Notes: generated by a model not told the origin, from the letters alone. 64,000 nucleotides of DNA from a bacterium (GCA_031441465.1 JANOEP010000009.1:64001-128000), one strand, 5' to 3'; positions 1 through 64,000 are shown, counted from the first letter of the stretch. Program-made: numbers and translations.

Positions 1-324
1 GGCGGCCTGCACGTCCTGCGCGGCGGCGTCGATGTCGCGCTCCAGGCTGAACTGGATGGTGATCGAGGTGGAGCCCAGGCTGCTCGTGGAGGTCATGTTG
101 TCGATGCCGGCGATGGTGGAGAACTGCTTCTCCAGCGGCGTCGCCACCGCCGAGGCCATGGTCTCGGGGCTGGCGCCGGGCAGGCCCGCCGACACCGAGA
201 TCGTCGGGAAGTCCACGTTCGGCAGGTCGCTGACCGGCAGCTGCCGGTAGCCCAGGACGCCGGCCCCGAGGATGGCCAGCATGACCAGCGTCGTCATGAC
301 CGGCCGGCGGATGAAGATGCTCAT
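1..324 (-). CDS. RND efflux permease (MdtB/MdtC/AcrB family), N-terminal part, truncated by window edge
   Basis: Manual translation from ATG at 324: [75 protein letters not shown], a typical MdtB/C N-terminus. ATGA overlap with the upstream adaptor stop. Confidence 0.93.
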
Positions 325-1460
325 CGGGCGCCTCCCGGCGCCGGCCGCGACGGCTTGACCTCCACGACCGCGCCCGGCACCAGCCGCATCTGCCCGTCGA
401 TCACGACCGCCTCGCCGTCCCGCAGGTCGCCCGCCACCACGGACAGACCGTCGATGGTGCGGTCCACGACGACGGCGCGCTTCTCGACCTTCAAATCGGC
501 GCCCACGACGAAGACGAACAACCCGTCGCGCCCGGTCACCACGGCGGCGGCGGGCACCGTCAGCGCGGCGGGGTCGACCGCGAGCACCAGGTCGACGTCC
601 ACGAACTGCCCCGGCCAGAGCGCGCCGTCCGCGTTCGCGAACTCCGCCTTCAGCGTCACGGTGCCGGTGGCGGCGTCGACGGCGTTGTCCACGAAGACCA
701 GGCGGCCGACGAGCGCCTCGCCCGCGCCGTCGCGCGACGGCCGCGCGTGGACCGCGAGCGCGGCTCCCGCCGCGCGCCGCCTCACCTGCGGCAGCCCGTC
801 GCCCGGCACGGCGAAGACGACCCGGATCGGGCTCAGCTGGTTGACGACGACGAGCGGGCTGCCGTTCGGCGCCACCACGTTGCCCTTCTTGACCAGGATG
901 CTCCCGGTGCGGCCGGCCACGGGCGACGACACGGTGGCGTAGGCGAGGGACAGCTTCGCCTGCTCGACCGCCGCCCGGTCGGCCTGCACGGCGGCCCGGA
1001 AGACGTCCGCCTGGGTGCGGGCCGTGTCGAACTGTTCGCGCGTCACGTAGTCCTTCGCCACCAGCTTCTCGTAGCGGGCGGCCTGCGCCTCGGCGTTGGC
1101 GGCCTGCGCCTCGTCGCGCGCGAGCTGGGCCCGCGCCGCCTCCAGCGCCGCCTGCAGCGGCCGCGGGTCGATCTGGAACAACGGCTGACCGGCCTGGACG
1201 TCGTCGCCTTCGGTGAAGGCCACGCGCGTGATCACGCCGCCCACCTGCGGGCGGACCGCCACCGACTCGATCGGCTCGACCGTGCCCACCGCGTTCAGCA
1301 GCAGCGGTGCGGGCTGCACCTTCACGAGGCCGGTCACCACGGGCACCGGCGGCGCTTTGGCCGGCGGCTTGGCGCCCGTGCCCGCCGCGGCCAGGACGAC
1401 GGCGATCACGCTCGCGAGCAGCGTCAGGGCGGGAGCCGGGTGCTTGGTCGTCGCCGTCAT
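321..1460 (-). CDS. RND periplasmic adaptor (membrane fusion protein, MdtA-like)
   Basis: C-terminal part of ORF 321..2495 from MTATTKH. Contains [51 protein letters not shown] and LWPGQFV motifs. Confidence 0.92.
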
Positions 1461-2947
1461 CGGGTCACCTCGGGGTGCAGGTTGTCGGGAGCCAGGGGAT
1501 TCGCGCCGCGCAGCCCCAGGACGCCCGCGTCGCGGGCGAGCTGCGCCAGGGAGGTGAACCAGCCGAGCCGCGCGTTGATCCGCTGGGCGCGCGCCGTCGC
1601 GAGCGCGCGCTGCGCCGAGAGCAGGTCCAGGATGTCGCCCACGCCCTCGCGGTAGCGGCCCAGCGCGACCTGCTCGGAAGCCGCGGCGCTGGCCAGCAGC
1701 TCCTCGGCCGTCTGCACGCGCTCGGTGGCGGTGAGGAAGTCGCTGTGCGCGACGAAGATCTCGTAGACGACCCGCTGCTCGACACCGCGCGCCCGCTCGG
1801 CGGCCGCCTCGGCCTCGGCTTGCGCCCGCGCCAGTTCGTGCCGTCCCGAGAAGCCTCCGAAGAGCGGGACGCTGAGCACCAGCGCCCCGCTCGTGCGGTC
1901 GGTGGGGTCGTCCACGCCGTCGGTCCAGAGCCGGCCCGTCGAGCCGCTCACCGACAGCGACGGCAGCAGGCTGGAACGCGCGCTGCGGACGCGGGCCGCG
2001 GCGGCCTGCGCCCGCGCCTGCGCCGCCTGCAGGTCGGGCCGCGCCGCCACGGCCCGCCCGATCAACTCCTCCACCGCGAGCGCGACACCGTCGACCGGGA
2101 TGTCGGGCACGCCGATCTCGATGTCGAAGGGAACGTTCGCCGGGTAGCCCATCGACACCGCGAGCGCGCCCTTGGTCGTGCGCACCTGGCCCTCGGTGGC
2201 CTGCAGGTCCAGCTTCACCTGGGCGCGGGCCGTGCGCGCCTGCAGCACGTCGGCGATCGTGGCCAGACCGACCTCGTGCCGCGCTTCGGCCGCGGCGAGG
2301 CTGCTGTCCGCCTCGGCGTAGGAGACGCGGTTCGCCTCGAGGATGGCCTTGGCTCCCCCGTAGTGGTGGAACGCCGTCACCACGTCCAGGACGGCGTCCT
2401 GGATGACGGCGTTGTGCGTCCAGTCGGCCGCCAGCAGGCCCTGCTTCGCGGCCTCGATGCGCCCGGCGCGCCCGCCGAAATCCAGCAGTTGCCACGACAG
2501 GGCGGCGCCGTGTCCGTACGTGGTGGACCAGGTCCCGCTGCGGTTCTGCGCGGAGGCGGTGTTGCCGCGCGCGAGCGTGGCGTTGCCGTTCAAGGTGGGC
2601 AGGCGGGTCCCCCGCGCGGAGCCGTAGCTAGCGGCGGCCGCCTTGGCGTCGGCCCAGGCCGCGCGGGAGGCCGGGCTGTTGGCCAGCGCGATGTCCACGA
2701 CCTCGGCCAGGGTGAGGTTCGCCAGCCGGTCCAGGACCTCGTCGGGCGGGAGGGCCGCGACGGCCGGCACGGGCGCCGCGGCGGCACGCGGCGGCGGCGT
2801 CCAGAGCGCGTCGGGCGCGGGCGCCGTCCCGGCCACGCCGTCGACGCGGGGTGGACCGCTCGCGCAGCCGGCGGCGAGCAGCGTTGCGAGAACGAGCAGA
2901 ACCGCCGCGCCGCCGCGGCCGGGCGGAGCCTGGAATCGAACGTTCAT
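1457..2947 (-). CDS. TolC-family outer-membrane efflux lipoprotein
   Basis: Start MNVRFQ has a GGAGG RBS. Lipobox LAAGC, then [26 protein letters not shown] and [18 protein letters not shown] (two OEP repeats). Confidence 0.9.
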
Positions 2948-3107
2948 GATGTCCTCCCGGGCCACCTTAGGAACCAGGCGAGCGGCGGTCAAGGAGCCAT
3001 CGCCGCCGCCGCGACGAGCGGGGAATCGACCCGCCGTCGTCCAGGCGTTACACTGCTGCGGACCGCGCTCGCCGGTGAGCCGACTCGGGAAGGAGCGTCC
3101 GTTGGTG

Positions 3108-4751
3108 ATGATGACTGAACATACGAGACCGGGATTTCCTGCGGACCGGGCCGGTAGCGGCGGCTGGACATCCTCGCTGCTGGCCGGCGCGGGCGCCCTG
3201 GCGCTCTACCTGCTGCTGGCGCCGCCGGCGGTCGGCGACAAGGACGCGGCGGAGTTCACGCTGGTGCTGGCGACGCGCGGCGTCGCCCACCCCACCGGCT
3301 ATCCCCTCTACACGCTGCTCGGCCACCCCTTCGTGACGCTCCTGCACGCTTGCGGGGCGAGCTGGGCCTACGCCGCCAACGCGTGGAGCGCGCTGGGCGG
3401 CGCGGTGGCCGTCGCGCTGCTGCACAAGCTGGCCCGCGGACTGGTCGCGGGCGACCGCGGCGGCACCGCGCTGGCGTGGCTGCCCGCGCTGCTCTTCGGT
3501 CTCAATCCCATCTGGACCTTCGAGACGACGCTGGCCGAGACCGGCTCCTGGCACGTGGCCTGGTCCTGCGGCGCGGCGCTGCTGGCCCTGCGCCTGCTCG
3601 TGCGGCTGGACGCGCCCGGCGCCGTCACCGATGTGGGCGCCCGCCGCGGCGCGGCAGCCTGGGGTCTGGTCTGCGGCCTCGGCCTGGCGCACCACGCGAC
3701 GGCCCTGCTGCTGGCGGCGCCCCTGACGCTCGCGCTCGCGATCCCGGCGCGGCGGCGCGGACTGCCGGCGCGCCTGCTCGTCCCCCCGCTGGCCGGCCTG
3801 CTGCTGCCGCTGCTGTCCTACGGCTTCGTCGCCTGGCGGGCCTTCCACCCCGGGACTGTGCAGTGGCCGCTGCTCGCCCCCGCCTGGGGAGCCGTCTTCG
3901 ACCATCTCCGGGCCGGCCAGTACCGCGAATACTTCGGGCGCTTCCACCCCTCGGCCGCCCAGGCGCATTTCCTGGCGCTCTACGTCTACCCGTTCCTGGC
4001 CCTGTCCGCGCTCGCGCTCGGCACGGCGATCCGCGCGGCCGGACCCGGACCGCGGCGACGGCTGCTGCTGGCGATCGCGGCCGGCTGCCTCGTCGAGTGC
4101 GCCGTGGCGTTCAACTACGGCGTGCCCGACCCCTCGTCCTACTTCCTGCCGATCCTCGCGCTCGGGATGATCGCCACGGCGCCTGCAGCGGCCCGCGCCG
4201 GCCGGGCGCTGGGGGGACGCGGCCGGAGTCCGGCCGTAGCCGGCGCTTTGCTGGTGCTGGCCCTGGTCGCCCTTGCGACGCCGTGGCTGCGGACGAGCTG
4301 GGAACGGCGCGGCGTGTACGTCCGTCACGAGCAACTGATCAAGAGCATGTGGGAGTCCGTCACCGCCGAACGGGGCTTCCTGATCTGGGCCGACGACATG
4401 GCGTACCGGCTGCGCGCTTGGCAGATCCTCGACGGCGAGAAGCCCGGACTCGTGGTGGTGAATCCGGCCCTGTTGACCCACCCGTGGCCGCGCCGCGAGT
4501 TCACGCGCCGCCACGGGTTCGACCCGCTGGCAGGCGTGACGCTGCCGCGCGAAGGTCAGCTCGGGCGCGCCGGCGCGGACACGGTCGTCGCGAACCTGCT
4601 CGGCGGGACGGCCCGGAGCATCAACGCTCAGTCGTCCCTGCCGGTGTTCATGTTCGACCCCGCGGGGCCTTCGGTGCGGATGCTGCGCAAGCCCACGACC
4701 GAACCGGCCGCGCCGACGAGCACAGCGCCGAGTTCGCAGTTGTCGAGGTAG
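3108..4751 (+). CDS. DUF2723 / TMEM260-like polytopic membrane protein (GT-C-like glycosyltransferase)
   Basis: DxxEF...GVAHPTGYPLYTLLGHPF motif followed by many TM segments. AGGAG RBS before ATG 3108. Confidence 0.75.
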   Translation: MMTEHTRPGFPADRAGSGGWTSSLLAGAGALALYLLLAPPAVGDKDAAEFTLVLATRGVAHPTGYPLYTLLGHPFVTLLHACGASWAYAANAWSALGGAVAVALLHKLARGLVAGDRGGTALAWLPALLFGLNPIWTFETTLAETGSWHVAWSCGAALLALRLLVRLDAPGAVTDVGARRGAAAWGLVCGLGLAHHATALLLAAPLTLALAIPARRRGLPARLLVPPLAGLLLPLLSYGFVAWRAFHPGTVQWPLLAPAWGAVFDHLRAGQYREYFGRFHPSAAQAHFLALYVYPFLALSALALGTAIRAAGPGPRRRLLLAIAAGCLVECAVAFNYGVPDPSSYFLPILALGMIATAPAAARAGRALGGRGRSPAVAGALLVLALVALATPWLRTSWERRGVYVRHEQLIKSMWESVTAERGFLIWADDMAYRLRAWQILDGEKPGLVVVNPALLTHPWPRREFTRRHGFDPLAGVTLPREGQLGRAGADTVVANLLGGTARSINAQSSLPVFMFDPAGPSVRMLRKPTTEPAAPTSTAPSSQLSR

Positions 4752-5929
4752 GGTCCGCGGACGGGATCGGTGTCATCGGCGCGGACGGCGAACGATTCGC
4801 AGCCCGGTCCGCGCGCGAAGAGCGGCACCAGCGAGTTGGTGTGCTCGCCGGTGAGGAACACGTAGGCCGGCACGGGACCGGCGAGGTGGCCGCTCTCGTG
4901 GTCCGCGGTGACCACCACGAGCGTCTCCGCGAGCAGGCCGCGCTCGTCGAGCCACGCCGTCGCGGCCTCGACCGCCCGGTTGAAATCCGTCATCTCCTCG
5001 ATCATGCGCCCGACCTGTCGGTCGTGGCTGGCCCAGTCCACGGCGCCCCCTTCGATCAGCAGGCAGAAGCCGTCGGGATCCTCGTCGACGACGTTCAGGG
5101 CGGCCAGCGCCATCTCGGCCAGGGTCGGAACGTCGGCGTTGCGCGGCACGGCGAAGGGTGCCGCGAGCGGATCGCCGTCGCGCTGCTCCTGCAGCGTCTC
5201 GCGCACCGGCGGCACGCCGACCACGCGGCGCGGCGTCGCGCCGCGGGCCAGGGCCTGGAACTGCTCGCGCGTCGTGACCAGGGACCAGGGACCCGCGGAC
5301 TCCGCACCGAGCCGGCCGGCGACGAGCGAATCCCAGATCGCGGCGCCGCCGACCCGGCCGTAGTCCGCGACATCGCGCCGGTGCCCGCCGTCGTCGTACC
5401 AGGGATGCCCGGCGCCCATGACGACGTCCAGCTCGCCGCCGCCGAGCATGAGTCGCGCGATCTCCAGGTAGGCGCCGCGGTCCCGGCAGGAGACGGCGAA
5501 ACCCGCCGGCGTGGCGTGGACGAACGGCACCGTGGTGACGACGCCGGTCGACTTCCCGGCCGCGGCCATGGCCTGGGCGAGCGTCACCAGCGGATCGCCG
5601 CGGGGATCGACCGCCAGCCGCCCGTTGACCGTCTTGACCCCGGTGGTCATGGCGGTGATCGCGGCGGCCGAATCGGTGGGGTCGCGGTCGCACCAGGCGG
5701 GGTCGCGCCACGTCGGCTCGGGATCGTAGGCCCCGCCGTCGGGCGGGGTGCTCATCGCGAGGCGCACCGGCCAGCCGTCGTACACCTGGCGGCCGGTCGG
5801 ATCCGTCTCGTGGAGACGGGCGGCCTCGAAGTGCAGGAACCCCGCGCCGTCGGCGACGAACAGCACGATGTTGCGCGGGGCGGGCGTGCCCGCGGCCAGG
5901 CAGAGCGAGACGAGCAGGTGCGTGAACAC
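4628..5929 (-). CDS. Alkaline phosphatase, secreted
   Basis: NIVLFVADGAG, TDSAAAITAMTTGVKT (catalytic Ser), HATPAGF, EGGAVDWASH and VVTADHE motifs. GTG start with AAAGGAG RBS and a signal peptide. Confidence 0.9.
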   Translation of the reverse strand: MFTHLLVSLCLAAGTPAPRNIVLFVADGAGFLHFEAARLHETDPTGRQVYDGWPVRLAMSTPPDGGAYDPEPTWRDPAWCDRDPTDSAAAITAMTTGVKTVNGRLAVDPRGDPLVTLAQAMAAAGKSTGVVTTVPFVHATPAGFAVSCRDRGAYLEIARLMLGGGELDVVMGAGHPWYDDGGHRRDVADYGRVGGAAIWDSLVAGRLGAESAGPWSLVTTREQFQALARGATPRRVVGVPPVRETLQEQRDGDPLAAPFAVPRNADVPTLAEMALAALNVVDEDPDGFCLLIEGGAVDWASHDRQVGRMIEEMTDFNRAVEAATAWLDERGLLAETLVVVTADHESGHLAGPVPAYVFLTGEHTNSLVPLFARGPGCESFAVRADDTDPVRGPYLDNCELGAVLVGAAGSVVGLRSIRTEGPAGSNMNTGRDD

Positions 5930-6020
5930 GGGACTCCTTTCGGGATCCGGTGAATGTAGTCGCTGATTGCGAAAAATTCGAGAAGCGTCGGTCTCGCGCC
6001 TCACCGGTCCGGTCACACGC

Positions 6021-6053
6021 GAAAGGCCGCCCCCTCGGCGGGAGCGGCCTTCG
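6021..6053 (-). terminator. GC-rich hairpin downstream of the choice-of-anchor-E-like gene
   Basis: aaggccgc...gcggcctt inverted repeat ~20 nt after the stop at 6072. Confidence 0.45.
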
Positions 6054-6071
6054 CTCGCCGGCGGCCGGCGA

Positions 6072-6740
6072 TCACCGGTACATGCTCTTGACGTTGCCCC
6101 AAGCGGTCTGCTCGGCGGGAACGCCGCACTCCATGTAGTTGTAGGTGACCGAGTAGCTGACGTAGGCCTGCAGGCCGATCGACCAGCTGTTGGCGCCGAA
6201 CTGGGAGGACATGTTGAAAGCCGTGCAGGGGAGGTTGACCGTGCCGGCGCCCGTGAACAGCGCCAGGTCGAGGGCGCTCGCCAGGCAGACCGTGTTGCCG
6301 ACGGACACGTCCAGCCCGGAGTGGGTCACGCCGGAGGTGCCGGCGTAGTCGGCGACGCCGTCGTAGGACGTGACCGGACCCGAAAAGGCCTGCAACGGCT
6401 GGAGCACCATCACCGGCGACAGGTCGGGCCGCCGGAGCGTGACCTGGACCTCGAAGTTGCTCGTCACGGTCGTGGGGAAGGTCTGGATGTTCTCGAAGCT
6501 CAGGAAACCGGCCCCATGCGCCGTCGCCTGCACGCAGACGGAGGTCAGGCACTGGCCGGGAAGGTCGAACTGCGGCACGGACTGGTAGGGGAACGTGTAC
6601 TGGCTCGCGCCGAGATAAGGCGACGGACCGTACACGCTGCTGTGCGTGATGGACGCGGCCCGGGCGCCGGCGGCGTTGATCGTCAGCGACAGGCACACGG
6701 CGAGGGCGAGACGGGCGGCGACCGATTTCATGATGGTCAT
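6072..6740 (-). CDS. Secreted choice-of-anchor-E-like protein with C-terminal AEQTAWGNVKSMYR motif
   Basis: Signal peptide, then VPQFD...SYDGVADYAGTSG...DLALFTGAGTV...SVTYNY, resembling the choice-of-anchor E domain. Confidence 0.65.
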   Translation of the reverse strand: MTIMKSVAARLALAVCLSLTINAAGARAASITHSSVYGPSPYLGASQYTFPYQSVPQFDLPGQCLTSVCVQATAHGAGFLSFENIQTFPTTVTSNFEVQVTLRRPDLSPVMVLQPLQAFSGPVTSYDGVADYAGTSGVTHSGLDVSVGNTVCLASALDLALFTGAGTVNLPCTAFNMSSQFGANSWSIGLQAYVSYSVTYNYMECGVPAEQTAWGNVKSMYR

Positions 6741-6921
6741 GGCAACTCTCCCATGATTGAAGACCGCGAACGGGAACTGCACCTGATATACCGGGCAAGG
6801 CGACCGGATCGTAGGGGTTGCTCTCCGCGGGGCGATCCCACTGCGGAGAGAGGAAAAGGGTAGGCCCAATGAAGATTGATCGCCACCTGTTTAGGGTGGG
6901 AGGTGGGCGGGCGGGAATCGG

Positions 6922-8394
6922 CTACAGCGCCTTCGCGACGATCCGGAAATGCCGCCCGGTGATGGCGAGGGTGACCGCCAGGCCGATCCGGTCGGGATGC
7001 TGCAGGAGTGTCGTGGTGAGGAATCCCCAGTAGGCGCGGCGGCCGCGTTCGCAGATCCCGATGCGCCACAACGACTTCATCAGCGCCCGCAGGTCGCTCC
7101 GCGACAGGTGCGCGCGCGGCCCGCGGGATCGGTGGTTCTCCAGGAGGATCCGGGCACGGCGGTAGTAGGTGTTCGGCTCGTAGAGCCGGCGCATCAGGAG
7201 GCGGTAGTTCTCGATCAGGAACTCGCGGTCCAGCTTCGGCTCGAAGTTGAAGGTCGCCTTGGTGTTGTCGCCGCCGCCGTCGCCCCGCAGGCGCCCCTCG
7301 CCCGCCAGCCGCCGGTAGAGGCGGCTGCGCGGGATGGCCTGGAGCATCCCGACCATCGCGGTGACCACGCCGGCGTTCTGGATGAACTCGAACTGCCGCT
7401 GGAAGATGTCGGCGCGGTCGCTGTCGAAGCCCACGATGAAGCCGCCCATGACCTCCAGACCGGCGTGCTGGATGCGGCGCACGGCCGTCGGCAGGTCGCT
7501 GCGCAGGTTCTGCGTCTTGTGGCACTCCTGCAGGCTCTCGGCACAGGGGGTCTCGATGCCCAGGAACACTTTCTTGAAGCCGGCTTCGACCATCAACTGC
7601 AGCAGCTCCGGGTCCTCGGCCATGTTCACCGAGGCCTCGGTCAGGAACGTCATCCGCGCGCGCGTCGCGCGGCGCCAGCCGATCATCGCGCGCAGCAGCT
7701 CCTTGCAGCGCCGCGGGTCGCCCACGAAGTTGTCGTCGACCAGGAAGGTCTGGCCCCGCCAGCCGCGCAGGCGCAGCACGTCCAGCTCGGCGAGGAAACG
7801 CTCGGGCGTCTTGTAGCGGGGCTTGTGCCCGTTCAGCGCCACGACGTCGCAGAACTCGCAGTCGAAGGGGCAGCCGCGGCAGGACTGCACCGACATCGTC
7901 GCGTACTCCCGCAGGTCGATCAGGTCCCAGCGCGGCAGGGGCGTCAGCGACAGGTCGGGGTAGCGCGGCGCCTCGTACAGGAGCTGGACGCGTCCCGCTT
8001 CCATGTCGGCGACGAGCGCCGCCGCTGTCTCCTCCGCCTCGCCGACCACGACGTGGTCGACGCCCGGATTGTCGGCCGCGTCGGTGGTGAACAGCGGCCC
8101 GCCGCCGATCACCGGCTTGCCCGCCGCGCGGCAGGTCCGGATCACCGCGAGCAGCGAGTCGCGCTGCGCCAGCATGGCGCTGACGAGCACGTAGTCCGCC
8201 CAACGCACGTCGGTGGCCGGCAGGGGCCGGCAGTTCAGGTCGACGACCTTCAGCTCCCAGTCGCGCGGCAGCAGGCCGGCGAGGGTCAGCAGTCCCAGGG
8301 GGGGATTCGAAGCGCGCTTGCCCACGAAGGGCAGGGCGTTGCGGAAGCTCCAGAAGGTATCCGGGGTGCGCGGTTCGACCAGCAGGACCCGCAT
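6922..8394 (-). CDS. B12-binding domain radical SAM protein (DUF4070 type)
   Basis: PPLGLLTLAGLLP, GEAE, RGCPFDCEFC (CxxxCxxC), VDDNF, VFLGIET and GFIVGFDSD motifs. Confidence 0.9.
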   Translation of the reverse strand: MRVLLVEPRTPDTFWSFRNALPFVGKRASNPPLGLLTLAGLLPRDWELKVVDLNCRPLPATDVRWADYVLVSAMLAQRDSLLAVIRTCRAAGKPVIGGGPLFTTDAADNPGVDHVVVGEAEETAAALVADMEAGRVQLLYEAPRYPDLSLTPLPRWDLIDLREYATMSVQSCRGCPFDCEFCDVVALNGHKPRYKTPERFLAELDVLRLRGWRGQTFLVDDNFVGDPRRCKELLRAMIGWRRATRARMTFLTEASVNMAEDPELLQLMVEAGFKKVFLGIETPCAESLQECHKTQNLRSDLPTAVRRIQHAGLEVMGGFIVGFDSDRADIFQRQFEFIQNAGVVTAMVGMLQAIPRSRLYRRLAGEGRLRGDGGGDNTKATFNFEPKLDREFLIENYRLLMRRLYEPNTYYRRARILLENHRSRGPRAHLSRSDLRALMKSLWRIGICERGRRAYWGFLTTTLLQHPDRIGLAVTLAITGRHFRIVAKAL

Positions 8395-8472
8395 GGGGGT
8401 CTCCGTTCGGCGGGGGCGGCGAAACGATCCGCCTACATGATAATATGTTTTCATGAAAACGAAAGGGCCGCG

Positions 8473-9651
8473 TCAGCCCGCCCGCAGCGCCTCGCTGACC
8501 GGGCGCCGCGCCGCGGCGCGGGCGGGGAAGTAGCCGCCGACGAGGCCGAGCACGACCGACGCCAGCAGGCCGATGGCCAGGATGCCCGGGGAGATGCGGA
8601 ACTCGAAGGCGACCTCGCTGAACGAGGCCCAGTTGGTGGTGCCCGTCGAGACGCCGTGCACGGGCAGGGCCAGCAGGCAACCCAGCACGCCGCCGATCAG
8701 GCACAGCAGCACCGACTCGATCAGGAAGCTGGCCAGGATCGCGCGCGGCGTGAAGCCCAGGGCCAGCAGGGTCGCGATCTCGCGGCTGCGCGAGCCGACC
8801 GCCGCGTACATCGTGTTCAGGGCGCCGAGGACCGCGCCGGCGGCCATCACCACCACCAGGAACAGGCCGAGGGCGCGGATCACGCCGGCCAGCTGCTCGG
8901 ACTGGGCGCGGTAGTATTCCCGCTCGATGCGGGGCTCGGCCCGCACGCGCGGGTCGGCCTCCAGGCGCGCCAGGAGATCGGCGAGTCGGTCGGGGTCGGT
9001 CAGCCGCAGCGTCAGCGAGGAGAACCCGCGGCGGTCGAAGACCGGCAGGAGCGTCTCGAGATCGCCCCAGATCTCGGAGTCGAAGCCGCTGCCGCCGGCG
9101 TCGAAGGAGCCCACCACGCGGAAGTCGCGGCCGCCCATGCGCAGCGTCTCCCCCACCCCGCAACCCTCGAAGCGCCGGCCCAGCTTGCCGCCCGCCAGCA
9201 CTTCGTCCGTGCCGGGCTTCAACATCCGGCCCTCGCGCAGGCGGATGTCGGGCCGCAGCTCGAACACCCGCGGCTCGACGCCGCGCACCGTGACGTTCGA
9301 GGAGGCGGCCGGGTCGTCGCGCCGCACCAGGTTCACCAGCACGACCATCTCGGGCAGGGCCAGCGGCTCGCCGTCGGCGCCGCGGGCCACGGCCGGGTCG
9401 GCCGAGGCGATGCGGGCGGCCTCGCGCGAGATCCCCGACATCATCTCGCTCGTGGCGCCGCCGCGCAGGACGATGGCGTTGTCGGGCCGTCCCGTCGAGA
9501 CGAGCGTGGCGCTGAAGCCGTGCGCCAGCGCGAGGGTCAGCACGAGCACCGCCACGACCAGGGCGATGCCGCCGGCGGTCATCAGCGTCATCGTGCGCCG
9601 CACGACCAGGTTGCGCAGGTTGTACTGCAGCGGCAGCCGCATCGTCGTCAC
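8473..9651 (-). CDS. ABC transporter permease (MacB/FtsX family)
   Basis: LQYNLRNLVVRR N-terminus, periplasmic domain, NTMYAAVGSRSREIATLLALGF and FPARAAAR. Confidence 0.92.
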   Translation of the reverse strand: MTTMRLPLQYNLRNLVVRRTMTLMTAGGIALVVAVLVLTLALAHGFSATLVSTGRPDNAIVLRGGATSEMMSGISREAARIASADPAVARGADGEPLALPEMVVLVNLVRRDDPAASSNVTVRGVEPRVFELRPDIRLREGRMLKPGTDEVLAGGKLGRRFEGCGVGETLRMGGRDFRVVGSFDAGGSGFDSEIWGDLETLLPVFDRRGFSSLTLRLTDPDRLADLLARLEADPRVRAEPRIEREYYRAQSEQLAGVIRALGLFLVVVMAAGAVLGALNTMYAAVGSRSREIATLLALGFTPRAILASFLIESVLLCLIGGVLGCLLALPVHGVSTGTTNWASFSEVAFEFRISPGILAIGLLASVVLGLVGGYFPARAAARRPVSEALRAG

Positions 9652-10793
9652 CCCGTGTGGCGCAGCGCATCGACGATGCGCAGCCGCGCCGCGTTCCAGG
9701 CCGGCGCCACGCCGCTGACCACGCCCAGGAAGAGCGCGATGCCGAGCGCCTGCGCCACGGTGCCGTCCGTGACCGTGAAGCGGGGGAAGAAACCGCCCGC
9801 CGTGAAGTCCGAGAGATCGAAGACCAGCCGCGCGAGCCCCGCCCCGAGCACGCCGCCGACCAGGGTGATCAGGAGCGACTCGGCCAGCACCAGCCCGACC
9901 ACGGCGCGGTCGGCGAAGCCCAGGGCCTTCAGCACCGCGATCTCGCGCGTGCGCTCGCGCGCGGCCATCATCATCGTGTTCATCGAGACCAGCACGATGG
10001 CGATGACGATGGCGGTGCCCAGAGAGTAGATCACCGCCTGGATGTTGCCGAGCATCGAGATGAAGCCGAGCTGGAACGCCTTCTCGGTCTCGGTCTTGGT
10101 CTCCGCGGCGCTGTTGGCGAAGGTCTCGTCGACGATCCGGGCGACGTCGCCGGCGCGGTCCGGGTCGGCGAGCTTCAGCACGAAGGTGCCGACCTGTCCC
10201 CAGTCGCCCAGGCTCTGGTTGAGGTACTCCCCGTTGAACAGCAGCCAGTTGGTGTCCAGATCCGGCGTCGCGGGTTGCGCCACGCCGCAGACCGTGAAGT
10301 CCCAGACGCCCTCGAAGATGGTGCCGCGCAGGGTGATCCGATCGCCGACCTCGAAGCCGTACTTGCGCGCCAGCTTCTCGCCGACGATGCAGGCCGTGCG
10401 TTCGCGCCGGAAGGTGTCCTTCTCCTCGGCCGTCAGGCGGTACTCGGGGTAGATCTCGAAGTAGCGCAGGGGGTCGATCGCGAACTGGGCGAAGAAGTTG
10501 CGCTCGTCGATGTAGACGCCGCCGAACCAGGTCGCCCAGCTCACGTCCTCGACGCCCGGGATCTGGGTCAGCCGGTCGCGGTAGGAGATCGGCAGGAAGA
10601 AGGTCAGCGAGGTCGAGCGGCGCGTGATCAGCCGGGCCGATGATGCCGACTCGAGCGAAGCGGCCAGCGAGGTGATCACCGTGCGCAGCGTGCAGAACAG
10701 GAAGAGCGAGACGACGATCGACAGGACCGTCAGCAGCGTCCGCCGCTTGTTGCGCAGCGTGTTGCGCAGGATGAAGGGCAGGAACCGCGTCAC
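9648..10793 (-). CDS. ABC transporter permease (MacB/FtsX family)
   Basis: [13 protein letters not shown] and [22 protein letters not shown]; 4-nt overlaps with both neighbours. Confidence 0.92.
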
Positions 10794-11503
10794 GGCCGCT
10801 CCCGGCGGACCGACTCGACGAGGACCCCTTTATCGAGGTGCAGCACGCGGTGGGCGCGCTCGGCGGCGCGCGGGTCGTGGGTGACCATCACGACCGTCTT
10901 GCCGAACTCGCGGTTCAGGCGCCCGATCAGGTCGAGGATTTCGGCGGCCGAAACGGCGTCCAGGTCGCCGGTCGGCTCGTCCGCCACCAGCAGCGACGGG
11001 TCGCTGACGATCGCCCGCGCGATCGCGACGCGCTGCTCCTGCCCGCCCGAGAGCTGGCGCGGGTAGTGGTCGCTGCGGTCGTGCAGGCCGACGACGTCCA
11101 GCACGTCCAGCACGTGCTGCTTCCGCTCGCGGCGGTCCAGGGAGGTCAACAGCAGCGGCAACTCGACGTTCTGGAACGCCGTCAGCACCGGGATCAGGTT
11201 GTACGACTGGAAGATGAAGCCGACGTGCCGCGCGCGGAAGGCGGCCAGCGCGGCGTTGTCGAGGCCGCCGAGGTCCACCCCCGCCACCACGACGCGCCCG
11301 GAGGTCGGCGTGTCGATGCCGCTGACCAGGTTCAGGATGGTCGACTTGCCCGAGCCGGACGGGCCCATCAGGGCGAGGAACTCGCCGGCCGCGACGTCGA
11401 GGTCGAGCGCGGCAAGGACCGGCACCGCGATCGTGTCGCGCCGGTAGGTCTTGCTCACGCCGCGCAGGGCGATGATCGGCTGTCCGGCGGCGACGCTCAC
11501 CAC
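10790..11503 (-). CDS. ABC transporter ATP-binding protein (LolD/MacB-like)
   Basis: Walker A GPSGSGKS, signature [22 protein letters not shown]. Confidence 0.95.
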
Positions 11504-11522
11504 GCTCCTCCTTCGTTCCGGA

Positions 11523-12755
11523 TCAGAGCGAGATGCGCACGCGTTGTCCCGAGCGCAGGCGCGAAGCCCCGCCGACGACGACCTGGTCGCCGTCGTCGAG
11601 CCCGACGAGGATCTCCACCAGTTCTCCGCTGCGCTCCCCGACGGTGACGTTCTGGGCGACCGCCTTGCCGTCGCGCACGAGCCAGACCCTGCTCTTACCC
11701 TCCTGCTCGCGCACCGCCGCGGCCGGCACGCGCAGCACCTTCGGGACGGTCGTGATGCGGTCGGTCGGGCGGGTCTCCAGGAAGGTCACCTTCGCCCCGA
11801 GATCGGGGCGGACGCGCGAATCCGCCGCCACGAACCGCACGCGCACCGGGATGGTGGCCTTGTCGCGATCGGCCGATGGGTAGATGGAGCGGACCTCGCC
11901 GGGATAATGGACCTCCGGGTAGGCGTCCAGGACCACGTCGCACGGCATGCCGAGCGCCACTCGCGCGATGTAGCTCTCGTTCACGTCCACGCCGACCTCG
12001 AGGGTGCCCAGGTCGGCGATGGTGACCACCGCGCCGGCGCGGGCGGTGTTGCTGGTCATGATCGGGCCGACGATCTCGCCCACCTCGGCGTCCTTGCGCA
12101 GGACCGCGCCGGCGAACGGGGCCGTGATGCGCGTCTTGTCGAGTTCCAGGCGCGCGGTCTGCAGCGCCGCGCGGGCCACGGCGACCAGGGCCCGGGCGGC
12201 CCGGACCTCCGCGACCGCGGTCATCGCGACGGTGTCCGCGCTTTCGTCCTCCTCGGCGCCGATCGCGCCGGCCGCCCGCAGGTCGGCGCGTCGGGCGGCG
12301 CGTCGGCGGGCGTCGACCTCGACGGCCTCGGCCTGCGCCTGACGCGCCTCGGCGAGCGCGAGGTCCGCCTCGGCGCGGGCGACGGCCGCCCGCTGGTCCT
12401 CGTCGAGCAGGCGCGCCACGACCTGGCCCGCCGACACGGTGTCGCCCTCCTCGACCGTGACCTCGGCGAGGCGGCCGGTGGCGCGGGCCGCCACCGAGGC
12501 CTGGTGGCGGGCCTCGACGTAGCCGTTGGTCGTCAGCACGACCTTGCCCTGTTCGGCCGGGCCGCCGCCGCCGCTGCGGGCCGTGGCCACGGTGACCGTG
12601 GCCGGCCGCGTCAGGAACGACAGCACGGCGATCACGACGACCGCCGCCAGCAGGATCCAGGGCCAGCGCCGCGGTTTCCGCCGCGCGCTGCGTTCGTCGT
12701 CGGTGATGCGCAGTTTTCCCAGATCGGCGGAAGCCGCGCCGCGTCCGTCAGCCAC
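11523..12755 (-). CDS. Periplasmic adaptor (HlyD/MacA family) of the ABC exporter
   Basis: DLGKLRI N-terminus, a TM anchor, NGYVEARHQASV, ITAPFAGAVL and VDVNESYI. The start (GTG 12755) is inferred. Confidence 0.88.
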   Translation of the reverse strand: MADGRGAASADLGKLRITDDERSARRKPRRWPWILLAAVVVIAVLSFLTRPATVTVATARSGGGGPAEQGKVVLTTNGYVEARHQASVAARATGRLAEVTVEEGDTVSAGQVVARLLDEDQRAAVARAEADLALAEARQAQAEAVEVDARRRAARRADLRAAGAIGAEEDESADTVAMTAVAEVRAARALVAVARAALQTARLELDKTRITAPFAGAVLRKDAEVGEIVGPIMTSNTARAGAVVTIADLGTLEVGVDVNESYIARVALGMPCDVVLDAYPEVHYPGEVRSIYPSADRDKATIPVRVRFVAADSRVRPDLGAKVTFLETRPTDRITTVPKVLRVPAAAVREQEGKSRVWLVRDGKAVAQNVTVGERSGELVEILVGLDDGDQVVVGGASRLRSGQRVRISL

Positions 12756-12885
12756 GGTTCGAACCTGCCTCGTTCGGGTGGTCGGAGTCGTTTCCGCGTG
12801 TCGGATGGAATGTAGTCTAGGCACGAGCGGCAGCCCGGTCAAGGGCGCCGGGTTGCCTCTCGGGAGCGTGGAGCCTCGGTCCGGG

Positions 12886-13722
12886 CTAGTAATCACTCCC
12901 CATCGGCAGGGCTTCCAGCTCCCGCGCCGTGAAGACCGGGCCTTCCTTGCAGACGTACGTGCCGCCGATGTTGCACCGGCCGCACTTGCCCACGCCGCAC
13001 TTCATGCGGTTCTCGAGCGTGGTGACGATCTGCTCGGGGGCGAAGCCCAGCTTGTCGAGCACGGGCATCGAGAACTTGATCATGATCGGGGGGCCGCACA
13101 CGAAGGCCAGGCCGTTGCTCGAGGGCGGGGCGTACTGCTCGAGCGCGGTCGGCACGAAGCCGATCTTGCCCTTCCAGTCGGGGGTTTCGCCGCCGGGATC
13201 GACCGTGGTCACCAGCTCCACGTCGCTGCGCGCCTCCCAGTCGGCCAGCTCGTGCTTGTAGACGAGGTCCGCCACGCTGCGCGCGCCGTAGACGATGCGC
13301 ACGGCCCCGAACTCGTCGCGGCGGTCCAGCACGTTCCAGATCAGGCAGCGCAGGGGCGGCAGGGCGATGCCGCCGACCACGAACAGCAGGTCCTTGCCGC
13401 GGTACTCCTCGAGCGGGAAGTGGTTCCCGTACGGCCCGCGGAAGCCGATGACGTCGCCGACCTCCTTGCGGCGCAGCACCTCGGTCACCTTGCCCATGGC
13501 GCGGAAGGTGCACTCGAGGTGACCCTTCCAGGTGGGCGGCGAGGCGATGCAGAAGGTCGACTCGCCCTCGCCGAACGCCGAGTACAGTCCGAACTGGCCG
13601 GCGAGGAAGCTGAACGACTCGCGCATCTGCGGCTCGACGAAGCGCAGTTTGAGCGTCTTGACGTCGTGCGTCTCCTGGCGGGTCTCGAAGATCTCCATCA
13701 GGTGCGGCGTGTAGAGCCTCAT
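12886..13722 (-). CDS. flxA: FAD/NAD(P)-binding [2Fe-2S] subunit (FlxA; AsrB/PyrK-like)
   Basis: GQF...GE, RGPYGNHF, GGIALPPLR, CGPPIM and MKCGVGKCGRCNIG...C motifs; in an hdr cluster. Confidence 0.85.
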   Translation of the reverse strand: MRLYTPHLMEIFETRQETHDVKTLKLRFVEPQMRESFSFLAGQFGLYSAFGEGESTFCIASPPTWKGHLECTFRAMGKVTEVLRRKEVGDVIGFRGPYGNHFPLEEYRGKDLLFVVGGIALPPLRCLIWNVLDRRDEFGAVRIVYGARSVADLVYKHELADWEARSDVELVTTVDPGGETPDWKGKIGFVPTALEQYAPPSSNGLAFVCGPPIMIKFSMPVLDKLGFAPEQIVTTLENRMKCGVGKCGRCNIGGTYVCKEGPVFTARELEALPMGSDY

Positions 13723-14750
13723 CGCACACCTCCCTGGCCGGCGGGCGCCGCCCCGAACACCTGCAGCACCTCGACGAGGTCCATGCCGGCGGGGCAGGCG
13801 TCCACGCACCGCCCGCAGCCGGTGCAGAGCAGGTGGCCGAACTTGTCGGGGTAGTAGACGAACTTGTGGTAGATGCGCTGCCGGTAGCGCCGCGACTGGC
13901 GCGGGCGCGGGTTGTGTCCCGAAGCGTGCGCCGTGAAGTGGTCGAACGCGCAGGCGTCCCAGTTTCGCACGCGCTCGCCGCGGCGCCAGTCCCCCTCGTC
14001 CACCACGTCGAAGCAGTGGCACGACGGGCAGACGTAGGCGCAGGTCCCGCACCCCACGCAGGCGTCCGACAGCGACTCCCACACCGGGTCGTCGAAGCGG
14101 TCGCGCAGCGCGGCGGCGGCCGCCGCGACGTCCAGCGGGAGCGTGCCGGCCTTGCCGGGGGCGGGCCGGCCGGCGTCGGCCGGGGCCGCGGACAGCGGTT
14201 GCGGCGCGCCGGCGAGCGCCGCTTCGCCGGCCTCGGTCAGGGCGCAGACGGTGTAGCCGCCCTCGACCGGGGAGATCATCACGTCGGCCTGCGGCGACCA
14301 CGCGGGGTCGACCCCCGCGGCGGCGCAGAAGCAGCTTTCGGGCGACGGCGCCGCGGCGCAGCCGAGCGCCACCAACAGCGTGCCGGCCCGGCGGGCCTCG
14401 AACGGCTCGTCGATGTAGTCCCAGCGCATGACCGCGTCGAGCGCGCGCACACCCGCCACGTCGCACGGGTGCACGAGCAGCAGCACGGTCGGGGGCGCGT
14501 CCAGGGGCGCTTCGACGATCTGCGGCGGGTTCGTTGCCAGGTCGTAGACGAACAGCGTCTCGTGGCGCGGCAGCAGCCACTCGCGCGGCGACACCTTCGT
14601 GCGGCCGTAGTCCCAGGCGACCTCGCCGGCGTCGCGGATCGGCGCCCAGACCGGTCCCGCGGGCGTGACGACGGGCGCGACGACCCGGCGCTCGCGCAGC
14701 AGGGCGCTCGTCCAGGTCTTGAGATCGTCGACGGTCCAACGCTGGTCCAC
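13719..14750 (-). CDS. flxB: 4Fe-4S dicluster protein (FlxB; AsrA/HydB-like)
   Basis: HPCD, CFC, CVGCGTCAYVCPSCHCF, RNWDAC, RYRQRIYHKF and CTGCGRCVDACP. Confidence 0.85.
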   Translation of the reverse strand: MDQRWTVDDLKTWTSALLRERRVVAPVVTPAGPVWAPIRDAGEVAWDYGRTKVSPREWLLPRHETLFVYDLATNPPQIVEAPLDAPPTVLLLVHPCDVAGVRALDAVMRWDYIDEPFEARRAGTLLVALGCAAAPSPESCFCAAAGVDPAWSPQADVMISPVEGGYTVCALTEAGEAALAGAPQPLSAAPADAGRPAPGKAGTLPLDVAAAAAALRDRFDDPVWESLSDACVGCGTCAYVCPSCHCFDVVDEGDWRRGERVRNWDACAFDHFTAHASGHNPRPRQSRRYRQRIYHKFVYYPDKFGHLLCTGCGRCVDACPAGMDLVEVLQVFGAAPAGQGGVR

Positions 14751-14762
14751 GTCCGGCCTCCT

Positions 14763-16046
14763 CTACAGGATGAACGGCGCCTGGTCGTCCTGGCGCCCGA
14801 AGAGCAACGGGGAGCGCCGCTCGCCCTCGGCCGGCGGGCCGAAGTCGCGCAGCGCGGCGCGGTTGAGGTGCGCCCCGAGCGCGGCCAGCGGGATGCCCAC
14901 GGGGCAGGCGTCGCTGCAGGCGCCGCACTCGACGCAGCGGCCCGCCTGGTGGAAGGCGCGCGTCACGTTCCAGACCCAGTTGCCCGCCGGGGTGGGCGAC
15001 GAGTCGATCCAGCGCGGGCGCGTCTTGTCGGCGACGCAGCGCACGCAGGAGCAGGTCGGGCAACCCTCGCGGCAGGCGTAGCAGCGCAGGCAGCGCGAGA
15101 AGGCGGCGCTCCAGAAGGCCCAGCGATCCTCGGCCGGGACGTCGGGGCCGGGCACGCCGTGGATCTCCCAGGCGGGCTCATCGCTCGGCGCCGCCGGCGC
15201 TCCATCGCGCTCGTAGACGCGCACGCGCGCCGGATCGATCTGCTGCTCGGCCTGCAGCCGCGCGATCGCCTCGCGCCGTCCCGGGCCGGCCACGATGCCG
15301 AACACGCCCTCCGGCTCCTCGCGCAGCCGGCGCAGCAGGAGCGGCACCAGCGGCGTGGCGGCGTCGGCGGCCGTGAACAGTCCGACCTCTTCGGGGCTGC
15401 GCGCCCACATCGCGCGCGGGTGGTCGGCCCGGCGTCCGGCGCGCAGGCCGAGCACCGCCTTGACCGCACCCGAGACGAGGTCGGCGCGCATGGCGTCGCG
15501 ACCCGGCAGTTCCGTCGCCGCCGGTCCCGCCGGCTTCGCGCGCCCCGTCGTCGCCCAGCCGCGCGCGAGGGCGCCTTCGGCCGGCGCGAAGCCGGGGAAC
15601 GGGCCGAGGGCCCGCACCGTGTCGGTCACGTTGCGCACGACGTCGACGAACTTGCCCCCCTCGGCGGCCGACACCCACGAGAAGTGGATGCGGTTCTGGT
15701 CCATGCCGACGAAGTCGAGCAGCTCGCGGAACATCACCCAGCGCCGCCGGGCGGCGTAGTTGCCGCTCGTGTAGTGGCAGTCGCCCGGGTGGCAGCCCGA
15801 CACGAGCACGCCGTCGCTGCCCATGGCGAAGGCCCGCAGCAGGAACAGCGGGTCGATGCGCCCGGTGCACGGCAGCTTGATCAGGCGGATCTGCGGCGGG
15901 TACTTCAGGCGGCTCGTGCCGGCGAGGTCGGCCCCCGCGTACGTGCACCAGCGGCAGACGAAGGCGGTGATCCGCGGCTGCCAGGTCGCGGCGTCCTCGC
16001 CCCCGACGATCGCAGCGGCGCCTCTCGTGTCGGTTTCCGCGCTCAT
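14763..16046 (-). CDS. MvhD-like [2Fe-2S] domain fused to a 4Fe-4S dicluster domain (FlxD-FlxC fusion)
   Basis: N-terminal AFVCRWCTYAGADLAG...CTGRID...GCHPGDCHY (MvhD); C-terminal CLRCYACREGCPTCSCVRC and RCVECGACSDACP. Confidence 0.85.
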   Translation of the reverse strand: MSAETDTRGAAAIVGGEDAATWQPRITAFVCRWCTYAGADLAGTSRLKYPPQIRLIKLPCTGRIDPLFLLRAFAMGSDGVLVSGCHPGDCHYTSGNYAARRRWVMFRELLDFVGMDQNRIHFSWVSAAEGGKFVDVVRNVTDTVRALGPFPGFAPAEGALARGWATTGRAKPAGPAATELPGRDAMRADLVSGAVKAVLGLRAGRRADHPRAMWARSPEEVGLFTAADAATPLVPLLLRRLREEPEGVFGIVAGPGRREAIARLQAEQQIDPARVRVYERDGAPAAPSDEPAWEIHGVPGPDVPAEDRWAFWSAAFSRCLRCYACREGCPTCSCVRCVADKTRPRWIDSSPTPAGNWVWNVTRAFHQAGRCVECGACSDACPVGIPLAALGAHLNRAALRDFGPPAEGERRSPLLFGRQDDQAPFIL

Positions 16047-16068
16047 CTCACATCTCCTTCGCGCGGCC

Positions 16069-18066
16069 CTAGGGGACCAGCGCGCTGATCTGGGCGAAGA
16101 TCTGCTCGTCGGTGTAGCCGGCAAGTTCGAGCGACTTCGACGGGCAGGTGGCCACGCAGGTCCCGCAACCGTTGCAGACGCCGGCGTTCACCCTGGCCGT
16201 GCGACGCAGCAGCCGTCCCTGCCGGTCCCGCACCTCGTTCAGTTCGACGGCGCCGTAGGGGCAGACCTCCTGGCAGGCGAAGCAGCCCGCGCAGACGGTC
16301 TCGTTCACGCGGGCGACGACCGGCTCGCGATCCAGCGTCTCGCGCGAGAACAGCACGGCCACCTTGGCCGCCGCCGCGCTCGCCTGCGCCACGGCCTCGG
16401 GGATGTCCTTGGGTCCCTGGCAGGCGCCGGCCAGCATGACGCCGGCGGCCGCCGATTCGACCGGCCTCAGTTTCGGGTGCGCCTCGGAATAGAAGGCGTG
16501 GCCGTCGTAGCCGACGCCGAACTTCTGCGCCAGGCGCGCCGCGCCGGTCTGCGGGCGGATCGCCGTGGCGAGCACGACCAGATCGGCCCGGATCTCCATC
16601 TGCCGGCCCGCGAGGGTGTCGACGCCCGAGACGACGATCTGGCCGCCGTCCTCGTACAGCCGCGACACCTTGCCGCGCAGGTAGAGGACCTCGTCCTGTT
16701 CGACGGCGCGCCGCACGAACTCGTCGTAGCCCTTGCCGGGCGCGCGCACGTCCATGTAGAAGACCACGGCCTTGCCCTCGTGCACTTTGTGCTTGTAGAG
16801 CAGGGCGTGCTTGGCCGTGTACATGCAGCAGATCTTCGAGCAGTACTCGATCCCCTTGGCGCGGTCGCGGCTGCCGACGCACTGCAGGAAGACCACGGTC
16901 TGCGGCACCTTGCCGTCCGAGGGTCGGCGGATCTCGCCGCCCGTCGGCCCCGACGCCGAGGCGAGGCGCTCGAACTGCAGGCCGTCGATGACGTCCGCGA
17001 TCTTGCCGCCGCCGTACTCGGGGTAGCCGCGCAGGCCGGCGCCCGGGTCGCCGATGTCGTAGAGCTGGTAGCCCGTCGCCAGCACCGCGGCGCCGACGTT
17101 TTCGACCACGAACTCGTCCTGCTGCTCGAAGTCCACCGCGCCCGGCCCGCACACCTTTTCGCAGACGCCGCACTTGCCCGTCTTGAAGTGCGTGCAGCGC
17201 TCGCGGTCGATGACCGGCTTGTTCGGCACGGCCTGCGGGAACGGGATGTAGATGGCGGCGCGGTGGCCCAGCCCCGCGTCGAACGCGGACGGGATCTTCT
17301 TCTGCGGGCACTTCTGCTGGCAGACGCCGCAGCCGGTGCACTTCGCCATGTCCACCGAGCGCGCCTTCTTGCGGATCGTGACGCGGAAGTTGCCGATGTA
17401 GCCCTCGACCTTCTCGACCTCGCTGTAGGTGTGCAGCGTGATCAGGGGGTGCTGGGCGACCTCGACCATGCGCGGCGTCAGGATGCACTGCGAGCAGTCG
17501 AGCGTCGGGAAGGTCTCCGACAGCTGGCTCATGTGCCCGCCGATGGACGGCTCCTTCTCCACCATCACCACCGGGATGCCGGCGTTGGCCATGTCCAGCG
17601 CCGCCTGGATCCCGGCGATGCCGCCGCCGACCACCAGCGCGCGCCGGGTCAGCGGCACCTTGATCGGGAACAGGTCCTCGTTGCGCTTGACCTTCTCGAC
17701 CATCATGCGCACCAGGTCGATCGCCTTGTCGGTGGCCGCCGGGCGATCCTCGTGCACCCACGAGCACTGCTCGCGCACGTTCACCATCTCGCAGCGGAAG
17801 GGGTTGAGCCCCTCGTTGAACGTGGCGCGGCGGAACGTCGGCTCGTGCATGGCCGGGCTGCACGCGGCCACCACCACGCCGTCGAGCTTCAGGTCGCGGA
17901 TCGCGGCGCGCACCATGTTCTGTCCCGGATCCGAGCACATGTACTTGTTGTCCACGGCGTGGACGACGCCGGGCAGCGCGCCCGCGGCTTCGGCGACCCT
18001 GGCGCAGTCCACGGTGCGTCCGATGTTCTCGCCGCAGTGGCAGATGAAGACCCCGATCCTAGACAT
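16069..18066 (-). CDS. hdrA: Heterodisulfide reductase subunit A
   Basis: RIGVFICHCGENI, YMCSDPGQ, AACSP, GGGIAG, FPTLDCSQCILTP, CVGSRD, YCSKICCMYTAK, GACQGPKDIP, plus C-terminal ferredoxin motifs. Confidence 0.96.
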   Translation of the reverse strand: MSRIGVFICHCGENIGRTVDCARVAEAAGALPGVVHAVDNKYMCSDPGQNMVRAAIRDLKLDGVVVAACSPAMHEPTFRRATFNEGLNPFRCEMVNVREQCSWVHEDRPAATDKAIDLVRMMVEKVKRNEDLFPIKVPLTRRALVVGGGIAGIQAALDMANAGIPVVMVEKEPSIGGHMSQLSETFPTLDCSQCILTPRMVEVAQHPLITLHTYSEVEKVEGYIGNFRVTIRKKARSVDMAKCTGCGVCQQKCPQKKIPSAFDAGLGHRAAIYIPFPQAVPNKPVIDRERCTHFKTGKCGVCEKVCGPGAVDFEQQDEFVVENVGAAVLATGYQLYDIGDPGAGLRGYPEYGGGKIADVIDGLQFERLASASGPTGGEIRRPSDGKVPQTVVFLQCVGSRDRAKGIEYCSKICCMYTAKHALLYKHKVHEGKAVVFYMDVRAPGKGYDEFVRRAVEQDEVLYLRGKVSRLYEDGGQIVVSGVDTLAGRQMEIRADLVVLATAIRPQTGAARLAQKFGVGYDGHAFYSEAHPKLRPVESAAAGVMLAGACQGPKDIPEAVAQASAAAAKVAVLFSRETLDREPVVARVNETVCAGCFACQEVCPYGAVELNEVRDRQGRLLRRTARVNAGVCNGCGTCVATCPSKSLELAGYTDEQIFAQISALVP

Positions 18067-18946
18067 GGTTCGCCTCCCGCGCCGGGATCAGCGCGTCCAC
18101 GCGGACGGGCACGATGTGGCGGTGCAGGCCGAGCGTCCGCGGCTCGATGCCGAGCGCCAGGCCGATCACCTGGGTGACGTAGAGGACGGGCATCTCGAAG
18201 TCGAACTTCATCTGCTTCGCGATCGCCGGCTGCGTCATGTCGAGGTTCGCGTGGCAGAGCGGGCAGGCGACCATCATCGCCTGCGCGCCGCGCGCGTGCG
18301 CCATCGCCAGCAGCTTGCCCGACAGGTCGCGCACGATGCCGGGCTCGGGCAGCGCCAGCGAGGCGCCGCAACAGTCCAGCCGCAGCGGCCAGGCCACGGG
18401 CTCCCCGCCCGCCAGGCGGACGAGGTCCTCGAGCAGGGTCGGGTCCTCGGCGTCGTCGAAGGCGTTTTCCCCGCGCGGCCGCGTCAGCAGGCAGCCGTAG
18501 TAGCAGGCGACCTTCAACCCGTTCAGCGGGCGCGTCACCTTCGCGGCCACCGCCTCGCTCACGTCCGAGCGCGCCAGCAGCTGAGCCACGTGCAGGATCT
18601 CCAGATCGGGGTCGATGCGGCCACCCACGCGCGCCGCCGCCGCCGGCGCCGCCGCGGGATGGGCGCGCAACTCGGCGCTCGCCGCGCGCAGCCGGGAAAA
18701 GCAGGAGGCGCAGCCGGTCAGCAGGGGCCCCGCTCCGGTCGCCGTGGCGCGGGCGAGGTTCCAGTCGCCCAGCACGTGCGCCGACTCCGCGTCGATCGCG
18801 TGCGCCGGCGTGGCGCCGCAGCAGCACCAGTCCTCGATCTCACGCAGTTCGAAACCGAGGACGCCGGCCACCGCACGGATGGACTCGTCGTACTCGCGTG
18901 CGGTGGCGTGCAGCGAACAGCCGGGGTAGTAGGAAAAGCTGGTCAC
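18059..18946 (-). CDS. hdrB: Heterodisulfide reductase subunit B
   Basis: YYPGCSL, DWCCCGA, YYGCLLTRP, CCGAS and ACPLCHANLD (two CCG domains). Confidence 0.94.
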   Translation of the reverse strand: MTSFSYYPGCSLHATAREYDESIRAVAGVLGFELREIEDWCCCGATPAHAIDAESAHVLGDWNLARATATGAGPLLTGCASCFSRLRAASAELRAHPAAAPAAAARVGGRIDPDLEILHVAQLLARSDVSEAVAAKVTRPLNGLKVACYYGCLLTRPRGENAFDDAEDPTLLEDLVRLAGGEPVAWPLRLDCCGASLALPEPGIVRDLSGKLLAMAHARGAQAMMVACPLCHANLDMTQPAIAKQMKFDFEMPVLYVTQVIGLALGIEPRTLGLHRHIVPVRVDALIPAREANHV

Positions 18947-19485
18947 GGCTGCTCCTTTCCCGGCAGAGCTTGCCGACGGCGCGCCAGGCCGGGGCCGCGC
19001 AGCGTCTTGCCGTCGAGCCGGATCTTCCCGCGCGTGAGAAGCGCGGGAAGGCTTTCGAGATTCTGGAAAAAGGCCCGCGCGCGCAGGTTGTACTCGGCCC
19101 CCAGCTTGACCTCGCTGAGGCGGCCCGAGGCGAGCACCTGCTGCACGAAGATGCGGTTGAACAGGCGCGCGCGGCGCGCGGCGGCCGGCACGGTGCCGGC
19201 CTGCTCGGCTTCCGCGCGCAGCGCGTCCATCACGCGCGAGAGATCGAGCTCCTGCGGGCAGCGCACCGCGCAAGTCTGGCAGCCGACGCACAGCCACGGC
19301 TGCAGAGCGCTGAGCGGCTCGTCGCTGTCGAGTTGCAGATGCCGCATCACCTGGTGCGGCAGCAGATCGCCGCGGCCCGCGGTCGGGCAGCCGGCGGTGC
19401 AGCAGCCGCACTGGTAGCAACTGAAGACGTTCAGATCCGCGGCCCGCGCGACGCGCGCGCGCAACGATCCCGTCGCGCTGTTCAT
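18943..19485 (-). CDS. hdrC: Heterodisulfide reductase subunit C
   Basis: CYQCGCCTAGCP and WLCVGCQTCAVRCP...VMDALR. Confidence 0.92.
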   Translation of the reverse strand: MNSATGSLRARVARAADLNVFSCYQCGCCTAGCPTAGRGDLLPHQVMRHLQLDSDEPLSALQPWLCVGCQTCAVRCPQELDLSRVMDALRAEAEQAGTVPAAARRARLFNRIFVQQVLASGRLSEVKLGAEYNLRARAFFQNLESLPALLTRGKIRLDGKTLRGPGLARRRQALPGKEQP

Positions 19486-19579
19486 GTCCACGCCCCCGGA
19501 ATGGGTCAAGGTCGGGAAAACTCCTCTTCGTGTCTCCGGCGGAAAGGTCTCGCCTCCCGGCCGGCCTACCGACACATCC

Positions 19580-19870
19580 GATGATTCGGCTGAAATATTG
19601 TTATTGTTTTGACAAATTCAAGAACAATGATGGATCAAGATAATCATATTCAACAACATAGGTTGTGGCTGGAAGATTGGGTCCACCAGGAATCCATGAA
19701 ATAATATTCAAAATAATATCCAATAATAAACATAAGCAGTGAAGTCGAGTAGGCTCATCCTCCCGGACCCAATTTCCCTGCCACAACCTATTGATAGAGA
19801 TATTCAATCTTAATTAATGTACATTGCCCTGCGGCGAATCGCGGCGATGCCGCCACACTATATTTACAGG
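19580..19870. promoter_or_regulatory. AT-rich divergent intergenic region (hdr operon / kinase promoters)
   Basis: Sharp drop in GC between the divergent hdrC and kinase genes; imperfect palindrome attgttttga-caaat-tcaagaacaat at 19603-19628. Confidence 0.5.
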
Positions 19871-19878
19871 AGCCCCCC

Positions 19879-22800
19879 ATGAACGACGACCGCACCTATT
19901 CGCTGGGACCCGACGACGACCGCACCCTGCCGCTCGGACCCGCCGGCGGCGGCGCCCCAGGCGAGGACGTCGGCTCGGTGATCGGACCCTACAAGCTGCT
20001 GCGCCGCATCGGCGAGGGCGGCATGGGCGAGGTCTTCGAGGCCGAGCAGACCGAGCCCATCCGCCGTCGCGTCGCGTTGAAGGTCATCAAGCAGGGCATG
20101 GACACCCGCGCGGTGGTGGCCCGCTTCGACGCCGAGCGCCAGGCGCTCGCCCTGATGGACCATCCCTGCATCGCCAAGGTCTTCGACGCCGGCGCCACCG
20201 ACCGCGGTCGCCCCTTCTTCGTCATGGAGTACGTCGAGGGCGAGTCGATCACCGACTACTGCAACCGCCGGCGCCTGGGCACCGACGAACGACTCGAGCT
20301 GTTCGTGCGCGTCTGCGAGGGCGTGCAGCACGCCCACCAGAAGGCCGTGATCCACCGCGACCTGAAGCCATCGAACATCCTGGTCGCGGAGGTCGACGGC
20401 CGGCCCGCGCCGAAGATCATCGATTTCGGCGTGGCCAAGGCCACGACGCAGCGCCTGACCGAGATGACGATGTTCACCGAGCTGGGCCAGCTGATCGGCA
20501 CGCCCGAGTACATGAGCCCCGAGCAGGCCTCCCTGACCGACGACGACATCGACACGCGCACCGACGTCTACGCCCTGGGCGTGGTGCTGTACGAGTTGCT
20601 GTCCGGCGCGCTGCCCTTCGAGTCGCGCGAACTGCGCAAGGCCGGCTACGAGGCGATCCGCAAGATCATCCGCGAGCAGGACCCGCCGCGGCCGAGCACG
20701 CGCTTCAGCGGCCTCGGGGAGCGCAGCACGAGCGTGGCCGATGCCCGCGGCATCGCGCCGAAACGGCTGCAGAGCGAGCTGCGCGGCGACCTGGACTGGA
20801 TCACGATGAAGGCGCTGGAGAAGGACCGCGATCGGCGCTACGAGACGGCCAACGGCCTGGCGGCCGACGTGCGGCGCCACCTGCGCAACGAGCCGGTGAG
20901 CGCCGGGCCGCCGAGCGCGTCGTACCGCCTGGGCAAGCTGGTGCGGCGCAACCGCGGCACCTTCGCCGCGCTGGGGGCGATCGCGGTCGTGCTGGTGGCG
21001 GCCGTGGTGGTCAGCTCGGTCATGTACGTGCGCGCCGAGCGGGCGTCGCGCCTGGCCCGCAGCGAGGCCAGCAAGGCCACGCAGGTGTCGCGCTTCCTGG
21101 GGGACATGCTCGGCGGCGTGGGGCCGCACGTGGCCCAGGGGCGGGACACGAAGATGCTGCGCGCGATCCTCGACGAGACCGCCGCGCGCGTCGGCAAGGA
21201 GCTGGCGGACCAGCCCGAAGTGGAGGCGGCGCTGCGGCTGCAGCTGGGGCTCACCTACCGCCAGCTCGGCGAGTACGAGGCCGCGCAGGAGCAGATCGAC
21301 CGCGTGCGCGAACTCCAGACGGCGTTCGACCGCGCGTCGCCCTTCCCCGCCAAGTTCCTGGTGGAGGCCGGCTCGCTGGCCTGGAACCGCGGCGAGATGA
21401 AGGACGCCGAGGCGACGTACCGGCAGGCCCTGCTGCGCATGGCGGACGCGGCGCCGGTCGATTCGGTCGCCTGGGCCGAGGCCTCCCTCTACCTGGCGAA
21501 CGTCCTGCAGGAGCAGGGTCACTACGTCGAGGCCGACTCGCTGATGCACCTCTCCCTCGCGATCTACCGCGGCCTGCCGCAGGAGTCCGACGCCCTGGCG
21601 GTGAACCTCAACAGCCTGGGCAACCTGTCGCGCTACCAGGGCGACCTTCCGGCCGCCGAAGGCTTCTACAACGAAGCCCTGGCGGTCCACCGCCGGGTGC
21701 TGGGCGACGCCCACCCGTTCGTGGCCACCGACCTGCACAACCTGGGCCGGCTGCTGGACGCGATGGGGCGCAGCGAACAGGGCGAGAAGCTGCTGCGCGA
21801 GGCGATCGCGATCCACGGACGGGTCTTCGACGGCCCCCATCCGGACACGGCGATCCTGCTGCGCTCGCTCGCGGAGCTCATCATGAGTTCCGAACGCTTC
21901 GACGAGGCGGATTCGCTCGCGCAGGCCGCCTGCGCCATGACGCGGACGATCTACGGCGACCACAACGAAAACACCGTGCACGCGCTGATCTCGGTGGCCG
22001 AGGTGCAGTCGCGGCGGGGGAACCTCGCGGCGGCCGAAGCGACCTTCGCCGGACTCGTGACGACCTGCCGCGACACCGGGATCACCGATCCCGGCCTGCT
22101 GTCGACCGTGCTTTACCGACTGGCGACGACGCAGCTGAAGCAGGGGCGCAACCGGGACGCGCTGGCGCCCTTCGCCGAGGCGGTCGAACTCTCGACCGCG
22201 GTCAGCGGCGCGGACCATCCCAACACCCTGCTGTTCCGCAACGACTACGCCCGCGCGCTGGCCGGACTGGGGGACGACGAGGCGGCGGTGCAGCAGCTCC
22301 GCGTGGTCCTCGCCGCCCGGGAGCGGGTCCTGGGCCCGGGGCACCCCGAAACATCGATCACGCGCGTGGATCTGGGACGCAGCCTCCGGCGCCTGGGCAA
22401 GCCGGAGGAAGCCGAGGCTCAGCTGCGTCAGGGGCGCGACGACTACGGGGCCGCCAAGGGGAACGACCATCCCGGGCGCTGGATCGGCACGGTGCACCTG
22501 GCCGGCGCGCTGATCGACCTGAAACGGTTCGACGCCGCCGAACAGGAGTTGCAGGCCGCCGAGGAGTTCTACCTGGAGCATTCCGGGGCGGGCAGCGTCG
22601 AAACCCGGTGGGTCCGCGTGAGGCTTTCCAATCTCTACCTGAGGGCGGGGCGCCGGGCCGACGCCGACCGCATGATGGCCCTGGCCCTGGACGGGACGCC
22701 GGGTCCCGTCGATGCGCGGACCCGCGGTCGGGCCCTGAACGACCGGGGCGAGTCCTGGTTGGCCATGGACAAGCCGGACGAGGCCGAGAAATCCCTGAAG

Positions 22801-22938
22801 GAAAGCTTCAAGATCCTCGAAGCGGAACTGGGCGCCACCAACGGTGACACCCAGTACGCCATGCGCCTGCTGGCCACGACCTGCGACCGTCTGGGCCGGC
22901 CGCGGGACGCGGCCGCCTGGCGCGCACGGCTGCAGTGA
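19879..22938 (+). CDS. Hanks-type Ser/Thr protein kinase with TM segment and C-terminal TPR repeats
   Basis: IGEGGMGEV, VALKVIK, HRDLKPSN, DFG, GTPEYMSPEQ and DVYALG; a TM helix; TPR repeats such as HPFVATDLHNLG and HPDTA. Confidence 0.95.
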   Translation: MNDDRTYSLGPDDDRTLPLGPAGGGAPGEDVGSVIGPYKLLRRIGEGGMGEVFEAEQTEPIRRRVALKVIKQGMDTRAVVARFDAERQALALMDHPCIAKVFDAGATDRGRPFFVMEYVEGESITDYCNRRRLGTDERLELFVRVCEGVQHAHQKAVIHRDLKPSNILVAEVDGRPAPKIIDFGVAKATTQRLTEMTMFTELGQLIGTPEYMSPEQASLTDDDIDTRTDVYALGVVLYELLSGALPFESRELRKAGYEAIRKIIREQDPPRPSTRFSGLGERSTSVADARGIAPKRLQSELRGDLDWITMKALEKDRDRRYETANGLAADVRRHLRNEPVSAGPPSASYRLGKLVRRNRGTFAALGAIAVVLVAAVVVSSVMYVRAERASRLARSEASKATQVSRFLGDMLGGVGPHVAQGRDTKMLRAILDETAARVGKELADQPEVEAALRLQLGLTYRQLGEYEAAQEQIDRVRELQTAFDRASPFPAKFLVEAGSLAWNRGEMKDAEATYRQALLRMADAAPVDSVAWAEASLYLANVLQEQGHYVEADSLMHLSLAIYRGLPQESDALAVNLNSLGNLSRYQGDLPAAEGFYNEALAVHRRVLGDAHPFVATDLHNLGRLLDAMGRSEQGEKLLREAIAIHGRVFDGPHPDTAILLRSLAELIMSSERFDEADSLAQAACAMTRTIYGDHNENTVHALISVAEVQSRRGNLAAAEATFAGLVTTCRDTGITDPGLLSTVLYRLATTQLKQGRNRDALAPFAEAVELSTAVSGADHPNTLLFRNDYARALAGLGDDEAAVQQLRVVLAARERVLGPGHPETSITRVDLGRSLRRLGKPEEAEAQLRQGRDDYGAAKGNDHPGRWIGTVHLAGALIDLKRFDAAEQELQAAEEFYLEHSGAGSVETRWVRVRLSNLYLRAGRRADADRMMALALDGTPGPVDARTRGRALNDRGESWLAMDKPDEAEKSLKESFKILEAELGATNGDTQYAMRLLATTCDRLGRPRDAAAWRARLQ

Positions 22939-22942
22939 TCGA

Positions 22943-23950
22943 CTACAGGTCGTTCTCCAGCACGACCCGGTAGCGCGCCTTGCCCGCCGCCAAGTGGGCG
23001 ACGGCCTTGTTCGCCTCGCTCAGCGGGAAGAACTCCGTCACCGCCTCGATGCCGTGGCGCGTGCAGAACTCCAGCATCTTGCGAATGGTCTCGGGCGAGC
23101 CCAGCGGCGAGCCCGACACGCTCTTCTGCCCCATGATGAGCCCGAAAGCCGGCACCGGAAGGGGCTCCAGCACGGCGCCGACGAGGTGCAGCCGGCCGCG
23201 GGGTCCCAGCGCGCCCAGATAGCGCGCCCAGTCCAACGGCGCGTTCACCGTCGAGAGGATGAAGTCCAGCGAGCCGGCGATCGCGTCGAGCTGGGCGGCG
23301 TCGCGCGAGTCGACGATCCGGTGGGCGCCCATCCCCACGGCCTCGTCGTGCTTGCCGCCGCTGGACGTGAAGGCCGTCACCTCGCAGCCCCAGGCGTTGA
23401 GGAACTGCACCGCGAGGTGGCCGAGGCCGCCGAGGCCGATCACGCCGACGCGGTCGGTCGGCTTGACGCCGAGGTCCAGGATCGGGTGGAAGACCGTGAT
23501 GCCGCCGCAGAACAGCGGCCCCGCCTTGCGCGGGTCCAGCCCGGCCGGCAGCGCGATCGCCCACTCGGCGTTGCAGCGCACCTTGTCGGCGAAGCCGCCG
23601 TGGCGATGGACGATGGTGGACTCCCCGTGCGTGCACAGGTTGTGGTCGCCGCCCATGCACTGCGGGCAGGTCATGCAGCTGCCGCTGACCCAGCCGAGGC
23701 CGACGGTGTCGCCGACCGTGTGGTTCTTCACCCGGCCGCCGACCGCGGCGACGCGGCCGACCACCTCGTGGCCCGGCACGAAGGGGTAGGCGGTCATGCC
23801 CCATTCGTTGTTCAGCATCGAGAGGTCGGAGTGACAGATCCCGCAGGCGGTCACGTCGATCTCCACCTGGTCGGGTCCGAGGGTGCCGGGGTCGTAATCG
23901 AAACGGGCGAGTTGGCCGCCCGCGGCTTGGGCGGCATAGGCACGGATCAT
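22943..23950 (-). CDS. Zn-dependent NAD(P)H alcohol/aldehyde dehydrogenase (cinnamyl-ADH/Ahr-like)
   Basis: CGICHSD, PGHEVVG, CxxCxxC...C, PLFCGGITV, GLGGLGH and ARYRVVL. Confidence 0.93.
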   Translation of the reverse strand: MIRAYAAQAAGGQLARFDYDPGTLGPDQVEIDVTACGICHSDLSMLNNEWGMTAYPFVPGHEVVGRVAAVGGRVKNHTVGDTVGLGWVSGSCMTCPQCMGGDHNLCTHGESTIVHRHGGFADKVRCNAEWAIALPAGLDPRKAGPLFCGGITVFHPILDLGVKPTDRVGVIGLGGLGHLAVQFLNAWGCEVTAFTSSGGKHDEAVGMGAHRIVDSRDAAQLDAIAGSLDFILSTVNAPLDWARYLGALGPRGRLHLVGAVLEPLPVPAFGLIMGQKSVSGSPLGSPETIRKMLEFCTRHGIEAVTEFFPLSEANKAVAHLAAGKARYRVVLENDL

Positions 23951-24044
23951 CGCTGGTCTCCTCGCTGGAGTGACATGGGGGTCGGTTTCACCCCGGCAGT
24001 GTAGGCGTGGCGGGGGCGAGCCGCTACGGAACCGGGGAATACGC

Positions 24045-24076
24045 GGAACGGGAGAGCCGCGAGGCTCCCCCGTTCC
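24045..24076 (-). terminator. Strong hairpin between the small DxDGDG gene and the ADH gene
   Basis: ggaacggg-ag-agcc-gcga-ggct-cc-cccgttcc; no clear U tract. Confidence 0.45.
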
Positions 24077-24102
24077 TTCGCGATCGGGTGCCGGCGAACC
24101 GG

Positions 24103-24543
24103 TCAGTGGCGACCGCCGGAAACCGCACGGGCGCCCTTGGTCGGGCACGTGCCGGGACCGAAGCCGGTGCCGTCGCCGGGGCCGGTGCCGCCGTTGCCGG
24201 TGCCGTCGCCCGGGCCGTAGCCGCAGACGCCGCCGGCCATCGACTTCCACATGGCCTTCACACGGTACAGAAAACCTTCCGTGTTCAGCGTGCAGGTCGG
24301 GTCGCAGTCACCCTCGCCGGGGCCGAAGCGGGAGCCCGTGCCGTCGGCGGGCGGAACGTAGTCGGGATCGAGCCCGTTGGGGATGCCGTCGCCGTCGACG
24401 TCCGGGGCCAGATCGTTGAAGCCGTCGCCGTTCTCGTCGACGAAGCCGCCGACGCCGTACCCGTACGACTGGGCGGAGGCCAGGGAAGCGAGGGCCGTCA
24501 GCGCGAGGATCGCGAGCACGGTGAGTGCGAGACGTGTCTTCAT
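24103..24543 (-). CDS. Small secreted Asp/Gly-rich protein (DxDGDG motifs, GPGDGTG repeats)
   Basis: AAGGAG RBS, signal peptide (ASAQS), FVDENGDGFNDLAPDVDGDGIPNGLDPDY, GYGPGDGTGNGGTGPGDGTGFGPG. Confidence 0.8.
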   Translation of the reverse strand: MKTRLALTVLAILALTALASLASAQSYGYGVGGFVDENGDGFNDLAPDVDGDGIPNGLDPDYVPPADGTGSRFGPGEGDCDPTCTLNTEGFLYRVKAMWKSMAGGVCGYGPGDGTGNGGTGPGDGTGFGPGTCPTKGARAVSGGRH

Positions 24544-24601
24544 GGTGTTGCTCCTTCACATCTGCGTGGCTGTCGAGGCGAGGTCTTGTGAGCGGCCGAC
24601 C

Positions 24602-24619
24602 AAGCAGGAGGCGGGCCAA
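24602..24619 (-). promoter_or_regulatory. sigma54 -24/-12 promoter for 24103..24543
   Basis: Minus strand reads TTGGCCCGCCTCCTGCTT: GG-N10-GC with TGGC and TGCT context, ~60 nt above the start codon, next to an NtrC-family activator locus. Confidence 0.7.
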
Positions 24620-24719
24620 GTTCGCGGCACGGGTCCGACCGTCGTCGCAACACGTTGGCTCGCAGGTGATTGCCGTTGGCGGGCCGGCGCCGTCGCGACG
24701 CGGCGCCGGCCCGCCAACG

Positions 24720-24754
24720 CGACGATCTGGTCGAATCGTTCGACGAACCTCGTA
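24720..24754. promoter_or_regulatory. Putative upstream activator site (tandem CGAC-N6-GTCG-like boxes)
   Basis: CGACgatctgGTCG at 24720 and a second CGACGAA box 21 nt later; 16/18 identical to 27956-27973. Confidence 0.55.
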
Positions 24755-24862
24755 CCGCAAACGACCCTTGTGCTGCGGATAGGCGCGGGGTAAGGTGGCG
24801 CAGCCGGCGCCCTCGCCGTCCGTGCCGGCCCGCCCATCCCCCGTCGCGGAGCTTCTGCCACC

Positions 24863-26593
24863 GTGATCTTCCCCACCGGTCCCAGGCTCTGGCTGCTGCG
24901 CCCCGCCGTCGTCGTGGCGACGCTGGTGCTGGCGGGAGCCGTGTTCATCGCGACGACCGTGCTCGAGATCCGCAGCGCGCGCTCGACGCTCGTGCAGTTG
25001 ACGGTCGGCCACGCCGAGCAGATCCAGCGCGTGGTCGGCGAGAGCCAGGGGCACGCGCTCGCCGCATTCGAAGCCTGGGAGACGCAGGCCGGCGAACGCT
25101 TGCTGGCCCTGGCGGCGCTCGTGGATCGCCTCGTGCGGGACGAGCGGCGGCCGCAGGCGTTGCTCGACAGCATCGCGACCGCCAACAACCTGACCTGCCT
25201 GACGGTGCGCTGGCCGGACCGGCGCACCATCGCCGCGGCCTCCGCATCTCCCGGGGCCGTCGGCGAGGCCGCGTGCTGGGACGATCTCGAAGCGGCCGGC
25301 GTGTCGTCGCTGCGGCCGGGAGAGGCGCGCGTGCTGCGGGCGCCGGCGGACGACGGCGGCGGCTACCGCCTGATCGGCACGCGTCGGCGGTCCGACGGCG
25401 GCATCGTCTGCGCGGGGATGGACGCCGCCGTCCTGGCGGCCGAACGGCGGCGGATCGGACCCGGGCGCCTGCTGCAGGTGCTGGGCCAGAGCAGCGGCAC
25501 CGCCTTCCTGGCGCTGCAGGACGAGGGAGGGATCCTCGCGGCGACGCCCAACGTGGACCGGCTCTCCTCGCTGGCCGGCGACACGCTGCTGGCGCGGGTG
25601 ATGGCGACCGGAGTTCCGGCTTCGCGCGAGGTGGTGTTCGCGGATCACCGGGTGCTGGAGCAGGTGTCGCGGCTCGACGTGGCGGGTCGACCCGTGAGCC
25701 TGCTGCGCGTGGGCTTGGACCTGAGCGAGGTCGAGCGGCGGCAGCGCGAAATTGGCCGCAGCCTAGCCGTGCACTCCCTGCTGCTGCTGGCGGCGCTGGG
25801 CGCCGGCGCCGCCCTGCTGATCGCCAGCCGGCGCCTGACGGCCGCCCGCGCCGCGTGGGCGCTGGCGCGGCGGGAAGTCACGGCTCTCGAGGAGGAGCGC
25901 GCGCGGCGGGAGCGCAGCTTCGCCCTGGGCGAGCTGGCTTCGGGCGTGGCTCACGAGATCCGCAACCCGCTCAACGCGATCCACGTCGTCGCGCAGCGCC
26001 TCGGCCGCGAGTTCGTGCCGACGCAGGGCGAGGCGGAGTACCGGCAGCTGACCGGGACAGTGCGCGGCGAGGTCGGCCGCATCAACCGCATCGTCGAGCA
26101 GTTCCTGCGCTACGCCCGCCCGGCTGCGCCGAGCCTGCGCCCGACCGACGTCGCGGCGCTGGTGCGCGACGTCGTCACGCTCGTGCAAGGCCGGTTCGAG
26201 GCCAAGGGTGTCGGGATCGCCGTGACAACGCCCGAACGGCTGGACATCACCGCCGATCCGGACCTGCTGCGTCAGGCGCTGCACAACCTGCTCGACAACG
26301 CGCTGAGCGCCTGCCCGACGGGGGCGCGCACGGACGTCGAACTGCGGGCCGAAGGCGAGCGGATCCTGCTGACCGTCCGCGACACCGGCTGCGGCATCGC
26401 GCCGGCCGAACTGGGGCGCATCTTCAACCTCTACCACACCACCAAGCCGGACGGCACCGGGCTCGGGCTCGCCGTCGTCGACCAGGTCGCCGCGCAGCAC
26501 GGCGGGCGGGCGTCGGCCGAAAGCCGGCCGGGGCTCGGCTCGGCCTTCACCCTCGAGTTGCCGCTCGGCGGCGCGACGGAGGACGCACGATGA
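24863..26593 (+). CDS. Sensor histidine kinase (ZraS/HydH-like) with periplasmic domain
   Basis: Two TM segments; LGELASGVAHEIRNPLN (H box), NLLDNA, DTGCGI and TTKPDGTGLGL. Confidence 0.93.
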   Translation: MIFPTGPRLWLLRPAVVVATLVLAGAVFIATTVLEIRSARSTLVQLTVGHAEQIQRVVGESQGHALAAFEAWETQAGERLLALAALVDRLVRDERRPQALLDSIATANNLTCLTVRWPDRRTIAAASASPGAVGEAACWDDLEAAGVSSLRPGEARVLRAPADDGGGYRLIGTRRRSDGGIVCAGMDAAVLAAERRRIGPGRLLQVLGQSSGTAFLALQDEGGILAATPNVDRLSSLAGDTLLARVMATGVPASREVVFADHRVLEQVSRLDVAGRPVSLLRVGLDLSEVERRQREIGRSLAVHSLLLLAALGAGAALLIASRRLTAARAAWALARREVTALEEERARRERSFALGELASGVAHEIRNPLNAIHVVAQRLGREFVPTQGEAEYRQLTGTVRGEVGRINRIVEQFLRYARPAAPSLRPTDVAALVRDVVTLVQGRFEAKGVGIAVTTPERLDITADPDLLRQALHNLLDNALSACPTGARTDVELRAEGERILLTVRDTGCGIAPAELGRIFNLYHTTKPDGTGLGLAVVDQVAAQHGGRASAESRPGLGSAFTLELPLGGATEDAR

Positions 26594-27942
26594 CCGATGT
26601 GAGGGTGCTGATCGTCGACGACGAAGCGAACCAGCGCGAGGCGTTGGGCGGCTTCCTGCTGAAGCGGGGCTACGACGCCGTGCTCGCCGCGGACGGCGAG
26701 ACGGCGCTGCGCATCATCCACGACAGCATCGTGGACGTGATGCTCACCGACGTGCGCATGCCCGGCATGGACGGCGCCGAGCTGCTCGCGAGAGCGAGGG
26801 CGGCCAACCCCCTGCTCGAGGTGATCGTCATCACGGCCTTCGGCACGATCGCCGACGCGGTGGAGGCGATGAAGCGCGGCGCTTCCGGCTACATCACCAA
26901 GCCGATCGACCTCGACGACATCGAGCTGCAGGTCCAGAAGGCGGTGGAGCGGCGCCACCTGGTCTCGGAAGTGCGCGAGCTGCGCCGGCGGGTGGCGGCC
27001 CCGCACACGTTCGCCGGGATCGTGGCCGAAAGTCCGGCCATGACCGAGGCGCTGGACCTCGCGTCGCGGGCCGCCGCGACCGACGCCACCGTGCTGATCC
27101 GCGGCGAGAGCGGCACCGGCAAGGAACTCGTCGCGCGCGCGTTGCACCACGCCAGCGCCCGACGCGACGGCCCGTTCGTGGCGGTCAACTGCGCCGCCTT
27201 CGCCGCCACGCTGCTCGAAAGCGAGCTGTTCGGGCACGAGAAGGGCGCCTTCACCGGGGCCGACCGGCAGCGGGCCGGACGTTTCGAGTCGGCGACAGGC
27301 GGCACCCTGTTCCTCGACGAGATCGGGGATCTGCCCCAGCCGCTGCAGGTGAAGCTGCTGCGCGTGCTGCAGGAACGGACCTTCGAGCGTGTCGGCGGCA
27401 ACCAGACCCTGACCGCCGACGCGCGCATCGTGGCGGCCACCCACCGCGACCTCGAGCAGATGATCGCGGACGGAGCCTTCCGGCAGGACCTCTACTACCG
27501 TCTCGACGTGGTCAACATCCGCCTGCCGGGGCTGCGCGAGAGGCGGGCGGACATCCCGGCGCTCATCGAGCACTTCCGTCACAAGGCCGCGGCCCAGTAC
27601 GGCAAGTCGGTGGACGCGATCAGCCGCGAAGCCATGGACCTGCTGGTCAAGCACGATTACCCGGGCAACGTCCGCGAGCTGGAGAACCTGGTGACGCGCA
27701 TGATCGTGCTCGCCCGCAGCCCGATCGCGACGCTGTCCGACCTGCCGGGCGGCACGGGCGGGCAGGACACGCGACGGCTCGACGACTGCCGCGGCGACCT
27801 GCCGCGCTTCGTGGAGGAGGTCGAGAAGCGCGTCGTCCGCGAGGCCCTCGACGCGGCGGGCGGCAACCAGAGCCAGGCGGCGCGCGCGGTGGGCTTGACC
27901 GAGCGCAACCTGCGCTACAAGTTGCAGAAGTGGGGCTGGTAG
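26590..27942 (+). CDS. sigma54-dependent response regulator (NtrC/AtoC/ZraR family)
   Basis: Receiver domain (VDDE, DVRMPG, KP), GESGTGKE, ESELFGHEKGAFTGA, PGNVRELEN and a Fis-type HTH; ATGA overlap with the kinase. Confidence 0.95.
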   Translation: MTDVRVLIVDDEANQREALGGFLLKRGYDAVLAADGETALRIIHDSIVDVMLTDVRMPGMDGAELLARARAANPLLEVIVITAFGTIADAVEAMKRGASGYITKPIDLDDIELQVQKAVERRHLVSEVRELRRRVAAPHTFAGIVAESPAMTEALDLASRAAATDATVLIRGESGTGKELVARALHHASARRDGPFVAVNCAAFAATLLESELFGHEKGAFTGADRQRAGRFESATGGTLFLDEIGDLPQPLQVKLLRVLQERTFERVGGNQTLTADARIVAATHRDLEQMIADGAFRQDLYYRLDVVNIRLPGLRERRADIPALIEHFRHKAAAQYGKSVDAISREAMDLLVKHDYPGNVRELENLVTRMIVLARSPIATLSDLPGGTGGQDTRRLDDCRGDLPRFVEEVEKRVVREALDAAGGNQSQAARAVGLTERNLRYKLQKWGW

Positions 27943-27945
27943 TCG

Positions 27946-27980
27946 CGCCGGATTCGTCGAGGCGTTCGACGAAAACGTCG
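27946..27980. promoter_or_regulatory. Putative upstream activator site (tandem CGAC-N6-GTCG-like boxes)
   Basis: CGCCggattcGTCG (27946) and CGACgaaaacGTCG (27967), 21 nt apart; also contains the palindrome TTCGTCGA-N5-TCGACGAA. Confidence 0.55.
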
Positions 27981-28056
27981 AGCGCCGACCGCGACGCGCA
28001 CTGGGATGGTCCCCGTATCTGTAGACAAGACAACGAAATGAGTGCGCCTCCCCATC

Positions 28057-28073
28057 GGGGCCGCAAAGTTGCT
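28057..28073 (+). promoter_or_regulatory. Possible sigma54 -24/-12 promoter for 28218..30007
   Basis: GGGGCCGCAAAGTTGCT: GG-N10-GC spacing with a TTGCT -12 box; the -24 context is less canonical. Confidence 0.55.
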
Positions 28074-28217
28074 GGGAGTCGCCACAAGGTCCTCCGAGGG
28101 ACTGCGGTGAGCTACCCAACAACGAGTGGACCCCCTCGCACTTGGTAGCGATCCGTGAAGAGGGGGCGGGGAGAGGCGAGGCTCTTCCGCCCCCTCCGAC
28201 AATCTAAGGGGATGCCG

Positions 28218-28889
28218 ATGTTCAAGACATTCATCACGATGGGATTCGTCGCCGCCGCGACCGTCGCGGCGGCCGCCGATCCGTCCGGACCGCCCGTGCC
28301 GGCCGCCGGCTGGGTCGATCAGGACCGGGACCAGCGCCACGACCTGTTCCGGGACGCCGACGGTGACGGCACCAACGACGTCGACGGGCGCCGCTACGAT
28401 CACCCGTTCGCCTGGTCCGACGCCGACGGCGATCTGCTCAACGATCACTACCGCGACGCCGACGGCGACGGCGTCAATGATCTCGAGACCGGCTTCCATG
28501 ACGCCGATGCCGACGGACACGACGACAACGTGCTCGACATGAACGGCGACGGTTGCAACGACATCACGGGCCTGGCCTACTCCCGCAACGACCTGCACGG
28601 GGACCGCTACGGGTTCGTGCACGACGGCGCCTTGTGGGTGGACGAAGACGGCGACGGCTTCCCGGACGACCGGATGGGACCGGGCCACGAGGGGCGCACG
28701 GGACAAGAGGACCGCTTCCAGGATCACGACGGCGACGGCCTGGCCGACGGATGCTGGTTCCAGGACGGCGGCTTCCAGCACCACCGCGCGAACACCGGAC
28801 ACGACGGCACCGGACACGGTGGCACCGGACACGGCGGATCAGGAAACGGCGGCGGCGGCGGCTTCCCGACCGGACCGGGACCCCGGTGA
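28218..28889 (+). CDS. Secreted Asp-rich repeat protein (about 9-10 DxDGDG-type motifs, His/Gly tail)
   Basis: Signal peptide; DADGDG, DMNGDG, DEDGDG, DHDGDG motifs; tail GHDGTGHGGTGHGGSG; AAGGGG RBS. Confidence 0.8.
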   Translation: MFKTFITMGFVAAATVAAAADPSGPPVPAAGWVDQDRDQRHDLFRDADGDGTNDVDGRRYDHPFAWSDADGDLLNDHYRDADGDGVNDLETGFHDADADGHDDNVLDMNGDGCNDITGLAYSRNDLHGDRYGFVHDGALWVDEDGDGFPDDRMGPGHEGRTGQEDRFQDHDGDGLADGCWFQDGGFQHHRANTGHDGTGHGGTGHGGSGNGGGGGFPTGPGPR

Positions 28890-30007
28890 CGTTGACGACC
28901 ATGCGGCGCGCCGGCCTGCTGTTCGCGGCGGTGTTCGCCTGCCTGCCGGCCGCCCTGCAGGCGCAGTCGGCCTGGACCGCCGGAGCCGGCGCCTCGCTGG
29001 TCGCGACCGACAACGTGTTCGGCACCGAGTCTTCGCCCGGGGACGACGTCCTCGACGGTCGCGGCTGGCTGCTCTGGACGCCCGCCGACGCTCTGCAGCT
29101 GGGCGCCTCCGGGCGCCTGGTCCGCTTCCTCGACAACCCGGATCTGAATCACGGCTACCTCCAGGCTTCCGCCGAAGTCCAGCGGGCGACGCCGGGCGCG
29201 CTCACACAATGGAAGGCCGGCCTGGCCGGCGCTCGGAGGTCCAACGAAGACCTCTACGCGTCCTACGACTTCCGGGAAGGCAGCGCCTACCTGTCCGCGA
29301 AACGCTACCTCGGCCCCAGCCTCACCGCCCAGATGCGGGCCGACACTTCGAAGCGGACCTACCCCGACTCCCCGGATGAGGACGCGCACCGGGTCTGGCT
29401 GTCCTTCCGGCTGCAACGCTCGCTGCCGTCGCGCACGAGCCTCGGTCTCGGCGCGCGCGCGGGATGGAAGGGCTACGCCACCGATCAGTCGGATCCGGCG
29501 GCGGCCTGGGAGGTCTCCGCACAGGCGGCCCAGTCGTTGTCGGCCAGGCTCGCCCTGCGCGCCTGGTGGTCGCACGCCCGGCTGTACGAGTACGGCGACG
29601 TCGCCGCGCAGCTCGCCGCGTTCGACAACCCCCTGCACGACGAATTTTCCGCCGACGGCCCCCGCCTCGGCGCGGCCCTGAAGGCGATCCTGCCCCGCAA
29701 CTGCCTCGCCGAGCTGTCCGCGGAACGGGCCTGGCTGGATTACCCCGGCCGCCCGCCGCAGGTCTACGATCCCGCGACGAACGAATTCCAGTTCGACGCC
29801 GACGAGCAGATCGTCCTGGGCCCCGGCGTACGGAGCGATTCGCTGTCGCGCGTCCGCCTCGATCTCGAACAACGCACCGCCGCGGCCCTGGGCGGCGCGA
29901 GTGTGAGCCTGTACGCTTCCGTCGAGTGGTCGCAGCGGACTTCCAACGATCTCTACTGGGAATGGAGCGGCTGGTCGGCGCAGGCAGGCGCGGCGATCGA
30001 GTACTGA
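28886..30007 (+). CDS. Putative outer-membrane beta-barrel protein
   Basis: GTGA overlap with the upstream stop; signal peptide (ALQAQS); alternating amphipathic strands; TDNVF N-terminal motif; C-terminal AQAGAAIEY ending in an aromatic residue. Confidence 0.7.
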   Translation: MTLTTMRRAGLLFAAVFACLPAALQAQSAWTAGAGASLVATDNVFGTESSPGDDVLDGRGWLLWTPADALQLGASGRLVRFLDNPDLNHGYLQASAEVQRATPGALTQWKAGLAGARRSNEDLYASYDFREGSAYLSAKRYLGPSLTAQMRADTSKRTYPDSPDEDAHRVWLSFRLQRSLPSRTSLGLGARAGWKGYATDQSDPAAAWEVSAQAAQSLSARLALRAWWSHARLYEYGDVAAQLAAFDNPLHDEFSADGPRLGAALKAILPRNCLAELSAERAWLDYPGRPPQVYDPATNEFQFDADEQIVLGPGVRSDSLSRVRLDLEQRTAAALGGASVSLYASVEWSQRTSNDLYWEWSGWSAQAGAAIEY

Positions 30008-30021
30008 CCGTGATCCGACAC

Positions 30022-30058
30022 GCGGCCCGGGGACGTTTCACCGCCGCCCCCGGGCCGC
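30022..30058. terminator. Hairpin between convergent genes
   Basis: gcggcccgggg...ccccgggccgc inverted repeat. Confidence 0.5.
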
Positions 30059-30068
30059 TTCCTTCGGG

Positions 30069-32342
30069 TCAGATCAACGGCATGTTGTCATAAGGCACCC
30101 CATGGTCCACGCAGAGGGACCACGCTGCGGGCCTGGCGGCGAGCCACGCCCGGGCCTTGGCGGCCGCGCCGGCCCACTCCACCTCGCGATCGGCCAGGTG
30201 CGTCTCGAGCGTCTGCAACGCCCACCTGGTGGCGACCACGGCGGCCGCCGTGACCGCATCCAGAGTGGTCAGGCTCCTCGCCTCCTGCTTCAGCTCCTGG
30301 AGCTTGGCGCCGACGGCCTTGGCCAGTTCCCTGGTGAGGAGCCAGGAGCCGTCCGCTTGCTGGGCCAGCATGAGTTGCATGAGCAGGTCCGGCTTGCCGG
30401 ACGCGACCTGTGTCCTTCTGCGACGAGGCGGTCCTGCGAGCTGCTCGGCATCCATCTTCCGGAACGCGCTGAACAGGGTTCTGTTCGCCTCGTGATCGGA
30501 ACCGGTGTCGAGATAGGCCTTGTAGACGATCGATTCGCACTCGTAAATCAGATGGCGCGAGTCCATCCCGCCCCACCCCCGCGTCAGCGCCACCGGCACC
30601 CGGCGCAGCTCGGCCGTCCCCTCGACGTGCGACTCCCGGTCCACGGCCACGAAACTGGTCAGGCTGGACATCACCTGGTAGGCGCAGGCCAGCTCGACGA
30701 TGCGCTTCTCGGGACCGCTGCGCTTGCGTTCTTTCTGGGCGGAGCCCGTGCGCGGCGGCGCCTCCTCCAGGTCGCGGATCGCCAGGCGGGCCATCAGGGC
30801 GGGCAGGCCGGCGTCGCTCGCGGCGACCTCCGACGTGTCCAGCGGCAGCGACCAGGACCGCACGTTCTCGCCGTCGCGGGCGCGCAGCGTCACGCTGCCC
30901 TCCCCCGCCCCGCGCAGCCGCGCCATCACCGTGAACTGCTCGCCGCCGAACAGCCGGTTGAGAATGCCGGGCGTCACCAGATCGGGCTGCAGGCCCTCCC
31001 ATTCCAGTTCGATGCCGGTCCAGGCCGGACCGCCCAGGCGCCCGAACATCCGCAACACCTTGGGTTCGATGCGCTCACCCGGGAAGACAAACTCCGCCGC
31101 GCCCCCGGTCGCGCGCGCCAGCCCGCGCACCAGGTGCTCCGAAGCGCCGCGGCCGATGCCGAAGGTGAACAGGCGCGTGCCCGGATGACTGCCGACCAGG
31201 TCGATGCACTGCTTCTCGTTGCCCACCTCGCCGTCGGTCAGCAGCAGGATGTCGCACCGGCGCCCGGCGCCCGCTTGCAGGATGTGCCGCAGCGGAGACA
31301 TCAGTTCCGTGCCGCCCAGGTCGGCGTTCATGGCCTGGATGGCCGCGGTGGCCTGGTCCAGCGTCGTCTGGTCGTAGGCGACGGCATGCGGGTAGAGGGA
31401 TTCGAAGCTCGAGCCGAAGCTCACCACGTTGAAGGAGTCGCCCGCCCGCAGGCTGCGCAGGCAGAGCAGCAGGGCGTTCTTGGCCTGCTCGATGCTCTCC
31501 CCGCTCATCGAGCCGGAGCGGTCGATCAGGAAGACGACCTCGCGCGCGACGCTCTCCGTCGCCGGCATCTCGGGCCGGAAATTCAGCAACGCCGCGAAGC
31601 CGCCGGTGGGGTCGGGCACCACCGTGACGCGCGGCTGGAAGGGATCCGACTGCCGGATGTTGAGCACGAAGTCCTGGTCCAGGGCCGTGGACTCGGCGGC
31701 CAGGGTGATCCCGGCCCGCATCCCGTCCAGGGTGATCGCCACGGGATGGCTCGGGCACTCGATGCCGCGCAGCGGCGACGCACCGGTGTAGGCCACGTCC
31801 AGGCGCAGGCCGTAGGGCACGCCCCCGGGCGCGACCGGCGGCGTGATGTGGTCGCGCTCGGACGGGTCCATCCCGGCTGCCTGATCGGCGGGGATGTAGC
31901 GCGGCGAGATGGTGGTGGGTAGGCTGAGGCGCACCCCGTCGGCCGTGGCGTCCAGCATGGTGGCGTACTCCAGGGTCACGGTCGCCTCGGCGCCCGGGGC
32001 CAGATTGCCGACGCTCACGGTGAAGATGTTCGGGCGATCCTGGTCCATCAGGAAGGCCTGGTGCCCGTCGGCGATGGCGTCGTCGTAGATCTCGAACGCC
32101 TTCTCCTTCTCCACGACGCGCCCGACGATGTGGCGGCCGTCCACCTCGATCACGAAGCCGCAGACGGCGCTGCTTTCCTCGAGCGGGAAGCTGTACACCG
32201 CCTCGATCGGGATGTCTTCCACGTTGCGGTAACGCTGACGCACCACGACCATGGCGGCGGTGTCGCGCGCGTCGACCTTGATCTCGACGCCCTGCAGAGG
32301 CACGGGCGCATGGTTCTTGCCGAACATTCCGTAGGTCTCCAT
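30069..32342 (-). CDS. VIT (vault inter-alpha-trypsin) + vWA domain protein
   Basis: PIEAVYSFPL...AVCGF (VIT), PTTISPRY, MIDAS motif DRSGSM, LGGTE, LTDGE, FTFGIG and TSFVAV. Confidence 0.9.
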   Translation of the reverse strand: METYGMFGKNHAPVPLQGVEIKVDARDTAAMVVVRQRYRNVEDIPIEAVYSFPLEESSAVCGFVIEVDGRHIVGRVVEKEKAFEIYDDAIADGHQAFLMDQDRPNIFTVSVGNLAPGAEATVTLEYATMLDATADGVRLSLPTTISPRYIPADQAAGMDPSERDHITPPVAPGGVPYGLRLDVAYTGASPLRGIECPSHPVAITLDGMRAGITLAAESTALDQDFVLNIRQSDPFQPRVTVVPDPTGGFAALLNFRPEMPATESVAREVVFLIDRSGSMSGESIEQAKNALLLCLRSLRAGDSFNVVSFGSSFESLYPHAVAYDQTTLDQATAAIQAMNADLGGTELMSPLRHILQAGAGRRCDILLLTDGEVGNEKQCIDLVGSHPGTRLFTFGIGRGASEHLVRGLARATGGAAEFVFPGERIEPKVLRMFGRLGGPAWTGIELEWEGLQPDLVTPGILNRLFGGEQFTVMARLRGAGEGSVTLRARDGENVRSWSLPLDTSEVAASDAGLPALMARLAIRDLEEAPPRTGSAQKERKRSGPEKRIVELACAYQVMSSLTSFVAVDRESHVEGTAELRRVPVALTRGWGGMDSRHLIYECESIVYKAYLDTGSDHEANRTLFSAFRKMDAEQLAGPPRRRRTQVASGKPDLLMQLMLAQQADGSWLLTRELAKAVGAKLQELKQEARSLTTLDAVTAAAVVATRWALQTLETHLADREVEWAGAAAKARAWLAARPAAWSLCVDHGVPYDNMPLI

Positions 32343-32365
32343 CTCGGCCTTCCTCCCTGCCGGGT

Positions 32366-32878
32366 TCACCGGCTCTCCCACCCGCGGCGCGCGCCCTTAT
32401 CCTCCCCGGACGGCATGTCCAGGTTGTCGCGCAGCAGCCGCACGATCCGCTCCAGCCTCGGCCCGACGGGCATCCCGGCGCCGGCGGCGAACTCCAGCCA
32501 GACGCCCTCGGTCACTTCCACCCGCGTCACCACCTGGCGCCGCAGCGCCGGAGGCTCGGGTGCGGACTCACACCTGAAGAGGCGCCCGACCTCGAGCTGC
32601 GGCCTTTCCGAGTAGGCCACCAGTTCCTCGCGCACCGAGGCCATCATCTCGGGGCCGTCCAGGAACGCCGCCATTTGCTCCAGGTGGACGCCCTCGCGCT
32701 GCAACTCGCGCACCTTCAGCAGACGATCCAGGTGCTGCAGGCCGTACTTCCCGCCCAGCCCGCGCCCCGCCGGCGGCGGCAGGAGGCCCAGTTGCACGTA
32801 GTAGCGCACCGTGCGCGGACTGACGTTCCCCAGGGCCGCCAACTCGGAGATGCTGTAGGTCTTTTCATTGTTCATCAT
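32366..32878 (-). CDS. MerR-type HTH transcriptional regulator
   Basis: YSISELAALGNVSPRTVRYYVQLGLLPPP...YGLQHLDRL...LQREG; C-terminal RVEVTEGVWL. Confidence 0.88.
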   Translation of the reverse strand: MMNNEKTYSISELAALGNVSPRTVRYYVQLGLLPPPAGRGLGGKYGLQHLDRLLKVRELQREGVHLEQMAAFLDGPEMMASVREELVAYSERPQLEVGRLFRCESAPEPPALRRQVVTRVEVTEGVWLEFAAGAGMPVGPRLERIVRLLRDNLDMPSGEDKGARRGWESR

Positions 32879-32884
32879 GGAGTC

Positions 32885-32913
32885 ATCATAGCAGTAAACT
32901 GTCGTTATGTCAA
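32885..32913 (-). promoter_or_regulatory. sigma70-type promoter of the MerR-like gene (probably leaderless)
   Basis: Minus strand TTGACA-17nt-TATGAT-6nt-ATG. Confidence 0.7.
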
Positions 32914-33139
32914 CTGTCTTTATTTGATTCGCAACTTATTGAAAATCAATGATTATATGGTGATGGCGTATTTTTAGCATTCGTCGAAAATATCACTAAT
33001 TCGACAGTTCCACCGCACAGTGATGACCTGGCCGGCGCCCGCCCACCATCTGCTGCTCAAGCCGGGACAAAGAATCCCGATAGTGACGGACAACGAGGCG
33101 CCCCGCCGGGCCTTCCGACGAGAAAGGGCAGATGAAGGC

Positions 33140-36100
33140 ATGAAGGAATCAAAGCTGGGATTCAGCCGCTCCGGCGTGCGCCGGGGAGCCGGTATGCTCG
33201 TGGCCGGTCTCTGCATCCTGTGCGGAGTCCTGTCGGCGCAGGCGGAAGTCAATTCCGGCAGGTACACGGGCAACGGCGCGGCCTCGCGGGCGATCACCGG
33301 CGCCGGTTTCCAGCCCGAGATCGTCATCATCAAGGGCGACAACACCGAGTCCGCGGTGATCCGCACGGCGACGATGCCGGCCGGCACCTCCAAACAGCTC
33401 GCCCAAGACCAGCCGATGATCGTGAACCGGATCCTCGGGTTCGCCGCCGACGGCTTCAATATCGGCAACGACGCCGACGTGAACGCGTCGGGCGTGGAGT
33501 ACGCCTGGGTCGCCTTCTCCTCCAGCCCAGGCGACCTCAAGCTCGGCACCTACACCGGCAACGGCAACATTCTGAGGAACGTGACGGGAAGCGGCTTCCA
33601 GCCCGAACTGGTGTTCGTGCTGGGGAGCAACAGCAAGCGTCCCGTCTGGCGCAGCAGCGCCATGCCGTGGCTCCTGGCCATGGATTTCGACGATTTCGAT
33701 CTCAGGACCAGCCTGATCAATTCGTTCCTCGCCGACGGCTTCCAGGTGGCGTGGAATGACGAAGTCAATCAATCGGGCGTGGTCTATCACTACATCGCCT
33801 GGAACGCGACGCCCGGCGCGATCACCCTTGGCCAGTACACGGGCAACGGGCATAACGATCAGAGAATCAGCAGCCCCGGCTTCAAGCCGGAATGGGTCCT
33901 CGTCAAGGATGGCGGGGATCTGCCGGCCGTGCAGAAGCCGAAGGAACTCGACGGCCACAGGTCGGGGTTCGCGACGCCGGAGATCTTCACGGAACAGGGC
34001 GTCCGGGACCTGGAGGCTAACGGGTTCAAGGTCGGCAACGATCCGAGCGTGAACGCCTCCGGCCGCACCTACTATTACGCGGCCTTCGAGGACCGCAAGG
34101 TCGACAACTCCGATCTGGAGGTCACCCTGTCCGCCGCTCCGACGGCCCTGGCCGTGGGCCAGGATGTCGTCCACACGGTCGGGTTGCGCAACAACGGGCC
34201 GGACGACGCCACCGGCGTCGCGGTCACCCTGCACCTGCCCGTCGGCCTGTCCTTCCTGAGCGCCTCGCCAGGCTCCGGCAGTTACGACAGCGCCAGCGGC
34301 GTCTGGACCCTCGGCAGTCTCGGCAACAACACGTCGGCACAACTGACGGTGACCTCCCACGTGGAGGCCGCGGCCTCGGGCCAGGTCCTGCACGCCACGG
34401 CGGCGATCAGCGCCGCCAACGAAACCGATCCGAACGGCACCGACAATGCCGCCGCCGTCGATGTGACCGTGGCCTGGATGGACGCCGACCTGGCGGTCGC
34501 CATCACGGTCGGCGACGACAGGCCGGACGAAGGGGAGCAGTTCGAGTACACCTTCTCCATCCACAACGTGGGGCCCGGCGTCACCACCGGTGTGCGGCTC
34601 CAGACCTCCGTCGCGGCGGGTATCCAGATCATCCAGGCGGTCCCGGGCGGGGGTACGTACCTCCCCGCGACCGGTGTATGGGAACTCGCGAGCCTCGCCG
34701 CCGGCGACGTCGCCACGCTGATCGTGACCGCCCGTGCGGCCCCCGGCACCGCGGGCCAGACCCTGAGCGCCACGGTATCGATCTCGGCCGCCGTGCAACC
34801 GGACCCGGTCGCGGCGAACAACGCCGCCGGGGTGGATGTCGTCGTCGCCAGCAGCGACCTCTCGGTCGCGTTGACGGCTTCCGACACGACGCCCGACGTG
34901 GGCCAAACAGTGACCATCGGCCTCACGCTGGTCAACGACGGGCCGGACGCCGCCACGGGCATCGCCCTCGCCGCCGCTTTGCCGACCGGGCTGACATACC
35001 AGAGCCATGCAGCGGAAGTCGGCGTCTACGACAGCGCCACTGGCGCGTGGACGGTCGGGCCCCTGGCCGCCGCCGCGACGGCGTCGCTGCAGATCACCGC
35101 GATCATCGGCGCCGGTACGGGCGGAACGACCCTGACGACGACGGCGACGGTCACCGCAGCCGACCGGGTCGACCCGAACGGCGCGAACGACACCGCGAGC
35201 ATCGCGGTCGTGGTGACCAGCGCCGATCTGGCGTTGAGCCTGTCCGCCGACGATGCGGCCCCCGATCCCGGCGACACCGTCGTCCTGACGGTCACGCTCG
35301 CCAATCACGGCCCGGACGACGCGGACGGGATCACCGTCGCGACATCCCTGCCGTTCGGGCTCGGCTACGTGAGCGCCGCGCCGGGCGTCGGCGGCTACAG
35401 CCAGGCGACCGGCGTCTGGTCCGTGGGCGATCTGATCGAAGGCGGCACGGCCACCCTGCAGATCACGACGACGGCGTCGGGCGCTCCACCGGGTGCGATC
35501 CTCGTCCCCGTCGCGACGATCACCGCCGCCGGGCAGAGCGACCCGGTCGCCGCCAACAACACCGCATCCTTCGCCGTCGTCATGACCGTCGCCGATCTGG
35601 CGCTGGGCCTCTCCGCGGACAACACGGCCCCCAACCAGGGCGACCCCGTCGTCTTCACGATCACACTCGTCAATCACGGCCCGGACGACGCGAGCGGAAT
35701 CGCCGTCACGACGAGCCTGCCGGCGGAACTCACCTACGTCGGCTGCGTGCCGGCCAGCGGCGTCTTCGTTCCCGGAACGGGCGTGTGGACGGTCGATGAT
35801 CTGTCCGCTTCGAACTCCACCACGTTGCGGATCACGACCTCGTTGGACGGCGCCATCGGCGGCACGAACCTGATCACCGGCGCGACGATCACGGCCGCGG
35901 ATCAGGGCGACCCCGCGCTCGCCAACAACTCGGCCAGCGCCGCTGTCGGCGTCACCAGCGCCGATCTGGGGCTGCTGCTCGCCGTCGACGACGACACTCC
36001 CGACGAGCATCAACCGGTAACGTTCTCGCTCACGCTGACGAACCACGGCCCGAACGCGGCGGGTGGTGTCGTCGCGGCGCTCTCGTTACCCGGTGGATTG

Positions 36101-39100
36101 ACGTACGCCGGCGACGTCGCCGATACGGGTGGCTACGACCACGTCTCCGGCGCCTGGACAGTCGGCGGTCTGGGCGTCGGCGCCACGGCGACCCTGGACG
36201 TCACGTTCACGGTCGACGGAGGCACGGCCGGCTCCGAGCTGACGGTGTCGGGCAACATCTCCGCCTCGGAGCAGGGCGACGCCGTACCCGGCAACAACGC
36301 AGCCAGCCAGATCGTCACCGTCACCGACGCTGATCTCGCGCTGTCGCTCACGGTCACCGACTCGGAACCCGACGTGCTGCAGCAGATCACGTTCACGCTC
36401 GGACTGTCGAACCACGGCCCGGACACGGCGGACGGCATCGCCGTCGCCGCCCTGCTGCCGGCCGGGTTGACGTACGAGAGCGACGCGGCGGATCAGGGCG
36501 GCTACAACCACCTCGCGGGCCTCTGGACGGTCGGGGGCCTGGCGGCCGGCGCCAGCGCGAATCTGAACCTCACCTGCACCGTCCGCGACGGCGCCGGAGG
36601 TTCGACGCTCACTCTGTCGGGCGCCGTTTCTGCCTCGAACCAGGGCGATACCGTAACCGGCAACAACACGGCCGCCCGGTCCGTCATCGTCACCAGCGCC
36701 GACCTCGCGCTTTCGGGCTCGATCACCGACGCCACGCCCGACGAAGGTCAGCAAGTCACGCGCTCGTTCATCCTGGAGAATTTCGGCCCCAGCGAGGCGA
36801 GCGGCGTCACCGTCGCCGCCGCCCTGCCGCCGGGAATGACCTTCGTGAGCGGCACGGCGAATCAGGGCGTCTACGACCACCTCACCGGCGTCTGGACGGT
36901 CGGCGACCTGGCGGCCGGCGCCGCGAGAACCCTGGACCTCACGGTCTCGGTCGATGGCGGCACGGGCGGTTCGACACTGACCTCGTCGGCGTCGGTGGCG
37001 ACGTCCGGGCAGAGCGATCCGACTCCGGCGAACAACGCGACGAGCATCGCGGTCACCGTGACCAGCGTCGATCTCGGTCTCGCCCTGTCCGTATCGGACT
37101 CCGCGCCGGACGAGAACGATACGCTCGACTACACGCTCAAGCTGACCAACCACGGACCCGATCCGGCCACCGGCGTGGGCGTCGCCGTGGCGCTGCCGGC
37201 CGGCATCGGTTACCTGGGCAGCGTCCCCGCCATCGGCGTCTTCGACAGCGCGTCGGGAATCTGGTCGGTGGGCAACCTCGCCGCCGCCGCCGCGACGACG
37301 CTGCGGATCTCGGCGGTCGTGTCCACCGGCACGGCCGGCTCCTCGCTGACCGTCTCCGCGGGCGTGAACGCGGCCGGGCAGAGCGATCCCGTTCCCGCCA
37401 ACAACACCGCGACGGTCGCCGTGACCGTCGGCGTCCCGACCGCCGACTTGTCCCTGGCAGCGGCATTCGACACCGCGGAAGCGACAGCCGGCGGCACCGC
37501 GGTCCTGCGTCTGCGGTTGGCCAACGACGGGCCGTACCAGGGGACCGGCATCGGCGTCGATCTCACCCTGCCGGCGCACCTGACGGTGTTCGACCTCGAT
37601 CCTGGTCATGGCGAGTACGACACCAATACCGGGCGCTGGCTGATCCCAACGCTCGCGGCCGGTGCTGCCGATACCCTCGTGGCGACCTGCAGCATCGCGT
37701 CCGGGGCGACCGGCTACGCGACCGCTCCCGGCGCCGTGATCAGCGCCGGCGACCAGGTCGACCCCGACCCGTCCGACAACATCGCGACGGCGAATCTGAC
37801 GATCGCTCCCCCGCCGTCGCTCCGATTCGCCGTGCGCCCGTTCGCCGATTCCCGCCGGCACCTGCTGCCCGGCGGCGCCTCGGACGCCGTGCTTTGCATC
37901 GACGTGGTCAATAGCGCTACGGCCGTCGCTTCCCTGAATGCGATCGCCGTACGCAACCCGGCGATGAGCGGCGTCGATCAATCCCGCCAGGACGCGGCCT
38001 GGGCCGGCCTCGATCTGCGCTATAGGACCGGCGGCGTCGATGTGCCCGTGCCCGTCGTCGACGGCGGCAATCCCGCCGGCAACTTCGTCGACGGCACGGC
38101 CGTCTTCGGGGGACTCGACCTTGCCCTGGCGCCCGGCGACACGTTGCGCCTGGCCCTTTTCGGCGCGGCGGCCCTGGACGCGCCGGACGGCCTCGTGCTG
38201 TCGCCCGTCATCGAAGACGCCGACGCCCTTTCGGTTCCGGGAAATTTCACGATCTCCGGCACCTGGCCCCTCATCGCGGCAGGCGTCCTGGCCGTCGACG
38301 GCATGACCGCCGCGCAGATCATGCTGCGCCCGATCGGGGCGGAGGTCTTCCAGCTCGACTCGGTCCGCAACGTGGCGCTGGACGTCACGCTGCCGGGCAA
38401 CGGCGGCATGGCGGATCACCTCACGCGTTTCAACGTCCGCAACCACGGCACCGCGACAGCGGGCAACGTCCTGACCCGCCTCGAACTCTGGGCTGACGAC
38501 GGCGACGGCAGCTTCGACGCCGCCGGCGACACGCGGATCGCCCCCCTGACCTGGACCGGCGACCGCTGGGAGGCCACCGGCCTCTGGCACCCGGTTTCCG
38601 CGGGCGGCCTGCAGATCTATGTCACCGTGGACGTGGCGGCCGACGCGCTCGGCGGCACGGTGCAACTGGGACTGCCTGCCGGCGACGACACCGGCGTGGG
38701 CATGGCCAGCGGCAACGACGGCCCCAACGACGATCCGGTCATCAATCCGTTCACGCAGACCGTGAGCGCCACCGACAGGATCATCGCCGCGGCCCTGCCG
38801 CTCACCTCCGCCGTCGTGGCGCCGGGCCAGTCCGGCGTGACCATGCTGCATCTGATCATGCGGAATCTGTACGACGATGCGCGGGTGCTGACGCGCCTGC
38901 AGGTCCGCAACACCGGTCGCGGCCAGGGCGACGCCACGCAGGACGAGCGCGATCGGGCGCTGTCGGTGCTGTCGCTGCGCCGGGACGGAAACGGCGACGG
39001 TGTCCTGGGATCCGTCACCGAGGATCCGGTGATCGGGACCGCGGTGTTCGCGGCCGGCCGGGCCCAGTTCACCGGCCTGAACTGTGAACTGCAACCGGGT

Positions 39101-42100
39101 AGTCTCGCTCACCTGTTCCTGACGGCCGGAGTCTCGCGGTTCCAGGCCGCGGACGGCGACACGCTGGGCGTGGTGATCGGCAGCGGTGCCGATCTCGATT
39201 TCGGCGGTGGCGTCGCCCTGGTTGGGGCTTGGCCCCTCGACTCACAGGCCCGGCACCGGGTGGACGGCATGGTCTCCGCGCAGATCGACTGCCGGGAACT
39301 GCCGCCGGTCTCCCTCACGGCCGGTGAGGGCCCTGTCCTGGCTTTCGACTTCAGCGTGCCGGGAAACGGTTATCTGGCAGACACCCTGACCCAACTCCAC
39401 CTGGTCAACCAGGGCTCGGCTGCGGTGACGGACATCGCCGCCGTGCAACTCTGGGCCGACGACGGCGACGGGCTCTTCACGCCATCCTCCGACCAATCGA
39501 TGGGCGACCTGGCCGGTGCCGGCGACACCTGGGTCGCCGTCGGGTTGAACGTCGTGGTTCCACCGGCCGGTTTGCGCCTTTTCACCTCTCTGACCGTCAG
39601 CGACGCGCCCGCCGACTCCGCGACTGTCCGGTTCGCATTGCCGGTCGACGGCGTGACCGTATCTTCCAACAACGACGGGCCGCGGGACGCGATCGTCGAA
39701 AGCCCGACCTCGCTGCTGATCTCTACGGCCCCGCTGCTCTCTAACCTCCAGATCGCGCCGCAGCGCAGCACGCTCGGCCAAACGGTGGTCGTGACGATGG
39801 CCGTCACCAACGTCAGCGGCGAGAATGTGACAGGCATCTCGCCTTACGACATCGCGATCGGCGGCGACGGCGAAATGACGACCCTGTCGGGTCCGGAACC
39901 CGCAGCCTTCGATCTCGCCACCGGGGACTCGGGCACGTTCACCTGGACCTTCAGGGCCGAGGCTGTGGGCGACGTCTACGCCGGCGGCCGATGTGCCGGT
40001 ACCGGCGCCGTGGGTGGCCAACCACGTCACTCCCTGGCCACCGCCTCCGGCATGCACCGCATCCTGCATCCGGCCGTGCCCCTGGGCGTCTACCCCGTGG
40101 CGAACCTGCCGTTCTCGATCAACCGCGGCCAGACCGGCGTCATGCCGATGACCCTGACCCTGATCAACTCCGGGGGAACCGGCACGGCGGACATCCGCCT
40201 TACCCGGCTCGTGATGACCCTGGACGACGGCGCGGGCGCCCCCGTGGTGCCGGCCGACCTCATCACGGGCATCACGGTCGCCGAAGGCATCAACGTGTAC
40301 TGCAACGTGCAGGATCCAGAGCTCACCGGACAATCCGTGACCCTCGATCTGACGCCTCCCGTCGTCGTGACCAGCCAGGAGCCCGTCACCATCGGCCTGC
40401 GTCTGGACATCCGGCCGGACACCGCGGTCCGGAGGTTCCGGGCGAGCCTCGTCACCGATGACGACATCACGGCGATCGACCATGTAAGCCTCGCTCCGAT
40501 CGACCCGTTGCTGCTGACGGGTGCTTTTCCGGTATCCTCCGGGACGGGCAACCTGGTGATGCAGGCCACCGGCCTGGTCGTGACACGGGAGGACACGGCA
40601 CCCATCACCGCAGGCAGGGGGCAGGAACAGGTCGAATTGCTGAACTTGAGCCTCCATGGCAGCGGTGACATCGAGTTCCCGGCAGACGTGAGGATCGGCT
40701 CGTTCACCGTATCGCTGGTCGATACGCTGGGTCGGCGCCTGCGGGACGCGCCGGAGAGAATACGGCGCCTGTGCGTGAACGGCTCGATGGCCGTCCATGC
40801 CGAAGTGCTGCTGCAGGCCGCCTCCGACTCCGTGGTCACGTTCCAGCTGATGCCGCCGGTGACGGTGCCCGTGGGCGGAACGGCCGCCCCCCTGCGCATC
40901 GTCGGCCAGGTGCCCGCCGACGCGACGCTGGGTTCCCTGCGCCTGCGGCTCGAATCCAGCACGCTCTTCGACGCGCGCGACGGTAACGTCGGCGAACCCG
41001 TGCCGGTCTCCTACCAGCCGACCGAGATCGAGGGACCGCTCGTCACGATCCAGGCGCCGGCCACGGTTCTCGAAGTTTCCGGAACGCCCCGGTTCCCCGC
41101 CCGGCTCACCATCGGAGCGACCGACACCCCGGCCCTCACGCTCCACCTCGCACACACCGCGATGGTCGGCACGGCGGCGGTGGCTGTCGACACCCTGCGG
41201 CTGACCTGTCTCAGTGAGACGCGCCAGCCACTGGATCCATCCGGAACCTGCGACCGGCTGCGGGTCTACTGGCATGGCAGCCTTTGTGCGGACGTGGCGC
41301 CCTCCGCTTCGGCCGACGGCGTCATCAGGGTTCCCCTGACCGGCGTGCGGATCGCGGCGGGCGAGGCCGCCGATTTCGATCTCGTCTGCGACCTGGAAGC
41401 CGCAACCTCGGCGGCGGGCTTCGAACTCGTGCTGCAGGGCGCGGGAGTCGTCGCCCATGATGTCAACCTTTACACCATCGTCGCCCTGATCCCGGGCAGC
41501 ACCGGCACGTGGCCGTGCACGACGGGCTACGCGCGCCTCGTCGCGCCCGCCGACGAGTTGCTCGTGGATGTCGCCGACCGCATGCCGCCGCTGCTGGCCG
41601 GCGACGACTCGGCGACGGAACTCGTGCAACTGGTCCTGCGCAACGGCGCGCCTTCCGGTTCGGGATCCTTGTACCTGTCCGGGCTGACCCTGCGCGCCTC
41701 GGATGCGGACGGCGGCGCCCGCGCCATGGGCGAGACGTGCCGCGAAATCATCGTGCGCGTCGGCGACACGCTCTGGGCCGGAGTTTCGGATCTCGCCGTC
41801 ACCGATTCGACCGTCGTGCTGACCGGCGAAACACCGCTGTCGATCCCCGCCGGCGAGACCGTCTTCGCCACCGTGCTGGCGAAGTTCCGCGAAGGCGCGG
41901 GCGGCGCCCTGCGCCTCGGGCTGACCCAGGCCGACCTCCAGGCCTCTCGGCCGGACGGCGCGGCCGGCCTCGTTCGCATCCGCCCGGCTCCGGGAGCCAC
42001 GTTCCCGTTCTGGACCGCAGCCGGGCATTTCAGCGGACTCGACCTGGCGTCCAGTTACATCAACTACCCGAATCCCTTCGCGGCCGGACGCGAAGCGACG

Positions 42101-42349
42101 AGCTTCGCGTTCAACCTGCCCCAGGCGGCCGACGTCTCGCTGAGGATTCTTTCGGCCCGGGGAGAGAGCGTCTTCACGCTGTTGGACGGCCTCGCGCTCG
42201 TCGCCGGCCTGCACCAGAACCTGCTCTGGGACGGTCGCAACGGCCAAGACCAGGCGGTGCACAACGGGGTCTATATCGCCGAACTCATTGCGCGCTACAC
42301 GGACGGTCGGCAAGAGCGCTTGTTGAGGAAAGTGGCGGTGGTGCGATGA
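33140..42349 (+). CDS. Giant secreted surface protein (~3070 aa): 3 YTGNG repeats, 10 DUF11 repeats, further beta-sandwich modules, C-terminal FlgD-Ig-like domain
   Basis: Signal peptide (AQA-EV); GxYTGNG...GFxPE three times; ADLxxx...NxGPxxAxG...DPxxxNN ten times; LWADDGDG motifs; C-terminal NYPNPF...WDGRNG...NGVY. Confidence 0.88.
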   Translation: MKESKLGFSRSGVRRGAGMLVAGLCILCGVLSAQAEVNSGRYTGNGAASRAITGAGFQPEIVIIKGDNTESAVIRTATMPAGTSKQLAQDQPMIVNRILGFAADGFNIGNDADVNASGVEYAWVAFSSSPGDLKLGTYTGNGNILRNVTGSGFQPELVFVLGSNSKRPVWRSSAMPWLLAMDFDDFDLRTSLINSFLADGFQVAWNDEVNQSGVVYHYIAWNATPGAITLGQYTGNGHNDQRISSPGFKPEWVLVKDGGDLPAVQKPKELDGHRSGFATPEIFTEQGVRDLEANGFKVGNDPSVNASGRTYYYAAFEDRKVDNSDLEVTLSAAPTALAVGQDVVHTVGLRNNGPDDATGVAVTLHLPVGLSFLSASPGSGSYDSASGVWTLGSLGNNTSAQLTVTSHVEAAASGQVLHATAAISAANETDPNGTDNAAAVDVTVAWMDADLAVAITVGDDRPDEGEQFEYTFSIHNVGPGVTTGVRLQTSVAAGIQIIQAVPGGGTYLPATGVWELASLAAGDVATLIVTARAAPGTAGQTLSATVSISAAVQPDPVAANNAAGVDVVVASSDLSVALTASDTTPDVGQTVTIGLTLVNDGPDAATGIALAAALPTGLTYQSHAAEVGVYDSATGAWTVGPLAAAATASLQITAIIGAGTGGTTLTTTATVTAADRVDPNGANDTASIAVVVTSADLALSLSADDAAPDPGDTVVLTVTLANHGPDDADGITVATSLPFGLGYVSAAPGVGGYSQATGVWSVGDLIEGGTATLQITTTASGAPPGAILVPVATITAAGQSDPVAANNTASFAVVMTVADLALGLSADNTAPNQGDPVVFTITLVNHGPDDASGIAVTTSLPAELTYVGCVPASGVFVPGTGVWTVDDLSASNSTTLRITTSLDGAIGGTNLITGATITAADQGDPALANNSASAAVGVTSADLGLLLAVDDDTPDEHQPVTFSLTLTNHGPNAAGGVVAALSLPGGLTYAGDVADTGGYDHVSGAWTVGGLGVGATATLDVTFTVDGGTAGSELTVSGNISASEQGDAVPGNNAASQIVTVTDADLALSLTVTDSEPDVLQQITFTLGLSNHGPDTADGIAVAALLPAGLTYESDAADQGGYNHLAGLWTVGGLAAGASANLNLTCTVRDGAGGSTLTLSGAVSASNQGDTVTGNNTAARSVIVTSADLALSGSITDATPDEGQQVTRSFILENFGPSEASGVTVAAALPPGMTFVSGTANQGVYDHLTGVWTVGDLAAGAARTLDLTVSVDGGTGGSTLTSSASVATSGQSDPTPANNATSIAVTVTSVDLGLALSVSDSAPDENDTLDYTLKLTNHGPDPATGVGVAVALPAGIGYLGSVPAIGVFDSASGIWSVGNLAAAAATTLRISAVVSTGTAGSSLTVSAGVNAAGQSDPVPANNTATVAVTVGVPTADLSLAAAFDTAEATAGGTAVLRLRLANDGPYQGTGIGVDLTLPAHLTVFDLDPGHGEYDTNTGRWLIPTLAAGAADTLVATCSIASGATGYATAPGAVISAGDQVDPDPSDNIATANLTIAPPPSLRFAVRPFADSRRHLLPGGASDAVLCIDVVNSATAVASLNAIAVRNPAMSGVDQSRQDAAWAGLDLRYRTGGVDVPVPVVDGGNPAGNFVDGTAVFGGLDLALAPGDTLRLALFGAAALDAPDGLVLSPVIEDADALSVPGNFTISGTWPLIAAGVLAVDGMTAAQIMLRPIGAEVFQLDSVRNVALDVTLPGNGGMADHLTRFNVRNHGTATAGNVLTRLELWADDGDGSFDAAGDTRIAPLTWTGDRWEATGLWHPVSAGGLQIYVTVDVAADALGGTVQLGLPAGDDTGVGMASGNDGPNDDPVINPFTQTVSATDRIIAAALPLTSAVVAPGQSGVTMLHLIMRNLYDDARVLTRLQVRNTGRGQGDATQDERDRALSVLSLRRDGNGDGVLGSVTEDPVIGTAVFAAGRAQFTGLNCELQPGSLAHLFLTAGVSRFQAADGDTLGVVIGSGADLDFGGGVALVGAWPLDSQARHRVDGMVSAQIDCRELPPVSLTAGEGPVLAFDFSVPGNGYLADTLTQLHLVNQGSAAVTDIAAVQLWADDGDGLFTPSSDQSMGDLAGAGDTWVAVGLNVVVPPAGLRLFTSLTVSDAPADSATVRFALPVDGVTVSSNNDGPRDAIVESPTSLLISTAPLLSNLQIAPQRSTLGQTVVVTMAVTNVSGENVTGISPYDIAIGGDGEMTTLSGPEPAAFDLATGDSGTFTWTFRAEAVGDVYAGGRCAGTGAVGGQPRHSLATASGMHRILHPAVPLGVYPVANLPFSINRGQTGVMPMTLTLINSGGTGTADIRLTRLVMTLDDGAGAPVVPADLITGITVAEGINVYCNVQDPELTGQSVTLDLTPPVVVTSQEPVTIGLRLDIRPDTAVRRFRASLVTDDDITAIDHVSLAPIDPLLLTGAFPVSSGTGNLVMQATGLVVTREDTAPITAGRGQEQVELLNLSLHGSGDIEFPADVRIGSFTVSLVDTLGRRLRDAPERIRRLCVNGSMAVHAEVLLQAASDSVVTFQLMPPVTVPVGGTAAPLRIVGQVPADATLGSLRLRLESSTLFDARDGNVGEPVPVSYQPTEIEGPLVTIQAPATVLEVSGTPRFPARLTIGATDTPALTLHLAHTAMVGTAAVAVDTLRLTCLSETRQPLDPSGTCDRLRVYWHGSLCADVAPSASADGVIRVPLTGVRIAAGEAADFDLVCDLEAATSAAGFELVLQGAGVVAHDVNLYTIVALIPGSTGTWPCTTGYARLVAPADELLVDVADRMPPLLAGDDSATELVQLVLRNGAPSGSGSLYLSGLTLRASDADGGARAMGETCREIIVRVGDTLWAGVSDLAVTDSTVVLTGETPLSIPAGETVFATVLAKFREGAGGALRLGLTQADLQASRPDGAAGLVRIRPAPGATFPFWTAAGHFSGLDLASSYINYPNPFAAGREATSFAFNLPQAADVSLRILSARGESVFTLLDGLALVAGLHQNLLWDGRNGQDQAVHNGVYIAELIARYTDGRQERLLRKVAVVR
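34109..37810 (+). repeat. Ten tandem ~120-aa DUF11-like coding repeats
   Basis: Repeat starts counted by eye: SDLEV, ADLAV, SDLSV, ADLAL, ADLAL, ADLGL, ADLAL, ADLAL, VDLGL, ADLSL. Confidence 0.85.
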
Positions 42350-44403
42350 AGTCGCGACGGCGTACCGCCGGACGGATTTCCGCAGCAGCAATGGCGCGGC
42401 TGACCGCCGTCGGCATCCTGTGCGGACTGGCTATTCCCTGTTTCGCTCTCGACGACGGAGGGGGACGCTCGGTCTTCGCCACCGGCGCCGGCAACCGCGC
42501 CCTCGGCCTCGGCGGCGCCTTCTGCGCGGTGGCGGACGACGCCAGCGCCGCGATCTGGAATCCGGGTGGTCTGGGCTGGATCGAGCGTAAGGAAGTGCAG
42601 GCGACGCAGACATCCCTCTTCGGGCTGGGATTCAACGAGCAGTACGCGGCCCTGGTTCTTCCCGATTACCGACTAGGCACCGCATCGCTGATCTTCAGGC
42701 ACTTCGGCGTTGACGGCATCGAGAACCGGGACGGTCGCGGCGTGCTGCGCGGTGACGATTTCCAGGATTCCGAGATGGAGATCGGCCTCGGCTTCGGCCG
42801 CGCCATCGGTGCGGCCCTGTCCGTCGGCGGGGCGCTCAAGATGCAGCGCCATACGCTGGCTGATTATTCGGGCAGCGGATATGGCATCGATGTGGGTCTG
42901 CTCGCCCTGCCGCTGTCGTTGGCCGGAGTGCGTGAAGACGGCGCCGGCCTCACGTTCGGCGCGGTCGTGCGCAACCTCGTCGATCCCAAGATCCGACTCG
43001 ATCTGGAGAGTGTGCCCGATCCGACCGCATTCCGCAGCGGACTTGCCTACCGCCGCGATGCAGGCGCCCAAATGGTACTGCTGGCGAGCCTGGACCTCGA
43101 AAAAACCAAGCGCATGGATTCACGACTGCACGCCGGCGTGCAGGCCGAGCTTCGCGAACTGTTCGTCCTTCGCCTCGGCGCCGCGGCCGGCAACCTCACG
43201 GCCGGCGCCAGCGTGCTGTGGCGGGACCTGGGCCTGGACTACCAGTTCGAGGACAACCCCCTCGGTCGCATCCACCGTGTCGGCGTTGCCGTGGTGTTCG
43301 GATCCGACGTGGAGGCTAGCCGCCGCGCTGCGCATGCGGCCGATGCGGCGGCGCTCCAGGAGAAGCTCGACGCGGCTTTCGCGCTGCGCACGGAGCAGCA
43401 GGCCGACCGCCTGGTGCGCGACGCGCGCGACGCGCTGGCCGGCGGACGCTGGGAGGACACGATCGATCTGGTGGAAACTCTGCGCGTCCTGGCGCCCGAC
43501 CACGCCGAAGTCGCCCAACTCACGACGGCGGCCTGGATCGGTCAGGGACAGGCACGGGAACTGGCCGGCGATTTGCCGGCAGCGGCCGTCGCTTACTCGC
43601 ACGCGCTGGCCGCCAGCCCGCGGGACACGACCACGACCTCCCGTCTCGAACGCGTCAGACGCGAGAGCGCCGACTTGGCCGAGCGCAGCCGCGAAACGCG
43701 TGAGCGATTCGAATCCGGCCTCGATGCTTTTTCCCGCGGTGATTTCGCCGTCGCACGCGCAACCTTCACCGATCTGCTCACCTCGCGTCCCGACGATCGC
43801 GATGCATCGATCATGCTGCAGCGGACCGGCGAGGCGATCAGGCGCCGCACGGCGGCGATCCTGGACCAGGCCGAATCCATGTTGGCGGCCGGCCGCTGCG
43901 ACGAAGCTTCGACCTGCTTGGCCGAAGCCGGCGGACTCGACCCGGCGGCCGCGTCGGCGACGGGACTCGCGAATCGAGTCGAACGCTGCCGGGCCGAAGC
44001 CGCCGTCAAGAGCCAGGCTGCAAGAACCGCTCTTACGAATCCGGCCACACGCTCCGACAGCGCACCGGCGGTCCCGCCCCTGAGCGAAGCCCGCCGGCGC
44101 GAACTGGCGGACCTCTATCAGCGCGGCGTGCAGGCGCTCGAGAGCGGACGCAATGCGGATGCGATCCACTATTGGGAGATGGTCTGGTCCGCCAGCGCCG
44201 AGTTCGAGGGCGTCGGCGACCACTTGCTGCAGGAATACCTGACCCTGGGTATGGACAAGTTTGCGAGCGGGCGACTGGAAGAAGCCATGGGCTACTGGGA
44301 ACAGGCCGTTCGCGTAGCGCCGAACGACCAGCGCGCGCTCGGCTACCTGGAGCGCGCACAACGGCAACAGCAGCGAATGGATAGCATCAGTGCCGATCAA
44401 TAG
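42346..44403 (+). CDS. PorV/PorQ (UPF0164)-like beta-barrel fused to a C-terminal TPR region
   Basis: GAGNRALGLGGAFCAVADDASAAIWNPGGL signature; barrel ends at IHRVGVAVVFG; then helical TPR-like repeats; ATGA overlap with the giant gene. Confidence 0.75.
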   Translation: MKSRRRTAGRISAAAMARLTAVGILCGLAIPCFALDDGGGRSVFATGAGNRALGLGGAFCAVADDASAAIWNPGGLGWIERKEVQATQTSLFGLGFNEQYAALVLPDYRLGTASLIFRHFGVDGIENRDGRGVLRGDDFQDSEMEIGLGFGRAIGAALSVGGALKMQRHTLADYSGSGYGIDVGLLALPLSLAGVREDGAGLTFGAVVRNLVDPKIRLDLESVPDPTAFRSGLAYRRDAGAQMVLLASLDLEKTKRMDSRLHAGVQAELRELFVLRLGAAAGNLTAGASVLWRDLGLDYQFEDNPLGRIHRVGVAVVFGSDVEASRRAAHAADAAALQEKLDAAFALRTEQQADRLVRDARDALAGGRWEDTIDLVETLRVLAPDHAEVAQLTTAAWIGQGQARELAGDLPAAAVAYSHALAASPRDTTTTSRLERVRRESADLAERSRETRERFESGLDAFSRGDFAVARATFTDLLTSRPDDRDASIMLQRTGEAIRRRTAAILDQAESMLAAGRCDEASTCLAEAGGLDPAAASATGLANRVERCRAEAAVKSQAARTALTNPATRSDSAPAVPPLSEARRRELADLYQRGVQALESGRNADAIHYWEMVWSASAEFEGVGDHLLQEYLTLGMDKFASGRLEEAMGYWEQAVRVAPNDQRALGYLERAQRQQQRMDSISADQ

Positions 44404-45898
44404 CCGAAAACACCATGGATTCGGCCAATCCGGCGCCGGAGAGATCCCGGCGGACTCGCCCGTTCGGCGCGAACAACGCACGATCAGCATCAAGTTGATC
44501 CTCACCTCGGTCACGACCATCCTGGTCGCCCTGACCGTGGCGGGCGTGGCGCTCGTCACTGAACACAACACCCGGAACACCCTGCAACGGGAGATGGAAA
44601 CCCGCCTGCTGCTCGAAGCGCGCAATCTCGCCCTGCTCAGCACCGACGCCCTGCTGTCCGATTTTCCCGAACTGACCCTCTACCCTGTCGTGCGCGAGAT
44701 GCGGGAAAGGCAGGAACATCTGACGCTGGCCGTCGTCATGGACCACGCAGGACGTGTTCAGGGCCATCAGGATCCGCGCATGCTGGGTCAGCTCGACCCC
44801 TCTCTCGACTCGCTGCAGTCCTGCCCCACCGGAGTCCGGCTCCTCTCAGGCGAAGAACTCCTCTGTGATTCGCAGACCCTGGCCGTCCGCGCGCCGGTCC
44901 GCCATTCGACCGGTCAACTTCTGGGATCGGTGATCGTCGGCCAACGGCGCGACTACGTGGATCACATCCTGGCCGACACGCGCAAGCAGGTGCTCGGACT
45001 CGCCGCCGTGCTCGCGGTCGTCGGAGCTCTCACGGCCGTGCTCCTGATGAGCCGCATGCTGCGGCCGCTTGACGCGCTGCGGCACGGCCTGGAACGGATC
45101 GGTGCCGGCGATCTGGACATCCCGATCAACCTGCACGACCGCACGGAACTCGGACTGCTGGCCAAGACGATGGACGTCATGGCGGCCCAACTCAAGACCT
45201 CGCGCCAGGAATCTCAGGCCAAAGAGCTGGAAATCATCCGGACCCAGCACGACCTGATCGAGACCCTCTGTGTGGTCGTCGAAGGCCGATCCCACGAAAC
45301 GGCGAACCATACCGTTCGCGTAGGACAGTCGTCAGCCCTGCTGGCTCGCCTCGCGGGGCTCGATGCCGATCAGGTCGAACTCATCCGCCAGGCGGCGACG
45401 ATGCACGATCTCGGCAAGATCGCCATTCCCGATTCGGTGCTGAACAAGCCGGGGAAGCTCACCGCTGAGGAATACCGGTTGATGCAAACCCACACCAGCG
45501 TGGGCCATCGGATTCTTGATCAATCCGAAAGGCCGCTGCTCAAGGCGGCCGCGATCGTGGCCCACGCCCACCACGAGCGCTGGGACGGCAAGGGATATCC
45601 GCGGAACCTGCGAGGAGAAGCCATTCACATCTATGGCCGCATCGTCGCCATCTGCGACGTCTTCGACGCCCTGACCAGCGACCGCGTCTACCGGCCCGCC
45701 ATCCCCCTGCCGGAAGCCGTGGCCATCTTGAGGGAGGGGCGCGGATCGCAATTCGACCCGAACCTGCTGGACATCTTCCTGGGCGCCATCGATCGATTCG
45801 ACGCGATGCGAATCGAATTCGCCGACGTTCGGAAACCCGATCCCGCCGCCGTGCTGTCGCCCGCCGCAATACCCGAGCCCGAACCCGTACTCTGTTAA
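44390..45898 (+). CDS. Membrane HAMP + HD-GYP phosphodiesterase
   Basis: Two TMs around a periplasmic domain; HAMP (RPLDAL...DRTELGLLA); ETANHTVRV, MHDLGKI, HHERWDGKGYP and DVFDALTSDRVY. Confidence 0.92.
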   Translation: MPINSRKHHGFGQSGAGEIPADSPVRREQRTISIKLILTSVTTILVALTVAGVALVTEHNTRNTLQREMETRLLLEARNLALLSTDALLSDFPELTLYPVVREMRERQEHLTLAVVMDHAGRVQGHQDPRMLGQLDPSLDSLQSCPTGVRLLSGEELLCDSQTLAVRAPVRHSTGQLLGSVIVGQRRDYVDHILADTRKQVLGLAAVLAVVGALTAVLLMSRMLRPLDALRHGLERIGAGDLDIPINLHDRTELGLLAKTMDVMAAQLKTSRQESQAKELEIIRTQHDLIETLCVVVEGRSHETANHTVRVGQSSALLARLAGLDADQVELIRQAATMHDLGKIAIPDSVLNKPGKLTAEEYRLMQTHTSVGHRILDQSERPLLKAAAIVAHAHHERWDGKGYPRNLRGEAIHIYGRIVAICDVFDALTSDRVYRPAIPLPEAVAILREGRGSQFDPNLLDIFLGAIDRFDAMRIEFADVRKPDPAAVLSPAAIPEPEPVLC

Positions 45899-45926
45899 AC
45901 CATCGAGACGGCGCCGGGCGATCGTT

Positions 45927-46307
45927 TCAATCGGCCATGCCGAGGAACATCCCCCCGGAGTAGGGAATCAGCCAGACCAGCCAGACCACGAGGGAGTAGC
46001 GGTGGAACCCGCGCCGCGCCCCCGCGCTGCCGTGTCGCAGGGTGCGGGTGGCCCAGACCGCATGCGCGAGCATGAGCCACAACGCGAGTTGGCCGGTGAG
46101 CGTGTGCGGGTCGCGCAGGTTGAAGGGTCCGTCGGCGAGGCGGTGCATGGCCAGGGTGCCTGCGACGTCGAACGCGAGGCCGGTCCAGAAGGCCGCGACG
46201 TGCCGCGGCCTCAGGTCGCGGGCGAGCCGTTCGGACCAGACGCCGAGGGAGTAGAAGAGCAGAGCGAGGGAGATGAGCGTGAAGGAGGCGATCGCCGTCG
46301 TCGACAT
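45927..46307 (-). CDS. HsmA-like (TIGR03987-type) small membrane protein
   Basis: ALLFYSLGVWSE...FWTGLAFDVAGTLAM...HTLTGQLALWLMLAHAVWA...FHRYSLVVWLVWLIPY. Confidence 0.75.
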   Translation of the reverse strand: MSTTAIASFTLISLALLFYSLGVWSERLARDLRPRHVAAFWTGLAFDVAGTLAMHRLADGPFNLRDPHTLTGQLALWLMLAHAVWATRTLRHGSAGARRGFHRYSLVVWLVWLIPYSGGMFLGMAD

Positions 46308-46334
46308 GCCGATCGCCTCCCAACGGGCGCGGGA

Positions 46335-46823
46335 TCAGTGGGCGTGCTCGTGGGCGCCATGGGCGGCCGTGTACTTCGCGTACTCGTCGATGGTGCGCTG
46401 GCCGTGCGTGCGGATCATGGCCACAACCTTCGGGTCCTGGCTACTCATCACCGTGACCCAGCCGGCCTTGGTCTGGACCTGGTCCATCTTGGCGCCCGAC
46501 ATCATGAGCTGGCCGTAGGAGGTGCACATGCCGCACATGGGCATCTGTTCGCCGGCCATCATCTTCGCGCCGCAGGCTTCGAAGGTAGCCATGAGCTTCT
46601 TGTAGCGCTCGTCGTAACCGGCGGGGTAGGTCGTGACTTCCATCATGCCGCCGGCCAACAGGTAGGTGTCCCAAGTCATGTGGTCGAACAGATCCTGGTC
46701 TGCCATGAGGTTCTTGCACATGCCGCAGTTTTCGAGGTCGAGCCAGGCCTTCTCCGAGGCTAGGGCGGCGCCGGCGCCCAGCAGAGCGAAGGCCAGCGCC
46801 AGAATCGTGACGATCTTCTTCAT
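46335..46823 (-). CDS. Secreted Met/Cys/His-rich hypothetical protein (two CGMC motifs)
   Basis: GGGAG RBS, signal peptide MKKIVTILAL, ENCGMCK, PMCGMCT and tail AAHGAHEHAH. Confidence 0.75.
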   Translation of the reverse strand: MKKIVTILALAFALLGAGAALASEKAWLDLENCGMCKNLMADQDLFDHMTWDTYLLAGGMMEVTTYPAGYDERYKKLMATFEACGAKMMAGEQMPMCGMCTSYGQLMMSGAKMDQVQTKAGWVTVMSSQDPKVVAMIRTHGQRTIDEYAKYTAAHGAHEHAH

Positions 46824-46971
46824 CTTTTCTCTCCCTTGAATAAATGGTCCACAATCCCAGCCAAGATACTCGAGGGTGTCGATTATGGAAATCAAGATCG
46901 TCTCCGATTTACCCTAGGCAAAGTGGCGGAACCGGCGGCGGTCGATCTCACCTCTCACTGGCAGGCCGACA

Positions 46972-49050
46972 TCATGGAGCGACCGGCACGGGTGGCTCCG
47001 CCCCTTCCGCCGTCTCATCGCCGAGCAGGTAGTGGTCGAACCACTGAACCTCCCGCGTCTGGTAGTCGAGCATGTGGCTCGGTTTGTTGATGCCGTGCCC
47101 CTCGCCGGGATAGAGCACCAGCCGGCTGGGCACACCGTTGAGCTGCAGGTAGGTGAACAGCTCGACGGACTGGCGCGGGTCGACCGGTTCGTCGTCCTGG
47201 CCGTGCATCACCAGCGTCGGGGTGACGATCGCGCCGGCGCGCGAGGCGGGGCTGTGCTCCCACAGGCGCTGCAAGTCGTCGTCCCAGGGCCGATCGTAGC
47301 CGTCGATGAACAGCTGCGGGTTGTTCTGACCCATCGCCGAGACGTAGTTGAAGATGCCGGCGATCGAGACGGCCGCTTTGAAGCGGTCGGTGCGCGAGAT
47401 CACGTTGTTGGTCGTCAGCCCACCGTAGGAGTAGCCCGTGAAGCCCAGGCGATCGGGGTCGGCGATCCCGCGCGCGACGAGCGCGTCGCAGGCGGCCATC
47501 AGGTCCAGGTGGTCGTCGGTGCCGAAGTTGCGGTAGACGCCGCGCTGGAACGCCTCGCCGTAGGCGGTGCTGCCGCGCGGGTTGGCGATGAACACCGCGT
47601 AGCCGCGCCGGCTCAGCACCTGCCAGGGGTAGCGCGTGGTCCAGGCGTTGCCGTAGCGGGCGAATGGGCCGCCGTGCATCTCCATGACGAGGGGGAACGG
47701 CCCGTCGGCGGCGGTCTTGCCGGGCGGCAGGAACAGGAAGCCCTCCACCACGGCGCCGTCGTGGCCGGGCAGGTCCAGGCGCTGCGCCGCAGCTAGGCCG
47801 TGCGCGGCGACCGCGTCGTCGACGCTCGCGAGCAGGCGCGCGGCGGCGGGTTTGGCGGCCGCGCCGGCGCGCACCGAGCCGGGCCGGTGCTGCTCGCTCT
47901 CGACGAAGGCGACGACGTCGTCGGCCAGATCCAGCTCGGTGACGTTGCCCGCGAACGAGGTCAGTTTCTGCAGACCGCCCTGCCGCGCGTCGGCCCGCCA
48001 CAGGTTGAGATCGCGACCTTCGCCCACCCGCAGCGTGATCCAGCGGCCGTCCCGCGACCAGAACGGCGGGTCCTCGGGCGTGGAACCGGAGCCCGACAGG
48101 CAGGACCGGGCCAGCGGCGCCAGGTCGCGCTCGGCGCCCGTGGCGAGGTCGCGCACGAACAGGCTCTTGAGGTTGAGGTAGGAGCGCAGCGTGTCGGCGC
48201 GGTCCATGTAGTAGGCGAGCCGTTGGCCGTCGGGCGAGAAGGCGGCCAGCGAGGCGTGGCGGTCGGGATCGCTGACCAGCGCGATCTCGCCGCCGGCGGC
48301 CGGGATCAGGCCCACGCGCTGCTCCTCGTCGACCAGGGTCGAGAAGCGCTCGTTGTAGGTCAGCGCCAGCGTCGCGCCGTCGGGCGACCAGGCGACGTGC
48401 GACGGGTAGAGCGGCGCGCGCGTGAGCTGCAGGGGCTCGGTCGCTGCGGGTCCGTCGCGATCGGCGGTCACGATCCAGAGCTGGTCGTATTCCTCGGGGT
48501 GATCGAGGCGGTCCAGGACCGTCCAGTCGGCGCGGTCTTCGTCCTCGGCCGCGGTGTCCCCTGCGGTCGTGGAATCGTCGGCGGCCTCCGCCGGCGCCGC
48601 CAGCACCGCCAGGCGCGTCCCGTCGGGCGACCACCAGTAGGCGCTCAGGCCGTCGGGCAGATCGGTGACCGCGCGCGGCTCGGTGCCGTCGAGCGGGTTG
48701 ACCCAGACCTGGGTCTGCTCGCCGCGCTTGGCCAGGTAGCTCAGGGCGCCGTCGGGGCGCCAGGCGAGCCCGCCCACGACATGCTCGTCGAAGGTCACGC
48801 GGCGGGGCGCGCCGCCCTTGACCTCGGCCAGCCAGATCTCGCGGCAGGACTTGTCCAGATCCAGATCTCGCCAGCGCTTCAGGTACGCCACGCGCGCGCC
48901 GTCGGGCGAGACGACCGGCGCGGTCAGCGTCGGCACCTGCAGGAAGGCCTCGAGCGTGAAGGTGTCGGCGGCGGAATCGGCGGCGATCGCCGCCGTGGCA
49001 GCGGCGCCGCACAGCCACGCCGTGCAGCAATAGACGAGCAGGGACTTCAT
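46972..49050 (-). CDS. S9 family peptidase (acylaminoacyl/dipeptidyl peptidase)
   Basis: WSPDG propeller repeats, HGGP, NPRGSTAYG, GYSYGG (catalytic Ser), HGQDDEPV and YPGEGHG. Confidence 0.93.
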   Translation of the reverse strand: MKSLLVYCCTAWLCGAAATAAIAADSAADTFTLEAFLQVPTLTAPVVSPDGARVAYLKRWRDLDLDKSCREIWLAEVKGGAPRRVTFDEHVVGGLAWRPDGALSYLAKRGEQTQVWVNPLDGTEPRAVTDLPDGLSAYWWSPDGTRLAVLAAPAEAADDSTTAGDTAAEDEDRADWTVLDRLDHPEEYDQLWIVTADRDGPAATEPLQLTRAPLYPSHVAWSPDGATLALTYNERFSTLVDEEQRVGLIPAAGGEIALVSDPDRHASLAAFSPDGQRLAYYMDRADTLRSYLNLKSLFVRDLATGAERDLAPLARSCLSGSGSTPEDPPFWSRDGRWITLRVGEGRDLNLWRADARQGGLQKLTSFAGNVTELDLADDVVAFVESEQHRPGSVRAGAAAKPAAARLLASVDDAVAAHGLAAAQRLDLPGHDGAVVEGFLFLPPGKTAADGPFPLVMEMHGGPFARYGNAWTTRYPWQVLSRRGYAVFIANPRGSTAYGEAFQRGVYRNFGTDDHLDLMAACDALVARGIADPDRLGFTGYSYGGLTTNNVISRTDRFKAAVSIAGIFNYVSAMGQNNPQLFIDGYDRPWDDDLQRLWEHSPASRAGAIVTPTLVMHGQDDEPVDPRQSVELFTYLQLNGVPSRLVLYPGEGHGINKPSHMLDYQTREVQWFDHYLLGDETAEGAEPPVPVAP

Positions 49051-49072
49051 CGAGCCTCCCGGCGGGTGACGG

Positions 49073-50749
<1,677 letters not shown>

Positions 50750-50855
50750 GGGACCTCGCTCGTCGTGGCGCACGGTGACGGTGGCGGCCGGGCCGCGGAC
50801 GCCGCCAACACTAGGTGCGGAAGCGGGGGCTGTCCAGCGGGAGTGCCGAACCCGT

Positions 50856-51317
50856 TCAGCTGTCGGACAGGAACTTCTCCGCCAGCGCCACGCTGTCGGC
50901 GGGGCTCACCTTGATCCGCTCGTCGAGGATCCGCCCGTCCTCGCCGACGATCCAGTGCGAGCGGATCACGCCTTCGTACTGCTTGCCGTACATGCTCTTC
51001 TCGCCCCAGGCGCCCCACTTTTCCAGCACCTTGTGGTCGGGGTCCGACAGCAGGTCGAACGTCAGGCCCTGCTGCTCCTTCCAGCGCGCCAGCGCCGCGG
51101 GCGCGTCGGGGCTGATCCCGAGGATCACGGCCCCTTGCAGCGTGAAGCGCGGCAGCGCCTCCGAGAAGCCGCAGGCCTGGGCGGTGCAGCCCGGCGTGTT
51201 GGCCTTGGGGAAGGCGAACAGGACCACCTTGCCGCCCAGATGGTCGGACAACTTGACCTTCTCGCTCCTCTGGTTCAGCAGCGTGAACGACGGGGCCTTG
51301 GTTCCGATCTTCGGCAT
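50856..51317 (-). CDS. bcp: Thioredoxin-dependent thiol peroxidase (BCP)
   Basis: [25 protein letters not shown] and WGEKSMYGK. Confidence 0.93.
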
Positions 51318-51404
51318 GGCGCGTCCTCCTCATGGGCGTTGGTGCGCGGGCGGCGATCAAGTTCAGCGACCTGCGGAACGCGCGCAACCCGCCAGCAACG
51401 AGCA

Positions 51405-51432
51405 ACCCCGGCCTCCGCGAAGAAGCCGGGGT
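51405..51432 (-). terminator. Hairpin downstream of the Cys-rich small protein
   Basis: accccggc...gccggggt inverted repeat. Confidence 0.5.
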
Positions 51433-51459
51433 CGCCTCGTCGATTGGAATCCGATCCGA

Positions 51460-51930
51460 CTAGCTGGAGGCCTTCGCGGCCGCGGCCTTGGCGTCGGCGG
51501 CCTTCTGGTCGAAGGCGGCCTTCAGGCCGGCGGCGTCCTTGCCGCAGCAACCCTTGCCCTCGGTGACGGCCTTGGCGCAGCAGGGGTGCATGGTCGCCAT
51601 CGCGGCGTCGCAGGCAGCCTTGTCCGCGGCGCAGGCGGCCTTCATCTCGGGAGTGCAGCCCTTGCCGTCGGCGGCGGCGGCATGGGCGGTACAGGCGGCC
51701 TTGTCGCCGCTGCACGCCGACTTCATGCCGTCGGCGGAAGCGTGCCCCGCACAGGCGGCCTTGTCGCCGGCGCTGCAGCCCTTGCCGTCCGCAGCGGCCT
51801 TGGCCGTGCAGGCGGACTTCTCGCCGGCGGCGGCCTTCTGCGCACAACCCGGTCCGCCGGCCTGCGCGCCCATCGCCACCAGAGCGACAACGGCCAGAAC
51901 GACGACCAGCAACGTGGTCAGTTTCTTCAT
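51460..51930 (-). CDS. Secreted Ala/Lys/Cys-rich repeat protein
   Basis: Signal peptide MKKLTTLL...AQA; repeated DKAAC / ADGKGC units; CC pairs near the C-terminus. Confidence 0.75.
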   Translation of the reverse strand: MKKLTTLLVVVLAVVALVAMGAQAGGPGCAQKAAAGEKSACTAKAAADGKGCSAGDKAACAGHASADGMKSACSGDKAACTAHAAAADGKGCTPEMKAACAADKAACDAAMATMHPCCAKAVTEGKGCCGKDAAGLKAAFDQKAADAKAAAAKASS

Positions 51931-52128
51931 GATGGGGGTCCTTTCCTCGGTGTCTCGTCGGGTCATCCCTCGCGCCGTCCGGAACCAGAGCGGGCCCCCG
52001 GCCGCGAGGAAGGAATGCATAGTTTAGCTATATGCAAAGCAGAAGGCAACAGTTCCCGGATGCGTCGATAATCCTTCAATCGATTATTGATAATCAGATT
52101 GGACGCCGCGGTCCCGGATCCTCGACGC

Positions 52129-52878
52129 TCAATCGAGGACGATTTCCACGGGGCAGTGATCGGAACCGTGGATATCGCCGAGAATGGAGGCTGAACGCAG
52201 GCGCGGGCGGAGCACGGCGGAGATCAGGGCGTAATCGATGCGCCACCCGATGTTGCGGGCGCGGGCGTCCACCCGCCAGGTCCACCAGGTGTAGTGTCCC
52301 CCGCCGGGTTCGAACTCCCGGAACGTGTCCACGAAGCCGGCGCGGATCAGGGCGTCGAAACCGGCGCGCTCCTGGGGCGTGAAACCCGCGTTGTTGACGT
52401 TCTGCCGCGGGTTGGCCAGGTCGATTTCGCGGTGCGCGACGTTGAAGTCGCCGCAGACGATCACCGGTTTCTCGCGCTCGAGCCGTTGCAGGTAAGCCAG
52501 GAAGGCCGCGTCCCAGCGCATGCGGACCTCGAGGCGCAGCAGGCCGCGCTGCGCGTTGGGCGTGTAGACCGAGACCACGAAGAAGTCGGGGAACTCCAGC
52601 GCGAGCGTGCGCCCCTCGTCGTCGAGCCCGGGCAGCACGCCGCCCCGCCGCACACTCAAGGGCGCGGGCCGCGTCATCACGGCCACGCCGGAATAGCCGG
52701 GCTTCTGCGCCGGGTTCCAGAACTCCTGATGATCCCCCATGCCCACGACCGCCTGCTCGGGCATGGCCCGCGTCTCCTGCAGGCAGAGCACGTCCGGCGC
52801 GATCCGGGCGATCGACTCGCGCAGGCCCTTGCCCAGGGCCGCGCGCAGACCGTTGACGTTCCAAGAGACGATGCGCAT
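52129..52878 (-). CDS. xth: Exodeoxyribonuclease III (ExoA/Xth)
   Basis: SWNVNGLRA, CLQET, GYSGV, GDFNVAH, GWRIDY and GSDHCP. Confidence 0.95.
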   Translation of the reverse strand: MRIVSWNVNGLRAALGKGLRESIARIAPDVLCLQETRAMPEQAVVGMGDHQEFWNPAQKPGYSGVAVMTRPAPLSVRRGGVLPGLDDEGRTLALEFPDFFVVSVYTPNAQRGLLRLEVRMRWDAAFLAYLQRLEREKPVIVCGDFNVAHREIDLANPRQNVNNAGFTPQERAGFDALIRAGFVDTFREFEPGGGHYTWWTWRVDARARNIGWRIDYALISAVLRPRLRSASILGDIHGSDHCPVEIVLD

Positions 52879-53030
52879 GAGCCTCCCCGATCGCCGCAGG
52901 CACGGATCTTCCAGGTGGGTGAACGGGACGGGTCCCGGGGACCCGACCCATGGGGGATCGAGAGGGAGCGGACGGCGCCGGGGTTTCTTCCCGGATCCCA
53001 TCGTTCCTTCACAAACCGAGCGAGGGTGCT

Positions 53031-53648
53031 ATGAATTCTTGCAGAACGCTTCGACACCTGCAATTCGCGGCTGTCGCGATCCTGATCCTGCTGCCGGCCA
53101 CCTCGACTCTCGCCAGCGAACTGGCCGGCAACATCACCGCCGTGTACGTCGGCCAGCGCGGGATCGCCGATTGGTGCTACACGCTGGCCGTCAACTGGGA
53201 CAACGAGCCCAGCCGCGGCCTGAGCCACCTCAACCTGTCCCTGGGCGCGGGCACGATCTGCTCCGAGGCCGACATCGCGGCCGACGTCCTCTGGGACGTC
53301 ACCGCCGGCGTGGTGATCAACTCCACCTTCACCCGGGAAATCCCCTGTCAGGCCCACTACGAGGCCAACGGGGATCCCTCCCTGGACATCACCGAGCCCC
53401 TGCTGAAGTTCGAGCCGAGCCCCGGTTCGATCAGGGGGCCGGGTCCCGTCGGCTGGGGCCGGCTCGTGTTCTACTCCAACAAGCCGCCGGCGGCGATCAC
53501 CACGCCGAACACGTTCCTGAGCCAGAAGTTCGGCACCTACAGCAGCTTCGGCCAGGTGACGGGCGTGTTCCCGGCGTTGCCCTGCGATCCCGTCGGCGCG
53601 GAAGAGTCGGCCTGGGGCGAGGTGAAGGCGCTCTACGGCGCCCACTGA
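53031..53648 (+). CDS. Secreted hypothetical protein with C-terminal AEESAWGEVKALY motif
   Basis: GAGGG RBS, signal peptide, beta-rich body, same C-terminal motif as 6072..6740. Confidence 0.75.
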   Translation: MNSCRTLRHLQFAAVAILILLPATSTLASELAGNITAVYVGQRGIADWCYTLAVNWDNEPSRGLSHLNLSLGAGTICSEADIAADVLWDVTAGVVINSTFTREIPCQAHYEANGDPSLDITEPLLKFEPSPGSIRGPGPVGWGRLVFYSNKPPAAITTPNTFLSQKFGTYSSFGQVTGVFPALPCDPVGAEESAWGEVKALYGAH

Positions 53649-53667
53649 ACCAGCGGCCGCGGTGCGA

Positions 53668-54477
53668 TCAGGCGCGCCGGGCGAGCACCTCCAGCTGGTA
53701 GAGGAGGTCGCGCCCGGCGCGCGGCATTCCCAGGCGATCGACGCTGGCCAGCCGGTGCAGACCACTACGGGCGAGCAGCGCTTCCCACTGGCGGGGCGTG
53801 TAGGTTCGCAGGTCGTAGACGTGGTCCCGGTGTTCCTCGCCGCCGGATCGCTGCACCACCAGGTGGCTGATCACCCGCTCGAGGCGAGGGCCCGGACCTC
53901 CGGCGCCCGGCGGCAGGTAGTTCACGACCTGGGTCACGCGGATCCCGCCGCGCGCCGCCACCCACACGTCCTCGTCCGGCTCGTCGCCTTGCGGAAGCGT
54001 CAGGCTGATCCCCAGGACATAGACGCCACCGGGCCGCAGCAACCGGGCCATCCCGTTCAGGTGGGCCAGCGCCGCGCGATCCTCCGGCAAGTGGCGGAAG
54101 GAATTGTCGGGCAGGTAGGCGACGTCGGCCGTGCCCGGCGGCAGCAGGTTGCCGCAGTCCGCCATGTCGGCCACCATCACGTCGGCCAAACCGTCCAGGC
54201 CGCGGCGGTGCAAGCGGCGCCGAGCGTACCCCACCATCGCGGCGCTCTGGTCGAAACCGACCGACCGCCGCCCCCGAACCGCCCATTCCCGCAGGCAGCG
54301 GCCGGTGCCGCAGGCGGGTTCCAGCCACAGGCCCGGTCCGGGATCGCGAGCCACCCATTCCCTGGTAACTGATTCCAGTATATCAAGTTCACCGGCCGTG
54401 CCGGGGCTGGCCAGGACGTCGCAGACCACGGGATCGTCGTAGAAACCGCCGCCGATGTCAGGCTCACGCTTCACCAT
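53668..54477 (-). CDS. Class I SAM-dependent methyltransferase
   Basis: WLEPACGTGR, GFDQSAAM, ADM, NSFRHL and LRPGGVYV. Confidence 0.88.
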   Translation of the reverse strand: MVKREPDIGGGFYDDPVVCDVLASPGTAGELDILESVTREWVARDPGPGLWLEPACGTGRCLREWAVRGRRSVGFDQSAAMVGYARRRLHRRGLDGLADVMVADMADCGNLLPPGTADVAYLPDNSFRHLPEDRAALAHLNGMARLLRPGGVYVLGISLTLPQGDEPDEDVWVAARGGIRVTQVVNYLPPGAGGPGPRLERVISHLVVQRSGGEEHRDHVYDLRTYTPRQWEALLARSGLHRLASVDRLGMPRAGRDLLYQLEVLARRA

Positions 54478-54483
54478 GGACCC

Positions 54484-54512
54484 ACGCTGCCAGCGAACTG
54501 CCGACTTGTCAA
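54484..54512 (-). promoter_or_regulatory. Possible sigma70 promoter of the methyltransferase (leaderless geometry)
   Basis: Minus strand TTGACA-17nt-CAGCGT-6nt-ATG; the -10 box is weak. Confidence 0.45.
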
Positions 54513-54625
54513 ATGAACGTCGATTTGGATATACTCAATCGCCGTAGGGTATTCGCGACGCCCAAGAGATGCCCACCCGTCTCCTGCCGCGCCGGAGCGC
54601 ATCCACATCCCGAGGGGGTCCCCTG

Positions 54626-56563
54626 ATGCAACTCGTTGTTCAACGTCTGCTGCTCGCGGTCTGTGTGCTGTTGCTGTTCGTGGCGCCGTTGGCCGCCAAG
54701 GACAACCCCTCCAACCCGGACCTGAGCCAGGGCAGGACGGCGCCGCCGGCTGCGGCGACCCGCGACGACAACGTCCTGGTGCAGGGCTTCGAGACCGCCA
54801 CCTTCCCGCCCACGGGCTGGGCCCGTCTCCACCTGAGCACCTCCTACGCCTGGGCGCGCAGCACCACCTGGCACAACACCGGCGTGGCCTGCGCCTGGGT
54901 GCGCTACGGCCCGTCCACCGTCACGCAGAACGAGTGGCTGGTGACGCCCGCCCTCGACTTCTCGACGCTGACCAGCCCGAAGCTGGAGTTCTACGAGGCC
55001 GCCCCCTACTGGAGCAGCTACGGCGAGCACCACTACATCATGGTCAGCACGACCAGTCAGACCACGCCGGGCGCGTTCGTCCCGCTGATCGACTGGACGC
55101 CGCTGAACCACTACATCGACGAGGGCGCGTTCGGCGCCGCGCCGACGATCGTGGACCTGTCGGCCTACGCGGGCCAGCCCGTCGTCTACGTCGCCATCCG
55201 CTACGTGGGCAGCGACGCCGACAACTGGTACGTGGACGACATCCGCCTCTTCGAGCCGCCGCTGCACGACGTCGCCGTCACCGCCGTCGCACCCGATCTG
55301 CAGCAATACGACGGCGCGGACACGCCGGCGCCCCAGGTGACGGTCACCAACATGGGCCGCAGCGTCGAGGACTTCGCGGTCACCCTCACGGTCACCGAGA
55401 ACGACCTGCCGCACGCCCAGGAGACCGTGAACGTCACGGGTCTGGGCGTGAACTCCGAGACCGAGGTCACGTTCGCGACGATCGGCCTCGCTCCCGGAAA
55501 CTACTACCGCCTGCAAGCCGAGATCGTGTCTCCGGACGACCTTGTCCCCGGCAACAACACGGGATTCGCCCTGAACGACACCTACACCGGCCCGCACACG
55601 CCCCTCGGCATGATGAACACCAACGCCGGCTGCACGCCCTGCGTCCAGGCGAACGCCGCCCTCGACGCCTACCTGCCCACGCAGGGCGACGACGTGGCCT
55701 GCATCCGCATCCACGTCTGGTGGCCCGGCGCGGACGGGATCTACGACGCCAACGTCACGCAGAGCGCGTTCCTGGCCAACGGGATCGGCGCCGACTACGC
55801 GCCGCACCTGTGGCTCGACGCCGTGGTCGACGCCGGTTCGAACGGCGCGGGCTACGAGGCCCTCTTCGAGGCGCGCAAGCCCTACCACAGCCCGCTGACC
55901 CTCGTGCAGGCCTGGAACGACGTCGCCCAGGAGCTGTCGGTGACGATCACCGTGGACGAACCGCTGCCGCCGGAAGCCGACCTGCGGTTGCGGGTGGCGA
56001 TCACCGAGGACGACGTCTTCTACGCCGGCACCAACGGCGAGACCCTCCACGACCAGGCGTTCCGCTACATGTACCCCAGCACCGACGGCCTGCCGGTGCC
56101 GACGGAACCCGGCACCTACCACTTCATCGTGGCCTGCCCGTTGGAACTGATCGATTGGAATTACGCCAATCTGCGCGCGACAGTCTACGTGCAGGACAAC
56201 GACAGTTGGAAGGTGCACAACGCGGCGACCGGCTTCCTGTCGGCGATGACCTACGAAGTGGGCGTCGAGGACAGCGCCGTCCCGGCGAGGCTGACCGCGG
56301 CGCCGGTGCGCCCCAACCCGTTCAACCCGTCCACGGCGATCGCGTTCTCGCTGCCGTCGGCGCAGCGGGTGCGGGTCACGGTGCACGACCTCGAGGGCAA
56401 GCTCGTCGCCACGCTGCTCGACGAGCCGCGCGCCGCGGGCCCCCACAACGTGGTCTGGGACGGCCGCGACGGCGCGGGCCGCACCTCGGCTTCCGGCACC
56501 TACGTGTTCCGGATCGAGGCCGGCGGGGAAACCGCGACGCGGCGGGCGATGCTGGTCAAGTGA
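54626..56563 (+). CDS. Secreted protein: cleaved-adhesin/choice-of-anchor-J-like + CARDB-like + Omp28-like (CxxC) + FlgD-Ig C-terminal domain; paralog 1
   Basis: FETATFPPTGW...EWLVTP...WYVDDI; DLVPGNN; NAGCTPC; LRVAITED; PNPFNPST...WDGRD...SGTY. Confidence 0.78.
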   Translation: MQLVVQRLLLAVCVLLLFVAPLAAKDNPSNPDLSQGRTAPPAAATRDDNVLVQGFETATFPPTGWARLHLSTSYAWARSTTWHNTGVACAWVRYGPSTVTQNEWLVTPALDFSTLTSPKLEFYEAAPYWSSYGEHHYIMVSTTSQTTPGAFVPLIDWTPLNHYIDEGAFGAAPTIVDLSAYAGQPVVYVAIRYVGSDADNWYVDDIRLFEPPLHDVAVTAVAPDLQQYDGADTPAPQVTVTNMGRSVEDFAVTLTVTENDLPHAQETVNVTGLGVNSETEVTFATIGLAPGNYYRLQAEIVSPDDLVPGNNTGFALNDTYTGPHTPLGMMNTNAGCTPCVQANAALDAYLPTQGDDVACIRIHVWWPGADGIYDANVTQSAFLANGIGADYAPHLWLDAVVDAGSNGAGYEALFEARKPYHSPLTLVQAWNDVAQELSVTITVDEPLPPEADLRLRVAITEDDVFYAGTNGETLHDQAFRYMYPSTDGLPVPTEPGTYHFIVACPLELIDWNYANLRATVYVQDNDSWKVHNAATGFLSAMTYEVGVEDSAVPARLTAAPVRPNPFNPSTAIAFSLPSAQRVRVTVHDLEGKLVATLLDEPRAAGPHNVVWDGRDGAGRTSASGTYVFRIEAGGETATRRAMLVK

Positions 56564-56585
56564 CCTGCATCCTGCCAAACCAGCC

Positions 56586-56621
56586 AGGACCCGGGGCCCG
56601 CGCCTCGGGTCCTCGGCTTTT
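56586..56621 (+). terminator. Intrinsic terminator
   Basis: aggacccgggg...cctcgggtcct hairpin followed by a short T run. Confidence 0.6.
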
Positions 56622-56810
56622 CGGGTGTTTCGCGGTAGTCAGTCATGAAATCGCGCTCGAACTCAGTGACAGGTCACGGCCGAACGGCAATTACCGAATG
56701 TCAAACCGACGCCGGATCGGGTATCATCATTCATATCGAAGATCGATGGCCCCCCATGGCCGCCCGCTCCATTTCTGTGGTTACGATGCAGACACATCTC
56801 GGAGGGACTG

Positions 56811-58742
56811 ATGAATACCAGATCAACCCGCCTGATCCTGTCGGCCTGCGCGTTCCTGTTGCTCGCGGCTCCCCTGGCGGCCCGCGACGAGGTTCCGAAT
56901 CCTGAATGGCAACCGAGCAGGACAGAACCAGCGTCCAAGACCCGCGACGGCACCGTCATCGCACAGAGCTTCGAAAGCACGATCTTTCCACCCAAGGGCT
57001 GGACGCGCCGCCACTTGAGTACGTCCTACACATGGGCACGCAGCCTCAGCGCGCAACATGAGGGAGTTGCCAGCGCCTGGGTACGCTACGGGCCGCCTGC
57101 CATCATCCAAGACGAATGGCTCGTGTCGCCAGCTCTCGACTTCTCGACATTGACCCACCCGATGCTGGAATTTTACGAAGCCTCGCCCTACTGGAGGGAT
57201 TACGGCGAACACCATCACATCATGATCCGTTCGGCCAACCAGACCACGCCAGGCACGTACACCACACTACTGGACTGGACTCCGCTCAACCACGTGATCA
57301 ACGAGTTGGCATTCGGCGCCACGCCGACGGTCGTGAACCTGTCGGCCTATGCGGGCCACACGGCCGTCAGCATCGCCTTGCGGTATGTGGGCAGCGATGC
57401 CGACAACTGGTTCGTGGACGACATCCGCGTCTTCGAGCCGCCACTTCACGATGTATTGGTCACCTCCGTCACGCCTGACCGGCAACAGTTCGCCGGCACG
57501 GACACGCCGATGCCGCAGGTCCGCGTCAGCAATCACGGCCGCTGCGTCGAGGATTTTACGGTCACCCTCACGGTGACCAAGAACGATCTGCCCCACAGCC
57601 GGGAAACCGTCACCGTCGAGGGCCTTGCTCCGTACACCGACGCGATCGCCGACTTCACGGCACTCGAGCTCACACCCGGGAACTACTACCGCCTGGAAGC
57701 GGTGACCGAACTCGCGACGGACCTCGTCCCCAGCAACAACACCGGATCCGCCCTGGACGACACCTACACCGGGCCGCACACACCGCTGGGGCTGATGAAC
57801 ACCAACGCCGGCTGTGCTCCCTGCGTCCAGGCGAACCAGGCGCTCGACACCTACCTGCCGACGCAGGGCGACGACGTGGCCTGCATCCGCATCCATGTCT
57901 GGTGGCCCGGAGTCGATGGGATCTACAATGCCAACATCCCGCAAAGCGCGTTCCTGGCCAACGGGCTCGGCGCCGATTACGCGCCCCACATGTGGGTCGA
58001 CGCCGTCGTCGACGGCGGGTCGAACGGCGCGGGCTTCTCCAGCCTCTTCGAGGCGCGCAAGGCCTACCATAGTCCGCTGACCGTTGCGGAAACCTGGAAC
58101 AACGGCACCCGGGAGTTGTCGGTGACGGTCACGGTGGACGAGCCACTGCCGCCGGCGACCGACCTGCGCCTGCGCGTGGCGGTCACCGAGGACGATGTCT
58201 ACTACCTCGGCTCCAACGGTCAAGCCTACCACGACCAGGCCTTCCGCCGCCTGTACCCCTCCACCGAAGGCCTGCCCGTGCCGCCGGCGCCCGGCACCTA
58301 CCGCTTCGTGGTGCCGTGCCCGCTCGAGTCTTCGTGGAACTACGCCAAGCTGCGCGCCACGGCCTACGTGCAGGACAACGACTCCTGGGCGGTGCACAAC
58401 ACGACCACCAGTTTCCTGTCACAACGGGCCAACACCGTGAGCGCCGACAACATCACGGTTCCGGCGCGGCTGACCACAGAACCGGTGCGCCCCAACCCGT
58501 TCAATCCTTCCACCTCGATCTCGTTTTCGCTGCCCGCGGCGCAGCGGGTGCGAGTCACGGTGCACGACCTCGAAGGCAAGCTCGTCGCCACGCTGCTCGA
58601 CGAGCAGCGCGCGGCCGGTCCCCACAGCGCCGTATGGGACGGGCACGACGCTGCGGGCCGCGCCGCGGCCTCCGGCACCTACGTGTTCCGGATCGAGGCC
58701 GACGGGGTGACCGCGACGAGGCGGGCGATGCTGGTGAAATGA
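56811..58742 (+). CDS. Tandem paralog of 54626..56563 (Omp28-like + FlgD-Ig); paralog 2
   Basis: Collinear and highly similar throughout (for example YLPTQGDDVACIRIHVWWPG and ATRRAMLVK are identical). Confidence 0.8.
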   Translation: MNTRSTRLILSACAFLLLAAPLAARDEVPNPEWQPSRTEPASKTRDGTVIAQSFESTIFPPKGWTRRHLSTSYTWARSLSAQHEGVASAWVRYGPPAIIQDEWLVSPALDFSTLTHPMLEFYEASPYWRDYGEHHHIMIRSANQTTPGTYTTLLDWTPLNHVINELAFGATPTVVNLSAYAGHTAVSIALRYVGSDADNWFVDDIRVFEPPLHDVLVTSVTPDRQQFAGTDTPMPQVRVSNHGRCVEDFTVTLTVTKNDLPHSRETVTVEGLAPYTDAIADFTALELTPGNYYRLEAVTELATDLVPSNNTGSALDDTYTGPHTPLGLMNTNAGCAPCVQANQALDTYLPTQGDDVACIRIHVWWPGVDGIYNANIPQSAFLANGLGADYAPHMWVDAVVDGGSNGAGFSSLFEARKAYHSPLTVAETWNNGTRELSVTVTVDEPLPPATDLRLRVAVTEDDVYYLGSNGQAYHDQAFRRLYPSTEGLPVPPAPGTYRFVVPCPLESSWNYAKLRATAYVQDNDSWAVHNTTTSFLSQRANTVSADNITVPARLTTEPVRPNPFNPSTSISFSLPAAQRVRVTVHDLEGKLVATLLDEQRAAGPHSAVWDGHDAAGRAAASGTYVFRIEADGVTATRRAMLVK

Positions 58743-58767
58743 CATCTGCCATCATCACCTGAAAGAG

Positions 58768-58798
58768 AGGACCCGGGGCGCGAGCTCCGGGTCCTTTT
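58768..58798 (+). terminator. Intrinsic terminator, homologous to 56586-56621
   Basis: aggacccgggg-cgcgag-ctccgggtcct-ttt. Confidence 0.65.
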
Positions 58799-58831
58799 CG
58801 TCGGATCTTTATGCGAGGAAACAGTCCCCGC

Positions 58832-59221
58832 CTACGCTCCCGATGACACAGGATCTTGAAAGGGCGCCGGCTCACCGTCATCGCCGAGGTTGACGTAGGT
58901 GACGTCGGCGCCGGTCACCTTCACGGCGCCGCCGTCGCGGCGCTCGGCTTCGACCTCGATGCGGATGGTGATGGACGTGCGGCCGGTCCGCTCGACTTCG
59001 GTGTAGAAGCTGACCAGGTCGCCGACCTGCACGGGGGCGTGGAAGACGACTTTTTCCATGGCGACGGTCACCACGCGACGGCAGCCGTGGCGGTGGGCGG
59101 CCACGGCGCCGGCCTGGTCGATGTGGCTGAGGATGACGCCGCCGAAGATCGTGCCGTGGGCGTTGGTGTCGCGCGGCATCATGAGCACGCGGATGGCGGG
59201 TTCGCGGCGGGTCGGGTTCAT
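58832..59221 (-). CDS. Acyl-CoA thioesterase (YciA-like hotdog fold)
   Basis: MPRDTNAHGTIFGG...DQAG...VVTV...PVQVGD...GRTSI. Confidence 0.92.
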   Translation of the reverse strand: MNPTRREPAIRVLMMPRDTNAHGTIFGGVILSHIDQAGAVAAHRHGCRRVVTVAMEKVVFHAPVQVGDLVSFYTEVERTGRTSITIRIEVEAERRDGGAVKVTGADVTYVNLGDDGEPAPFQDPVSSGA

Positions 59222-59261
59222 GCGCTTCCTTTCGGAACGCGGCGGCGCCGCCGCGGTGACG

Positions 59262-62200
59262 TCAGCCCTCGGCGCGGGGCGCCGGCTGGGGCTTACGGCG
59301 CTCGGCGTCGGCCGCTTCGATCATCAGGTCCACGGCGCGGTCGAGCTGCGGGTCGCGGCGGTGCAGGCGATCGGCCGGGGTCAGCGCGACCGGCACGTCC
59401 GGCACGCAGCCCGCCCCGTCGCGCTTGGCCTCCTGGGGGCGGCCGTTGCGCTCGAGGCGGCGCTCGTCGCCCCAGATCCACCAGCCGCGGAAGGGCAGGC
59501 GCACGAAGCCGCGGTAGCGGTTGTCGAAGGCGCCGGTGGAGATGACGTTGCCGCCGGTCTCGGCGCCGACCACCGGTCCGCGGCCGATGGTCTGCATCGC
59601 GTGGCTGAAGATCTCGGCGTTGGAGTAGCTGCCCTCGTTGCAGATCACGGCCACCGGCTTCGACCAGCGGGTGAAGGGCTGGCGCTCGGTCTGCGGGTAG
59701 CCGACCTCCCCGCCGCGGCTGATCGTGAACGCGTGCACCGGCTGCGTCAGGATCGTCAGCAGCAGGTCGGTGGTCCAGCCGCCGCCGTTGTCCCTCACGT
59801 CGATGACGAGCGCCTCCTTGCCGTCGGCGGCGGCGAACAGTTCCTGCTGGAAGCGCTCGACCTCGCCGAGGCCCATGCCCTGGATGTGCACGTAGCCGAC
59901 GCGGCCGCCGCTGCGCTGTTCGGCGCTGCCGCGCCGCTCGCGCTCGGTCGCGAGGTACTGCAGCTGGCGCTCGTCGGCCCACTTCTGGGGCACGACCTGG
60001 AATTCGAGCTGCTCGCGCCCGCGACGCGCCGCGAGCCACAGCGGGACGCCGGCGCCGTTCTCCAGCGCGGCCTCCAGGCTCGCGTCGCGGCCGACGGGGC
60101 GGCCGTCGACGGACAGCAGCAGATCGCCCGGCTGCAGGCGGGCGCGCTCGCGGTCGCAGGGGCCGTTGCGCAGGACGCGGGCCACCTTCAGACCCTCGCC
60201 GTCGTGGGCGGGATCGAACTCCAGGCCGAGGCAGCCGTCGTCGCCGTAGTTGCCGATCGGCTCCCAGCCGGGACGGTAGCCCATGTGGCTGGCGTTCAGC
60301 TCGCCGAGCATGAGGTTCATGACGTCGCCGAAGTCCGTGTCGTGGGCCACGCCCTGGACCCAGGCGGCGTACTTGCCGCGCAGGCGGGGCCAGTCCGCGC
60401 CGTGCATGCCGGGGTCGTAGAAGCGGTCGCGCAGGGTGCGCCAGGCTTCGTCCATGACACGCAGCCGCACGGCCGGACGGTCGATCGTCAGGCGCGCGGT
60501 GAAGCTCACGGTCTCGGTCTTGCCCCCCTCGGCCGGCGTCGTGGCCGGCTTGCCGCCCTTGAGGTAGGTGAAGGTCTTGCCCTTGGCGTCCAGGCGGAGG
60601 CGGCGGGGTTTCGCGTCGCCCTCGGTCACGGCCTGGCGGTCCTCGCCGAAGCGGTCCACCGACCAGAGGTCGCTCGCCTCGCCCCGTTGCGCCAGGAAGT
60701 AGACCCGGTCGCCGTGGGGCTCGGCGGCCACGGGCATCTCGCTGTCCGGCAGGTTCGTGAGGCGGCGGCCGCGCAGGTGGATGTCCTGGAAGTCGACGGC
60801 GACGACGACCGCGTCCTTGGCCTTTTCCTTTTCCTTGTCCTTGTCCTTGTCGCCGTCCTTCTCCTTGTCGGCGTCCTTCTTCTTGTCGTCGCGCGACTTC
60901 TGCTCGATCTCCCACTCCTCGCGCGTGCGCTCGTGGTCGGCGAGGGTGAGGTAGAGCATGTAGACGTCGTGGTCGCGGTCGCCGGGGTCGTGGGCGTGGC
61001 GCGTCGTGGACCAGAAGAGCTGGCGGCCGTCCGGCGACCAGACCGGGTTCTCGTCGTAGGCGGGATGGCGCGTGACGTTCACGGCCTCGCCCCCGTCGGC
61101 GGGCACGAGCCAGATGTCCGAGTTGTCGTCGCGATCGGCGCGCCCGATCGCGAGCCAGCGGCCGTCGGGCGACCAGGCGAAGGAGTCCAGGTTCCAGTGG
61201 CGGGCGAGCGTCCGGTCGCCGGACCCGTCGGCCTGCATGACGTGCAGGTCGCCGAGGCCGCGCACGTAGGCGATGCGGCGGCCGTCGGGCGACCAGGCGG
61301 CGCGGCCGCAGGGCACCTCGTCATCCTGGCCGGCGCCACCGGTCAGGCGCACCAGTTCCTGGCGGCGGGCCCGGCGCGGCAGCGGCTCGCCGGAATCGCC
61401 CGAGACCAGCAGGTAGACGGCGTCCTCGCCGTCGCGGTCGCTGACCAGCAGCAGGGTGTCGGCGCCGCCGGGCCGGAACGAGGGCGCCTGCTCGAGCGAC
61501 GGGCCGGGCACCGCCACGGCGGCGCGGCCGCCCTGCTGGCGGTTCAGCAGGACGATCTCGCCGGCGATCGTCAGCGCGAGTTCGTCGCCGTCGTCGGCGA
61601 CGGCGAGGTCGTCGGCGTCCGCGGTCTTCGACTCGACGACCACCCGGTTCTCGATCTGGTCGGCGGCCACGCCGATCGCGAGGCGGCGGGGCTCGCCGGC
61701 GCCGGGTTCGAACACGTAGAGGTCCGTGCCGCGCTCCAGGACCAGACGGCGGCCGGCCATGCCGAGCGAGGCGGCGCGCACGCCGTCCCCCTCGAAGAAG
61801 GTCAGCTGGCGCTTGTCGGCGCCGTCGGGCCCCATGGTCCAGACGTTGGCGGTCAGGGCCGCGTCCTGGTCCGACAGCCAATAGATCCGGCCGTCGGGGG
61901 CCGTCATGGGGTTGGAGTCGTAGCCGCGGTTGGCGGTCAGGGGCGCCGGATCGCCGCCGCGCGTCCAGGTATGCAGTTCCCGCTGGTAGGTGCCGCGGTA
62001 GCGCATGCGCCCGCCGCCGGTGCTGCCCTCGGCGTAGACGAAGGTGCGGCCGTCGGCGGTGGCGACCTCGTCGGCGAAGACGTCGACGAGTCGGACCGGC
62101 GTGCCGCCGGTCACCGGCACGGCGTGGATCTGGGGCGACATCGGGTAGTCGAACAGTCGCCGCGAGGTGAAGTAGACGGTGCGGCCGTCCGGCGAGAAGG

Positions 62201-62546
62201 CGCGCGGGATGTCGCCGGTGCCGGCGTAGGTGAGGCGGGTCGGCGGGCCGCCGTCCAGGGGCATGACGAACACGTCGTCGTCGCCGAACCGGTTGGAGGC
62301 GAAGGCCAGGCTGAGGCCGTCGGGCGCGAAGACGGGCGCCGTGTCGTAGGCCTGGTGGGCGGTCAGGCGGACCGCCTCGCCGCCCTGCGCCGAAACGCGC
62401 CACAGGTCGCCCTGGAAGCCGAAGACGACCGTGGCGCCGTCGGGGCTGAGCGCCGGGCTGCGCGGCATGAACACCTCGGCCGCGCGGGCGGTCGGGGCAG
62501 CGAGAACCAGCAGGACGGCCACCGCAGCCGCATACTTCGACGTCAT
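59262..62546 (-). CDS. Tricorn-like S41 peptidase (PD40 propellers, PDZ, S41 catalytic domain)
   Basis: PALSPDG, GDLW, FYDPGMHGADW, MLGELNASH, GYVHI, IDVRDNGGG and SYSNAEIF. Confidence 0.92.
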   Translation of the reverse strand: MTSKYAAAVAVLLVLAAPTARAAEVFMPRSPALSPDGATVVFGFQGDLWRVSAQGGEAVRLTAHQAYDTAPVFAPDGLSLAFASNRFGDDDVFVMPLDGGPPTRLTYAGTGDIPRAFSPDGRTVYFTSRRLFDYPMSPQIHAVPVTGGTPVRLVDVFADEVATADGRTFVYAEGSTGGGRMRYRGTYQRELHTWTRGGDPAPLTANRGYDSNPMTAPDGRIYWLSDQDAALTANVWTMGPDGADKRQLTFFEGDGVRAASLGMAGRRLVLERGTDLYVFEPGAGEPRRLAIGVAADQIENRVVVESKTADADDLAVADDGDELALTIAGEIVLLNRQQGGRAAVAVPGPSLEQAPSFRPGGADTLLLVSDRDGEDAVYLLVSGDSGEPLPRRARRQELVRLTGGAGQDDEVPCGRAAWSPDGRRIAYVRGLGDLHVMQADGSGDRTLARHWNLDSFAWSPDGRWLAIGRADRDDNSDIWLVPADGGEAVNVTRHPAYDENPVWSPDGRQLFWSTTRHAHDPGDRDHDVYMLYLTLADHERTREEWEIEQKSRDDKKKDADKEKDGDKDKDKEKEKAKDAVVVAVDFQDIHLRGRRLTNLPDSEMPVAAEPHGDRVYFLAQRGEASDLWSVDRFGEDRQAVTEGDAKPRRLRLDAKGKTFTYLKGGKPATTPAEGGKTETVSFTARLTIDRPAVRLRVMDEAWRTLRDRFYDPGMHGADWPRLRGKYAAWVQGVAHDTDFGDVMNLMLGELNASHMGYRPGWEPIGNYGDDGCLGLEFDPAHDGEGLKVARVLRNGPCDRERARLQPGDLLLSVDGRPVGRDASLEAALENGAGVPLWLAARRGREQLEFQVVPQKWADERQLQYLATERERRGSAEQRSGGRVGYVHIQGMGLGEVERFQQELFAAADGKEALVIDVRDNGGGWTTDLLLTILTQPVHAFTISRGGEVGYPQTERQPFTRWSKPVAVICNEGSYSNAEIFSHAMQTIGRGPVVGAETGGNVISTGAFDNRYRGFVRLPFRGWWIWGDERRLERNGRPQEAKRDGAGCVPDVPVALTPADRLHRRDPQLDRAVDLMIEAADAERRKPQPAPRAEG

Positions 62547-62727
62547 CGATCGCCTCCAGGAAGGGCGTGGGTTCGGCCGGAAACCGGGGCCGGCGGCGCC
62601 GGTTGCCGGGCATCGTAGCCGCGGTCCGCTCCGGAGGGCAACCTTCCGGTCGAGAAAGTTGTGGGCCGATCGCGTAAGACGCATGATGACAACGAGATGT
62701 TTCGGCGGTAAATTTCCGGCCTCCATC

Positions 62728-62756
62728 TTGACATTTCCCTGGAACGCCGTCACATT
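62728..62756 (+). promoter_or_regulatory. Probable sigma70 promoter for the acidic protein/agmatinase
   Basis: TTGACA-17nt-CACATT in the divergent intergenic region. Confidence 0.5.
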
Positions 62757-62868
62757 ATGGCCCTCGATTCGGCGACCCGGTCCCCCGGTGCCTGGTCGGC
62801 GCCGCCTCGCGCCATTGGCCGCGGCACCGATCCTGCATCGTGCAACGAGCGACGAGGAGTGGGCTTCG

Positions 62869-63165
62869 ATGCCTCACCGTCACCGGCGCAGCCCCGGAGA
62901 TAGCGATCCCGAGGCCAAGCCTCCGATCAAGCGCAAGCGTCTCGGGACAGAGCGCCCGTCACGCGAGCCGGAAGTTCCGTTCTACAACCGACGCACCCCA
63001 CGCGATGGGAGGGACCCGATGAAGAACGACTGGAACAACGACGAGACCATCGAACTCGAGGACGACGATCTGGAAGAGGACGACGACCTCGAAGAGGACG
63101 AGGACTTCGACGACGACGAGGACTTCGAAGAGGACGACGTCGAGGAAGCGGACGACGACAGTTGA
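62869..63165 (+). CDS. Small protein with basic N-half and long Asp/Glu tract
   Basis: GAGGAG RBS; MPHRHRRS...KRKR...ELEDDDLEEDDDLEEDEDFDDDEDFEEDDVEEADDDS. An alternative start exists at 63019. Confidence 0.65.
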   Translation: MPHRHRRSPGDSDPEAKPPIKRKRLGTERPSREPEVPFYNRRTPRDGRDPMKNDWNNDETIELEDDDLEEDDDLEEDEDFDDDEDFEEDDVEEADDDS

Positions 63166-64000
63166 CGTGGCCGCTGCATGACGATCCCGGGGCGTTCGGG
63201 GGCCTCCCGGAACGCCCCGTTCCGGATCACTGCCGCTTTGCGGTGCTCCCGATCCCCTACGACGGCACCTCCACGTGGCGCAAGGGCGCCGACCGCGGCC
63301 CCGACGCCCTGCTCGCGGCTTCGGCGAACATGGAACTTTACGACATCGAGACCGCCGGCGAGCCGTGGCGAGCCGGCATCGTCACGATGGCGCCGGTGCT
63401 GCACGACGGCCCGCCCGAGGGCATGGTGGCGAAGGTCCGCGCCGCGGCCGACGACCTGCTGGACCGCGGTCTCACCGTGGTCGGGCTCGGCGGCGAGCAC
63501 TCCGTGAGCATCGGCCTGATCCAGGCCCACGCGGCGCGCCACCCCGGGCTGACGGTCCTGCAGTTCGACGCGCACGGCGACACCCGCGACACATACGAGG
63601 GCTCGCCCAACAACCACGCCTGCGTCATGGCGCGGGCGGCCGAAGTCGCCGACTATGTGCAGGTCGGCATCCGCAGCCTCGACGCCGCCGAGGCGCCGAA
63701 GCTCCGCCCCGGCCGCACCTTCTTCGCCCACGAGATCGGCGAAGGGTACGATTTCATCCCGGCGGTGGTCGAACGCCTGTCCGGCCCGGTCTACGTGACC
63801 GTCGACCTGGACGTTTTCGATCCGGGGATCATGCCGTCGACCGGCACCCCCGAGCCCGGCGGCCTCTCCTACCGGCAGGTCGTCCGCACCCTGGCCGCGG
63901 TGGCGCGCAGCCGCCGCATCGTCGGCTTCGACGTGGTCGAGCTGCTGCCCGACCCCCGCAACCCCGGCCCGGATTTCCTGGCGGCGCGCCTGGCCTACCA
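63162..64000 (+). CDS. speB: Agmatinase (ureohydrolase), truncated by window edge
   Basis: Manual translation from TTG 63162: ...PIPYDGTSTWRKGADRGP...LGGEHSV...QFDAHGD...QVGIRS...VDLDVFDP...STGTPEPGG...FDVVEL. Not in the ORF track. Confidence 0.92.
   Translation, partial: MTWPLHDDPGAFGGLPERPVPDHCRFAVLPIPYDGTSTWRKGADRGPDALLAASANMELYDIETAGEPWRAGIVTMAPVLHDGPPEGMVAKVRAAADDLLDRGLTVVGLGGEHSVSIGLIQAHAARHPGLTVLQFDAHGDTRDTYEGSPNNHACVMARAAEVADYVQVGIRSLDAAEAPKLRPGRTFFAHEIGEGYDFIPAVVERLSGPVYVTVDLDVFDPGIMPSTGTPEPGGLSYRQVVRTLAAVARSRRIVGFDVVELLPDPRNPGPDFLAARLAY

Follow-up and report, generated by a model that had tools for sequence, protein, structure and literature searches.

The window analysed here, a 64,000-nt stretch of DNA from an uncultured sediment bacterium, contains a five-gene unit that encodes a sensor kinase, a sigma-54 activator, two secreted acidic proteins with DxDGDG loops (P1 and P2) and an outer-membrane barrel. 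An earlier note on this DNA had proposed these five genes, two GG-N10-GC promoters and a common upstream palindrome, all of which were found where it had placed them:

24103-24543, minus strand: P1, a secreted, Gly/Asp-rich protein of 146 aa
24604-24618, minus strand: sigma-54 promoter of P1, TGGCCCGCCTCCTGC, with -24 TGGCCC and -12 CTGC
24674-24719: perfect inverted repeat (8-nt loop flanked by 19-nt arms) between enhancer 1 and the P1 promoter
24719-24744, minus strand: enhancer 1, GTCGA-N5-TCGAC-N6-GTCGc, three half-sites (C9:88719-88744 in the genome)
24768-24796, plus strand: candidate sigma-70-type promoter of the kinase-activator operon, TTGTGC-N17-TAAGGT
24863-26593, plus strand: histidine kinase with two membrane segments, a periplasmic sensor of ~260 aa, HisKA and HATPase_c
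26590-27942, plus strand: NtrC-family activator with REC, AAA+ containing GAFTGA, and HTH_8
27956-27981, plus strand: enhancer 2, GTCGA-N5-TCGAC-N6-GTCGA, beginning 14 nt past the activator stop codon
28014-28043: AT-enriched tract (GC 0.40 against 0.70 for the genome) between enhancer 2 and the promoter
28058-28073, plus strand: sigma-54 promoter of the P2-barrel operon, GGGCCGCAAAGTTGCT, with -24 GGGCCG and -12 TTGCT
28084-28217, plus strand: structured 5' leader of P2, ~135 nt, three hairpins
28218-28889, plus strand: P2, a secreted, very acidic protein of 223 aa with a Gly/His-rich tail
28886-30007, plus strand: barrel, 373 aa from a GTG start, with a predicted signal peptide and 16 modelled strands

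The activator, whose start overlaps the kinase stop (ATGA), contains the Pfam domains Response_reg (2.6e-28), Sigma54_activat (7.1e-74), AAA_lid_14 and HTH_8 (7e-14), and the GAFTGA loop, which contacts sigma-54, is readable in its translation. It thus has the receiver, AAA+ domain, Fis-type HTH and GAFTGA loop of an NtrC-family enhancer-binding protein, and the genome encodes rpoN (Sigma54_DBD 214.5 bits, contig C54). The activator and the kinase core gave their best or near-best scores against the ZraR, AtoC, ZraS and AtoS models, and were rejected as equivalogs of known proteins on their NCBIfam scores (activator: 486.3 against a cut-off of 714 for AtoC, 446.2 against 558.6 for NtrC and 431.7 against 760 for ZraR; kinase: 215.8 bits against 479 for ZraS and 196 against 646 for AtoS). 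The description of the kinase as ZraS-like holds for its transmitter half, in that the ZraS model aligns residues 277-571 with profile positions 172-454 of 460, but it fails for the sensor, which that model leaves unmatched. In a structural model (pLDDT 83) the sensor comprises a long N-terminal helix and then two PDC alpha/beta units, with Foldseek matches to HK1s-Z16 (3lif), PctA, LuxQ, Tlp3 and KinD (E 2.6e-6 to 1e-4, TMq 0.27-0.46); according to this model it is a tandem-PDC (dCache-like) fold, and a Pfam search of the sensor gave no dCache match.

Both acidic proteins have the N-termini expected of secreted proteins, a signal-peptide-like segment in P1 (ending in ASA, then Q) and a hydrophobic stretch in P2. 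P1 contains one double DxDGDG loop (FVDENGDGFNDLAPDVDGDGIPNGLDPDY) followed by a Gly-rich tail with repeated PGDGTG, and the Asp and Gly positions of its two DxDGDG-type loops are invariant across 31 aligned relatives. P2 has approximately eight DxDGDGxND-type loops, whose Asp and Gly positions do not vary among 25 aligned relatives, and past residue 22 it contains 41 Asp and 43 Gly. The P1 family is the larger (670 relatives at E ≤ 1e-3 among 1124 candidates, against 64 relatives of P2), and P1 is present as a single copy in the source genome. P2 shows homology to P1 over its N-terminal 60 columns (hhalign 98.3%, E 1.8e-14), and on this alignment the two proteins are paralogues. Neither protein, nor the barrel, has a family match in Pfam, NCBIfam or the PDB, so the earlier view that the flanking proteins fall outside characterised families is upheld; for P1, Pfam and NCBIfam gave nothing at E ≤ 1, and the sole Pfam entry for P2 was a chance match to ACC_epsilon (E 0.054).

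The motif DxDxDG, which is a calcium-binding loop motif, is present in both P1 and P2, and their repeated Dx(D/N)GDGxxD loops resemble those of TSP3 and dockerin repeats. The P2 profile found a dockerin (E 0.17) and an OmpA-TSP3 protein (5wtl, E 0.4) in the PDB, both sub-threshold, and searches of P1 and P2 against Pfam TSP_3, TSP3_bac, EF-hand and dockerin gave no match at E ≤ 1 or E ≤ 10. Among 25 P2 relatives compared with the Pfam calcium repeats, only Excalibur appeared, in two of them (best E 0.19). Unlike dockerin and TSP3 repeats, the module loops stand 3-4 residues apart in pairs and have neither the dockerin helices nor the TSP3 Cys pattern. Separately, a TSP3_bac cluster was seen in the Atlas at 0.85-0.86, and 35% of the members of that cluster carry the domain.

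The two outward-facing units share a three-part enhancer, GTCGA-N5-TCGAC-N6-GTCGA, that lies at a constant distance from each sigma-54 promoter. Enhancer 1 has at most one mismatch in 11/11 loci and in all of them is 124-127 bp upstream of the -24 element, and TGG(C/T)CC-N5-(A/C)TGC precedes P1 in 11/11 aligned upstream regions. Enhancer 2 has no mismatch in 14 of 15 loci and one in the other; it lies 100-102 bp from the P2 promoter in 12/15 loci and 120-122 bp in 3/15, and GG-N10-GC precedes P2 in 14/15 (L014 has TG at -24). The proposal that both units have a GG-N10-GC promoter and the same upstream palindrome is therefore confirmed, and both elements are conserved with constant spacing. The palindrome TTCGTCGA-N5-TCGACGAA occurs without mismatch at 27953-27973 and with two mismatches at 24727-24747; at ≤3 mismatches it has 6 matches in the window against 0.54 expected, a number reached in 0/100 shuffles. 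Its exact core, GTCGA-N5-TCGACGAA, is found at three places in the genome, namely both module sites and one in a coding frame on another contig. In this GC-rich window the sigma-54 pattern by itself shows no enrichment (40 matches, with 58.8 expected), so it is their conservation, and not pattern statistics, that supports the two promoter sites.

Other features of the intergenic regions differ in how widely they are shared. The AT-enriched tract is possibly a bending or IHF-type site, and the lowest 30-nt GC in the spacer between enhancer 2 and the promoter is 0.20-0.47 in 12/15 loci and 0.53-0.63 in the other three. The perfect inverted repeat next to enhancer 1 is specific to the source genome, is absent from the related loci and was found not to be a dispersed repeat. 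Upstream of the kinase, TTGT(C/G)N-N17-(T/C)ANSRT (N20 in one locus) is present 78-130 nt before the start codon in 11/11 loci, a pattern that was composed after viewing these upstream sequences. The candidate in the window matches 6/12 sigma-70 consensus positions, a consensus scan found no site at its threshold before the kinase operon, and in the 11 upstream regions read there was no conserved GG-N10-GC before the kinase.

The leader of P2 has an architecture common to three sequence groups (z -1.9 to -3.5), and its last hairpin (28160-28196) bears an invariant loop, GCGAGG. In the leader alignment 90.4% of cells are paired, compared with 81.8% in shuffles, and 10 pairs show compensatory change. 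A covariance model built on it matches 28104-28199 in the window plus one site each in 18/91 family genomes, every time immediately upstream of P2. A search against Rfam 15 gave no match to the leader, the seven weak matches (E ≤ 10) within 24000-30100 all falling outside 28073-28217.

The barrel gene opens with a GTG that overlaps the P2 stop. In the database its gene call (P0006) begins at an ATG at 28901 and gives 368 aa, and even with that start the gap is at most 11 nt. The predicted beta-barrel was also recovered, as a 16-strand model with a mean pLDDT of 81.8, in which strand 1 begins at residue 30, directly past the signal peptide. Its long loops L6 and L7 are strongly conserved, and its C-terminal residue is aromatic. 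Structure alignment (VIA-align) ranked CdiB (Z 22.3 and 21.7) and FhaC (21.3) ahead of the next row (19.1), with rmsd 2.9-4.0 over 269-287 residues, so the lead of these TpsB proteins over ordinary porins is ~2-3 Z units. Lumen-facing strand positions hold 20 Arg/Lys and 11 Asp/Glu by a rough count derived from strand alternation and not from coordinates. The family is small, with 158 representatives at E ≤ 1e-3 among 1.84 billion, and of 46 distant relatives compared with Pfam 41 had no match, one matched DUF481 and one OMP_b-brl.

Comparison with other genomes indicates that these genes travel together. The five-gene order is kept in 10/10 related loci that reach far enough, in agreement with the earlier claim of a self-contained sigma-54 unit, for which loss of synteny had been named as the refuting outcome; in four loci that end at a contig end, activator, P2 and barrel are kept, and the genes flanking the module are common to members of the genus only. 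The barrel lies directly behind a P1- or P2-type gene in 39/40 genomes, behind P2 in 18/18 genomes from four genera and in 21 of another 22 genomes behind a P1 homologue. It also follows P2 in 13 metagenome loci, and no barrel was detected at E ≤ 1e-3 in four loci with P2-like genes and room downstream (L043, L044, L049, L051) or in L038, in which 0.7 kb lies downstream of a P2-like gene. Since the DxDGDG loops are real and the barrel is so consistently paired with an acidic protein, a physical link between the two is likely.

The same comparison revealed sister modules, which consist of kinase, activator, P1 and barrel, are built in the same way with another palindrome (TCGCAG-N5-CTGCGA), and have a P1 homologue in the position of P2, directly upstream of the barrel. 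In one genus, two loci with P1 and barrel (L114, L115) have no kinase or activator within ~6 kb. The P1 gene is divergent from the kinase here and lies directly behind the two-component genes elsewhere. In low-GC metagenome loci (L029, L032, L033, L034, L035, L047) the enhancer and TGGCAC-N5-TTGC/TTGA precede P1-type genes in a gene order that differs from that of the window, L052 has a partial site, and three low-GC loci have a gene for a secreted Big_2 + FlgD_ig protein between P1 and P2.

A search of the literature found no description of such a module, in line with the earlier statement that no system of this composition had been described, and several known systems resemble parts of it. 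The AlgE lumen is rich in conserved Arg, as the lumen of the module barrel seems to be, and AlgE/PgaA/BcsC-type polyanion exporters were Foldseek matches of similar rank (AlgE TMq 0.52-0.55; PgaA 4y25); unlike these exporters, the module has no polysaccharide synthesis genes nearby, and its conserved neighbour is an acidic protein and not a polymerase. TpsB proteins (FhaC, CdiB) share with it a 16-strand barrel gene adjoining the gene of the secreted protein to be served, and a long loop joining strands 11 and 12 that is highly conserved and that we take to correspond to L6 of the Omp85 family. In contrast to TpsB, the module barrel has no POTRA domains, N-terminal plug helix, or ShlB or Bac_surface_Ag match (Pfam gave no POTRA, ShlB, Bac_surface_Ag or SlipAM match at E ≤ 1), its partner is only 146-223 aa with no TPS domain in Pfam, and the cargo gene comes first. 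Slam (type XI; SlipAM, PF04575) systems also place an outer-membrane barrel gene beside a small secreted partner, and 2 of the 46 distant barrel relatives pass the SlipAM cut-off (a third has E 0.0055). Slam barrels have 14 strands and a TPR domain and serve cargo with a C-terminal beta-barrel domain, none of which was seen in the module. The closest regulatory parallel is ZraP-ZraSR of Escherichia and Salmonella, in which a kinase and sigma-54 activator lie beside a divergent, activator-driven gene for a small periplasmic protein and zraSR has its own sigma-54 promoter (PMC4987338, excerpt). The module differs from it in missing all equivalog cut-offs, in its modelled tandem-PDC sensor of ~260 aa and its enhancer sequence, in effectors that are not of the CpxP/Spy/ZraP type, in having a second target operon with a barrel, and in a kinase operon that shows a sigma-70-like element and no conserved sigma-54 site.

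On balance we consider it somewhat more likely than not that the module is an autonomous sigma-54-driven envelope unit with acidic cation-binding effectors and a dedicated barrel partner. A periplasmic signal, which according to the earlier note may be a metal or envelope stress, would lead the kinase to phosphorylate the activator, which would assemble on the three-part site and, with the AT-rich spacer bending the DNA, contact RpoN-polymerase at both promoters; the kinase operon would be run by the weak sigma-70-type promoter adjoining enhancer 1, and bound activator may damp it. P1 and P2 would reach the periplasm via Sec and bind divalent cations, with Ca2+ as the default guess. The barrel, with its TpsB-like geometry, lack of POTRA domains and apparently Arg-rich lumen, would be the dedicated outer-membrane partner of the polyanionic P1 and P2, and would most likely serve as the conduit or anchor by which they are placed on the cell surface. 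The leader may add a second, post-transcriptional control over P2 and barrel, and the physiological output would be cation management at the envelope or surface. A bolder form of this proposal, which we regard as a long shot, is that P1/P2 and barrel form an unrecognised POTRA-less export pair, in which polyanions would cross an Arg-lined barrel and fold with calcium outside, under their own sigma-54 two-component switch and, in four genera, gated by a leader RNA that may sense ions.

Other explanations assign different roles to the same parts. It is doubtful, with an appreciable chance of being right, that the barrel is an inducible porin serving as a diffusion or ion channel, with P1 and P2 as periplasmic buffers analogous to ZraP/Spy and nothing exported: 16-strand porins, among them OprB and OmpM1, fill the rows just under the TpsB barrels (Z 19.1-18), the barrel has no POTRA or plug domain, and the layout is like that of zraP-zraSR (PMC4987338, excerpt). 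However, a plain porin needs no P1/P2-type gene ahead of it, yet almost every genome has one; the conserved L6 and L7 and the estimate of an Arg-rich lumen suit a dedicated partner better, and neither P1 nor P2 has a CpxP/Spy/ZraP-type domain. An appreciable, if minor, chance also attaches to the view that P1 serves the kinase chiefly as a feedback accessory, the role that ZraP, CpxP, DbfQ and QseG have for their kinases, and binds the tandem-PDC sensor to set its activity, and that P2 and barrel alone are the output. P1 is small and secreted, its gene adjoins the kinase or two-component genes, the fold matches include LuxQ-type tandem-PDC sensors, which act via a periplasmic partner, and periplasmic kinase-accessory proteins have precedents (PMC4160245, PMC12714742 and PMC6075780, excerpts). 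Against this, the P1 homologue of the four-gene sister modules holds the place of P2 upstream of the barrel, which together with the paralogy of P1 and P2 points to a common effector role.

The weak likeness to dockerin and OmpA-TSP3 repeats would also suit a surface or matrix layer that depends on calcium (for adhesion, biofilm or mineral nucleation) and in which the acidic repeats are structural and displayed by the barrel, as would the Big_2 + FlgD_ig protein between P1 and P2 in the three low-GC loci and the sediment and biofilm labels of the runs that hold this DNA (the first two of which are possibly its source). We consider this unlikely; P1 and P2 are small proteins with neither an adhesin domain nor an anchoring one, and neither the window nor the 14 closest loci contain the Big_2 gene. 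Finally, sigma-54-like strings are common in the window and the source genome has hundreds of matches to looser half-site patterns, as would be expected if the genes were chance neighbours and the promoter and palindrome matches noise in GC-rich DNA, but this is contradicted by synteny, constant spacing and recurrence in low-GC lineages, and we regard it as extremely improbable.

The autonomous envelope unit that we favour provides a clean, testable regulatory circuit, with a defined enhancer and two promoters at constant spacing, in a phylum known from metagenomes only. Together with its sister, which has a different enhancer, it forms a natural pair for studies of the co-evolution of activators and their sites. 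The analysis also defines three unannotated protein families, of which P1 has hundreds of members in several phyla and P2 and the barrel are small, and identifies the P2 leader as a candidate cis-regulatory RNA that is new to Rfam. Barrel and acidic protein are paired almost obligately, which suggests that they are dedicated partners at the outer membrane and may constitute a new export route. Should calcium or some other cation turn out to be the signal, the module would represent a new type of bacterial cation response.

The five genes claimed by an earlier note lie between 24103 and 30007, with the kinase and activator genes placed between P1 and the P2-barrel pair, where P1 and P2 are secreted Asp/Gly-rich proteins with DxDGDG loops and the barrel is a predicted outer-membrane β-barrel. 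The features of this module are as follows.

24103-24543, minus strand: P1, 146 aa, with a signal-peptide-like N-terminus
24863-26593, plus strand: histidine kinase (Pfam HisKA and HATPase_c)
26590-27942, plus strand: NtrC-type activator (Pfam Response_reg, Sigma54_activat with E 7e-74, AAA_lid_14 and HTH_8)
28084-28217, plus strand: candidate leader RNA of P2 (model match 28104-28199), three hairpins with an invariant GCGAGG loop at 28176-28181
28218-28889, plus strand: P2, 223 aa, with a hydrophobic N-terminus
28886-30007, plus strand: barrel protein, 373 aa, directly after P2, its GTG start overlapping the P2 stop

The kinase and activator genes overlap by four bases, the activator translation contains a GAFTGA loop, and RpoN is encoded in the same genome. 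No Pfam or NCBIfam family was matched by P1, P2 or the barrel; for the latter, the gene call in a public collection (P0006) starts 15 nt further on, at ATG 28901, and predicts 368 aa.

The GG-N10-GC promoters proposed previously were located at 24604-24618 (minus strand) and 28058-28073, and such σ54-like strings are not enriched in the 70% GC window (40 matches versus 58.8 expected), so these two sites cannot stand alone. The palindrome that was said to lie upstream of both units is significant by itself, as it has 6 matches with up to three mismatches in the window versus 0.54 expected, the best two being at 27953-27973 (no mismatches) and 24727-24747 (two mismatches). Elsewhere in the genome the exact core of this palindrome was found at one place only, inside a long coding frame on contig C61. 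The interval from the P1-side palindrome to the P1 promoter also contains a perfect inverted repeat (24674-24719; 19-nt arms, 8-nt loop), which related loci lack and which does not occur as a dispersed element.

A scan with the barrel alignment, using one genome per species, yielded 15 loci. The five genes have the same order and orientation in all 10 loci of sufficient length, four loci cut by contig ends retain activator, P2 and barrel, and one further locus contains a barrel fragment only. Flanking genes are common to the closest relatives only: a 1019-aa protein (19879-22938, upstream) that combines a Ser/Thr protein kinase with a long TPR-like tail is conserved only within the genus, and a MerR-family regulator gene (32366-32878, minus strand), which overlaps the 5′ end of the gene for a 770-aa VIT and vWA protein (30069-32381, minus strand), is kept together with this neighbor only in the two closest relatives.

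A three-part site, GTCGA-N5-TCGAC-N6-GTCGA, occurs in the regions upstream of both P1 and P2. Upstream of P1, all 11 sequences contain a TGG(C/T)CC-N5-(A/C)TGC promoter and, always 124-127 bp before it, the three-part site with at most one mismatch. Upstream of P2, this site immediately follows the activator stop codon in 15 of 15 loci, at a distance of 100-102 bp (12 loci) or 120-122 bp (three loci) from the promoter; the spacer includes an AT-enriched tract in 12 of the 15, and GG-N10-GC is present in 14. The exception, L014, has TG in place of GG at −24 (about 7172), and its activator aligns as three frame-shifted pieces (5709-7054) in a long-read-type assembly; this is either an assembly error or a decaying copy. 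In addition, 11 of 11 loci have a TTGT(C/G)N-N17-TANNRT-like element ahead of the kinase operon, a pattern that was written after viewing the sequences; a σ70 consensus scan found no site at its threshold. Two variations in gene content were also observed on the P1 side. L008 (2387-3992) carries an insertion of ~1.3 kb that separates the P1 enhancer region from the kinase gene, includes a 366-aa open reading frame lacking a Pfam match and leaves enhancer, promoter and kinase promoter element in place. L011 (2667-3657) and L016 (2517-3685) have two tandem P1 paralogs upstream of the kinase.

Searches for additional regulon members in the genome with the three-part and combined patterns produced no convincing target. 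The three-part pattern with up to two mismatches has 244 + 246 matches, mostly in coding DNA, versus 42 + 43 for a reversed control, and a combined promoter-plus-half-site scan returned 294 mostly meaningless matches.

We consider the predicted 5′ leader of the P2-barrel operon a candidate new cis-regulatory RNA. The invariant GCGAGG lies 116-123 nt from the −24 GG in the 14 loci measured, and three sequence groups share the three-hairpin layout (z from −1.9 to −3.5). When the second and third hairpins are aligned, 90.4% of their cells are paired versus 81.8% for shuffles, none of 500 of which attains the observed value; 10 leader pairs show two-sided changes, a number attained by 2 of 500 shuffles, and slid controls pair at 49-62%. 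These numbers overstate the case because the structure was built from the same, mutually related sequences. Rfam contains no match to this leader. A conserved CCTCG(C/T), exactly complementary to the GCGAGG loop, occurs in the P1 5′ untranslated region (about 24570-24580) of 11 of 11 loci, located 9-12 nt into the stretch that begins 8 nt after the −12 GC; predicted duplex energies between the two regions were no better than those of shuffles in these 11 loci (z −1.4 to +0.8).

P1 and P2 are paralogs whose similarity spans the signal peptide and the initial double loop (hhalign 98.3%, E 1.8e-14, 60 columns). P2 has about eight DxDGDGxND-type loops, with Asp and Gly invariant in 25 relatives, and 41 Asp and 43 Gly residues beyond residue 22; in P1 a single double loop is accompanied by a Gly-rich tail in which PGDGTG is repeated. 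No significant match emerged from PDB searches with P1, P2 or the barrel, the sub-threshold hints being to dockerin (E 0.17) and to TSP3 repeats in an OmpA protein (E 0.4), and PDB matches of the A3 profile were dismissed as Gly-Ser linkers. Pfam scans of the 25 P2 relatives returned nothing consistent, Atlas look-alikes fell in unnamed clusters with TSP3_bac and MJ0753_N leads that were both below 0.9, and the literature on DUF5320 and MJ0753 offered nothing useful. The idea that P1 and P2 could have a role involving cations is suggested only by the loop motif.

The barrel model (pLDDT 81.8) has 16 strands. Foldseek matched it to many barrels with no clear favorite, and VIA-align against 48,161 chains ranked the TpsB transporters CdiB and FhaC at the top (Z 22.3, 21.7 and 21.3), with porins from 19.1 downward; the model is nearest to CdiB/FhaC yet lacks a POTRA domain. 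It belongs to a small family, with 158 representatives at E ≤ 1e-3 among 1.84 billion; when 46 distant members were compared with Pfam, 41 matched nothing and two exceeded the SlipAM cut-off. TIGR03016 was rejected as a weak match (E 0.009, 15 bits versus a cut-off of 90.85). Prediction of a complex between P2 (21-223) and the barrel (27-373) gave scores of 0.01, 0.50 and 0.12 versus a mark of 0.32, and the fold of the partner is itself uncertain; this argues neither for nor against binding. By a crude count, lumen-facing strand positions hold 20 Arg/Lys versus 11 Asp/Glu. The idea that P2 might be a partner of the barrel draws on very strong gene linkage, the modeled barrel geometry and this charge complementarity.

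The proposal that the kinase is ZraS-like holds for its transmitter half, which is all that the NCBIfam ZraS model covers; it fails for the sensor (about residues 33-295), modeled (pLDDT 83) as a long helix followed by two PDC units and matching HK1s-Z16, PctA, LuxQ, Tlp3 and KinD. ZraPSR is a parallel in layout, not in membership (PMC4987338). A literature search, with most subscription journals outside its reach, found no description of this module.

Within the phylum, barrel profile matches occur in 40 of 208 genomes, all from one family, and P1 in 59 of 208. P2 and the single-copy leader are limited to four genera, where each is found once, in the order leader-P2-barrel, in a shared set of 18 of the 91 family genomes. 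A further 22 genomes have only a weaker barrel match; in 21 of them a P1 homolog lies immediately before the barrel in the same orientation, and the remaining case is at a contig edge. Inspection of 14 such loci found kinase-activator-P1-barrel in 12; the other two, which belong to a single genus, lack two-component genes within about 6 kb. These four-gene sister modules (L103-L113 and L116; for example, L109:5470-5720), from other genera of the same family, also have σ54 promoters, and they carry a different repeated palindrome, TCGCAG-N5-CTGCGA, which precedes an AT-rich tract and the promoter.

When metagenomes were scanned with the P2 alignment and parts were assigned by profile searches, 57 loci were obtained, in which low-GC lineages carry the same parts in other orders: kinase-activator-P1-P2-barrel (L029, L047) or P1-P2-barrel (L025, L026, L030). 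A P2-like gene is followed by a barrel in 13 loci; no barrel was detected after it in L043, L044, L049 and L051, or in L038, which has only 0.7 kb downstream. Three low-GC loci (L032:4431-5903, L034:3722-5758 and L035:3665-5134) encode a secreted protein of 490-680 aa, with Big_2 and a C-terminal FlgD_ig domain, between P1 (or the promoter) and P2. In L029, L032, L033, L034, L035 and L047 the P1-type gene lies downstream of GTCGA/TCGAC half-sites and a TGGCAC-N5-TTGC/TTGA promoter, and L052 has part of the site. It is this recurrence in DNA of quite different composition that provides the strongest evidence that the three-part site is the putative enhancer of the activator. Comparison of loci lends good support to the regulatory half of the idea put forward in the earlier note, that of a self-contained σ54 module.
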